From contig JBLDXI010000058.1 of NCBI GenBank assembly GCA_047495785.1, forward strand, positions 186,001 to 250,000: DNA of 64,000 bases, given 5' to 3'. Below the pieces are notes generated by a model. That model was not told where the DNA came from, ran no database searches, and saw only the letters and a list, made by a program, of their open reading frames with translations. Shown in pieces: positions 1-64,000 of this stretch. This DNA is from Lepidodermella squamata. Lineage: Eukaryota > Animalia > Gastrotricha. The first letter of the stretch is position 1, and every line of letters begins with the position of its first letter. Both the position numbers and the translations under genes were made by a program.

Positions 1-1023
1 TATTGAGAAGGCACGGGACCGATTAACGTCGCGAGGCTCGCAAATCTCGCAGTAAAAACTCTTCTTCATGTTTTCCTTCGATAAGGCAAAGCACACAACA
101 TGCTGCCAAGCAGTGCAGCATTCACATTGGATCATGAAACCATCATCATGTAAAAATCCGCAGATACAACGAGTGCCGCCAACTTTCGGCTTCTCGACGC
201 CGCTGCTTTGATCGTAATGCAGGCAAGCATTGTGAGAAGCGAGTTCTTTCTGTTTCTTGGTGAGTTTAAGAGCTGGTTTATCGGCTACAGCAAGCCGCTG
301 AGGTTGTGTTGGAGGCACTTGAGCTGCTGTTTGCCGTTCAGGACTTAACTGATGAACAGGTATGGAAGAGACGGGCGGGTCGATCGCTTTGACTGAATGA
401 GCTATTATTGGTACAATAAGCTTCGGAAGATCGTCATTATCAGGCATAGGAAGAGGGGTGGTTGAGATTGTCGGTGATAGAAATGGCATTGGAGCACCAT
501 AATTGTGGTCCTGATAAATGACACCGCAAAAGGAATTCACTTCCCGACTTTCCATGCGCGAAGCTGAAAGGGAGCGATGGGTTACGATAGAGTTGTTGGG
601 GACGATTCCAGGACTCGATGATGTTAAAACATCTTGACGATCAAAAGCTAACAAACATAAGCTTTATCAAATCAGGCGAATTATATAACAATGGTCTTAC
701 TCTGATTGAGATTTAATTCGTTCTTGAATGTCAGCATTGATGAGCCAATAGCACTGGCTGGAAGCATATTCACCATAGATGATGACTGATCAGAAGAATT
801 TCCAACTTCGTCCGCATTGGATGGTGCAAGCAGCGAAACCCTAGAATAAGGCTCTTTATAACTAAAAACCATTTATTACAACTAAAGCTTACTCAAATGA
901 TGGAATTCTCTGTTCAAACGGAGCCGCAAATTTGACATCGTCGACATTGTCAATCGAGGATGGCAGTGAAGAAATTTGCTTATGCAATACTATACTCATG
1001 GCTTTATGGGATGATGAGTGCAT
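1..1023 (-). CDS. KMT2E: KMT2E/MLL5 (UpSET/SETD5 family) N-terminal part; gene runs off the window
   Basis: Exons 1023-893, 840-701, 647-<1 with GT-AG introns join in frame. They encode the HCF-1-binding motif DHNYGAP (DHNY at 499-510) and the PHD finger TRCICGFLHDDGFMIQCECCTAWQHVVCF...FYCEICEPR typical of MLL5/UpSET. Most of this is absent from the ORF track. Confidence 0.88.
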
Positions 1024-1784
1024 ACAAATTTAAGCAAATTGGAAAACACATGTCAAAAATAGCCTAGATTGAAGATTGAAACAATTTGAATGAAAAGGAA
1101 TCAATGCATCAAAAACAAAGGACAGGGTCCGTAGAGCTAAATTGGCTTGCTCCAGCTCCACAGGCGCGTAGACGAGAAGTAAGTCTACAATCAAGTTACT
1201 ATCAAGTTACAATCAAGTAAACAAAATATCAAGCGTGTATAAGCTTGGATATACTTCGCTCAACAACAGGAGAGAGGAGATGACCAATTCTGAGTAGATA
1301 ATTAAGGCAAACAAACGACGTTTACATTAATGAAGAAAAACGAAATGAATCGCAAATCGCACGTCGAATCTAAGCGAATCACCACGCCCTTGCTTTCGCT
1401 TTTCGCTCCAGAAGGAGGAAGGAGCAGTCAGATGGATGTATCATGATACCTGTGGAGCTGTCATATGCAGTGATGTTGTCCGTTCTTTATAGCTGAAACT
1501 TGAAGAAGTCTCGTGCAAGGGCTCGGCGCTTCGAGGATGGCTTCAAACCGTTTTCTCCATCGTCAGGTCTCAGGATTTGTTGAAAGCAAAAAAAAGCAAA
1601 AAAATGTTGATTGCAGTTTTTCACAAAAATAAGTTGTCACATAGTGGACTATAAGAATAGCGCAGTATGCAAATAATTATTGCATTTCTAAAAAAATTCA
1701 AATTTATGAAAGCGCGCGCATCAGGTCGCGCGAATGCGATCTCCCTAGCGTCAGCGCAGCCTTCGAAGAGAGCGTCGATTTGTG

Positions 1785-2687
1785 ATGTCCATTTCCCATC
1801 CTCAGCAAAGTCATTACTTCAAGCAATACAGCCCTTCAGTTGATTTCAAAACTGCGGTGGTTTTGCTGAATGGACAAGCCGTGTCGAGTGAAGCCTACCT
1901 TAATTTTATTACTCGTCAAACCGTTTGGTTCGGCGTGACTGATGGAGCCGCTAATTGGGCGTTTAAACATAAGCTTGAATATAAAAGTAGAAGTGGTTTT
2001 CCAGCTCCTGATGTTGTTAGTGGAGACTTTGATTCCATCAGCGATGATGCGTTCCGATATTTTTCTACATTTCCTGGTGTTATCAAGGTCTGACTTCATC
2101 CCGCTTTCAACGGTGTATTTTCCAACTCTAATTAATCAAAGGCTACGTCCAATCAGGATAAAACTGACTTTGTGAAATGTTTGGAATTGCTATCAAATGA
2201 TCATATTGCTCTTGCTGAATCGGAAGTTGTATTGGGGTTAGCAGGATTCGGTGGTCGCATTGGTAAGTTTTATAAAACCGAGTTCCAATTGGAATTTACC
2301 GTTTGAACATTACACATTGCAGACCATATATTTGGCAACGTTCACGCTCTCTATATTGGCAAAGAACTGTTGCCTAACAAAAGCTTTTATGTTCTATCCG
2401 GTAATGAACAATTTGAGCAGGCTATGTGTCTTATTTCAAAAGGAAAGACTGTAATTGATGTCTCCCACTTGTCTGGCCATAACCATTGCGGCCTCATTCC
2501 TATTAATGGCCCGTGTCAGTCAGTTACGACTTCTGGATTACAGTGGAATCTTTCAAATACGCGCATGAGTTTTGACGGAATCGTGAGCACGTCTAATCGA
2601 CTGTCCTCCGGCGCAAATGTTGTTGAAATTGAATCAGATAATGATTTGTTATGGGTCATTGAACTGGGTTCTGTTTTCATTCCCTGA
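1785..2687 (+). CDS. TPK1: Thiamine pyrophosphokinase
   Basis: Exons 1785-2087, 2142-2262, 2323-2687. Motifs TDGAAN, PDVVSGDFDSI, NQDKTDF, GFGGRIDH, CGLIP, TTSGLQWNL, VSTSN. Confidence 0.95.
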
Positions 2688-3486
2688 TATGAGATTATTG
2701 ATATTCGGCCTAGCCTGATTTTACTTCTCTGCCTCACTTTTCATTGATTGTGTGCCTGTTGGACGCATCGAGTTTCACCTACAACTTGAGGCAAACAATT
2801 ATTGCCGTTTTTGCTTTTCTGGAAGGTACTAATTGATTGCAAAGCCTCAAGTCTCGACGCTCAATTTAGAAATGATAGTGATAACAGATTTGTATTGGTG
2901 ACCTAGAAAGGCTGCCATGTATTTCCTTTCTTTCATCGCCCAATTATTGGCAAGATATAAATTTTTTGATCGTAGGCAATCGTGCCATTTTTGCCTACCA
3001 AATGGATATAAATTTTGAAATAAATGAATAGAGGTGGAGGAGATAATTATTTAATTGGTTTTATCTGCCACGAATATTTTGATAATAATTGCTGATGTGT
3101 TTGTTTTGCCGAAATAGGGACGGATTTTTTGTAATTTCGTGTTTTTATGCAGCTCCAGTCTGTGAAATTCGTCGATTTTCGTTGTCAATATTTTGTTGCA
3201 ATTTGGGCACCACAGCACTCTATTATTCGAACAACATCATTTATATATTATGTCGTAGCTAGTTCTCTTCAGTTTAGTTTTTTTACAGAAAATATAATCT
3301 GTTTGATGTCTTCTTATTTTATAATGAACCATGTCTTGAAGAAGGTGCTATTAACTCATTAACTCATGAAATGACGACAGAGAAACAAATATAATACCTG
3401 AAAAGGTGAAAGGTGGCCTTACTCTACTTTAATTACCAAAATTTATTCTTAATTTTATCTCACTGTTCGTTTAGATCTTTGTTCTT

Positions 3487-6400
3487 ATGACTGAAAGACA
3501 AGCGCCTAAATTTCAATTTAGCGTGTTGCTACGAAAAGCGATCAAGGATGTCAACAAAATTGTAATAGATTTTTTATATTAAATAACCTACTATGCTGAT
3601 TATATTTTAGGAAAGCTGTGAGCCAACAAGTAATGGTGAAAGTTGCGCTGCGGTTGGTGCACAGAAGGACGATTCGGCAAAAGCTGCATCGCAATGCCAA
3701 GAAGGAGCAATGCATCGAAGAAACAAGTCTGGCTCTAATGGAGCCAACGAAATGAGCTCTAAGAAGAGGAACAAAACGAAGAATAAAGAGGACACGAATT
3801 CAAGACAGAACAAAAGTACCGTTATTAGTCCGTTGGCGGAATGCGACGTCGGCGTAAGTAATGCTGCAACAAATATCCCTCAGCAGGGTTCATACACTGA
3901 GTTATCCCCACACCCATCCGCCAAAGTAAAGCATAACCACAGCTCTTCCAAACGCCAGCCAAGAGTTTCGACTGGGCGATCATCAGAGAGCAAAGCTGAC
4001 GAAACACAGTCAAATGGCCACTCGGAGATTTCTGAACCTGTTTATGCAAGAAATGGACAGCCTAAGTTTAAAAAATCGTCTTCACTTGTGGAAACCACGG
4101 TGAAAATTGAAGAGAAAAATGCCGAGCCGTCGTCGAATTTCGAAATTGAGGCTACAGTAGAAGAAAAACCGGAACAGACTGTGAAGCAGTCAGAATCACA
4201 TAGGCTTGCGGAGGCAAGAGGACGCGCACGACATCTAGCCACTAATCATTTCAAAAATAAGAAAGCAGCCGCAACGGCCACTTCTGCGAATGGAAATCTA
4301 ACTCAACCGGGAGAGACTAATGCCGATCCGGGCCATCCTACTAGTGCTGATGCTTCTGCAATGTTTGAAGATGCGGCAGTCGGCTCTTCAGAATCCGCAC
4401 CTGCTTACAACAAGCGCATCAAGGTAGAAGAAAGTGATGATCCTTCCGAGGAGCAAGCAACTACATCGCAGCTTAACTCAACTGAAAAACCTGCCAAGTT
4501 TGTTGTTTTGATACAAATTTTTTAGTTGTCTCAACAGTTCTTTTCATACTTATAGGCCTCGCCGGTCACGATTTTCGGATATCGTGCCAGAGGACTATGC
4601 CAAGGTTGCGAACGCTTATAATATCTCACCCCAGCAATATCACACCCCAGAAAGCAGAAACAAACCGAATTTCTTTCGATCCGCAACAATAAGCCAAGAG
4701 TCAACTCCGAGTGGTCAGTTCACTAGTCCTCAAAATGAACAAGCTTACCAAGCCGCGATGGCGGCGCAACAGGCGGCTGCTGAGGATAGGTTTAGCAGAA
4801 CTTTCTGCCAGATGAATAGCCCCTACATCGACTCACATTGCCACTTGGATCTGTTGCTTTGGGAAAGGTTTGTTGTTTAGATCGAGGCCTGTTAAACAGA
4901 TTAATCGAACGTGTTCCTACAGGCATCGATGGCCCTCAACTTTTGAGCGATTTCGAAACGATAAGGTAGCAACCAGCTTCCCTCCGAACTTTGCGGGCTG
5001 CGTAGCTGTCTTTGCCCATCCTCGCCATTACGAAAGGAGCAGTAAGTTAGCAAACTTTCTAATTTCACAATTTTGCTGAAAATCTCACTATCAGTTGAGC
5101 GAATGATGGCTATTTCTCGCGAAGACTTTGTTCGAGCCTCGATCGGCTGCCACCCAAAGTGTGCAGCCCAAAATCAGTGGACCGAGCAGCTCGAGGCGAC
5201 CATTCGCCGTGCCGTGGCGACAGGTGGAACAGACCGCGTCGTTGCGATCGGCGAGTGCGGCCTTGACTATTCGCAGCCTAACTTTGCAATGGCTTCCGCC
5301 AAGCAGAAAGAGTCGTTTGTCGCGCAGATGAAAATGGCTATCGACCTGCAATTGCCTCTCGTCGTGCACTGCCGTGATGCGGAAGAAGACTGTTTGAAAA
5401 TAATGCAGGAAACGCTGCCTCATGATCACCCGATTCATCGGCACTGCTACACGGGCAACGTCGAAGAAATGCGTCGTTGGCACCTCGCCTTCCCTCAGCT
5501 CTGTTTCGGTTTCACCCCTGTTGCAATATGCAACAAGCCACCGTTCAGCGAAGTAATCAAGGCGGTTCCTCTCGACAGTAAGATAACTAGCTATTTTACT
5601 TTATTTTTCGTCCCAATAAGTTAATGTCTTTTTGAAAAAAGAATTGCCGTTAACTGGGGTGACTTGAGGCGGCTTCGTTTTAACAGGCCCCGAAGTTTAA
5701 TTAAAATAGAGATGTTTCAAAATTTTCCCGTAGAATATGAAATAAAAAATTAAACTGAAATTCTTTTCCTGTTATTATATGCCCAGAAATGGATTCTTAT
5801 TGATGCGCATTGTACACATCCAGACAGGCCTTTTCTTGGGCTATTCAACGGTGCCCCACTCACGGGTTCTTTACCTTTTCATCTTCGATTTTTGGTTTGC
5901 CAAAGTGACCTCATTTTGGCATTTCAAAGTGACCCCACTGTAAATTCGCCCCAGTTAACGGTATTTCGTATTCAAGATACATCGTAACTCGACATAATAT
6001 TGTCTTACGCGCACTTGCTTCGCAGTGCGACGTAATGGGCAGGTCCCAATTATTTTTCTTCCTGCTATCTGGGATCCTGAACTGACACTGAACGCTGAAC
6101 TCATTTGAACCTATTATTTCGTCCGAACCAGGACCAAGCGCATCGATTTTACGTTTCGAAATCAGTAATCTTCCTAAGCAGTCTTCCTAAGCAGTGTCGT
6201 AAGGCTTGGGACTCAGGGTCTCTGGGAACGACTTAGATAGGATATTACTCTTAACACTTTGGTGGTAAATGGCTCGACGTTAGGATAGGAATAACAGATA
6301 ATGTTTAAATGTGACAACGTTTCGGAAGTGCATGGTAGAATTGAGGCGGAGAAATGTTTCATCATTGAGATGCATTGGACAACTTCACTTGCACGCTTTC

Positions 6401-8855
6401 GCTCGCATGTGTCTCGGAATGGTGAATATACAGAACTGTCAAAAACCAATGTTCCAACAATGTTACTATTTCATTGATCGATTTTCTGCCGGCTAGCATT
6501 CAAATTCTGCAGTTAGAAAGGCATGCTTTATAAGCTAACAATTTGTTCTATAGCGATGTGTAAGGTATAATAATTGCGGAGTAATTATTGTTTACCCAAT
6601 GTTAGGATCATCGGCAGCGAAGAAAAGCGTCGATGGCAGATTACCTTTTTAAAAATTTAACAGTGATGCGATAATCTTGGTACGCCTTAAAATGATATCT
6701 CGTGTTCAAATTTTTTATGATTTTCATGCTATTTTCAGGTGATTCTGTGAGAAAGTCAAGCAATCTTTCCCTGCTCAGAAGGCACAATCGCTATTTTATG
6801 GGGAATTTTCTGCAAGACCAACATTTTACTCAAACAATTTTTCAAACATTCAACTTGAAGCTACTCAACACTCAATCTGCTGAATGGAGGGTTGTTTGTC
6901 AATATCAAACAATCGATATCTATACTAATATAACGCGTAGATTAAGGCTAGTTTGCGTGGTATTTTGTTAATTTCATTCATGCAAACTCGTTCAAACGAT
7001 TCGGTATGAAGCATAGCAATCTGTACATGGGATTTACATTGGTGTCTGAGGACAAGAGCCATAGACAATTTCCTTAAATTATGTCTATTGGAATAGCGGA
7101 GCTATTCGTGCGCGGTGCCAGGGTGGCAGAAAGTTTTTAAAACTCCGAGCTTTATCCTAGATGAACGAGAAAAATTTCGTACAGTTTTATGTAATGTTGG
7201 GGTTGATATGTGATAGTAGTGTTCATTTGGCAGGAAAACTGAAGGAGTATGACGCTTATAAACGTGTGTTCAATGCTAAAAGTTATCTAAAACGTATAAA
7301 CGTTGCTCTACCCCGCTGACATTTATCCTAGATAATCTAGTAATCTAGGAACTTTCTGCCAACCTGTGCGGTCGTGCCCTCAAATCAATTGCTGCCCTTG
7401 TAAACGTTTGTATAACGACGCGCATTTTTTGTACAACAACAATATAGAACGAAAATAGTATAGGCATGATAGGGTCGTCGTTTATATCTATGAATTTTGG
7501 CGTTATTCTGAGTGATGTCGACTCGGCTGTGCCTCAATACGATTTTCTTCATTACGAAACTTCCATTTTTCTTTTTTTCAGGAAAACAGGGGATATAAAA
7601 GATGGAAACGATGATACGATAAACGCTAAACGACTATGACGACAATAGGCGACACTTTTAATGCAAGTGGAGACAGAAGAAAGTGGATGGTAAAAAATGA
7701 CAGAAAATAAGGCTGATAAATGTTGCATCATGGAGAAGCTTTAGGACTGTTCACATTTTATTCTCATAACAGGAATATAATCCATCAAAAACCAATGCTT
7801 CAACCAATGTACTAATGTTGATCGATTTTCTGCTAACTTTATACTCTTCAGTTAGAAGGCAAGAGTTGACACATTCTTTTTGTAAGCGAGGTGTTAGGCT
7901 TGTGGTTGCGGAATAATTCTGTTCACCCAATGTTGCGGTTATTGGCAGCGAAGCCTGACTAAAATTTTCAATCAATCAATCATACTCACTTCTTACTTAC
8001 GCACTTCTATTTGCCACATGATCATTAAGTACGGCCATTCTGCGCGTGCGTCTAATGGTTTGTTAATTATCGTGCAAGTGCGCGCGCTATACTCCGATAC
8101 CGATATTTTGGCGCACTTCCGAAATTAGGCAGATATTTGTACGCGGCCGGGTTGCTCCGCAAAGCAAAATAGTATCAACTTAATAATGTAACTGTTCCAT
8201 CCCTGAATGCAAAAGCTTGATATTTTTTCGATACTCACTAATCCTGAATCATCAACTGAATCCTGACAAATTTTCGCGCATTAATTCGACAGGTCGTTGT
8301 CGTGTGACGAGAAACCCGAAGTCACGCGCCAAAAAAATTGAAAATAAAATTTTCAAGGTCATTTTAAATTTTTATTTAATTTCTATATTATTCCACTAAC
8401 GTTCAACAAATTTTGAAAAATGTAAATGAAACGAATGGCATTTGCCGCGGGCGTCAAGGACAAACGGAGAAAAACGGGGAGGGGGTCTGCCGACTAACAG
8501 CAGTCCCCGGTAACCCGGGACCTGCCCATTTTAAGCCAATATTGCCGCAGTAATCGAAATTTTACCGCCCGGGCAATTTTTTTGTAGTTGCGTAAAATTA
8601 CTGTGAATATGTATGATTGCAGAACTTCTGCTGGAGACTGACGCGCCTTACTTTCTGCCGCCAGCCGCGCGAAATCTGTCCGGCATCGATGGCGCCTCGC
8701 ATCCGGGCTTGTCAATCTGCGTTGCCAAACACATCGCCCATGCACGTGCGATCGACGTCGAGGACCTGTTGCATGCAACCTATACCAACACCGTGAATCT
8801 GTATCGCATGTACGACTGCAGGAAGCGATTATGCGACGTTGACGATAATCCCTAG
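3487..8855 (+). CDS. TATDN2: TatD-family nuclease with a long disordered N-terminus (TATDN2-like)
   Basis: Exons approx 3487-3561, 3611-4497, 4556-4868, 4923-5041, 5095-5577, 8623-8855. Motifs YIDSHCHLD, IGCHP, AIGECGLDYS, VVHCRDAEED, HRHCYTG, LLETDAPYF. The last intron (5578-8622) is about 3 kb. Confidence 0.88.
5647..5961. mobile_element. MITE with CCGTTAACTGGGG terminal inverted repeats (Tc1/pogo-like, TA target)
   Basis: CCGTTAACTGGGG at 5647-5659 and its reverse complement at 5949-5961, followed by TA (left flank TG). Internal CAAAGTGACC subterminal repeats. No ORF. Confidence 0.75.
6430..6630 (-). pseudogene. Degenerate hAT transposase C-terminal dimerisation-like fragment, copy 1
   Basis: Nucleotide-similar to 7785-7955 (shared AAAAACCAATG, TTGATCGATTTTCTGC, CAGTTAGAA, ACCCAATGTT, GGCAGCGAAG). 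Contains stops and frameshifts. Confidence 0.4.
7119..7366. mobile_element. hAT-type MITE
   Basis: TIRs CAGGGTGGCAGAAAGTT (7119-7135) and AACTTTCTGCCAACCTG (7350-7366), 16/17 match. The 8-bp flanks CGCGGTGC and TGCGGTCG resemble a decayed TSD. TTTATCCTAGAT occurs near both ends. Confidence 0.7.
7751..7955 (-). pseudogene. Degenerate hAT transposase C-terminal dimerisation-like fragment, copy 2
   Basis: SLPITATLGEQNYSA...LQKECVNSCLLTEEYKVSRKSINISTLVEAL resembles the hAT dimerisation pattern LPVTxAxxERSFS...MxQERLNxLALLxIExE as recalled; not searched. Confidence 0.45.
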
Positions 8856-9037
8856 CTCTTTGATTGATTTAGTCATTTTTTACTTGAATCGCCTGCATCT
8901 GTAAGAAATGTCGGCCATTTGAGAACTACTCGGCGTTATTTAGCTGTTGTTGACTGTGATCATTATTTGACGAATAGTCAGCTCATTCAAAGTTTTAAAT
9001 TTAAATCGTTTGCATTTATTTGATAATGTAGATTTTT

Positions 9038-10475
9038 ATGTCTCCAGTGGTTAATGCTCACGGGGAGCAATCGTCCGGCAGCGGGGGGTCTCGCGCGGAG
9101 CGTCAGGAAAAACAGGAACGCAGAACTGATCTAATTTGGCGGGTCAGCTACACAAATACCCTTCGCGACATACCGTTCGACGGCAAATGTATAGCTTACC
9201 CGTTCGAACCAGGCCGCTTTGCCGAGTACCGGCCGACGAGCATGGATTTGACTCGGAAATTCGACCTGATGACCGAACCCGATCTCGGCGTGCGCATCGA
9301 CCTGGTCACTGCGGCTGGCGGGGGCTATGTCGCAGGGCCGAACAGCATGCTGGCGCCAGAAGACGAAAGACTCCTGGAAGATGAGCCCACGAGCGGTGGG
9401 CCCGGGGATAAAGGCGGATTGGCGGCGAAAAAGCGCCGAGTACCCTGGCTGCGGCGCACCCAATACCTCGGGGCAGATTTGCAGCGATACGGTACGCAGA
9501 CTGAGAAGGGCGAGACACGTGTCGGACGGCGGCTGCTAGCTGGTGTCGACCCTGATGAGCTTCAATTATACAAGGATCCAGAATACCAAGCTCAAGCTAT
9601 TCAACGCACGTTCGAGCTAGCCCAGGAGCCGATTCCGGCGACCCACCACAGCCGGCCTGGCGTTACACCGGTCGAAGTGCTGCCTGTGTTTCCTGATTTC
9701 GACATGTGGCAGTATCCGGCGGCTCAGGTGCTCTTCGATTCGGACCCGGCACCAGCTCAAGGTTCATCGTCGCAGGCTGACACCGGGGGCGTCGACAAGC
9801 TTTCGCAAGCGATGATTCGTGGTTTGCAGGACGATGCGGGTGAGCAGTTCGTCGCCTATTTCCTGCCCACGGAAGCAACACTGCGCAAGCGGAAGCGAGA
9901 CATGGAGGAAAATGTCGATTTCAACCCGGCTGATGAATACGACTATGAAGTCGTCAGAGAGGTAGCGTTTTAATATTTATTTTAAAATTTTGAATTATTA
10001 TTGGATTCGTGTTCTTGTTTTTCAGTATAATTGGAACGTACGCGCCCCTCCAGATCGTCAATCGGGTGCCAACCGCGGTGATATTGGATTCGCCTTTATT
10101 TTCCACGGTGATCGGGTAGTCTATGACGAACTTGACACTCGCGTCCGACTGAGCAAGCGTAAAAAGGTAAGCGACCTTTCAAACTTTTAAGGTAGAGTAC
10201 TTGCTAAATCCACTGTCTTATTATAGCCGAGCGCCGCTAATGTCCGTTCGCGACTCATCGTGCGATTCCGTCCCTTCAGCGACAACGAAATCGCCACGCA
10301 GAAAGCTCGCCAAGCCATTCTGGATTCTGGCGCTGCTCTCGAGCCGGAGGAGGAGCCGGCGGATGACGTGGCCGCAGAAGCTTCGGGCGAAGAGCGTGAT
10401 GGTGCTGGCGAGGACGCCGCTGAAAAGTCCAGTCATTCTGCCTCGAGTAATGATTCAGATAATTCTGACGATTGA
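9038..10475 (+). CDS. PAF1: RNA polymerase II-associated factor 1
   Basis: Exons 9038-9961, 10026-10166, 10227-10475. Motifs RVSYTNTLRDIPFD, LMTEPDLGVRIDL, VPWLRRTQY, PVFPDFDMWQYP, GEQFVAYFLP, REYNWNV, RVRLSKRK, then an acidic tail. Confidence 0.96.
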
Positions 10476-11466
10476 TCATTCTTTAGGTACAACTTGTTAA
10501 ATTGTTTACATTTTCGTGCTTTTCCACAATAAAGAACTCAACATTCGATTATTTATCGATTATTTTGTCAGTTAATCCTTGCTAAAACTATCAGAAATTC
10601 CTCATTGCTGCTTATGCAATCATGCTCTAAAAAGAACCGAAGCACAGTGACCGGGCTGTTTTGGCTGAATTAGGTATCCTGATCGGCAGAGAACTTTTAG
10701 CCTTCCAAATAAAGAGCGAAAATGGCTAACGATACCCATGGCATATCATGCACGCAAATTATTGCATATCGTTGGTGTAGCGAGCACCTTATTGCATATA
10801 AGGTACCACGTGAGCAATCTTCCAAAACTCGTTTTTTATGATGGATGCTTATACTAAAATTGATACGGCCGATCGAATGGTGACCTCCGTTTTTCAAAAT
10901 TCGCTTCGGAAACAATTTTCCTATAAAAAATGCCAAGTCCTAATTTCATTCACAATAACACAATTTTTACACCTCTCAGTTTTTGGAATCGATCTGCTTC
11001 AAAATTTCATCGCAAAATCTTAAAATGCGGGTAGAACTCGCGCCGAAAACTTGAGCAAATTTATTGAATTTTAGTTGAAGTTCATTGTGTGAAGCATTGT
11101 TGCGTCATCTTTTTTGCATACGTCTCTTGGTTGACAAGCACACCTCATCTCACGCGGAAGCCAATTTTACATGAAACAGACAGTGCCTTCGCGTTTCTCG
11201 CCCCTTGACACCCCCGGACTCCAAGCCATGAGAAAAAAATGCCCGATCAATTTAGAATAAACGCGTTTTTTTCGATTCGAAATTTCGAAAAAACCACTTG
11301 GCACTTTATCTCGCTATACCGACAATATATTTTCGGTGGAATAAAATTGAGAAACAGGTAACATAACACATGGATCCATATAAAATCGCTTTATTATAAA
11401 TAAGCTTAGACATGTGGCTGGAAATTTTGTTGAAAGTTCCGCAATTTTCTATAAATTGAAAAGAGA

Positions 11467-14400
11467 CTACTGATGATTAGCCCAGGGTGCCTGCAAGTTT
11501 GAGCGATGCGATGGCGCCGTCCATGGGAAGATGCCGCGCTGATGGTACGAAGCCGGCGGCTCTCGCGTCGATGTCGACCACAGCGCAGCTCGTCGCTCGT
11601 TATCGCGATCGCCGGTCTCCGATGCCAAGTGTGTCGCGTTCGCGCGATAAAAGTTGACCGAACCGTCTTGGTTGTAGAACGTCGCCGTCTCAAACTTTCG
11701 CCGTCGTTGCTGCTCAGCAGCCACGGCGGGATGAAGGGCAGGCCGTTCATCGCTTGGTGCTGCCATGGAACTCGCATTGAGGAATTCCGCTCGGCGTTTC
11801 ATCGCTTGCGTATCAAGTTCAGGCGCCTCTGCAGACTTTTCCATAAATCGCTGTAGACGCAGTCGACGCGTCACGTCGACAGGCATCCTGTCGTAGTTCT
11901 CGGCCGGCCGATCAGCAGCTGCAACTTCATTTTTGAACACCGGTGATAAATAATCTCGATCGAGCACTCCCGGCATCTGCTCGCTCTGCCCAATCTGCCT
12001 CTTAAACCGCGCGCGTTCTCGCTCTGGGGATGTTTCGAAACTTACGGTTTTCTGAGATCGCAGCGAGGCGCGACGTCGCAATGATGGCGGCTCAGTCGCT
12101 TCAACCGGGACGACAAAATCAGAAACCTGAGGCACGGCACGTCGTCGAACGGATTGGCCTGCTAGAAGATTGGGTTTCGCGACTAATGCACGGCTCACGC
12201 GGTCAGCAAAGGTCACATCATCGCGTTCGACGTAGCACTTGAGCTCAGGATTCCAAACCAAGTTGTGCTCGGCAAGTTTGTTCTTATCAGCCGTTTGACG
12301 TGGCAACGGCGCGCCGGTTTGAAGAGAAAAGTCGTCAAATTTGCGTCTTCTGTTCTTTCCCGAAGCATGAGCTGCTGTACCGCCTGATAAATTTCGAAAA
12401 GGTTCAGACGCGACGTCCGCTGTAATCTTCCTTGAAGGTTCAGCAATTTCTGCCACTGGAGACTGCCTGTTCGCCATCCACTCGAAACCGGTGGGGGCAT
12501 CTACGCCGAGTTCTCGCCGAGCGCCCACAGGCATCGACATCGGGTCAACCGATAAACCCTGCATCGATTGGGCTGCAGGAGACGGAGAACGGTTCATCAT
12601 TACCTCTGAGGGCAACGCCAACTGCTGCGATCGGGGCATTTGAGATGGCGCATAATCATAGCCAACTGGTATGGGCGAACTTGACGGGCTGATAGCAGCT
12701 GAATAATTTGAAGCCATGGGTTGCATTGATGAAACGGCAATAGAATTGGCGCCATAGGAATAATTGGAGCCTCCTTGCTGTGCCGTTGCAGAAACATTAG
12801 GATTGCTGGCGTGCGAATAATTTGAAGCTGCAGGCTGTAATGGAGAATTGGAAACAGGGCTGATAGCTATGGAATAGTTGGAAGTCACAGGTTGCATTGA
12901 GGGATGGCCCATGGAGATAGCATAATTAGAAGTCACGGGCGGTACTGAAGTAGCGGCCGGCATGAAAATTACATTGTCTTCGAATCGCTGATGAGCAGAT
13001 TGGCTATGCATAATGGTGGCGCCTGCCAAGTCTGTGATTTTCGGCGCCAACTCGCGACGTACTCTTTGCAGCTGAATAATGCTCCTGAAAACGATCATAA
13101 TTATTTCTTGTTAGCAAAATAAAATTCCATTCGACTTACGTGGCCGGTTTTGCTTCGAATGTTGTGTCAAATTCACCGGTATGAAGTGGTGGATCAGGCG
13201 GCGGCTTGATGAACTTCATACTGGCCAAAGCTTTCTGCTTGGCCTCCTCGATTTCATTGCGCTTCTCCTCGAACTTGTCCACATTACGCTGGACAGTTTC
13301 TTTGATTTTCTTCGGAGGAGGCAGCTAGGAAACAATAAACTCATTAATTATTCGGAGAGACAAATGATCATCGAATTCATAGTTATACCCTTATAACGCT
13401 AGGAATTCAGAATTAATCCTACAAGGCTTACCGGAGGAGGTGGTGGTGGCGGCGGCCGCGGAGGGGGAGGAGGCGGTGGCGGCGGCTGCGAAAAATCAAC
13501 ATTATAAGTAAATGTGAGGCCGTTGAGCCGAAGTTAATACCTTTGCCTTTGATTCCCGCTTTGGAGGTGGAGGTGGCGGTGGCGGCGGCGGAGGTGGTGG
13601 CGGCGGCTCTTTCTCCTCCTTAAAAATTAGCGTAAATTAAAAACTCCTCAAATTGACAACATAATGCTTGAAAAGCGAAAGGTGAGAATTTTAGGCGTGA
13701 GCATTATATGCGAAGCGAAAGGTTAAGATAGGCAGGGCCAGAATCAGCAGGGGTTATTCGGCCTACTTTTGCCACGCGATCTGATTTCGTTGATTCTCCC
13801 TTATTGGGCGCATCACGATGGATTTTCGCTCGCTTTATCTCTCCTTGAAGATATGATTCGTTTGGTTTGATGACAGATTCAGCCGGTTCAGCCTTCTTTT
13901 TAGTCACTGGAACTTCAGGTGGCGGGATAACATTAATTATTGGTTTTTCCTCACTCGGAGGTTGTTCGTGGCTTGATTTCAAACTCAAAGGTTTAGCCTC
14001 TTCCGGTCTCCGTAAAAAGGGAACTGCCACTTTTGGCTCTGGCTTTGAACGATCTTCTACGATGAGCTTTGCCGATATCTCTTTCTTTTGGCGCTGGGCC
14101 TTCGGCTCTTGTACAGTCGGTTCCTTGTGCTTGGAAGCTTTTGAATCAACAATTTCAGGTAAGCTTCTATGAACTGTAGGTAGCTTGGAGACAACTTGTA
14201 CAGCGGCTTTCGGCTCTGCAGCAATTGTTGCTTTCGGTGCTTTTGTATTATTTTCGGTTAATTTAGGTAGTTCCGGGCGATCCGGTTTCCTATTAGGAGG
14301 CGGGCGGACCTCTGCTTTGATTTCCGGTTTTGGCAACTCTGGCTTTACATCCTGAGGTATGCTAGGCTTTGGAGACGCCACCTGTGATTCTGATTTGAAT

Positions 14401-16728
14401 GTGACATGTTCTTTTGGGGTCACTCTGGCCTCGCGCGGAGATTTCACTGTAGGCAAGGAAGTCAAAGGTTTAGCCTCCTCAGGTCTCCGTAAAATGGGAA
14501 CTGCCAATTTTGGCTCTGGTTTCGAACGATCTTGTACGGTAAGCGTTACCATTTTCTCTTTCTTTTCATCCTGCGTCCTCGGCTCTTGTACAGCCGGTTC
14601 CCTGGGCTTTGGAAGCACAGCTTTCGTTTCAACAACTTCTGGCAAGCTTCTGTGAACTGTAGGTAACTTGGGGACAACCGCGGCTTTCGGTTCTGCATCA
14701 ATTGTTATTTTCGGTGCTTTTGCGTCCACGACTAATTTAGGTGGTTGCTGGCGAACCGGTTTTTCCTCAGGAGGTGGATGGGCCAACACCTCTGTCTTAA
14801 TACTCGGTTTTGGCAACTCCGGCTTTACGTCATGAGGTTTGCTGGGCCTTGGAGACACGACGTGCTCATTTGAGATCAGCTTAACCTCGCGAGGAGATTT
14901 TAATGCTGGCAAGGAAGACGGTTCCGGTAATTTAGCGCTAATTTTCATCGTTTGAATTTGCTCTGACTGCTCAGCTTTGGGAGGAGGCTTAGCAGGGGTG
15001 GCGGCCGTTTCTCGCTCGGATTTCGCGAGAGCGGGAGGCGGGAGTTTTTCATTCCTTTGTTCAGCTTTCACGGGTTCGGCAGGTTCTGGCAGCAGTTTCG
15101 CCCACTTTGTGGGTTGAGGCGGTTCAATTTTGACGACTATAGATGAAGAAGTTTCTTCGACTTTCGTCACTGCCGGCTTTGGTGCTGAGGTTTTCGATAT
15201 AACTATCGGTACTTCGGGCACAACCAGAGACAAGGGGGCGTTCGATGATACGCTAGTGCTAACAGTTTTCTCCTTTTTAACATGATGGGAAAAGCGGAAA
15301 ATTAATGAAAGCTGAAACCAATCACATTTTGTACTTAAAGCAGCGAAAAGCGCCAAATATTGTTAGCGTTGGCAGTATAAGTTAAGATTAAGCTGAATAA
15401 GCCATTCCGAGCAAGGTAGCATACTTTGGGCTCCACGGGCTTCTCCGGTTTCTTGGGCTCCACAGGTTTAGGCTCTTCAGGCTTTGGTGGAGGGGCAGGT
15501 GGCTTAATCACAACTTTTGCCTCTGCTGGAGGAGGTGCTATTGGATCTTTTTTCGGTTGTGGAGGTGAAGGTTTAGCCAACTCAACTTTCGCAGCTGGCT
15601 TCTCTGAGGCAGCGTCAATCTTTACCTCAGTTTTCTTCGGTTGTTGTACTGGTGGCGCAGGGGCAGGCGGCTTCGGCTGTTCAATAGGTACAGTTTTCGG
15701 CTCAGGATCTTTAAGAACAGCCTGCGCGGGTTCAGCCTTCTTTGGCGGAGGGACTGGTTCAGCCTTCTTTGGGGCGGCAACTTGTTGAACCTCTTCAGCC
15801 TTCTTGGGCGGAGGGGCTGGTTGAACTGGTTCAGCCTTCTTCTCGATTAGGGGCGGCGGAGCCTCAGATTTCTTTGGCGCAGGGGCAGCTTCTTTCTTAG
15901 CATCAGCTTTCTCAGCTGCTACTACAACCACAACCGGTACCACAGGAGCCGGTTTCTGCTCTTTCGGTGGCGGCAACGGCGCAGGAGGAGGAGGAGGAGG
16001 AGGAGGAGGCTTCTTTTCCTCCTTGAAATTTGGAAAGTTGTTTTAAACATAAAAAACGAAATAGGAAATCTCAAATAAGACAGAGGGGTAAAAGGAAGAT
16101 AATCGCAATAAATCTGTTCACGAATGCGGTATAAATAAAAATAATTGATTAATTATTACCTTGACTTCAGGAGGTGGAGGTGGAGGAGGAGGTGGAGGTT
16201 GCGCCGGCGGTGGTGGTGGTGGCGGCGGCGGTGGAGTTTTCGGTTTCCGTGGCGGCGTTTTAGGCTTCGGAGGAGGCGGTGGAGCCGGGGCAGGAACAAC
16301 CGGGGCCGGAGGAGGTGGGTCTGGAGGTGGAGTTTTTGGTTTCTTCAAGGGTTTTTGCACTGGTGCTGGAGGAGGAGTTTTGGCTCTTGGCGGAACAGCA
16401 GCGGGCACCGCAGTCGTTTTGGCTTTTCGAATGCAACAGCAGTAAAGAATGAGCAAAAGCACAGCTGTTAAAAGAAATCGCGAAAAAATCATAGACAAAA
16501 TGCCTGAGGGTTATATTATTTGAGTTTACCGAGCAATAATACCACCAGGATTGGCACAAGCCAGACCTCGAGTGGGGGTAGAAGCCGCCCATCTGTATCG
16601 TCCCTTCCACCGGCAGCGCCAGCAGCTGGACACCAGAGCCATACAGATCCTCGATAGTCCACATAGTAAAGTGGCACGTCATCAGACGTACTGTCGAGGC
16701 GGAAGTAAGGATCTCGACTAGGTGCCAT
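11467..16728 (-). CDS. Orphan single-pass membrane protein A (~1510 aa; short N-terminal ectodomain, TM+CCC, polyproline/PEVK-like tail)
   Basis: Eight exons join in frame via GT-AG introns: 16728-16530, 16464-16160, 16021-15425, 15272-13767, 13618-13541, 13485-13432, 13324-13140, 13084-11467. TM is VWLVPILVVLLLAVLLLILYCCCIRK. No signal peptide. Confidence 0.8.
12690..12945 (-). repeat. Five SNY-containing peptide repeats in the last exon of protein A
   Basis: PPVTSNYAIS, QPVTSNYSIAIS, QPAASNYSHAS, QGGSNYSYGAN, QPMASNYSAAIS. Confidence 0.75.
13988..14916 (-). repeat. Tandem duplication of ~155 aa inside exon 4 of protein A
   Basis: Two copies of KSPRE...DVKPELPKP...KAPK.TI.AEPKAAV...KLPTVHRSLPE...EP.VQEP...DRSKPEPK.AVP.LRRPEEAKPL. 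Confidence 0.9.
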
Positions 16729-17590
16729 CGACGATGATCGTCGAGAGGCGATATCAGCCTTTAAGTTGACATTAACCTGATTATTTCGGCCAACTAGTTA
16801 TTTACGAAAGATAGGAATAATCATTCATAAGCTATTTTATTGTAAAAAACAAAGAAGCACTGAGCCATTTTAAGAGGTCTGCAGCATGCTCAAATAAGCC
16901 ATGCAAGCACTATGATGCCGGATAAGGTCGCACCCTTACAAAAGTAGAGCTCCGTTTCCAAGAAGTCGAGCCTAGAAACAAGCTCTACTAATTTAAAAGC
17001 GGAAGTAACTAGTTGGACCGGGACAAGGCTACTTGCCGAATTTTTTCTGCAAAAATTAATCGAAGCGCGAGCCGTATAGTTGACTAATAATATGTCTTTC
17101 GGCTCGAAAAAATCGAAGCACTGCTCGTTTCCGCACAAAAAATGCGCTTTTCTTGCAGAAACACCTTGTCTTTTGACACACTCAGGGGACCAGCGATAAA
17201 ATAGTTTGATCACCACTCGCAGGGGATTTCAAGTTAAAACGACGCTTTCCTGACGTCCAAACGTCACTTAGTAGCTAAATATTTTTTTCATTTATCAGCT
17301 GATTCTGACGTGCATGGCCGCGGTACTTCCCATTTCATATCGCGTGGCGTCTGCTACCATTCACCTGCTATCAAAACGTGACTCGTTTCCAAGGAGCTGA
17401 AAGGCGATGCTGCTGAATAGGAACCATCAAAGAGGATAACTTGGCAATTAGCAAAAACGCACTACGTATCATCAGCAGTATTTATTTTAGTTGACCTCGC
17501 AATCAGGTTATTAGCAAAGGGATAAAAATAAAAATGGCGACTTTCTGTACGGTTATATCATTTCATGGGAGGAAAATTCGAATAAAAATA

Positions 17591-20500
17591 TCAGCTCCAA
17601 GGGAAGCAATTGTTGCGTTGATAGCCCTGCATAGTAGGGCTACTCGCATGAAATCTTCTGATCTCTCTGGAGTTGTCGGAACTGTAAACGGGAGAAAAGG
17701 ATCGCAGAAGGCGGCCGACGTTATCATGATTCCTCACATTTGGCAATCGATTTGCGAAGCTTTCAGTAGGAGGGCATTTGGTTGTTAAATGGCGCCTTCT
17801 GCCCAGTCCCAACATCAAACTACTTTGAACATTGTCCGAATATTGAGTAGAAGTTCCGAAAGCGTCACGAGGCTGAGAAATAGCTCTGTCCTCGGCCAAG
17901 AGCCGAGACTCATTAGGTTTGACACGGCGGTTATGAGTATTTGATTTGAAAGATTCCTCTTTGGACTGAGCAGGTTCTTCATGTTTAGAGAAAACGTAGT
18001 CCTTTTGCAATTGAGCTCGATCGCTGTAGTACGCCTCAAAGCGAGGCGATTGGTAATTAGTTGTTCTTTTGCTGGTATCAATTTCAGTGACTTTTTTCGT
18101 CAAATCGTGACGATCCCGCTGCTTCAACTGATAGCCGCTTGGTGACGTACGGAATGGAGGGAATATTATTTTCTCATCCTTCCGATCCATTTTCTTCGGG
18201 TACCAATCAGGTGGCCGCTTGATCAAATCAGGATGATCTATGCCTTTCTTCATTTGTGCTTGATCGATCTCGGGTCGCTGTTTGATTCTAGAAGGTCTGT
18301 CATTTTCAAGTTTTTTAGGCGGTGGCATTCGCTCAACGCTGGACTGGAGAGTCTTCTTTGATCGGTTATGATTAATGACAACGGAGTTGCCGGTATCGGA
18401 CTGAACTTCTTGATGTAATCTTGGCCGTTTCGAAGCAGGCTTCTTATTGACAATCTCATCGGTATCACGCATCGGCGAAATCGAACGCTTTTTCTGCGCA
18501 TTCGGCAATTGCTGTGGTTTAGGGGCGAAGAAAGAATAATTGTCTTTCCGTGCAGAATTCGGTTTTGCTCTTGTAGCTATACTCCTCGGGCTGGAAGCAT
18601 TTTCTTTCACTAGTGGAAGCTTTTTCACCAATTGATTAGGTGGTGTAGGTTTTACAGGCTTAACATTATCATTTGAAAAGTTGCTCGTTGCGCCCCGATC
18701 ATTTGGTTTCGGAGGTTCTTTCTCCGATAATTTCCGAGTTTTTGCAGGTTGCACGGGTTTGGCTTCGATTGGCGGTCTAGAGCGCTGTTTCAATTCTCGG
18801 ATTGGAGGTAAAACCTGCTTCTCCTTAACATTGTTGGCATTCATTACTGGTCTGTTTTCATCAGGCATGGGTGGCTTGCGAACTTGAATGATCTCAGGAA
18901 GACGTTTCTGTTGACTCTTTGATAATGGCAACCTCTGGACGTCAGCCGGTTTTGTCGTAGGTTTCTCCTTAGGTTGAGGTCTCGGTTTAGGTAGTTCGTA
19001 ACTGGTCATCGGGGTTTGCGACTTCTTGACATCAGCCGGCTTTGTCATTGGTTTCTCCTTAGGTTTTGGCGTCGGTTTTGGGGGTTCGGAACTGATCATC
19101 GTGCTTGGCGGCGCTTTCAATCCAGGCACAGGATCTGCTAAACGTCTAGCTGGGTCGCTAGTAGGTTTAACGAGGGCTATAGGTTTTTCTTTCCATGGAC
19201 GCTGTAGCATCGTGATATTCTCCTGAGGATGGATCATTGGTGCATCAATGGAGCTGGAGAGACTTTCATCAGGCAAAGCGAGGCGCGGAACTGATGGTAA
19301 TTCAGGTTTAAGGCTGAGCTCTAGTGGAGAGGAGGATTGAATAAGTGGTGGCAGTTTCACCTCCTTTTGGGGCTTCATACGAGGCGCTTCATTTGGAGTT
19401 GATTTTTCTTCCTCAGACGCGGCAAGAATAGGACTTGAAGACTTGGGAGGTACTGTTGACGGTTGATTTACTTCCTTAATTTCTTCATGCTTCACGTGCC
19501 TTGTTATTTCTGGTTTATAACTCAAGTGCTGCTCAGTGATCTTCGCTGCCACCATTGACGCAGAAGTTTGCACTGTTTGAATTGATGCTACTGTAACAGC
19601 TTTGCTTACGACAGTTGAGACCAATTGGAATTGAGCTAAGGGAGTTATATCGATAGTTGAATCCAATAAGACATTCGTCAGGGCATGCTCTTCCGACATT
19701 AACAGTTTCGGGCTGCTGATAAAAGCTGCAGTTGCTGGCGCTTCCTCTTCCGGTGGCTCGAATTTTGACACTACTGCTTGTGTCGGCTTATCCGGCTCAG
19801 TCATTCTAGTCGACTTATTTGTCACATCCTGCTTCTTTTCCTCTTTCAGGAGCTTTTTCGAACCGGTGACATTTGCCTTTGATTCAGGTCTCGCCTTAGG
19901 TTCGGCATCATCCGCTGATTTTGCCAACGACTGTTTTGAAGTGGCAACAGGCTAAAAGGAAATCAATATCGATTAGCTAATAGGTATATTGAATATCTTA
20001 GCTTACCTCAGTCTTTTCGATCGCAGTTTTCTTTTCTGGGGCCTTTTGTCCTTTCTGTGAGTTGGTCTTCAGCTTTTCCCTGGATTCTTGGTCCAGGGGC
20101 TCGGCTTGGGGCTTGGGAGAGATTGCCTTTGATTCAGGTCTCGTTTTAGGTTCGGCATTAGGCAAAGGTTTTGCCTTCTTGTCTTTCACGTCTTCTTGAG
20201 TCTGTGGACGGGATTTGGCTGGATCCTGCTTGGCTGCTTCAGGTTTCACGCCAGGTATTTCGGCGACTGGTTTTGCAGCGATCGGCTCGTTGATTTTTCC
20301 AACAATAGTGGGTATAGCTTTCGCTCCTTCACTAAGCTCCGATGGCTGAGGGGCTGCTGCTGATTCACTGTTCCTTTGAAGATTTTCTGGTTGTTTCGGT
20401 TGAGTGGCCTCCGGATTTTCAGGCAGATCTGCTTTGTTCGCCTTGTTCGACCTATCAATCGGTTCTTCAGCTTTCGCGACGGGTATGTTTGGAGTATCGG

Positions 20501-23114
20501 TTTGTTGCTGGGGCTTCTTGGCTTCGATTTCCTGCTTTTGGTTTAGAGTGTCTATAGAGGTCGATTCTTTCTTTGGTTTTTGTTCGGTTGTCGGTTCTTG
20601 CGAACGATTCAATTGAGGAAAATCCTCTCCCTTGGCTTCTCCACGCTGGGAGAAGCTCGGCAAGGGATTGTGCTGTATTGATTGCTGCAGCGAGATGTTC
20701 GCTCGATCCAGCAACCCAGAATTGTTTACTGTGTTCACTGACAATTCAGTAGCAGATGTACTAACCATAGTCGGAACCAATTGGAACTGAGTTAAGGCGG
20801 CTATGTCAATAGCTGACTCCCTGAAGACATCCGATGTGATAATCTTTGCAGAAGCTAATGGCTTCGGGCTGTCGACAGGATCCGTAGCTTTAGCTACTGG
20901 CTTCGCCGTCTCTTCGTTGCGTTCAACGACTTTTGGCACTTCATGGTAGCGCTTCAACGGCTGCTCTGAGTGCTTTACTCGGTCCATTTTCGCTAGAATT
21001 TCTTCCTTTGCAACAGATGCTTCAGTAGCCACTGCACTAACCAAGGTTGGTACCAAGTGGAACTCAGCATTGGGTGGTATGCCGACCGTCGATTCCAGAA
21101 AGCCAGTCGGCTTCACTATGTTTACGTTGGTCGATGCTTTAATTGCTGAGCTAGTGTTAATAGATTGGACATTTGATTTCGATGGCTCATCGCTTGGTTT
21201 ATCTGGTACGGTTTTCGCCTCGGCTTTTGGATCTGATCCAAGATCAAGTGTCCTCGCATTACCGTCGACATTGGCTGGTAAGCTCGCCTTTTGTTGTTCA
21301 ATTTTCGATTTTGGGCGGTTCGTTTTCATCGTCTTTTCTGGCGACGGTGGACCTGAGCGTTTTGAGCCCGTTTCCTTCAATTCAGGCTTGTCTGTCGTTT
21401 CGCTGCTGACTCGGGTCGCCTTTGCCTGAGGAACTTTCGGCATTTTCTTTGCCTTTTCCGGTGACGGGAGATTCTGTTTTGATGGTAGTTTAGTGATTAC
21501 CGAGTCTCCTACGCCAATGGAAACCCTTTTTATTGTCACTGGCTGGGGCGATGGCTCATCAATGATGTCTGGCTTTGCGGCAATAATGGGTTTTGTGATT
21601 GGTGTTTCTTGCACTTTCATGCGCTTCTCTTCGATATCTGGGTTTGTTCGAGCGAAAGCCATCGCCATAGGTTGAGGCTTATGTTCAATCGGGTTCACGT
21701 CGATCCTAGCGACTCGAGTTGGAAAGCAGCACGTGAGACAAGATGTACCGGAACTTGAAAGGGTAGATGAGCCTCTTATTAGATCAGCAGTATTAACCGG
21801 TGATTTCTCATCTTTGGGAGGCAGATTGCGGATTTCTGAAGTTGCTATCTGCACCGGTTGGGAATCATCACGTCCTCGCACATCTCGAAGAGATCGCTGT
21901 TTTTCAGCAGATGATGGCTGTACCTGGCGCGATGTCGAGGGCTGCTCATCAGCTGCCTGCGCTGTTATAACTATCGATTTCTGCGAGGTAGATTCATGCC
22001 GCTTGTCGATTTTTCGAGGTGATTTTGGGCTCGATGGAACTGCTGTTGGCAAGCAGCTACAGCAAATAAATTTGGTTTTATGGGAATCGTCAAGCTGCTC
22101 ATCTTGAACTTCTTTGGGAGATAGAGTGCGGATTTCTTGAGTTGCCATCTGCACCGGTTGGGAACCATCACGTCCTCGCACATCCCCAAAAGGTAGACAG
22201 CAGGCGCAAGCGCTGCCTCGCTGTTTTTCAGCTGAAGGTGGATGTACCTGGCGGGATGTCGAGGGCTGATCATCTGTTATCTGCTCTGTTATAACAAGCG
22301 ATTTCTGCGTAGTAGATTTAGGCCGCTTATCGGTTTGTCGAGGTGATTTTGGTGTGGATAGAGCTGCTGGTGATAAGCAGCTACAGCAAATGAATTTGGT
22401 CTTTCGTGAATCGTCAGGCTGCTCATCGTGAACTTCTCTGGGTGACAGAGTGCGGATTTCTGAGGTTGCAACCTGCACCGGTTGGGAATCTCGAAAAGGT
22501 AGACAGCAGGCGCAAGTCCTGCTTCGCTGTTTTCCAGCTGAAGGCGGATGTACCTGGCGCGATGTCGTCGGCTGATCGTCCTTTATCTGCTCTGTTATAA
22601 CAAGTGATTTCTGCTTATCGCCTTGTCGTGGCAATTTCGGGCTCGATGGAGCTGTTGGTGATAAGCAGCCACAGCAAATAAATTTGGTTTTATGGGAATC
22701 GTCAAGCTGCTCATCGTGACCTTCAGGTTTGTCTTGAGCAGGACGCTGCCGCTGCCTCTCCCCTCTCTCAGCAATCGATTCAGTATTGTCAGTAGTCTGC
22801 CGCTTTTTGTAGCAACAGCAATAGTACAGGATTAGGAACAGCAACAAGAGAATGAGTACACCGAATATGGGCGGTAAAACTTCGTAAAGTTTCACTGAAG
22901 AAGAAGAAGAAGAAGATGATGATGATGATGAGCCGGTTGCCAGCCAGGATCCCCTGCCATCGCTTGGCCCTCCTCCATTCGCGGCCAATAAGGAACAGTT
23001 GCGCCTTTGAAGCATAAAATAAGATAGAGGGCACCATTTCCGTAAGACTCCATCATCGTCGTAGGCGTAAACCGGGTAATATCCATTCGTATCGAAGTAG
23101 CGAATCTCAAACAT
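17591..23114 (-). CDS. Orphan single-pass membrane protein B (~1820 aa), putative paralog of protein A
   Basis: Two exons, 23114-20007 and 19951-17591, with a 55-nt phase-0 intron. TM is VLPPIFGVLILLLLFLILYYCCCYKK. Long P/K/E/S-rich tail ending in FPWS. Confidence 0.82.
21815..22720 (-). repeat. Three tandem ~100-aa Cys-cluster repeats in protein B
   Basis: Unit EQ(L/P)DDS(H/R)KTKFICC(G/S)CL...QKS(L/I)VIT.Q...QP.TSRQV.P.SA.KQR...(CACCLPF)...SQPVQ.AT.EIR, with high nucleotide identity between copies. Confidence 0.92.
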
Positions 23115-24121
23115 GTAAGCTTTCTTTCCAAGTTAGAGCCATAATGTAAAGGTAAAGTCAGTTTTCTGTAGTGAAATCTGCCTAATTCAGAATTCTACAA
23201 ATGCGCTGGTCACCATATCGCTCATGCACTGCGACTATTATTCGTATACTAGTTTCGCTTATGCGCGTTGCGAATTACAGGGCGCGGCAGTGATTTTCGC
23301 TTCTTGCCGGCTTCCTGTCCGAGAGCTGCGCGCTACGATGCAAGCGCTTAGCAACGCATTAGTAATGCATTGACCCCGGAGGTTTGTTTATTTGTGAAGA
23401 AAAATTCAGCGCCGTTGGTTTAGCAACACTTTATATTCATCATGCTTCCTGCCTGTCAGCCTTCACCCTAGACTTCCATAAACTTCTAACTATAGCCAGT
23501 GATGGATTTTTTACAATAATTGGAAACTTCAAAGCTTCAAAGACTTTATCGGGAAACACAAACTATTTTTATCTCACGCTCATCAAGAAATCCTCGCATT
23601 TCAAAGTGAATAGTTTCACCTCAAAAATAGAGGTTCCAGCTCTGAAATGTTTCGATTCCTCGAAAGTTTGACTTCTAGGTACTTTCCATGATAGATGTTG
23701 ACGCCCCCTCCACCTCAATGACGTTGGATTTTATATTTTAGCTACGACATCAGACAAATTACTGATTTGAAACATCGATAGTTGGAATCGATATCGGCTC
23801 TGCAGACTGATGTTATGACTCGTAAAATGAGTTAGGCGTTAGGCATGCTAACAGATTCTTGGGAAGACCTGACTCAGGAAACTTTAATGCTTGAACCCTA
23901 AATTTAGGGTAAGCCAGCATTTCTAACCCATTACCAACAACAACATGATCGTCCATTTTATTTCAAAGCAAGCATTAGAAGTTAATCGGGTTATCATTTC
24001 AACTGCTTCAACAATTACTGGTCCAATAAAATCTCTCCAAGGTAAAAATATAAATCGACATCTCATTGTTGTAGCTTAACAAACTGATAAACCTGATGAG
24101 TATCTACATATGATTATGAGG

Positions 24122-27100
24122 TTATTCCATCAACATCCGATCTTTGGATTTCAAGCCTACGGGTGGCTTTCTCGCGGATGAAGATTCGCTGTTGGCCGCT
24201 GCTGCCATCTTGGCTTGCATAAGTTTGTTGGGCACGCGATGAGCGATCGGCACGCTAAGGTTCGTCGTCGAGCCGCCAATTGATTTCGTCTCTTGTTGCA
24301 GCGCATGGGCATGCGAGTGGGGTGCGGTGTGGTTGGTCATGGCCGTCGTTGGGATAGAGTTCTGATGCTGGTGGGACGATATCGTCGCTTCTTGCTGCAC
24401 CCGAGGCTGTTGCTGGTTATGCATAGCGTTGTACACAGCAAGTCTACCGCCAGTAATCTCGCACGGCTCTGAATCTACGGCAACCTCTCTCCTATAAATA
24501 AAAAAATCATTAAACAAGGTTAAATGAAAATTATTTTTAGCAGTAATACCCGCTGTATACAGTAGTGCCGATATGAGCGATGTCGCCGGTTGCATGGTAA
24601 TTTTTAACAGTTTTCGTATCTCGAACTCGGCTAGCATCAACCGCTAGAAGTTGCCGCTGTTTGGCAACAACTAGTGCATTGTGCCGACTAGTTCTAGCGA
24701 CCAGATCGGCGTAGCGTTCGAATGACCTTTGCCGCAGTCGCTGGTTCATGCTGATCTGCTCATAGTACTGTGCCTCCTCCGTTAACAACGCCTGTTCTGT
24801 CGCATTAGCGGCGTCTTTTTGCTCAGATATCACCAGGGTCACTTTCTCGCCGGCTATTACGCTGATCAGTTGCAGCATGCGAGCGTCCTCCTCGGTAGGC
24901 TCAAAGTTATCGACTCGCATTGCTGCGATCTCCTGCGCTACGGTGTGCCATGTGTAGCAGGTCAAGTCATCCAAATAATGATCGATCTCGGGCCGGGTCA
25001 CGTGGTCGTCCGAGGTAAGGCCTGGCACGTCGTTCCAACCCAGCCGAAGGAAAATAGCGTGGATTCTAGAGCATAGAACACTTTCAGGTGACTCTACAGA
25101 CGCTTCCAATTCTTCGTCGAATCGAGGTTTTTGACTGCGTTGACGGCGCCACATTTCACAGAAGAGATGCGGAGCCGTTATGCTACGCTTTCCGCGCCAA
25201 GCTAGCAAATGTCGCACAGATCTTGGGTTATCCAGTAAATCTGTATATAAAATAACGTCATTAGGAAAAATCAAGTACGCCTTCAAGGTTGAATTACCGA
25301 CAAGACAGCCCAACGCTACTTCGGCTAGCGCGGCGGCGGAGGAGCTGTTCGTATCTTCCTTCGCCCAGCTTGGAACTTCTTCTGTAGAATCCTCGCCCGG
25401 AGATGGTAAACCTTCGTGCATCAACTGGATCAAATCAAGAAGCGCAAAAATGCTGCCGTTTTCCAGCAATGCATCCTCCGTTATATCGCTGCCAATACCA
25501 GCACTCCATAAGCAATCGAGAGCGGCTAGAAGAAGCCGCGAGTGGCCGAGTCCTGAAGACAGCCGATGTGGAGTATTTCGCAGCAATTCGCACAGCAAGG
25601 TGCATCCGTCAACGCCGAAAAGTTCGCGGTTATGAGCCGCGTTGTTTGTGTTGCCCGATGAACAAATAAGTGACAATGCCAACAAAAGATCTGAAACAAT
25701 TTCAACTGCAATCGCCTCCTCTGTACTGCCCGAAATGCTCTTGTTTTGTGAAACAGCTTCAGACTGCTGACTAATAATGGCACGGATTACTCGAAGAACA
25801 GCTTCAATGGCACCTTGGTCCACTAGATTTTCAATAACTGCGGCTGACCCAGCAGAATCAACCTCTGATATACAAGCTAATAGAAGTCTGGCGCAATATC
25901 GAAGCTGCGCTCTCTTGGATTTGTAGCCACCTGTCCCATAGAAACTGTTACCAGATCCTTCGTAAGAGGTGCTGCTAGATTCATCAGCAGACCAATCCAG
26001 CATCAGTAGGATTCTCGTGGGCAGCCGGCACTCGATTACATCAGCAGGAAGCAAATGCGCGATTTCAGCTAATGAGGCTATGGCATGGAGCTGAATCTCT
26101 TCTCTCTGAGCTTCGCTCCATTCGCGTTTTCCAGGTGGGGCCCCGGCGCAAACGTAGACTGAAAAGGCTGGAACAACCCCATTTGTTGACAGCAAATTAC
26201 GTGTGTGGATGTCACGGCTGTCACAAGTTGGTAATTACAAGCATAAGATCACGCGAAAGAAATAATGCTGTAATGACCTACCTTAGTAAAGCAACTAAAT
26301 TGATGAACAGTTTTTTCAATTCAAAATCTTCGCGATTATTGGCAACAGCGAGAATTGATTTTCCTCCAAGTTCGTCCGTTGTGGCCAGCTGGAGAATACA
26401 GATGGGATATGAGCGAGCCCCGTTAAATTAAATGGATGTAAAAAATATACCTTGAGCATTAGTTGGGCAAAACCCGTTTCTAGAAAGGCAGCCGATGGCT
26501 TGTATTTAGCAACCAGGCTAGCGAGCACGATGGCGTCGTTTCTAAGCTGCCTTGATGCGGCTGAATGGGGGCGATGCAGGTGATAAACGAATAATGAGTT
26601 TAGAGGTTGCAATGATTCTGAATCTGATAATTGATCGACGAACGCCAACAAAGGGTTAAAGTTGAATTCAGCGAAATTTCCATTGTAGGTCATATCATGC
26701 ATATTCCAAATTATTTCGACAGTACGGAAAACCGGTTCAGAGTCAAATGGCCACTGAGAAATGCGTTTAACCAAGAGAGCTGCCGCGCCACTTTCAAGCA
26801 ACTTGCAGCAAATAACTCCTAATGGTGGAAAATATGGTGTCATGCATTCTAGAAAAATAACATTAAATTACCCGATTGTTTAGTGAGTTTCTGCATCAAT
26901 TTTATAACAAGGAGTTCCGTAGAATCGGTCAAATCAAATGAGCGCATCGCCTTAAAAAATAGAAGGGTGTAGAATATTCAGGATTCAGGAAGTAGATAAT
27001 TTTTGCGACAATTACCGTGATTAGGCGAGCTGCTGCGCCGCTACGTTCAATTATGAATCTATTGTACAGCAGAGAACATCTCTGAGTCGCTTGGTAGGTT

Positions 27101-27881
27101 TCGGAATTTTCTTTGCTAGTGAATAACTTCAGTATACAGTTGCAAGCAGCCTGGCGGACATCGTCTGAGGAGCACATGACAAGTTGGGCTACAAAGCATC
27201 AAACGTCAACATGAGGCTATATTAACTTTCAGGCACTCACAAATCTCGTCGATAAGAAAGATAGCTTGGGTCTCATATGCAGCTTCGTGAGAAGTTCCTT
27301 GTGTAATTAGACCCAACGAACAAATCTTGATGATCTCCACTACTACTGGAGCCAGAGTGGGCTGATCGCTCAATCTCGATGAGCATATTGAAATAATATG
27401 TCCGAGTGTAGCACAGTTATTAAGAAGCTGAAAATCAAATTATGCGAAATTTTACCGAGAAAAGTCTTCAAAGCCCACAAATCCGTTGCTGTATGTTTTC
27501 GTTACTTTCCTCAACGCAGCTTCATGGAAAGAACGCAACTGCCGCGACTACATATGATGTTAATGAAATGTATTTTCGAATCAAATAAGAACTTGAGACT
27601 TACAGAGTACAGCTTGTCTTCCAATAGCTTTTGAACTTTCTCAAGATCTACCCCAGAAAACTCCGGTCCCTAAAAATCATCCAATGAAACATCATGCCTT
27701 TCAAGCGAGGGCTGCTTACAGTCAATAAGCCCAACTCCTTGTCCGTCAGAGTGACTTTGAAAACAGGAACTTTGACTGGATTTCTTTGCCCATTAGATGC
27801 AGGAGGCAGACGTTGGCTGACAGTACCAGTAGAGGAAGCTACTTCGGCATCCCAACCAGTACGTGTACCACATTCGATCAT
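24122..27881 (-). CDS. CFAP69: Cilia- and flagella-associated protein 69
   Basis: Multi-exon gene. Motifs VDLEKVQKLLED, SRQLRNDAIVLA, GSGNSFYGTGG...AQLRYC, LDCLWSAGIG, VARTS...AKQRQ..AVDASR, VDSEP. The start codon is uncertain. Confidence 0.88.
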
Positions 27882-28199
27882 CGCACAAGATCGGTCTTGA
27901 AATGAGGAATAAACGTAATCTTCACCTCGCGAACCCTTCGCAATGGATCGCTTCCAGTAACACGCAGATAAATTTACGTTGCCAGGCAACAATAAAAAAT
28001 ATGTGTTAATACAAAATTTGAGTTTAAGTTTTTTCATAATATTTGTAAAATACTGTGTCACAACTCAATTTTGAAATTTTGAAAGCGCGCTAACGACGGT
28101 GGTCGTTGGTGTTTTGCTGTTGTCGCTGGCTGCTGTCCGGCTCTGTAGTCTATTCCTCACCTTACACGAATCCCCGATGGCTCAATTGAAACCCGAATA

Positions 28200-28450
28200 A
28201 TTCTTCAGATATCAACTACCTACTTTTGCAATCACTGCAAGTAGCATTTAAGAGCATCCAGAGTCCAGAGCACCGTGAACCGTCAAAACCTTCCCTTGTG
28301 ATGGATGGGATACTCTTAACACCTTAACCTTCAGCACAAGAATACCGCCAGAAATAGTAACTCCATCGATCAATCCATCAAAGGCGACTTCGGACTTCGA
28401 CTTGGCCCTTCGCCAATTGGAAATAACTCGCCGACTTATCTCGCTCATCT
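28200..28450 (-). pseudogene. LTR-retrotransposon (BEL/Pao-like) aspartic protease relic
   Basis: VLKVKVLRVSHPSQGKVLTVHGALDSGCS then stop. Contains a DSG catalytic motif in the context typical of BEL/Pao proteases. No LTRs found. Confidence 0.4.
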
Positions 28451-29697
28451 ACGCCAGAACGATGGAAGACCGCTCTTTACCACTGAATGCTCAACAGGAC
28501 ACGTATCTAAGTTTGTAGCATTTTAGTCCATTAGCACCACCAATTGTCTAATACCGCATTGGTCCCCCACTAGCTCGAATTGAAGTGAATGATTCATGAT
28601 TTATGATGCTATGTCATAAGTCATTTTGACCTTCGCGCAATTGCTGTTTTCGGTGGGAATTTGTCATCGCTTTCTAAGGCTACGATTTACGTAGCACGTA
28701 GATAGAGGCTGTACCGCAGCACTGCAACTTCGCATTCGAAAATCTCTCGAAGGATGGATGGCGTCAACGCTTTTGTTGAAGCTGGCCGTTTTCCTCTCTC
28801 GCTCAAGTCTCATGAATTTGAGAGCATGTTTCGCTTTCATAATTACCCATAATAGCCATGAATACCAGTGGTAGTCAATATCTTACATTTAGTTCATCTG
28901 ATTCAATGTGAAAATGTTGGTGTAGCGTTTGATGAATAGTTAGAAGCTACACCTAAGAGAGGGCAGTTCGAAAATTTGGAAGAAAAATTTAGCATATCAT
29001 TGATGGACAGATTCATATATGGGTCAGGAATTGTGAATTAACTTTATTGATAAAAACATCGTGTTTGACCTTGAGACTTCAAAATTTCCGCGGTGGTCTC
29101 AAAACGCTCTCTTGTTAGTAAGGAAAAGTGAAGTCATTAGTCATTCGGTATACATCGCCACCAATGAGGATCAGAATACTAGTGTTTTCGGGTAACACGA
29201 ATGATAGCAAAAAATCGCACTAATTGCTCTAGACTTACTTTGAGCAGCAATAGCATCGCATCACACCAACACCTATTATAAAAATAGAGTATATCCACTT
29301 GGGTAAGACTATCCGAGATGATAAGTCGTAGAAAAGTAAACAATTTAGCGGCATGCCGCAGCTGATTCACAATTCGGAACCTCTGTAGCCCAGAGTGAAC
29401 TTATTTTGTTTAGAGTCGCATGCCGGCTTGGGTTCGAAATTGAGTACCTCATGCCGGGAAACGAGAAGGGGAGGGGGCACGTTCAGACAAAACAACTCTC
29501 CACAAGCAAAATAACATGTCTCCACAATATTCTGACCTCGTTTCTTAATAACTACTACAGTTTAGACATTTATCCAGTTCTAATCGATGAAACCTTCGCG
29601 AAGGTGATGGTTGCTACTGCCACTGCCTTAATATTTATTATGGCATGAAATTGATATTGTTAATGGCATTTTGACATTCTGCTAGTAAATTTGTTAA

Positions 29698-30135
29698 ATG
29701 AAGAAATCAGTGCCCAGAGCCTTGGCCAAAAAGACCAAGCTGCCTCCTGTCACACCCGGGCGCGTGATTGTCGAGGCCCATGCAGATTTCCGCAAAAAAC
29801 TCGTACCAGGTCGCGTAGTCATTTCAACCCCAGTCGTTGATAAATCTGCTGTAAGCCAACATTTTTCAGCATTAGAGCAGCATAATGTGTATTTAATTCT
29901 ATCATGCTAGGTACCAGCATCTGTCTCAAAACTTAGGCCGATCTCAACAGCCTCCAGAAGTGTTGCTCAGTCAGCAAAACACGTTGGATTCAAATCCCCT
30001 GCTACTTCTGCTGCCAAAAAACGCCCCACAGTCGAATGCAGTTCTCTAGAGAAACCTGCTCGCCCGCCCGTTTCGTCGCCGAAGCAGGAACGTGTTGTTG
30101 CTACCAGTCCTCCGCTCACACCTCTGAACAAGTAG
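29698..30135 (+). CDS. Small basic K/R/P/S-rich orphan protein (~125 aa; may have further upstream exons)
   Basis: Exons 29698-29850 and 29911-30135 are joined by a 60-nt GTAAGC...TAG intron that preserves the frame. MKKSVPRALAKKTKLPPVTPGRV...KSPATSAAKKRP...SSPKQ...TSPPLTPLNK*. Confidence 0.5.
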
Positions 30136-30331
30136 CTGAATGCCGTTGACTTTCCGTCTCATCTAGCCATCGCTTCATCGACATTTCTTTTATAGCTCTT
30201 CCATTTTTACTGTCGAATTTGGATTTTATTGTAACTTCTTGTGTTTATTAAAAACAAACTGCTTGAGATGTTCAGCTCGTGCATTTGATGTTATATACGT
30301 TTCTGCCTTTGTTTTAGATCCCTGGGTCACA

Positions 30332-31986
30332 ATGACTTTAGCTGAAACATTTAAAATTAACTCGGAGTTTGTGAAATGGAAAGCGCTCTATTTTTTATGT
30401 GCAGCAAGTAAGCTTTTGAACGCGGTTTCATGCATCCTCTTGCTAATGAGCTTTCTTTAGGTCATGGCCCTTATGTATATTTTATTGTTAACTTCTACCT
30501 GACAAGAGGTATTTCATATGAGGTGAGTATATATCCGAGCTGCAGTGCAACTCTGCATTATTAACAATACACGCCGTGTCTTTAATTTAAGACTGCTGGA
30601 TTCATCGAGTCGATTGTGCCCTTCCTCGGGTGCATTTTCCGGCCACTTACATGTTATTTTGCGGACCGTTTTGGCCTCCACCGAAGTCTATTGGCTACCT
30701 CAATATTCATTTATGTGCTGTCTCTCGTGGGATTCGTGGCGCTTTCCACTCGATACGAACTTATAGTTTCTACATCGACCAGCAATACTACGCTCAATGG
30801 CACCGTGGAAGACGCCAGCATCATCACATCAACGACTGCTGCTCCAGCACCAGTAGCCGAATTCATCGTTCCCGTCATTTGCGCTCTTAGGTTTCTGTCC
30901 ACCATTGGATTTACACCGGCCAGCAGCCTTTTGGATGGTATTATCTATCGTTCTCTCCAGGCGAGTAATCAGAGTGATAACTGGGGTCGTCAACGACTGT
31001 GGGGCTCCATAGGCTTCTCTATTGCCGCCCTGCTATCGTCGTTTCTACTCGACCTGTTTCCTATCGTCAACTTCGTTATCGGCTTCTCGATGGCGCTCGG
31101 CGCCGCCGTTATTTTCTTCATTGTCTCGCTATTTACCGTAAAGAGCTACAAAGCCGTTGACCCGCAAAAGAAGCAGGAGGCCGCAGTTAATGAAAACGTC
31201 GACGAAACTCTAATACCTGCTGAGAAAAAGGCGTTACCACAGCGGAATTTTTTCGTCACCGTCGTAGCGTTTATCTTCAGCGATGGTCATGTAATTTTGG
31301 CGTTGGTTGTAGCTGCTGCCGTCGGATATTTCTCGGCAATTCGTGATATTTACGCGAGTCAATATATCGAATCGATCGCTCAGAAGAACAGCAAAAAGAT
31401 CATGGGTGTCATGCAAGGTATTTTGGGTACCCTCGAAATTCCGGTCATGTTCACATGCGGTTGGTTCTTCAAAAGAATTGGCACCATGCCGTTCTTCGCC
31501 GCGTGTTTCGCGGCGTTTGCCCTGCGTTTCTACCTGTACACAGTTCTAACTGCTGAAACCGTGTGGTTTTTCCTGCTGATTGAACTTATTCACGTGTTTT
31601 GTTTCGGCTTCGTCGTACCTGCGTTCACGCTGCACGCACATCGTCGTGTTACTAAATACCAGGACGTGCTACCTGAAATGTCGACGATAATGCAAGGACT
31701 CGTGTCAGCTCTTTATCTCGGTCTCGGCTACGGTAAGTCGCGATAACCAAACCCTGTGCGTCATATGCCCTAATTCCGCTTTGTTTTGTCAGGAATCGGT
31801 AGCATTAGTGGTGGCGTTCTGATAGAGCGATTTGGCGGCAAGCATAGCATGTTGATATTTTCGCTGACGGGTGCTGCTTGTTTCGCTGTTTTCTGTATTG
31901 TGTGGCTATCTATGTTCCTTTACTCGCGGAAACATCAGAAGACTAGCGAGCCTGCTCAAGCGTTAGCAACTTTGCCAAGTTCTTAA
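30332..31986 (+). CDS. MFSD6: Major facilitator superfamily protein, MFSD6-like (MFS_1_like)
   Basis: Exons approx 30332-30406, 30461-30522, 30592-31732, 31793-31986. About 12 hydrophobic segments. Motifs ADRFG, WGRQRLWGSIGF, LEIPVMF, MQGLVSALYLGLG.GIGS..GG. Confidence 0.8.
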
Positions 31987-32616
31987 ATTATACGATTGTT
32001 GTAAGTATGTATGTCATATAAATCGTGTATTTCTATACTTATTCCAAAATCCGATATGGTATTTACATTGTTGTTAAATATTGACTCAAGCTCGTGTTGT
32101 TTGATATAAGTCTACAAACTGCTGCCCTTGTTGCATTTAACAGCGTTAAATTTTAAAGGAAACATGTGATCTCCGGGAGAAAAAAAACGGATTTAATCAA
32201 ACAAATAGTTTCTTCATGATTGCTACAAGAGTTGTGTGATGATGGGCAGCTGATTTCCTGTTTACATCACGAGCACTCTAGTCTTTTTCTGCTTTTCCTT
32301 TTGGCTGGGATACTTCAGCGTAGTGTTTGAATGACTCATACTACTTTCTATTCACAGTATATGCCTACGATAGATATTATTACTAAATCCTACCTGAAGC
32401 TTCTCACGCAATTTTTGCTGATTGATTTAAATGAAGGTGATGACGCTCCGATTTGTCTTTATTTAACCTAATACTTATAACACCGAACAGTGTTTTACAC
32501 GTTAAAAATTGTCATCGGTTTATAACTCTTTGTTGGATGGTTTGCCTTATTTTTGAGAAAGTTGCGGGATTTAATCGAATTGACTGCTTTTTTAGGAAGG
32601 TTTTTTTTATGACAAA

Positions 32617-33994
32617 ATGATTAGCAGAACGGTTTTCGTAATCTTCACATGTTTTATTGGTATGTTTGAAATTTTTGTTAATGATGTCTTTAGCCTATAA
32701 TTTTTTGCTAATTTAGGCACCATTTTCGCCTGGCGCTGCGGAAATTTGACAAAAGAGAATACGGGCTGGGAGATTTTTGCTGACGAATCTAGTGGTCATT
32801 GCTTCTCGGTCATCGACAACGAATTGCACTGGGAAGAAGCCCATATCCAGTGCACGAATATTCGAGGCCCCGCTGGTCGACGGGGCGAAGGCAACCTAGC
32901 GAGCTTTGACACGGCTCACAGTCTGATCGCTGTTCGAGAATGGCTGCGACAGATCAAGTGGCATCGAAACGGCGTATGGATCGGCGGGAAGCGATGCAGC
33001 TCGTCTCCTAACGGCTTCTGCTGGGTCGATGAGACCCCGCTTAATCGATTCTTGCTATCGGATTTTTGGGGCCCGGGTGAGCCTAGTCGCAAGACGGCGT
33101 TATTTTTCGATGCTGACTGTGTCCAGCTGAGATCATCTGCCAACTGGCGAGCTTTTACAATGCCGTGCCATACCAGCAAGTGGCACTATTCCTTCATCTG
33201 TCAATTCCCTATGTTGCCACTCACGACTACGACTTCGACATCAACGAAAACATCCACTACCACTACGACGACAACATCCACAACCACAACAACTCCGTCT
33301 ACAACGTCGACCACTGAATCGCCGTCGGCTCTGGGCATGCTTTTCAACAGGTTTGACAATCGCAACAAGCAAACGACCCCGGAGGTTGTTGACCCGAGTA
33401 TCGCAATGGCCGTCATGATGGCGCGTGGTTTGGGCTCCTCGACAACCCCGCCCGAAGTTGAGCAACGGGTCAATATGCTGCTGGTCGGGCTCCTCGCTGG
33501 ATTCGGTGGCGCCGTGCTAATTTTGTTGTTCGTGCTGTTTTTCGTCGTCCGTCGCTGCCGGCCTAACCCGTCGCCCACCGTCCAGGTTATTCTGACGCCA
33601 GAAGCACATGGCCTAGGCTTGCCCGATGCTGTGCATTCGCAGAAATCATCTGCTTTTTCGAGGAAAAAGAGCGAGGAGCTTGCGCACAATCACGAAGTTG
33701 AGATGGTCATGAACAGCAAGCGGCACCCAGTTATGAGTATGGCTGCTCTTGCGGCGCTAAATCAAACTCCGCCTAGATCGCCTCCGCCGGCATATCGCCC
33801 GATGGGTAAGTTAACTCAACCTGGCCAATCTCTGTCATTCAAGTTTTCTCATTTTTTTAGCTAACCCTGACGAGAACGTCGACCGACCTCTTATACGAAC
33901 TCGCGATGTCCCAAATCGCAGCATTGTTGTTCTGGCAAAAGAAGGCACCCAGGCAGCGACGGACAACATATACTCAGTGCCCGAAGCTCTTTGA
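32617..33994 (+). CDS. Type I membrane C-type lectin domain receptor with a mucin-like Thr stalk
   Basis: Exons 32617-32659 (signal peptide), 32717-33805, 33861-33994. CTLD motifs HCF, WEEAHIQC, LAS, WIGG, WGPGEP, CVQL, FICQ. Then a poly-T stalk, TM LLVGLLAGFGGAVLILLFVLFFVV, and a tail with PPPAY and NIYSVP. Confidence 0.88.
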
Positions 33995-34884
33995 TCGCAC
34001 AAGTGACTCTCATCACCGATAATCAATAACTTTTAAATCTGTATTATTTGAATACTTATTCTATTTCCATAACTTGTAAATTGATGCAAATTGTTGTTTT
34101 AGCCAAATATCGGCAAATTCTTAGTCTTCCTTACTGCTTGTTGGAACCTCGTTATATTTTTCTGGTTTTATCTTCTGTAATATTCTACCTGTATTTTTAT
34201 ACAAAATTGCTATATATATATATGGGGTAAAAGAAACATCATTTTTAATAATTGGCTATTTTCAAATCGAGAGTAACGAGCAATAATTTATGACGCTTCC
34301 TGAGTCGCCGAATTACGAAAGTATTCTGCAATATATACAAAACGAACTATATTACGACAATTCCACTCGTCGCTTTCCATAACAATCAAACGCATGCGCC
34401 CACCTTTAATTTTTCTTTCTTTCTTCGCCTATAAATAGCCACTGGTTGTGCCGATGTAAAATCTCTATCTCTCTATCTCTAACAAATGAAATGACTTTTT
34501 ATCGCAATGGAAATCACGATTTTAAATTGTTGCTTTTCTTTTAACAAAATAAACGATGGTACTTTTCTACTGTTTGTTGGTGTTATGTAACTTTTCCCAG
34601 TAGGGTAGCAACAGCTCGATTGAATAACGTTTCGCCTCGTCATTGATATTAATTAATGTTCTAATATTCGGCCGGCGCTTTTGACTCGTTTGTGTGCAGG
34701 TAATCCGTTTTGTATTACGGCGGCCGCGTCTGGTTGCACTGCGCACATAATACCGAGAGGTACATATAAACAGAACCGGTACATATCCAGCTATTCACAG
34801 TATACAAGCACACGCTCCGATACGCGTAGATTTATTTATTTACGACATAAGGCCTTTGGGAATGCAATGCTCACTGCCTTAATT

Positions 34885-35435
34885 TCATTCAGATTTAGTC
34901 ACTTCTTCCAAATAGGCGATGAGATCTGCTCTTTCTTGGGCCTTGCGGAGACCTAGAAATAAGAATTTATGACAACTTTCACCCTGATAGGCACGACACA
35001 GACCTGAAAACATCATTTTCGTCCCGGGAATGTAGCGTCTTGGATCAGCCAGATACCTGATAAAAACGTAAAAGAAATCCGTTGACTGGCCAGAATGAGA
35101 AGCTTACATATCCATGGTTACTGCAGTCCAAACTATCCCTGACGGTGGAATAAAGATGAACTGAAAGCCTAGCTCGATGCTAAATTACCTCTAGACTTGT
35201 TAGCTTCGGTGTAATTGTATCCTGGAGCCTCGCCCGTTTTCCGTCCGAAAATCCCATGAAGATTCGGCCCCTGTTTGTGAGGCCCACCCTTTTCAACTGA
35301 ACACCCATAATTTGATGAGGAAACTCAAAATTAAAAGCACCGCTGCATACCTGTGTGACAGAGACTACATCTTATCATGAAAGCTCGCTTTCCCCGTTCC
35401 AAATCAGGTTTCTCCAATTCAGCTTTATCCGACAT
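34885..35435 (-). CDS. Divergent cytochrome c paralog (5 exons)
   Basis: Exons 35435-35351, 35296-35189, 35138-35108, 35056-35004, 34952-34885 give [114 protein letters not shown]. Missed by the ORF track. Confidence 0.93.
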
Positions 35436-36092
35436 ATTCTACACGTAAAATACCGAAAAAATGAGAGACTGGATCGCGAAGGTGAATCAGTTTTATTTCC
35501 TTTTGAATCGATAAATTTTGCGTTATAGCATATAATTATTTGATATCTCAGTGTATCAGATAGCTTTCATTCGGGCATAGTGGCTTGGGCTCGAAAGTGT
35601 GAGCACAAAAATACGAATAATAATCATTTATAATACGTAAGCATCACCAGGAAATTTCGATAAATAGCGACACGCCATCAATTTACTTTCCTAGTAAAAT
35701 AGTTCAGATTCACCTTCGTTCGGATTACAATCAGTGTAGCATTATCACGCTAAACTCGAGAAGGAAGAATAATGTAGGTGCGGAACAAAATGCGGAACAA
35801 CCTTATGTCAGATAAGATGTGTCTACTTCTTTAGTCGTGAAGAGAAGAGTTCATCTCGGCCGCTAAAAATAATTTTACCAATTTATCATCGGATCATCAC
35901 CTTCGGCGATTAATTTAAAACGAAACCACAAACACACACGCACGCACACGCTCATCCGTATAAGCGATTGAATTGAAACATACTAATCACGGCTAGACTA
36001 AAATAGTAAGTAAGGGATCTATCTCTTTAGTTATATTTGTCTCTCAATGGCAGCAACAATATAGGTCCTCTCTTCAACAAGTTTTAGTGCAT

Positions 36093-36484
36093 TCAAGGCT
36101 TGGTGGCCTCCTGGAGGTACGCGATCAAATCAGCGCGCTCTTGGGGCTTCTTCAGACCAGCGAAAACCATCTTGGTGCCAGGGATGTACTTCTTCGGGTC
36201 TTCGAGGTATTGGAACAGCGTATCCTTGCCCCAGGTGATTCCCTTAGCCTTGTTGGCGTCGGTGTACGAGTAACCAGCAGCTTGGCCAGTCTTGCGACCG
36301 AAGAGACCATTCTAAATCAGAAGAATTTACAGCTATATTAAAGTTTCAAAGTAAGGAATAAGCAATTTACAAGGTTGGGGCCAGTCGAGTGCTTGCCGCC
36401 CTTCTCAACGGTGTGGCACTGGGCGCAACGTTGAACAAAGACCTTCTTGCCCTTGACGGCATCGCCAGCAGGAACTTCGGCCAT
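36093..36484 (-). CDS. CYCS: Canonical cytochrome c
   Basis: Exons 36484-36371 and 36311-36093 give [111 protein letters not shown] 5'UTR intron at about 36513-36952 is likely. Confidence 0.97.
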
Positions 36485-37207
36485 ATTGACTGTGAATTTA
36501 AAGAATTAAGTCCTAAAAATGAAAAAAGCCATGAGTTACATGAAGAATTCACTTTCTCGCAATATTTTTGTTTTAAATTAAAAGTACAAAAAGAACATCG
36601 CAACAATCAATCATAGTTCATCAGTTGATAAGATAGGAGTAATAAAATTGGAGCAACTTCAAGCAAAAAATGTACACAAATCGATCATTGTTGGATTAAT
36701 CAGCAATAGACTAAAGCTAAAAAAAATGAAAAATGTTGGCGTTAACTGCAAGCATTTTTGATGGTATATTTTGATCAATTATCAACAGCGCAACTATGGC
36801 ACCGTAGCTGTTGAAAGATCCCGCTTTTTCTGATTTTTTTTCAAATTTTCTCATCCGCACCATCAACAACAAAAAATTGAACGCAAGACAAAATTTCAGC
36901 CAATTATTTGCATCCGTGATTCATGAGGCAAGCGCTCGATCCTAACATTTACCGTGTCTGAGTGCGAGTGGCATGCAGATAACATTTATGTACACGAAAA
37001 GAATGAATGAATAAGAATTGAGCCAGTCAAGTAATCTTCAACGTGAAAACGCACAAGAATGACTGATACGCGACTCGTCATTTTAAATGACACGCCATGG
37101 ACGCGAGTTGGAGAGAGAGTTCGGCTGTAAACACTAGCACCAAGTGTTATAGATGGCTATACAATAAGACATGAGGGATTTCGAGATAATTTCAAAAATT
37201 CGTCGTT

Positions 37208-40026
37208 TCAATTTTTCACAGGATTGTAGAGAGGATTCTTGTGACTGGTAGTCGCGCTTCGATACATCGGGTTCGCGCCAGTTTGTCGCATGTCTTGACG
37301 TTGTTCGTCTTCCGTAAATCGCGCGTATTCTCGCCGGTCCTGGATCGTTACAACCAGCTTCCAAATGAGCACAGCCAGTAAAGAGGCGAAAACAATGCTA
37401 CCCACGATACCGCCGGCAATGGCCGCAATAGGCGCGGGTTCAGGGCATAGATACTTCGGGTAGACACGGAAGTGGAGCGACTGGTTAGTGACAGGATTCG
37501 GCGGTTGAGCATACCAATACCAGAACTGAACAACACAACCCTGCTGATCAGCAGTCGGGTAATTGCACTCGCGAGCATCTGACGGCAGCGGATCATCAGC
37601 ACCGTTTTCACCGGCAACCTCTGTCATCAAAATTAAAAGTTTTAAGTAGAAATAAAATATTATTTTAAGCTTACGGATATGGCTACACTTCGCATCGCAT
37701 TCTTCCGCAGTTATGTTGCCGAGAGGGCCCCAAGCGAACCGCGCCCGACAAAGAGCACAGTCGCGGTTAGGAAGACAGTGACTAGCGCAAGATGGGCAGT
37801 CGTTGCAGGTATCGCCGAGATAACCCGCATCGCAAAGGCATTTACCACAGACACATCGACCGTGTCCCGAACACGGTAAAGGCTCTTCATCGGTTGGACC
37901 GACACCGTTGTTGAAACACTTGCTCGTGGTGTTCAGGCAGGAGCAGTCGTGGCGCGTGTAACCCGGGTTGCAGATACACCGGCCGCACTTGCAAATACCA
38001 TTTCCACTGCATAATTCACCCTCGGTACGGTCGCAATCTTGGTCGTCGCACTCGCAGTACGCGCCCGAAAAACGAGCCGAGTCGCATTGACATTCGCCGC
38101 AAACGCAGTCGCCTCGTCCACTGCAGACTGGCTCCGTGACATCAGACGCTTCGGCATCGGGATTTCGGCACTTCTCCAAAAACAGACTAGCAGAGGCACC
38201 GGTACAGTTACACGATTTCCCCGAGTACTCCTTGTCGCAATAGCAAACTCCGCACTGCTTCACACCATGCATCGAACACTCAGCGTCTCTTTTCTTGGTA
38301 GCGCCTTCATTATCCGGGCTTTCGCACTTGCAGTTGCAAATAACGGAATAATCGATGCGTAGCCCGTCAGCAAAACCAATCGGAGAAACATGAACAGTGC
38401 CACTTGGCGCAACTTTGCAGAGATTTGCGTCCGCCTTCAGCGTCAATTTAAATGCGACAGTCTGTCCGAATGCGACGCCAGTGCAGTTGGAACGACCCGT
38501 CTCGAATTTCGGCTTACCAGGGCAACGCGCGTCGACTCGCAGGGTAATACCAGTAGGAACTTGGGTGCTCAAGATCACTTCAGAAGATATTTTGTTGTAA
38601 TTATCACGGATAAGGGCAATGATATTCGATGAATCCGAGCTCAGGACACCAACAGCTGAGCCTTCGATCAGTGAACTCAGCTCCCGGTAAACAGCTAACT
38701 CACTCGTGGCCGTGGCGAAAATCAAATTTACGTTGTTAGATAACGCAGCTGCGCGAACTTGACCAATGCTTGGGTAGTCGAAGGGATCGTCGCCAGGTAA
38801 TTCGTTGCCTATCATCCTGCATTCACCAGTATTAGGCTCGACTAGACCGCCTAATCTGCCATCGCCAGCGAAATGAAAATTGGCATCTGATGAATAGACG
38901 ATGAGTTTGCGAGACACGTTACGCCAGCCAATTTGTTCCTTGCACTTGATCGCTTGGAGAATGGCCTCAAGACCAGATTCTGGCTTGTCGGTATTACCAG
39001 TAACTTGAGTGTCGCGGACAATAGACCCGAAGGTATTGACGTCCTCGGTCAAAGTCATCTTATTTTTGAAGTTGAATGGAGGATCGCATTTTTCACTAAT
39101 GCCAGCGCAAGGATTGGAGCGCATTTCAGCCGTATCGACAATAAATGGAGAAATAGTTTTGTCGCTAAAACCACCGAATCCAAGGCGGAAATTTCCCGTT
39201 ATTTTCCCCTGCTTGAAAATGTCGGCTTGAATAAAAATTTACTAATCATAACACAATCGGCTTGAATCGAATAAAAATCTCACCAATTTCGGTCCCCATT
39301 TTAGCAACCGTATCTTTATCATCTTTCATTGATGCGGATAAATCCATGCTATAGTATCGAAATGGTGATTATTTGTTGATAACATGATCAATTTCAAGAC
39401 TTACAGGTAATACAGGTCGACAGGGTAGTCCTTGGCGGCTTTGAATTGTAGAGGTATTTCAACTTCTTCTCCAATTCTCAGCTGCAGAGATACGTGTTGA
39501 GGTTTGAGCTGAATGGCTTCGATGTTGCTCTGTACATTAGTTGGATGGTCTCTAAACGGATCGTCCTATTCATCAGTTACAAATATTAGAAATGGAAGAT
39601 GGCGTTGAAGTTTGAGTCACCTTAACAACATCTTTTTGCAGTTTCGGAGCTTCCAGAGAGTTCTCAGGACATATGCGGTTTAGCTTGTCAAAATGGTCGC
39701 ATCGGTGAGATACGTTCATAGACTGGAAATGGATAATTTTGTAAAACGTCGGGCAGGTTTGCAACCAATAAGCATACCAAACTGTTACACCAGGCACAAA
39801 TTGGCGATGCTCTGAGACACGCCCCACATGTCGACTTGTCTGTGCATGGATTATTGACGTCAGGCTGGGTCAGCCGCTCGAAGACGGCGCCTAAGTTGCA
39901 AATGAAAGCTATGAAATGAAGGATTCGATGGAATGCCTTACTTTGAGCATCTTCGGTGAATTCTGCAAAAGAGCGTGAGAATAATGAACAAGATAATGTG
40001 AAAGCCAAGATCACTGGAAGCCACAT
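37208..40026 (-). CDS. Integrin beta subunit (beta1/betaPS-like)
   Basis: Signal peptide MWLPVILAF, PSI domain, MIDAS DLYYLMDLSASMKDD, RLGFGGFSDK, PESGLEAILQ, FHFAGDGRLGG, DYPSIGQ, Cys-rich EGF repeats, TM, and tail WKL...DRREYARF...NPMY...NPLY. Confidence 0.96.
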
Positions 40027-40864
40027 TTCCCGAGCAACCAATCTATACAAAAGTATTCCAAAATAAAGTTCCTGAGATGCAAAGATATTGAAGAGTCAGT
40101 AACCCAAGACGCCTACGCACACTAAATGAATAAGCTCATATGCAGCTTTCAACAAAATCATTTGAAAGCAGATCAAGAATCACAGGTGTAAAGTATTGAG
40201 TAATGGTATAAAATCCCGAGATAACGAGAAAAAATTGCATTCTGCCATACCACACACGAAAGACGCATTGTAACATTGACATGAGACTTGAACGCTTCTT
40301 AGCGTTAAATCGTAAAAAGTATCATTCTATCGATCATGGCCTTTCAAACAAGGCATGAGATTTCGGCTTCCAGGCCAATATAGTGGACTGAATATATCAG
40401 TTAGATGCTCTTAGCTCTTAGTAATGATAATGAATAATGAAACGTTCATTCATGACGTTTACTTGCCTGCGGTCTTCGTTACAATCATCATTCGAAAAAA
40501 ATGTGAACTAGAACATAGACACACGGAGAAACGCGCGAGGTGTCTAATCCGTGACCTTCAAAATCGAAATCTTTCGATTTAATGCCATATAGTTTTTCTG
40601 ATATTATTATATATCACCAGGGATTAAAAACGAAAACACAGAAGTGAATCAAGGAAGAAAAGAAAAAAGTTTTTTTGTTTCCTTGCCCGGCACTTTCTTC
40701 GTATCCCGGTTCGTAGCCGCCAGCCGCCCACTCAGTTCACGCTCCACGGACGTCTACTGTTACTCTCTACTGCCATTCTTCCTTTCATCTCTTCTATTCT
40801 TTACCATGAATTGTCTAATTAACTCCGAATTAAACCGAATCGCCAAACAAAGCGTCACATCTAA

Positions 40865-42020
40865 TTAATTGATGATGAACAGAGTTCTACCCATTTTGCG
40901 TCCCGATTTCGCAAAATATTTGTCAGCATGCGAGATGCCACTTGTTCTGGATTGATCGACCATAGTCTGATTCCTAAGTTTTTCGCGTTTGTTTTGTGGC
41001 TCATGGCTCAGGACCTCGTATCTTTGCTGAACGACGGCCTTTACAGTTTTGCTGTCAACAGTTGATTTCAAAAGGCCCGAGAAGTTTATCTTAGCTAATT
41101 CTTTCTCCACGCGGTTGACCTTGTTCTCATCGTTGGTTTCATGAATCTTGTGTTTCGTAGGCTGCGTGCAATAGCCAATAGCGTGCCAATTTTTGCTTCT
41201 CTCATGCGCCGATAATAACGTATTGCCGCAATGCGCCTTTCGTTACGGCCTGGCATCCAAATCTCTCCAGCAGAAGGCGGTGGTTCGAGCAGGTCGGTAA
41301 GTTGAAAGCCCTCTTGATCACACGCCAAGCTATCGGTTCAATTTGGCGATCTAGGCCCCAGAGCTCCGCGCCGTTAAGACCCGTTGCCAATACCATACCG
41401 TGATACAACGTCCGAATTTCATCAATGGGTCGCTTATGAAAATCATCAAATATTTTCGGTAACCTGCCGGCAGTTTGTGTAATTAGTTACTGGTTCATAG
41501 ATTTAACGAGCATGATAGCCAAGTTTGGAAGCTCTACGAAAGAAAAGAAAAAGTGCAGAGTGCCATTATATATTCGGAGCCGTTTCAGAAGTCGGAGGTT
41601 CGACTGATCCGACTGATTCTTGGCGTTTTCAGCCAGACACAGTGGAAAATCAGCAATCTATAGAGTATAGAGTATCGGGTCGAGTCTCTCTACATGATAT
41701 CTACGATGCGAGCCAGATCGACTTTCTTACTCTCATTTCAGCCTTAACATGGCTTTACAATGTTTATAATATATCGACGAAATATTTTGATATCTCTCCA
41801 TGTGACTGAAGTAGAAAGGCAGTGTGAAGCCTAGACAGCCGTTTAGGAGCGGAATCGATCTTCAGCAAGAACTTTAAAGGTTACGCACCCTTTTTGTCAT
41901 CGAAATTTCAGAATAGACGAGTAATTTTGTAAATAACTGATATTAGCGATAACGGGCGGTAGTTTTCAGGTTTGGATGAGCCGCCCTGTTTAAAGCGAGC
42001 AGAAATAGGTGCCAAGGTTA
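40865..42020 (-). mobile_element. Degenerate non-LTR retrotransposon (LINE) RT fragment
   Basis: FKQGGSSKPENYRPLSLISVIYKI is the RT-proximal NYRPISL motif. LYHGMV...NGAELWG...IKRAFNLP...LLERFG resembles the post-RT region. Many stops and frameshifts. Confidence 0.75.
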
Positions 42021-42296
42021 AATTCGAACCTCTCGAGACCAGTGAGCTTAGCTCGAACCGTGAGCTAAATATTGCTGACCTTGGTGAGTACCACGCCAGA
42101 AAATAATTAGAAGATCTGATACAATTTGATATTTTTTGTATCATTAAGATCTTACATTGTAGACCGTCCACGGTCTACGACGTAGGACTCTGCTTACACC
42201 TATATTTTTATTCTTAGGTTATTACAAAATCTTGAAAGGAACCTTCGGCACAAGCGCAGATGCTTGATTTGATGGAGTGGAAAGTTTCGCAGCAAA

Positions 42297-43865
42297 ATGC
42301 TTAATCTTTCAGTTTATGACTCATTTCTTAGCTGCCCTCCCTCGTTTCTCGATAGCGGCGGGACAGCTATCGATGAAATGTCCGTTGCGGTCGCCATGCT
42401 CGCGATCCCTATTGGAATCGTGATTGCAGTTTGTGGCCTACGGCTGAATAGAATAACGTTTTTTCTTTGTGGATTTATTTCCGGAACGCTTGTAACGTTC
42501 AGTATTGTCCGCGATCAAATCGACACAATGCAATTGCCCTTTGAAGGTGCGCTAGGCGTCGCTGCGGCTGGCGGGCTAGTTCTAGGTCTGCTCAGCCTGG
42601 GCGTTCAGGTTCTCGGCCTATTCGTTGTTGGAATGAACGCTGCTTTCCTAATTGCTGCTGTTACGATTGGCGTTGTCGCTCATTTTCTTACATTGGAAGA
42701 GCGATTATCCAGACCGAACAACGGAAACGCCATCATGTTCTCATCACCATTCCCGAGGTGGCTCCCGATCGGCTGCATTATTTTAGCGTGTTTACTTGGT
42801 GGCCTTGTTAGTCTGCTGCGTCCAAAGCACTTACTCGTGATCGGATCGTCAATAATTGGAAGTGCTGTTATCATGCTCACTTTTGGATATTTCTTGGAAA
42901 TAAAAAACCCTGGGCGACCGGCAAGATTCGTCGCGGCTGCCATTATTGGCACGCGTTATATGCAAACGCATTACGGACGTTATCTATTCGGATATGTGCC
43001 GAGTCAACCAACTGAAGATGGTGAAAGCGGTATATCGCCTATTGCCGAGCAATTTAGTCTCCATTCAAAGACCCATCGCGAATTGACGACCACGGTGACA
43101 GTACCACCGCCAACTCCTGAGAGAGACGAAGCTGTGCCAACTTTTCTCTGCTGGTCGGATTTTGTTCTACTCGCTTGCTGGCTTCTACTTAGCTCATTCT
43201 GTGCCATAATCCAGTTCAGCTGTTCGTTTTCTCACAACAAGCACCGGCGCAAACGTTCATCGCGCCGTAAGTCTAACCTTGGCCAATCGAGGAAGATTTC
43301 GTCGAGCAAAACCAAAGTTGCTGATCCGAAAAAGCAGTCATCGCGTCGAACGAGTGAAGTGCGAGAGATTAGGGAAGAACAACCAACACGGCGACAGCAA
43401 CAGCAACAGCAACATCATGCCGTAGAAAATAACGATCTCCCTCCTTATTCTCAAGCTGCGCAAGCCGCGGCTAGGCAAAGCTCTGCAAACGTCAACTCAT
43501 GGTACGCAAGGCACTTTGAAGCAGATGCTAACAATCAAAATCAACTGAGGTAATTTTTTTAATGTTCGATTTGTGGTTTTCCTTAGCTATTTCCTACTAG
43601 TGATGATCCTGTTGTCGCGAGATGGATGGCGATGATGCACCGACAAACTGTGGCCGACGTATCGTTGGCGCCTAATGGAGCCCCAATCACTCCTAGCTAC
43701 AAGCCACAGCAACAACCTGCTAGCCAAGAAAGCCCGGGCGGCGCCAGCAACCACTTGATGCGCATGCGAATGCGCGGCGACGTTCTATCGCACGATTTCA
43801 TTAGCAACTGTGTTGCCCCGCGGCCCCTAGTCAATTTAGAGCCGGAGTCCTTGAGTCACTGCTAG
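42297..43865 (+). CDS. TMEM198: TMEM198/DUF4203-family multi-pass membrane protein
   Basis: Exons 42297-43549 and 43601-43865. An alternative start at 42260 with a 55-nt intron is possible. About 7 TM segments. Motifs G.R..RITFFLCGF, SSIIGSA..MLTFGYFLE, LCW, IIQ, C-terminal GDVLS. Confidence 0.78.
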
Positions 43866-45094
43866 CGGAGACGCCGGCGTGTTGTGAGAGCGTGTTACTA
43901 AGTCACTTTTTGTTGTTGTGCTTCTAGTCGAGTTGCTTTACATACTTGACCTCTTCTTGTTTTGTTCACCGTGTCCCTTGTGACTAGCGACGCATTTTTA
44001 AGCTTGTGAATTCCGTTTGTTCGACTAGAGCTTTGATGCCTGGCTGTGATTTTCTCGTTTTGTTCGCAGTCCCATGATGAATTTCGGCGTTTTGTCTCAC
44101 TGAACTCTATCAATAAGTTTCCAGCCTTGTTCAAAACAATCCAGAAACCTTGCCAAAAACCAAATTTGCTCATTCTTCATCTTCGATCAAGTTTTACCAC
44201 ACAACTCCTTTGCCTTTTTGGATGATATAACCTGCCTGCCTGCGAATATTACAATGTGCTCGACCTTATGCACAATTTTTTCAACGGATTATTTCAACAC
44301 TGGCGACCATTATTTGTTGCATTCGCTCCTATTTGTCTCACAATCATTGTTCAAGAGACCTTGAATGAAGAATTCATATTATTGTTCATACGCCGTTTTA
44401 TTTTTTTGCGGTTGGTTGTCAGATTCTGCGTGGATGAATTTCTGGCTATATTATTCAAAAATTACTCCTATTTGTGTGCATAAGAATTCTTGGATATAGT
44501 TCTTGGTTTCTATTATTCGTTCTTTTCTATTGAGATAATCAAATAAACCAAAATTTTCGAAAAACATGCTTTTACTTGCAAATATCCGCAGTGCATTTCT
44601 GGTCGTAACTGGACTCGATCAAAATCATGTGATTTAATTACTGCATCAATCTCGCACTGATACGAGTTGGCTAGCTGCGAAGAGTCTGCCGGCCAAAATT
44701 TCAGATGCTTCGACGAGATAGCTCTTGAGAATTGAAAAATGATCGACACTTATTTTGCGATATACCTATACCTAATTCTGGCACATGCTTTGTCAAATTA
44801 GGAGTTTCAAAAAAACAGATCAGAATGAAAAGAGGCTTCTACAGGGCGAATTGCCAGCTGCTTCATCAACTTGCGAAAACAGTGTCAAGTCAGATATTTT
44901 GCGAGATTTATTAAAAACCACCCGAGTGATGAAGCTATAACAACATTGTCTTGTATATCACAGAATATATTAATTCAAAAAGCATTCGAGTTCAGATGCT
45001 AAAACAAATCGAGGTGCGGCGCACTCTCGCTTGAAGGCGGCAATACACAGCAGTAAAACTCAGAAAGACAACGCAGCTTGGCAATGTCGACTTC

Positions 45095-46557
45095 TCACAG
45101 CTCGTCGTTGTCATGTAGTGTTTCGGCCGGGTCGCAAAGCCGCCGCCCGGGCCCCAGCAGTTCTGCCGCCTTTTCGAGCATTTCTTCAAGCGATAACCGC
45201 CCATCCGAGTCCACATCCGCAAGTTTAATGATATCCTCAGCCTCGTGTTGCGCATGCTGCTCATTTTGCGGGTTTAAAAACTGGGCGATTTCCTCCTCAG
45301 ACAAGAAACCATCAGCATTAACATCAGAAAGTGCAAATTGATGCTTCCGCTCAGCTAACAGATCGTTCGTGTATTGCATAACACTACCGGGTCCTTTCGC
45401 ACGAATTTCCTCAGGCAACCTGCAAAATCATCGTTGAATTTAAACCAGATCAATCAATATATAACAAGTATTACTTGTCAGTGTGAGCTTCAAACTCCCA
45501 GGCAGCAATTTTACCATCTCGATCTGTCACAAAAGCAAAAGGTAAAAACTAAACCAGCTTAATAAGCGACGGCTTACCTAGGTCAAATGAAGCCATGAGC
45601 TGTTTCGATAAAGCGTCCAGTTGGCCCGGGTGTTGCTCGGGGTGGTGGAAGCTGGAGAATTCGGAGAGAGTCAGTTTGTCGTCGCCATTCTCATCGGCTC
45701 GCATCCAACGCAGTCTGAGGGCAGCTAAATGGTCTTCATGTCCATGGCCTTCACCATGGTCGTGACCATGGCCCTCTTTCTCACCATGAGCAGCATTTAC
45801 CCTTTCATTCGCCTTTTTCAAAGACACAGTTTCATCCTTGTTTCCACCAGCCAAAACAGCCTTCAAATGCGCACTTTCGTACTCGGCCCATTCCAGTTTG
45901 TGGTCGCCGTTGACATCAAGCCGCTTAAATTCAGTCTCGCCTTCAGCTTGGGCGGCCGTCATGTGACGACGGACGTTAGACAGGAACCAATGCGTCAACT
46001 CTTTGACATCAGCATAACCATCGGTGTCGTTATCTATACGAGCGAAAATGCTCCGCAGCAGGTTTTTCTGCTCATCGGGCGAATCATGCGACGTCAAATG
46101 TTCCGGACCAAGCAGAATTTCGGCCTAAGAATCATCAATAAAATATCATGGAGAATATAATTTACTAGCTCACCTTGTAGCCAGTGTTCAGAGTACCATC
46201 ACCTTCTATAGGGACGGCTGGTAAATGATTCGGATCAGCTTTTTCGATAGGGTCTTCTTCTGGTAGCTGCTGGTCAGACGGGGCGGAGGTTGTAGTTGAA
46301 GTCACACTCTCGCTCGGGTCTTCAGGAGCCGAGGAAGAGGCAACTTTAGAACCGAACATTTTATCTGCTTTTTCCTTGTCTTCTTCTGCAATTCGTGCCC
46401 AGTCTTGAGGATCCGCTCGTTTTGGGTCAGTCGTGTACTTGACAACAACTGTTGACCGGAAAAATTTACTGTAGTCATCCTCGTTAACTTCTCTATGAGG
46501 CAACGGAATCGCCGACGCAACACCAATAAATACAGCGAGGATCAAGTAATTCACCAT
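45095..46557 (-). CDS. SDF4: 45-kDa calcium-binding protein Cab45 (CREC-family EF-hand protein)
   Basis: Exons approx 46557-46173, 46123-45579, 45524-45476, 45419-45095. Signal peptide, PNHLPAVPIEGDGTLN, multiple EF-hands, F.HPE, C-terminal LHDNDEL. Confidence 0.85.
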
Positions 46558-46640
46558 GGGTAAATAAATTATAAAATCTAAATCGAATAACATGCAGGAT
46601 TAAGAATTCATGATGATGAGGAATTTCTTCGAATTATTGA

Positions 46641-47973
46641 TCAAACGGCGTGGCTGGCCGTGGCTTTTGCTGAATCAACCCTAAGGCGATCGCAAGCGGT
46701 TTGGAAAGAAAGTTTTAGCTCGCTGAACTGCTGAGCTGATAGCAAACTTTCTAGAGAGGGTAGAACGCTCTGTAATGCGGATTCGGCAGCTGAAAGATCA
46801 TTTTCATCGATTTCTGGGATATTTTTCGAGAAAATTTCGGCATTGACATCTCCACATAAGCGAAGTACGCGAGAAGCATCGACCAGTCTAGAAAAACGAT
46901 ATTAGCTAGCTGTCATGAAACAACTTCAACAAACCTGTCCAAAGAAAACAAGTAGGATAGCAGGTTTGACAAGCGTAGTGAGCCTTCGGCATGCGAAGCT
47001 TTACCAATGAAAGGCGACACACAATAAAAAATCAAGTTGCCGAAAAACGGGGATGCATCCAGACAGTCAAAGCGACGATTGATAATCAGATGGTCGAAAA
47101 TGGATTGCGTGAGCTAAGGGAATAATGATATCGTGAGGAATGCGGGTAATTTGCAATTTAATCATACCTTGATAAATTCTGGATCGTCTGGTTCAAATTG
47201 AATACAAGCACGCTTGAGCAAGTACAAATATTGCGATCGCTCAAGGAGAACCTAAATCATATTAAATCTGATGTTCAGATATTCCTTGAACTTCAAGTAT
47301 GAAAACCTGCAAATGCTGATCGTCATTCTTAAACATTGCTGGGGTTTTGATTGAACGACCAGGTTGCTTCTGAGGAAAGAACATGTTTGTGAAACGCGAA
47401 TGCTCTTCTTGAGATGCGCTTCTCAATTCTCCATTAGGCTCACGCACAGTTACCAAATTCGTCTAAAATAGAGGTCCGCTTATTGATATCAAATTAATCA
47501 TTCAGCATTTTATTACCTGGCCTGCCTTGGTTTCAGACAAATCGACAAAAACGTGGCGATTCGAAGTCAATCCCAAAAGATCGGGATCATTTTGAAGCTG
47601 AGTGTTCGGAGGCGGGTTAATGGCGCGAGGCAGTTTAACAGGAAAAGGTTGCATTCGACTTAATGCCAAGTCGAGTGATTGATTAACTTTCTAAGCATAA
47701 AAACTAACAGATTGGGAGCGAACGAGTGATGAATGATATTCTCACCTCGGTGTACTCCGCTTCGGTCATCAATGACAACTTTGAACGACTTCTTTTAGTT
47801 GTTTGAGCAGCAAAAACGACGTCAGTTCGCTTTTTCACACTAGAAGCAGCGATAGTACTCAATATACGCTGTACGTCAGGATTGATGAATGCATCCTCGA
47901 TCGATCGAAAAGACGATCCCCATCTAATGAAAGCGGTTTGAAAATAACATGGCGATCTTCTCAGCAACGCCAT
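46641..47973 (-). CDS. MRPS22: Mitochondrial ribosomal protein mS22
   Basis: Six exons. Arg-rich presequence, F..PDVQRIL, VFVDLS, VTVREPNGELRSAS.EE, ACIQFEPDDPEFI, FDCL..SPFFG. The last exon is 46887-46641. Confidence 0.88.
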
Positions 47974-50068
47974 CGAAATAGCAACTATCCAAAAAAAGAA
48001 AAATATTCAGTTCGTCTCAGGTAACAATTAAACCAGCCAAGGAACGAAAGACGAAAGGATAGAAACGCAATGTTTCACTAGCATTGAAAGTGTTCAAGGA
48101 TTTATGATTTTTCACTTGAATTCACGATTTTACGGAGAAAAACTGACATATCTAAAATCTAACATCTGCGACTTTTGCCAGTTGCAAGGTACCCAAAGGG
48201 AGGCCGTACGTTAGGCAAGTTTTGCGTCTTTTTGGACACAAATACAAGGCTTGGCAATTTTCGGCTGGCAAAGATTCGGGAGTGCAAAGGCACGAATCAG
48301 GTACGAGTTCGGCGCCGAGAAAACAGATCACTTGTCTCGAGCAATTGAATATGAAATGTTTTCAGTCTGCTGGTCCAGTAAGTCACAAAGTTGACTGGAT
48401 CTCCTCTCAGCCTCAGCCTCTAAGTCCCCTCTCAAAGTCCCAAGCCAAACGGTTGGAGACCTGGAAGAACCCAAAAGACGGCCGGTCCACAGGTGACAAA
48501 TTTAAAATGGAAAATATTAATTTTTCGAATATTTATTCTCTATTTCAATTTTTACATCAATTTTCTTTTTTTATACCATTCTTGAAACAAGGTCAGTCGC
48601 AGTTCTGAGATGGAAAACAAGCCCGGAAGTTGTGAAGGTGTTCTGTGCGAAATCTAGCTGAATGTCATCATGGATTTTCCATCTGCGGTCAAAGAATGAG
48701 AGCTGGAAGTATCATTTGAAGTATACACAATATTTTTTTATCTTTTGCAACTTTTTGCTCCGCCGCAGATCTACCTGGCGAAAGAACGCACGTGGCGCAG
48801 TGGAGCGAGCCCGCTGTCAAGCTAGTGGAGTTTCCTGGCTCGACCTTCGGCCGCTGCAAAGATCAGCAAAACCAGTGGCGTGGAGCCCGTCCGTCAACTT
48901 CGGCCGTTCGAGTCCAGCGTGAGCTGCTGTGGGCAATCGGCAAGCCAGTGAGCTGAAAACCGGTCGGTGGCTCCGGCGATCCATCGTGAAAAACAACCGC
49001 CAACAAGGCCAACAGGAGTTTGTGTGATGTTCTCGCCTCGCTGTCACATGGCCTCGCTGGAATATCTTCAAGTGGCAATACATAGTTTAATTGAAGCCTT
49101 CCCTTAGCAGCCGTCTCTCAACTCATGAGCTCATGATATTCCAGTCGTTCTCAATGTGGTATTTTATGTGCAAACACTAATCGCTAACTTCAAACGCTAA
49201 CTTCAAACAATTTGCGTAATAAACTATGACTATATGAATACGACTACGACTACGACTACGGTGTTGAGGAAAGCATTTTTTCAGAAATGAAAGTTTCCCC
49301 AAAAATCGCATAAGGCATATGTTTTTTCACTCTTTTCATCTTCTAATGAGAAATTCGGAAAAGTATACCGCACTGCAGACATATCGATCGCTGAAAACCG
49401 CACCAACAAATTCCTTGTATTTGCGAGGCAAAAAATATTGTCCAGAGTTTTACAGTACAATCATAATAACCGCTAGGGGTTGATTTCTTTTAAATTATGC
49501 GCTCCTGCGAGATCAAAACGGACCAGAGTGATATTGGTTTGATGAAATTAGGATAGTTTGAGGACTATGAATAACGGAAGATTTGTGCAATAATCGGCCC
49601 GCAGTTAGTGGTTATCGCGGCAAGCAGGCGGGCAAGCAGGCGAAAATTGCCAGCCGGCATGTTTCACATAGGATACCTAACTTTAGACGCCGTGCTTTTC
49701 TCGTGAAAAATTGTTGCACAAATGAATAAATTGATGGTTTCTATTACCTCGTTTAGCCAGCCACTCTTTATCGATAAATAAAATCATCAAATGATGTGAT
49801 CAAATGATGTTTGTGTTACATCGAGCATCATTTTTTCCTAAAGCATGCTGTGTTCTCACGATTCGCTAACTAGGATTATTCAAGTTTTTACTTGAAAGAT
49901 CAGCGGAAGACATGAACAATTTTAAAATTGTCAAAGCTGCTCAAACGTTCCGTTGATGCTGAAGTCACACCATCGATCCCGCCAGCAAGTTTTATTGTCG
50001 GAATTCTCGAATACCCGCCTCTCCATAGACAAATCGTTGGTTCGAATTTATGACTGCATTTTTTAATA

Positions 50069-50285
50069 CCGCTATATCGTTAGCGACGCGCCAAAACAAC
50101 CACTTTGATGACTCATTCGATCGTACTTTGACGAGCCGAACGTAAAGAAAGACTACGTTCGGCTTATTTGAGCACTGATCGTACATATTGTAATTTGAAT
50201 TTACGTTCAAGGGTCGAACGTAATTTCCATAAAAAAGACTAAAAATAGTAAAGTGGTTGTTTTGGCGCGTCGCTAACGATACCGG
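50069..50285. mobile_element. MITE with long perfect inverted repeats and TA target duplication
   Basis: 32-bp perfect IR TATCGTTAGCGACGCGCCAAAACAACCACTTT (50075-50106 and 50250-50281). Termini are TA|CCG...CGG|TA. Confidence 0.88.
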
Positions 50286-50665
50286 TATATATTATTATAT
50301 AACGGTATATATTATTATATATAGGATATAGGTATACAAGTATGATAATAAATTAATATTAATAGTGAGGGAATGAGGAGGTAAATTATGGAATAAGTTT
50401 TATATCCTGCTTTTTATGTTCAGTGTGTGCAGTGAAATCTTTAAACATGCAGAAAGAGAGACAATAGAATACATCGAACTTTGAACTGTGCGAATGTTGT
50501 AAAACAATAAGATAGGGTCGTGACACCCGTCCGCTGCGTTATTTAGCACCTGGTCCTACGCGATGCCGCGGCAAGGTTGCCGGTTTAATGAATACATCAC
50601 AAGCCGGTAGCATTCTGCTGCCTCTGACTTGCGCGAAGCCTTTCATCTTTACAGATAAATAAGAG

Positions 50666-53119
50666 ATGCCATTTCGGCTCAAGGGCAACGCGCGGAAACT
50701 ATTGCTAACCCTGTCCTTCATTTGGTGCCTGGCGATATTTTTCAGTGCCTTTTATCAGGAGGATCATCAGCTTAGCCCAGCTGGTCGGTTGAACGATTTA
50801 TGGATTCATTTTTACAGTTTATTTTTCCAGAGAATATTGTGATCACAGGAAATTTGGTATGACTTGACATGAGCATGAATACAGCACATTAAAAGCAACC
50901 AACTTCTAGGAATCAAAAGCTGTGGATGGTGCGGTAATATCGAACTACAATGTGCCGTTGGACGCGACGGAAAGTCCTGGCTACATGGGCGTGCCAGGTG
51001 ACGTAGTTTAACCATTGTGCATCATTTTCAAAGGAAGTTTTTTTCCTCGGTTAAGTCGACATCGACGAATCAAAACTACAGCCGAGCGAAAAAAGGAAAT
51101 ACCTAAATGGCTTCAAAGCTCATGCGTTCAACCAATACGTATCGGACATGATCAGCTTGCACCGAACATTGCCAGACGTAAGAGACGAGGAGTGTCGAGC
51201 CCTGAACAGCAGCATCTCCGAATCAGAACTTCCAGACGCATCGGTTGTCATATGTAAATTGAGACTAATCAACTCCATACAAAATCATAATTTTGCCTTG
51301 ACAACGCCGCAGGTTTCCATAATGAAGCGCTATCAACACTGCTACGCACGGTTGTTTTCAGCATATTTATGGCCTAAGTAGTTACTTATACAGTCTTATT
51401 TGTACCAGATCCATTCCGTAATAGATCGGTCGCCTCCGCGTTTGCTCAAAGAAATCATTTTGGTCGACGACTATTCGGACAGATTTGAATTGAAGCAGCC
51501 GCTTGATGACTACATTCGCAATAACAGCTTGCAACGCGTCGTGAAATTGATTCGAACCACCGGTCGCGATGGCCTAGTCCGAGCAAGGCTAAGAGGAGTT
51601 CAGCAAGCTACCGCTCAGATATTGGTATTTTTAGATTCTCACTGCGAAGCCACGGCTGGTTGGCTGGAACCACTTCTTCTACGCATCAAACAGGTATTTT
51701 AGGAAGGTTTCTGAGGAAGAAATTTTCATGGCTGTTTGTCCTCTAGAATCGAACTAATGTCTTGTCGCCCGTGATCGATGTAATTGATGAGGTGACGTTC
51801 GCGTACATTAGCGATAGCACTAAGCAAATGAGTGTCGGAGGATTCGACTGGAATCTACAATATACTTGGATTCCGATGCCCATCCGTGAGCAAGAAAGGC
51901 GAACAAGGTATTGGAATCATTAAAGAAATCTCACGACTGTTGAAACTCCTATTCCTCAGCGACATAGAACCAGTTCGAACGCCGACAATCGTAAGATTTC
52001 AACAACCTACCGGGCATATTATTTGTTTATGGCTCTCTTTCAGGCTGGTGGCTTGTTTGCGATCGACAGACAATATTTCGAACACCTAGGATCCTACGAC
52101 AGAGGCATGAATATTTGGGGTGCAGAGAATCTTGAGCTCAGCTTCAGGGTATCATGATCTTCTGTAATAATTTTGTGAATTAACGATTTCGCTCAAAGGT
52201 TTGGATGTGCGGAGGTACGCTTGAAATTCATCCTTGCAGCCGAGTTGGCCATATTTTCAGGAAGCGAAATCCTTACACAGTTGACGTATGTTGATGGTAT
52301 CTTTTATCTCGTCGTCGATCTTGGATGCTGTCTATAGGAAGAAGCCGATAAACTGAAACGAAATAACGCTCGCCTAGCTGAAGTATGGCTTGATAATTAC
52401 AAAGTTTATTATTATGACCGCATTGGTGGGAAATTCGACGACTTCGGCGACGTTAGTGATCGGCTAAATCTTCGCCAGCGCCTGAACTGCAAGTCATTTA
52501 AATGGTTAGTTTTCTCGCACGTAGGTAGCTCTTCTAACGCAACTCTCATCCCACCAGGTATTTGGAAAATGTCTACCCTGAGTTATTCTTACCTGGTAAA
52601 GCTCTCGCGTCAGGTTTAATTCGAAGTCGTGCCCCTCAGGGTAAATGTTTGAAAGGCAAAGTTGACGAACCTGAGACAAATCATCATATCATCTCAATTC
52701 GGGATTGCTTGAAAAAATCTGGTGATTTAAGCAGGATATAAAGATGACATCACTGTATAATTTGATTCTTTTCCCTTCATTATAGTTTCTCAAATGTGGT
52801 ATTTGTCCTCCCTTGGCGAGATTCGGCGAGACGATGGCTGCTTTGACTACAGCGGAGGAGATTCTATCCGCATTTATCGCTGTCACGGGAATAGAGGAAA
52901 TCAGCACTTCGAATATATAAAAAATGCAATATCCCTTATTATTTGTATCTTCGTCAAATTTTAAGACTGCTGTCTTCTTTTCAGACTGGATTGATATGGC
53001 ATACCGGTAGAAATAGATGTCTAGAATGGTCGAAACCGAACCAGAATCTTGTCATGAAGCCGTGCAATTCGACTAATATATTTCAGCAGTGGACATGGCA
53101 TACCTCGGTGATAGATTAA
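50666..53119 (+). CDS. Polypeptide N-acetylgalactosaminyltransferase (GALNT/pgant family)
   Basis: Type II signal anchor, [100 protein letters not shown], ricin-type lectin C-terminus. About 13 small introns. Confidence 0.95.
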
Positions 53120-54081
53120 ATGACTGTTCATCACTCAATCAAATTATAATAAATTTGAATAAAATCAACAAATTTCAAGGATTTTTCTCAATAAGATTTC
53201 AATTAATGCAATATTCCAATATCCTCCTACAACCAGTTGAACAGCTTGCTCCCGAAATTCTAGTATCCATAACTAGTATACCTATAAATTTCTTCGCCTC
53301 GCAAACAAACTTCGGATATCCAGATAATTTCTGTTCTGGATAGTCAGCTGAATCAGCCACGGTCCATCTCTCGAAAACATAAATTCCATCGGATGCAAAT
53401 TCGTAGCTTCTACATAAATTATTCGCCGCCGTCTTTTTTTTGCTCAAAGCTTAATCAACGCGAATTCCAGGATAGTTAACCTGTGAAGATTCATGACTTC
53501 AGGAAAATTGGTGATGCAGCATCATCTTTCTTGAGCCCTTCATTCATTATAGAATTTCGTTGCATGTAACATCATGCATGTAACAAGCAATTATTGAGTC
53601 ATACTGTTAATACGCTGAAGAAAAAAAGCCACCGTTTTCGAGGAGCAAAACATTTATTTCATCGGTCTCTGTACAACACGAGCAAACTGCACCACCGACA
53701 CAGGAAACCATGAGGGAATCATCATCTTCAATAAAGGCGCTCTCTTCGCAGAACTGTTATAAGGCGCGACGACCGAGCATATCATCGGAGCATAGGATCT
53801 TCATCCAAATTTAGTATAGCATTATATCGTATACTTCCACGTGTTCTTGTGAGTATGCAGACACACGTTCATAGAATTTCGTAATCCATATAGTTATAAC
53901 TAAAGATGTGGTGACGCATGCCAACGCGGCAATTTTTCACAGTATAGCAGCGCACATGCTTCTTTATATATAATGAGTTGACTTGAATCATCAATTGACT
54001 AAAAACGACAACGTAGTCCTAATATTGTTTTTCAATGATAAATCTTGTTAAGGTGGATTAGTTAAAAGGAGTAGCAATTTA

Positions 54082-54126
54082 TAGTAGTAGTAGTAGTACG
54101 TATGTAGTAGTAGTAGTAGTAGTAGT
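54082..54126. repeat. (TAG)n microsatellite (another at ~55285-55300)
   Basis: Interrupted TAG trinucleotide array in the putative RBMS 3'UTR. Confidence 0.8.
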
Positions 54127-56769
54127 GTTGTGAGAAAGAGATGGCTGTTGAGGAAGAGATAGGCGTCAAGGCCAATTTCGACGACCAAGGCAACGGCGCA
54201 AGTAGCACACAGACACTGCACGATTTGTACGAAAAGTAGGCACGTTTGAGCATGTAGGCACCAAGAGAAAGATCTGTGGCGGCGCGGCGCAAAAACGCAA
54301 CGCGTGCACGCCGGTCAGTGATCCTTTAACGATATCATAAAAATTCTCTTATCATAGTGTATGTAGTATATCATAACAACATATGTGGCTAAATGCGGTT
54401 TAAATATATTTCGAAATAATATAGCAATCGATATGATCAACTTGCAGCTTTAAGGTGGAGTAGTATTTGATGACGATGATGAAGCTAACTGAATTGATTA
54501 AATTAGTATGGTAATAACATTATCATTTTCATTATAGTAGTCTTTATGAAGAGGCAGCAGCACATGTTTCGAAAAATCACCAGGCCGAGCGGATGAAAAA
54601 CATCATCAGAAAAATTCTTGTAGAACAAGTTATGAATGATCGGTTACAAATCGATTATTGAGTTCTGAAACTAAAAGATACTTATATGAATGATGAACAC
54701 GATGATATTATCAATATTGTTATTATGGATTCAAACATGCTAGTGCGCGTAAAATCTGAGAAATCAAGAGTTCGCAAGAGACGAAACGAATAGGATTACG
54801 AAGATGACACAGGAAGATCACATGACAGTTGACGATGTTAACTGTTTTCTGAGACAAGTCTCTGTACATACGGTTCGTCGCCGGTTCCACGCCCCCACTA
54901 GCCAGAACCAAAACAACGCGCTCGGTCGGTGCTCCCACAAATCCGAACGTCACACGTACGGTCAGACACACGCGTGCAGAAGATATATAGGTACTTTTTC
55001 AACAGCTAAGATAGAACGCGTAAATAGGTAAGGGACACCCAAAAGACAGAAATATGTACAGAAATAAGAACGCCAGCTACACACAATAAGAGCGCAAAGC
55101 AAATCAAGCATGGCGATAAAACGACGAAACTAAGACGAAGCAATACAAAGAGCGGAGTGGAAGAACGTCTATTAGCAGAATCAATCATCAGTCTCATAAT
55201 TTCTGGATACATTTTTTTGGTTATGATGGTGGTTAGTATGATGGATATTATCATTATTATTATTGGCTGCACACAGAGACGCAAGTAGTAGTAGTAGTAG
55301 TAAGAATTTTAAAACGACAACGATTATTCATGGCGCAATCAAAAAATACGAATCTTTGTGACATAAACTTCGCGAAAATAGTGTCATCTCATCAATGAAT
55401 TATTGATATCTTCTGAATAATAGCCTCTGAATCATAATATTTGGAAGAGCAGTTTCGTTAGTATCAATCGTAACTGAACTTGCAAAGCAAGTCGAAATCT
55501 GTGATTATTATCATTAAAATTTCAATTAGATATATAACAAATGATATTGAAGTTGTATATGACGAAGATATGTGTTGTAGTCAACGATAGGTACGTATAT
55601 TGTTGATTATTATCTTTGTGTATAGTTAGCGAGACAAGACAACGATGACCTTAATTCGCGCTTCAATGAGAAGAAAGGCAGCCCTTCCCTGCAGCACTTG
55701 GTTAATTGAATCTGGTCTAAACTTTAAATACAGCATATAAGATGATGATGAGCTAAAAGTTTCGTGAGCTAGTCGGTTGGATCACATTTCACTGTCATTG
55801 CGACAACGGCCAGTACAAAAACAAGTCTTCTAGCTTACACAAGTGTAGATATGGAAGCCATTCATACCTGGTATTGTTATTATAACAGTGAAGAATAAGT
55901 TAGGCACGCTGCAGCCAGCAGGTCTTGTATTCAGAGTTAAATAGAGACAGTATTTTAACTGCTGAGCGACGGCCGAAACAGAGATGCATCAGAAGAGTGA
56001 ATTTGCGCTAGAATCCATATATTATAAGGAATGTCAGCATCAACAGCAGCAGCGTTATCAGCGAGAATTATGCGCCAATGTGCAGATACAGTTATCGAAA
56101 GAATTGTTTTAGTACGTATGTTGTTAGGTAGGCGTATTTGAATAAGTGCGTGGACTAAAACTACACGAGCGTAAGTTAAAAACAAGCTCTAAAACGGATG
56201 CAAAAGAGGCGCGAGATGACATTCCGAGGTTTAAAATAGCACTGGCTTACATTTTGAATCGTCGAATCAGAACCCCAACTTAGGGTGGAAATAGGAGAAC
56301 CAAAACAATTAAGAAACTACATGTTTGATTGAGGCGTGATGCAATCAGTTAGCCTCCAGCCTCACCAAGCAAACATCAACAAATGAACGCGATCATTACA
56401 AACAAAACGAGAAAAACGAGAGGAAGTTGACAGCTCCGAACTATCAGAGACCTAGGACAAATCTTCGGCTATGTACAAAGCTGTCTACAAGTCTTAAAGC
56501 AGGTAACTCCGGGATGTGGAAAAGCAGGTGCCCAGTCATAACAAACGCTTTGTGGAAAAAGCCAACAACGTTAGCAAAAAGAAAACTAAAACAAGAATCA
56601 ACGCCGAATTCCACGAAAACTTAAGCAATAAGACGAGCAGAATTGAATTCAATATCCTCAATCAATAACATACAATGTGTGCAAGTCTTCAAGTCTATTT
56701 CCTTATGGCGCATGCACCGGCGTATCGACCGAAGCCGTGGCGCAATGCGTCCATTCCTGTATCATCCAT

Positions 56770-58236
56770 TCATTTTGACGGTCCACCAGCAACAGCAGCA
56801 GCAGCAGCCGCGGCTACAGCGGGATTGCGGAAATAGGCTTGCGAGTAGCGGAACATTTCGGCCGGGTCCATGCCGGCCATAGCCCCGGCGCCCATTCCAG
56901 ATGAGGCTCCCGATCCACCAGACTGATTACCAGATTGTCCTCCTGAGCCCTGTTGGCCCTGCTGTCCACCAGATCCCATCATCGACGCTCCATTTGAGTC
57001 TTCATAGCCGGACTGGCCCATGTTATTGTTATTGTTTTGGCCAGCGGCGCTCTGCAAGGCATGCAAAGCATGCAGTTGTGCTTGTGCGGCAGCATGCGCA
57101 GCATATAAATGTGTGTAAGGTGCATTCGGAGCAGGAGACAACAAGAATTGATGGTGGCCAGTAGGTCCTCCAGGGCCGCCATTCGACTGCTGAGCCGAAA
57201 CAGGCGCTCCATTCGCAATAGCAAGTTGCTGAAGTTGATTAGCCAATACAAGACTAGGATCGAGCTGAGCGGCATTGTGGGCCGCGTAAGCTCCGCCAGC
57301 TCCACCTGACATCAGCATCTTAAAAATCATTAGAAGAGATGAAATAATCAAGCAATGAAAATAATAAAATATCTACCTGAGGAGCCATAGCATGCAGAGG
57401 TTGCAGCTGCGACGCTTGATTAGCTAACCAGTTGGCCTGCTGCGGCGAATACCCAGTAGGCCCGTTCGCCCCAGACATCATAGCAGCCACAGCTTGGTTG
57501 GTCAAAGCAGGATTTGCTGCGAACAGCGCCGTTGGTCGAGCCAAGTGATGCTGGGCTTGGCCAACTCCATTTTGAAATCCTGATGCGTCAAAAGGCATCA
57601 AGTGCATATCAGAGCGATCATTCATCATTCCACGAGTCTGCTTTGGCTTCTTTCCTTGATCGGCGAATTTCACGGTCAGCGACATTTCCCCATTGATGCG
57701 ATGTTGGTTGTAGCATGAAATTGCGCGCTCACATGCATCTTGGCTCTCCAGACGAACAAACCCCACACCTCGGCTGTTATTACTTTCATCACGAAGAATT
57801 CGGGTAGAAACCACTTTTCCAAAGCGAGAAAACATATCGCTCAAGTTGGACTCGGTAACATCTCGCGGGAGATTAGAAATATAAAGATTTGTAGGATCCT
57901 GGGGTTGCTGTTTAGCCATTTGAACATGGAGGGAAGGATCTTTTGCAGAAAGAGCAGCTAGTGCCCGACTGGCAGCTTCGGCGGTTTCAAAGTCGACAAA
58001 TCCATATCCTAAAATGATTAGGGATTTCGTTAAATAGTCGCACTGGTAGTAGTGTTCATACCTTTGCATTTGCCACTGTGAGTGTCAATGATCGCTTTCG
58101 TAGACACAATCTTTCCATATTCTTGGCATAGCTCTCGCAATACTTCATCGCTTGTTATTTCTTTCAGGCCACGGATGTACAAATTAGTTTTGCTAAGCTG
58201 GTCATTATTTCTGACGGCGGGGCTGCTAGAAGGCAT
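56770..58236 (-). CDS. shep: RBMS/alan shepard (shep, sup-26) two-RRM RNA-binding protein
   Basis: Exons 58236-58061, 58007-57377, 57318-56770. Motifs [74 protein letters not shown]-rich tail. Confidence 0.93.
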
Positions 58237-58629
58237 GATGCGCTTGCGTGATGGATAACGTAAAACAAAAGGATAATACTATAAATTACAAAAGATTCAA
58301 TATTATCACAAATATGGACAGTTTTCAGTCAGTCTGAATCCCAAATCAAGAATGACATGGATCAGTAGATAGGTGATCAGTGATCCGCGAAGTATGAAAT
58401 TAGAGCACAGAGGAGGAAGGTATCGGAATGTGGCTGACACTTCTAAGAGGAAACCTGAAAGATGAAAAGTAAGATGGCCGCCGATTCCCGCTGCTTACTC
58501 ATTGCGAAGTTCAAGACCAAATAGAAAAAATATTTTTTCCTATATTTGATATGAATAATAATTTATAAATTTAAATGAAATACGTAATACTATAATTTAA
58601 TATAATTATATCAGCAGTTGATTTTGGCG

Positions 58630-58643
58630 TTTCGCGCGCGAAA
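58630..58643. promoter_or_regulatory. Palindromic double E2F-like site upstream of shep
   Basis: TTTCGCGCGCGAAA is a perfect palindrome with TTTSSCGC on both strands, in a CpG-rich patch about 400 nt upstream of the ATG. Confidence 0.35.
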
Positions 58644-61600
58644 TTTTTTACCTGTTTTGCGTTTTGCCCATGGTTTTGCGTGCAGCGCATCGATGTGCGA
58701 TGTGCGGCGATTCCTTATCCCCCTTGGGATCTGGGATTCTGGTTATCATTTCTTGTCTCTCTCTTGATCTACCGCGAAACAAGGAGCAAATTGGCATCAT
58801 TTCCATGTCTCAAGGTCAATTAGTGATTCAACCTCCATCCTAAATCCTAAACCCCTGGCCACAACGACTGACCCGCTAAATGATTCTTGCGCAAGGTTGT
58901 GATAGCTCGTGATGCTTAAAAGGAGCTAATAAGCTCCAAAATCCAACCCCAATTCTCTGTGGTGATTTGATGGATCAATAGAATAATATTGCAGTCATAA
59001 TGTCATGACCAATGTCCCTTAGCGGAAATGTGCTTTTGCAGCGTGAAGGGAGGGAAATCCTGAACGATAAATAGCGATATCGCCAAAATGTTAATAGAAT
59101 AACCCAAATGCCTGTCAATTCACTCAGAAAGCTCCGTACCAAGGAAGATGCCCCTTCTGTTCTAAATTTCAGTTCCGACCATATCAAGTCCGACAGTTGT
59201 TAAGCGGAGGCGTTCAGATTCCGTCTAAAGCGTCTCGAAAATGACAAAATCTGATCTCTTGCCAATATCTGATTCTAAATATTCAGGCTAGCTCGTTGTT
59301 CATTGCTAGGAATTGAGGCAGAGTGTTTCATGTTTAACAGATCAAAGTCTGTTCACCTTAGGCCGTAAGCATTGACAGAAGATGCTACGTGTATATGTAT
59401 TAAAATGAAAAAGCAGAGCTTAAATTCAACAAGTAAATAAAATAATTAGATGAATACACTGGTAGTTGCAAGATAACTAATAGGTAAAAGCTTATTACTC
59501 CAGGTGGGAATAAACGATTCGAATATGAACGCTGAAAAATTATGAAAAATTAAACGCTATAATTTGTTGAGAAATAATGAACAATAGCTGTATTGGCTTG
59601 CGCCATAGCCGCAGCCGCGGTTCCTCTTGTTTTTAGTAAGTGGAGTACCTATGGCTACATCGAAATAGAAATTAAACTTGAGGCATAACTGTACCCGCAA
59701 TTTTCACATGCCATTCCACGTTATGTGACATTCGCGTATTTCATCGCAAGGCAATTCCTCCGAACGATCCACAAACCACATATATTGAACTCATCAAGCT
59801 ATTTTGCGTTGCACTTGGTATTATAGGGGTCGCGGTGTGAGACCGTCACACTATGTACCTACGCATAACTGTGGTGTAACACTATTCCTCTGCAGTGGTG
59901 AACAAGAAGACGAGATATGAACTACAAGCAAGGCCATCGCCACAGCCAACGAGACGTCACATGCCTGCGCTCATTCATACACGCCATAGCTGATGTGGAT
60001 GGCTATTGCGGCGAGTTATACTTGTTTGCTGTGTATGGGCTTAAGCGTGCGGTTCCCTGCCAACCTCGATAATAAATAGGCGAAGAAGAAGCTACAAAAT
60101 GTGAGCTGAGAGGGCAGTTGTACGTGTTGCGTTTCTTGTTTGAAATAGTAGTCTTTATTAGCACATTGAGAAAGGTGTGCGCGGCATTTACTCGTGCACC
60201 GCAACAGGCGCTTGACTCATGAATGCCGACCGAAAACTGGAGGGCATTCAGCTCTCGAGCTTCGTTGACACATCAACGTTCTTATTGTCGTATATTTGTG
60301 CGCTTCTTGTTTCGTGTATTTATGACAACAACGCTGGGCTATTCCAGAGCGCTAACGTAAACAAATCTTATGCGATAATACCGGGTCAGATAATAATGAT
60401 GATAATAATAATAAAATAATTACATTAGCAGCATCAGTGATAAAACTCAATGTTAGCGTATTAATCCTTCGTTAATCTCGGCCAGCGTGGCCCTGTTCCG
60501 TTGTCATTGTCAATCGCGGGCAGAAATATCGGGTGCGCGAAATAAGTGGTGTATTTGAAAAACGGGCAAATTTACGTTTCGACTAATATGTATAACGAAA
60601 CTAGTGCGCAATGTGCTGAATGTGGTGTAGTATTTGCTTGTCGGCAGAGCGTAGGTACGTTTCCCCATTGCGAGCGTACGCTGTTTGTGAATGACTGTTG
60701 TAACCCGCCATAAATCTCATCCGTGAACGGCACGGAAATAATGCGATATATAGGATTGTGCATACATGTGTGGGCAGCATAAATTAACACGCAATTCCAT
60801 ATATTGTCTTATTACTACTACTACTCAGCTGGAATAGTAATGCCGAATCTCAAAGCTGCGCCGCGAATGTTTGTTATCACACCCGGCTGCCGAGTCAAAG
60901 GAAACAGGCGCATCACACCTATTGGATTTCATCGGTTCATCGGCGAGAGCGATCATCATCACCCCATTTCGTATGCCTGTCACCCCGTTGCAACACACAG
61001 TTGTTTTCAACAGCAGTTTTATTAATACGCTGCTTTCTTGCATATAACAATAAATAATATTCAAATCTGAGATTAGTAGTAGCATTACAGCTAGCAAAGA
61101 ACTAAGTCGTCGTCTAGCTTGGAAACGAACAACTAATTTAGCATCGTTATGACGTTGCACCTAATTCAAAATTAGAGCATGTTTCGTCGGCAACTCAAGA
61201 TATTAGTAATAGCGATACTCGTACAAAATTGAGATGACATAGTTTAGAGGAAACTTTCATAGCGATTTAAAGACGTCAACAAACACGTGACATGTCTGGA
61301 CTGGTTATTCGTAAAAGTCACGTCGGAATAGAGTGATGCGTACCAGGCGCAATTATGCATATAAAGGATTTTGAGAAACGCTACTCAACAGTTAGATCGT
61401 CTCTTTCGTTGAAGAGTAAAGTATGAGTTAGATACATATAGCGAGAGGTTTAGAGCGCATGAGGCGAAATTGCGGCGTTGTAGCCGAGATTTAGAGGTAA
61501 AATGAACGTAAGGAAGCCACAACAGGCGGAAAAGAAGAGACACAAGAAGAGTTCTGCAACCCGGAAAACGAGATTGTAATGCCAACCAACAATAATATTC

Positions 61601-62288
61601 ATTCGAATTTATAAAAATTTTATATAACAAGATAATATATTCGGGTAAAAACAGTCGCCAAGTCATCTTAAAAGTCTCGTTCAAATTATAGGTAAATATA
61701 ATTGCAAAATAAAATTTTCGTACCAAATTTAAAGGTAAATAGGTTAATTGGAAACTATCTTTCTCTCATTCAACATAATATAATTCAGGCACAACCAAGA
61801 TTTTATCAGATAGGTGAAAGGATAACATATGAATATTTATAATCTGAACATAACACAGGTGGGTTTAAAAGAAATTATACTAGTATAGTTATGCATCTGT
61901 AACGGTCATCATCGTCGGCTAGTTGGTCCACTCGACGCTAAAAAATCATTCTACGGTCGATAACAGGCACTAGATCATAGCAGCACACGCATATAGTGGT
62001 ATCGATATCAAAGAAAGACGTGCACTGCGAACTAGCAATTCGTTAAATTTGCAACTCAAATTTGCAACTGAAACAGGCACAATATGTCAGCTATGATACA
62101 ACGGCCACAAGACGAGAACAGAAATGCAGAGGTTGCGCGAAATTGCAACAGCAAACAAATAATGATGGCTCAAGATCGGAAGTGAAGATGATTGACAAAG
62201 ATTTTTTATGCAGAAGCTGCGAAGGATAAATTCGCGGGAATAAAGGCACAATGCATCACAATATAGTCAGCTCCCAGAATAAATCATT

Positions 62289-64000
62289 TCAAATCCGCGA
62301 CGCTGATAGAGTCACGCCGCCGACCGACACGTCATATGGGTTTTGCTGCTGACCATTCGGCCCGCTGTATGCGACTACAGGGGGTCTCCCGTTGGTTCCA
62401 GCCGGCGTGGTCGGTTTCGCTGATGAAAATATGTTCCTTGCAGATGCGAAGGTTCGCCGGAAAAATTCACCGCTGTCCGCGAGAAGACGAGCCGGGCGAT
62501 GTTCCACCAGCCATATACCTGCGCGAGAACCCGGGTGACGATGGGCGTAGACCACCCATCCCACGCAAAGACCGACAGCAGCGAGTATCGCCAGAACGAT
62601 AAGAATTATAAGAATCGCCCAGGCGCCGCCGGACGTTGATCCGGAGGCGGAAGAGCTAGAGTCAGATGATGCCAGCGAGGTCGGCTGGGAGAACAAGTTG
62701 ACACCCTCTCGTTGACTGAACGGCAGAGCAGCACAATCGATACGCTGCGTGACATTCTGAACATCACATTGGGCGTCCATCCACGATTTGCGACCTCTAT
62801 CGAAGCCGAAAGAGCAGCGCCGTAGGTTGGGACACCAAGCGCATTTGAAAGCCAGGTTTGGGGCTGGCGTGAGACAACTGGAGCATGTGGTCAACTGGAT
62901 GCAAGTTGGCAGCGGAGTCATGACAACGGCAGATCGCGACTTCACCCATTCGTTAGGTATCCGAGTTTCCGAATAGACGTGCATAGTTTGGAAGCTCGTC
63001 CCGGTAACGCCATCTTTTCGCTCGGAAGAGTACGCATCTGATAGGCTAATCTGTGGTTTCAAATCAGGGGTTTAACTTGATTTCTAGATAAACCGAGCGA
63101 ATTTACCTCAACAGGGTGTTTTGATTGTGAAATTTGAGAAATGCTTATCTGAATGATCATAATCAAGTTGAATAGATGCAGTGATAACAAAATACTCACC
63201 GGTATGTCTTTGTATGCAAATACTATCCGCCCATCGCGATAAATGTGAGTTTGGAACCGGAACGGGATACTTGGGCTCTCTTGTAAGACAACGTCTCGCC
63301 ACTCAACAACGAGCATCGATTCGTTCGCGAAATACAGGAGCCTATCGCTAGAGGAAAGGCTGAAATCGAAATTCGCCATGAGGGGTGCGATGAACTGCGA
63401 GAAGGTGAGTAATCTAGGATTCAGTACCTGAGAGAAAATCATATACATTTCTCTTCTCAACCATCGGCGAAATAGAAGACTTACCTCCCCTACATAGATG
63501 AAACCACCAGTTGCGATGACAACACGCTTTACTGGGTGGCCGTAGAAAGGAAATGTGAACTTCAAATCAACAACGGCTGCTGTCCGGTAAGAAACGGAGA
63601 GCTTGTCGTGAGATAGAGCCAAAACATTGGAAACATTAGTCGGGACAGAGCTTGGAACTTTGCCGAAATATAGCTCAATCCATAAGCGGTCGAAATCGTC
63701 AAACAGTTGAGTTGTGTAAAAAGTGTGCGGGTCTACGATAGGCAATGGTGTAGTAGTCGATGATGAAAGGCTCCAAGTGGAAATTGCAGGATTGGAAGTC
63801 GTGGTGCTGGAGGCTAAATTGGTTTCGTTTATTGCCGAAGAAGTTGAGTTATTGCCTGTTTCCACTACGGCCTGTCGCCGATTTCGAATGTTCACATCTG
63901 AAATGAAAAAACGCATGATTGGACCGCGATTGTAAAAATGTATTGCTTACTTGAGAAATCTTGTTGCACGCTAAGAATGTCGTACGAGTCACCGAGAGCA
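62289..64000 (-). CDS. PLXDC2: Plexin domain-containing protein (PLXDC1/2, TEM7-like), 3' part
   Basis: NIDO-like F.FPFYGH...IATGGFIY.GE...QFIAPLMANFD, LSDAY, PSI PLPTCIQLTTCSSC...CAWC..LRRCS.GFDR.R..W...C, TM followed by YAHRHP.S..G..L.E.RP. Confidence 0.9.

Follow-up and report, generated by a model that had tools for sequence, protein, structure and literature searches.

Does the window, by which we mean the whole stretch of 64,000 nucleotides analysed here, carry a duplicated pair of membrane proteins without known relatives, and what could such proteins do? A sequence-only reading had proposed two adjacent giant proteins sharing three short islands, namely an N-terminal motif (island i), a transmembrane (TM) helix followed by a triple cysteine (CCC, island ii) and a near-terminal FPW motif (island iii). 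Direct checking placed all six motif strings on the minus strand where that reading had put them, with the reservation that the gene 1 TM string as quoted becomes contiguous only after excision of a 65-nt GT..AG phase-1 intron (16529-16465). Gene 1 and gene 2 are real protein-coding genes, with ORFs of 1038 and 778 codons in the pair and canonical GT..AG introns of 55-65 nt (Table 1); the protein lengths are approximately 1524 aa for gene 1 (eight inferred exons) and 1822 aa for gene 2 (two exons). In both genes an ATG lies immediately 5' of the conserved N motif, and stop codons in the same frame occur 9 and 24 codons further upstream. Neither N-terminus is hydrophobic, so that no signal peptide is apparent in either protein, as the earlier reading had it.

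Table 1. Features of gene 1 and gene 2 (positions in the window)
Feature	Position	Strand	Details
Gene 1 exon 1	16530..16728	-	MAPSRDPYFRL..., N motif, Gly-rich linker, first half of TM helix
Gene 1 N motif	16627-16710	-	
Gene 1 intron 1	16465..16529	-	65 nt, GTAAAC...TTTTAACAG, phase 1, interrupts TM helix
Gene 1 exon 2	16160..16464	-	second half of TM helix, YCCCIRKAKTT, Pro-rich with 5, 10, 10 Pro
Gene 1 exon 3	15425..16021	-	begins EEKKPPPPPPPPP, then P/K/E-rich (PEVK-like)
Gene 1 exon 4	13767..15311	-	two ~160-aa repeats (477-483 nt period), K/P/E/S-rich
Gene 1 exons 5, 6	13618-13541, 13485-13432	-	55-nt intron between; poly-Pro 15, 9, 8
Gene 1 exon 7	13140..13324	-	LPPPKKIKE...
Gene 1 last exon	11467..13084	-	538 codons + stop; carries YHQRGIFPW
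Gene 1 YHQRGIFPW	11521-11547	-	22 residues before stop
Gene 2 exon 1	20007..23114	-	uninterrupted ORF from ATG, 1036 codons
Gene 2 N motif	23028-23111	-	FEIRYFDTNGYYPVYAYDDDGVLRKWCP; predicted beta-hairpin
Gene 2 TM helix, then YYCCCYKK	22803-22886	-	AF2 helix residues 80-114, pLDDT 90 or more
Gene 2 three ~102-aa repeats	21807..22739	-	FICC[GS]CL in 3/3, CACCLPF in 2/3
Gene 2 53-nt repeat, two copies	19873-19925, 20123-20175		83% identical, flanking the intron (family D14)
Gene 2 intron	19952..20006	-	55 nt, GTAAGC...TTTTAG, phase 0
Gene 2 exon 2	17591..19951	-	786 codons + stop, ending ...YQRNNCFPWS
Gene 2 YQRNNCFPW	17597-17623	-	one residue before stop

Shared islands and paralogy

The heads taken alone are weakly alike, with 30% identity across 50 aa. 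BLASTP of the two N motifs gave E=0.009 (one comparison), and the Smith-Waterman score was reached in 7/5000 and 17/5000 shuffles (p about 0.001-0.003), which places the N-terminal similarity modestly above chance. Independent single-sequence AF2 runs predicted, with low to moderate confidence, a beta-hairpin in each head, and the two hairpins coincide in the alignment; the gene 2 strands are at residues 12-18 and 24-31 (low pLDDT), and the gene 1 hairpin is formed by residues 20-23 and 29-32 (pLDDT about 78). The second island is far stronger: the TM and CCC block of the two genes scored 59 against 19.3±4.1 for shuffled sequences, a value attained in 0/5000 shuffles. The likeness runs past the triple cysteine as YCCC-x-[KR]-K-x-x-TT in both genes, and the CCC is encoded by identical codons (TGC TGT TGC). 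When the gene 2 head was compared by tblastn with the whole 64 kb, gene 1 was the best non-self match, with two colinear HSPs covering islands (i) and (ii) at a sum E of 1.5e-5; the runner-up match had 0.24. Together the two shuffle tests and this best non-self match show gene 1 and gene 2 to be diverged tandem paralogues, so far found in this lineage only, and bear out the old tandem duplication proposed earlier. No third copy was found within the window, and DNA-level comparison of the two genes gave just intragenic repeats and low-complexity GGN runs.

The third island did not hold up. Within the last 40-100 residues the FPW 9-mer was the top match (6/2000 to 28/2000 shuffles), but across the whole last exons it was not, the best 9-mer there being equalled by 52/300 shuffles, and tblastn did not recover it within the window. 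Of the three islands claimed for both genes, the first two thus stand above chance, whereas the supposed C-terminal docking motif is statistically indistinguishable from it.

Gene models and tails

The failure of the FPW island and the head E value of 0.009 could be taken to mean that the islands reflect chance or low complexity, or that the head exons of gene 1 and its FPW-bearing last exon lie in separate transcripts. The gene 1 model has a weak point of this kind at the 3' end of exon 4, the weakest junction of the putative eight-exon chain, where the donor is GTAGGC and the exon-4 frame runs into a TAA at 13706. We nevertheless consider such an artefact very unlikely, as the juxtamembrane block and the colinear two-HSP match described above argue against it, and so does the structure of both genes. 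In gene 2, exon 1 encodes the N motif, then a poly-Ser linker, then the TM helix with CCC, and some 930 aa of the tail; because all of these lie in one ORF, its head-tail join is independent of splicing, and the repeat on either side of its only intron fits a single gene. In gene 1 no start codon occurs within exons 5-7, the 3' end and donor of exon 5 are similar to those of exon 2 (repeat family D5), and the EEK[KE]-polyPro theme of exons 2 and 3 recurs in exon 5.

Both tails (1450-1700 aa) are basic, rich in Pro, Lys, Ser and Glu and built from repeats. In a charge-hydropathy comparison the tail exons fall at the boundary or under it, and disorder-promoting residues account for 60-100%, a composition consistent with the long disordered spacer suggested by the sequence-only reading. 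Net charges of +20, +48 and +12 were obtained for the three correctly framed pieces, and Lys+Glu account for 16-29%. Tyrosine motifs amount to 1-4 YxxΦ per exon, with no NPxY in either tail. Alignment attempts confirmed that the tails of the two genes are unalignable; only about 60 residues are still recognisable after the duplication, which shows the speed of tail divergence. Gene 1 has seven poly-Pro runs (5-15 residues) with short charged spacers and many SH3-type PxxP sites, and its last exon adds five ~19-aa repeats with ...QP-x-x-SNY... and two RRRKF[DE] motifs. There are no poly-Pro tracts in gene 2, so the two tails may differ in function. Gene 2 carries seven hydrophobic cysteine triplets besides CCC; with a pairwise dN/dS of 0.41-0.56 between the repeat copies, the triplets within the repeats are retained under mild purifying selection.

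Searches for relatives

No relatives of the pair came to light, in agreement with the earlier statement that no family was recognisable. Gene 1 was searched exon by exon. Pfam searches with all exon pieces and heads at E up to 10 returned only sub-threshold matches to the TM and cysteine region, all within gene 2 residues 60-106 and centred on the TM helix and the following cysteines. These were the plant cysteine-rich domain PF22812 (20.7 bits against a cut-off of 34.1, covering only poly-Ser, TM and CCC), the orthoreovirus p10 or FAST-type PF07204 (13.5 bits against 21.4, TM region only) and adenovirus E3 CR2, PF02439 (16.7 bits against 36); none of the three reaches the head or matches gene 1, and all were rejected. 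The YYV[DN]...W-x-P-like pattern of the head, which we take to be WW-like, served as a lead and no more: a WW domain needs a three-stranded sheet and two conserved Trp, whereas AF2 gave a two-stranded hairpin only, and there was no WW match in Pfam even at E up to 10. An FXYD-like reading of the head likewise found no support in Pfam.

A word-index search with the gene 2 head (residues 1-125) and the gene 1 last exon gave no relatives, and HMMER with gene 2 exon 1 gave 0 matches among 1.84 billion representative proteins. In the ESM Atlas nothing scored above 0.84 for the gene 2 head, and the gene 1 last exon had no usable match. A PDB profile search with the two-head alignment returned TM noise alone (E 0.38 or worse), and scans of JGI metagenomes with both paralogues gave no matches. 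None of the neighbouring ORFs was present in the collection by exact look-up, and a literature search yielded nothing useful. The neighbouring integrin serves as a gauge of sampling: it has one 75% relative, and the next ones are at 38% or less. This 75%-identical relative sits on two ENA metagenome contigs, which have just integrin and cytochrome c in common with the window and no orthologue of gene 1 or gene 2. Orphan status is unsurprising, because the clade is barely sampled, and the practical value of the pair is limited. The suggestion of an undescribed family has to be weighed against this very thin sampling of the lineage; neither a third member nor an orthologue was found.

Predicted topology and possible function

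Each protein has one hydrophobic segment, and a single TM helix per protein is supported. Counting K/R against D/E in the flanks gives 2/4 on the N side and 3/0 on the C side in gene 1, and 1/0 and 3/1 in gene 2, which predicts the N-out/C-in topology already assumed in the sequence-only reading. On this charge distribution the head of 50-77 aa, a predicted beta-hairpin with a conserved W-C-P at its end leading into the TM helix, would lie outside or in a lumen, and everything past the helix would be cytoplasmic. The gene 2 head contains an N-C-S sequon. Since the part following the helix is predicted to be cytoplasmic, the CCC stands at the usual position for S-palmitoylation, and we infer that it is so modified and would act as a juxtamembrane anchor. 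We give an even chance to this reading as a whole, in which single-pass N-out proteins combine a cysteine cluster of the palmitoylation type with long scaffold tails in the cytoplasm. The disulfide dimer and the tether role proposed by the sequence-only reading may hold as well, the dimer then forming through the WCP cysteine. The tails would then most likely be membrane-anchored multivalent scaffolds, in which the poly-Pro runs and PxxP sites of gene 1 may act as profilin- or SH3-type ligands and the cysteine triplets of gene 2 could fix its first ~470 aa to the bilayer.

The opposite orientation (type II), with a cytosolic head and an extracellular or lumenal tail that would belong to the matrix or form an elastic tether of the mucin or PEVK type, seems improbable to us. 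The S/T/P-rich tails and their N-x-S/T sequons (13 in gene 2, 4 in gene 1) would suit it, but by a rough estimate the sequons are about as many as composition alone would give, and the Lys+Glu content is unlike that of mucin domains. The positive-inside rule contradicts type II in both paralogues, and hydrophobic CCxC/CxCC triplets and poly-Pro runs of 8-15 residues are typical of cytosolic proteins.

The same architecture might instead reside in the ER or another internal membrane, where it would not be a signalling scaffold of the plasma membrane. In p180/RRBP1, kinectin and CLIMP-63 the membrane anchor sits at the N-terminus and a very long cytoplasmic region, basic and rich in repeats, comes after it, and the anchor without signal peptide, the positive net charges and the K/P/E-rich tandem repeats of the pair would be compatible with a tail that binds microtubules, ribosomes or a polyanion. 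We regard this as unlikely, given that the pair has no sequence or profile match to these families, that coiled-coil-type composition was not found in the tails, and that the conserved Cys-bearing head hints at a role in the lumen or at an exposed face. That group also has no such conserved head, no CCC cluster and no poly-Pro tracts.

The N-out scaffold reading finds close parallels among the vertebrate transmembrane adaptors LAT, PAG/Cbp, NTAL/LAB and LIME. In these a short exposed N-terminus, not preceded by a signal peptide, leads into one TM helix; a palmitoylated juxtamembrane cysteine motif follows, and the long disordered cytoplasmic tail forms a docking platform. The pair resembles them in its predicted type III topology and in its juxtamembrane cysteines and basic residues. 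It differs in lacking any sequence or profile match (Pfam, all pieces), in heads of 50-77 aa with a conserved hairpin and WCP, in CCC where the adaptors have CxxC, and in repeat-built tails that are 5-8 times longer and very poor in Tyr-based (SH2 docking) motifs. If the reading is true, the pair would be an invertebrate case of a tiny exposed head, a palmitoylated anchor and a very long disordered cytoplasmic scaffold, a design described elsewhere, to our knowledge, chiefly for immune adaptors of vertebrates. The N-terminal module of synaptotagmins is likewise N-out without a signal peptide, and its TM helix leads into a Cys cluster that is palmitoylated and into basic residues; a cluster of synaptotagmin VII N-terminal fragments appeared at 0.82 in an ESM Atlas feature search, below the usable level. 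In contrast to synaptotagmins the pair has no C2 or other Pfam domain in any exon and shows no significant similarity to them.

The seven Pro runs of gene 1 resemble the profilin-binding tracks of formin FH1 regions, whereas no FH2 or other catalytic domain occurs in the pair and gene 2 has no such runs. On a more specific proposal, which we put forward as tentative and rather doubtful, the two genes would represent a lineage-restricted giant type III family with a small disulfide-dimerising ectodomain, a palmitoylated CCC and a scaffold of >1400 aa. Gene 1 would provide FH1-like poly-Pro without FH2 as a membrane-fixed platform for profilin or SH3 recruitment, and gene 2 would be stapled to the bilayer through its repeated cysteine triplets, which could instead bind metal.

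Paralogy and structure of the two genes

The two adjoining minus-strand genes (gene 1 and gene 2, see table) are a real, diverged tandem duplication, and their products are predicted from sequence to be giant membrane proteins, mostly disordered and N-anchored, that share a module of head, TM helix and CCC triplet. The sequence-only reading had proposed such a duplication from three shared islands: a motif in the head, which is the short N-terminal part before the helix (island i), the TM helix with CCC (island ii) and a near-terminal FPW motif (island iii). All six motif strings were located on the minus strand, where it had placed them. The heads share 15 of 50 residues (BLASTP E=0.009 in a one-to-one comparison), and their Smith-Waterman score was matched by 7 of 5000 composition-preserving shuffles for the full ectodomains and by 17 of 5000 for the first 30-35 residues. 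Island (ii) is much stronger, as the first 30 residues of gene 1 exon 2 scored 59 against residues 79-125 of gene 2 (shuffles 19.3±4.1, 0/5000), and a score of 51 (17.7±4.0, 0/5000) was obtained without most of the helix, starting from the Tyr before CCC. The match runs beyond the triplet as Y-CCC-x-[KR]-K-x-x-T-T in both genes, with identical CCC codons (TGC TGT TGC). When the gene 2 head was searched by tblastn against the six frames of the 64-kb window, gene 1 was the top non-self match with two colinear HSPs (sum E 1.5e-5; next match 0.24). At the sequence level, islands (i) and (ii) jointly establish the paralogy, and the proposed duplication stands.

The FPW strings are likewise present, but island (iii), [Y]-x-x-x-x-x-FPW, is unproven as a shared motif. 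It is the top 9-mer only inside the last 40-100 residues (6/2000 to 28/2000); for the whole last exons another 9-mer outscores it, with a score that 52 of 300 shuffles equal, and the island is not recovered by tblastn. It precedes the stop by 22 residues in gene 1, against one in gene 2. No significant alignment was obtained between the tails of the two genes, as the earlier description of them as unalignable had it.

Regarding the gene models, introns are very short in the animal genome that holds the window. Gene 1 starts with the ATG at 16728, and we infer eight exons with ~1524 aa in all and introns of 55-148 nt, of which a 65-nt phase 1 intron (GTAAAC...AACAG) interrupts the TM helix. Its weakest junction is exon 4/5, with a GTAGGC donor; unspliced, the exon 4 frame stops at 13706. 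The downstream exons were assigned to gene 1 because no start codon is present within exons 5-7 and exon 5 echoes the opening of exon 3 (EEK[KE] then poly-Pro) and resembles exon 2 in its 3' end and donor. The predicted gene 2 product has ~1822 aa in total, and a single ORF holds head, TM helix, CCC and ~930 aa of tail, so the objection that the N-terminal exons might not be joined to the tails cannot apply to this gene. On either side of its intron lies a 53-nt repeat (83% identical), consistent with one gene. Artefactual gene models or chance similarity are a less favoured explanation of the pair. The short ORF overlapping the gene 2 start codon may serve in translational control or be meaningless.

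Positions of the two genes and of further features in the window
Feature	Position	Strand	Description
Gene 1	16728-11467	minus	
Gene 1 inferred exons 1-4	16728-16530, 16464-16160, 16021-15425, 15311-13767	minus	
Gene 1 inferred exons 5-8	13618-13541, 13485-13432, 13324-13140, 13084-11470	minus	
Gene 1 last-exon repeats	12679-12966	minus	five tandem ~19-aa repeats, each with ...QP-x-x-SNY-[SA]...
Gene 2	23114-17591	minus	
Gene 2 exon 1	ATG 23114 to donor at 20006	minus	single ORF, 1036 codons
Gene 2 intron	between exons 1 and 2	minus	55 nt, GTAAGC donor, TTTTAG 3' end, phase 0
Gene 2 exon 2	to 17591	minus	786 codons, ends CFPWS-stop
Short upstream ORF	23125-23160	minus	ATG GCT CTA ... TGA, 11 codons; overlaps gene 2 start codon out of frame
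CFAP69 (cilia/flagella-associated) gene	24122-26195	minus	directly upstream of gene 2, same strand
Two cytochrome c-like copies	34891-36505	minus	directly downstream of integrin-beta gene
Three ORFs without Pfam match	3710-4525, 32746-33864, 63059-63916	plus, plus, minus	271-372 aa

Predicted topology, heads and tails

A single strongly hydrophobic segment is present in each protein, and the gene 2 helix was modelled by AF2 with a pLDDT >90. A signal peptide, short of an unseen upstream exon, is unlikely in either gene, as had been read before, because both N-termini are hydrophilic, an ATG directly precedes the conserved motif in both genes and in-frame stops lie 9 and 24 codons upstream. In gene 1 the helix is flanked by K/R vs D/E counts of 2/4 on its N side and 3/0 on its C side, and in gene 2 by counts of 1/0 and 3/1; from these charges the positive-inside rule predicts an N-out, C-in topology for both proteins. 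Two independent single-sequence AF2 runs placed a beta-hairpin at aligned head positions: in gene 1 its strands are LYYV/VWLW (pLDDT about 78), in gene 2 YPVYAYD/LRKWCPLS (about 50-58). The conserved Cys in the W-C-P motif comes after the second predicted strand, and the gene 2 head has a second Cys within an N-C-S sequon. A WW-like interpretation of the head was considered but gained no support.

The tails are built of internal repeats. Each of the tail exons that were read in frame (all but the last of gene 1) contains 60-100% disorder-promoting residues and lies on or below the charge-hydropathy boundary. In gene 1, poly-Pro runs of 5, 10, 10, 9, 15, 9 and 8 residues occur along with numerous PxxP sites in exons 2-6, and two RRRKF[DE] motifs lie downstream of the ~19-aa repeats. 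Its poly-Pro tracts are similar to formin FH1 regions, but an FH2 domain is absent. Gene 2 contains three ~102-aa repeats (dN/dS among copies 0.41-0.56) with a hydrophobic FICC[GS]CL triplet in all three and CACCLPF in two, an additional CLTCCFP site, and three copies of ...[AT]-[EQ]-F-[QH]-LV-[PS]-T..., the third in exon 2.

On the most economical reading, which we infer, each gene would give a type III single-pass protein with an S-acylated juxtamembrane CCC, a small exposed head that may dimerise via its single conserved Cys, and a long cytoplasmic tail acting as a membrane-fixed, multivalent and disordered scaffold. The gene 1 tail would offer profilin/SH3-type poly-Pro ligands, and the gene 2 product could be pinned to the bilayer by as many as seven additional cysteine triplets. 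The asymmetric charges and the chemistry of the cysteines and poly-Pro tracts favour this reading; less favoured are a p180/CLIMP-63-like tether in an internal membrane and a reversed topology in which an elastic tail would be extracellular. The overall design varies an already known one. In architecture the pair resembles LAT, PAG and related transmembrane adaptors of vertebrates, as well as the N-terminal module of synaptotagmins. Membership in either group was rejected: neither gave a profile match, LAT/PAG-type tyrosine motifs are almost missing from the pair, and it has no C2 domains.

Search for relatives and genomic setting

For the spliced models, single exons served as queries. No relative of either gene was found in Pfam (heads scanned up to E 10), a PDB profile search, two ESM Atlas searches, two word-index searches or two JGI metagenome scans, and a full HMMER scan of gene 2 exon 1 against 1.84 billion representatives gave 0 matches at E≤0.001, in line with the earlier impression of no recognisable family. 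PF22812, PF07204 and PF02439 matched below the Pfam cut-offs, confined to the TM/Cys stretch. The ORFs near the pair encode an integrin beta chain, an MFS transporter and a TM7S3-like protein, as well as Paf1 and CFAP69, the last of which shows that motile cilia or flagella are present in the animal; four neighbouring ORFs had no exact-sequence match in the protein collection. The lineage is barely represented in databases, because the integrin ORF has one relative at 75% identity, confined to two ENA metagenome contigs, and all named animals are at ≤38%. Such thin sampling bears on any claim of missing relatives and, since the tails also evolve fast, the lack of detectable relatives leaves the family unplaced and does not show it to be unique.

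The two contigs, ERZ23486764 scaffold_2630 and ERZ27332993 k141_8999, represent the only close relative found of this genome (integrin beta 70-75% identical) and reveal the presence of a sister organism in environmental metagenomes. They share only integrin and cytochrome c with the window; their gene order is otherwise different, with wnt, GPKOW and MARVEL upstream and a GPCR and a ligand-gated channel downstream. At the position matching the two cytochrome c-like copies of the window, the contigs have a single cytochrome c.
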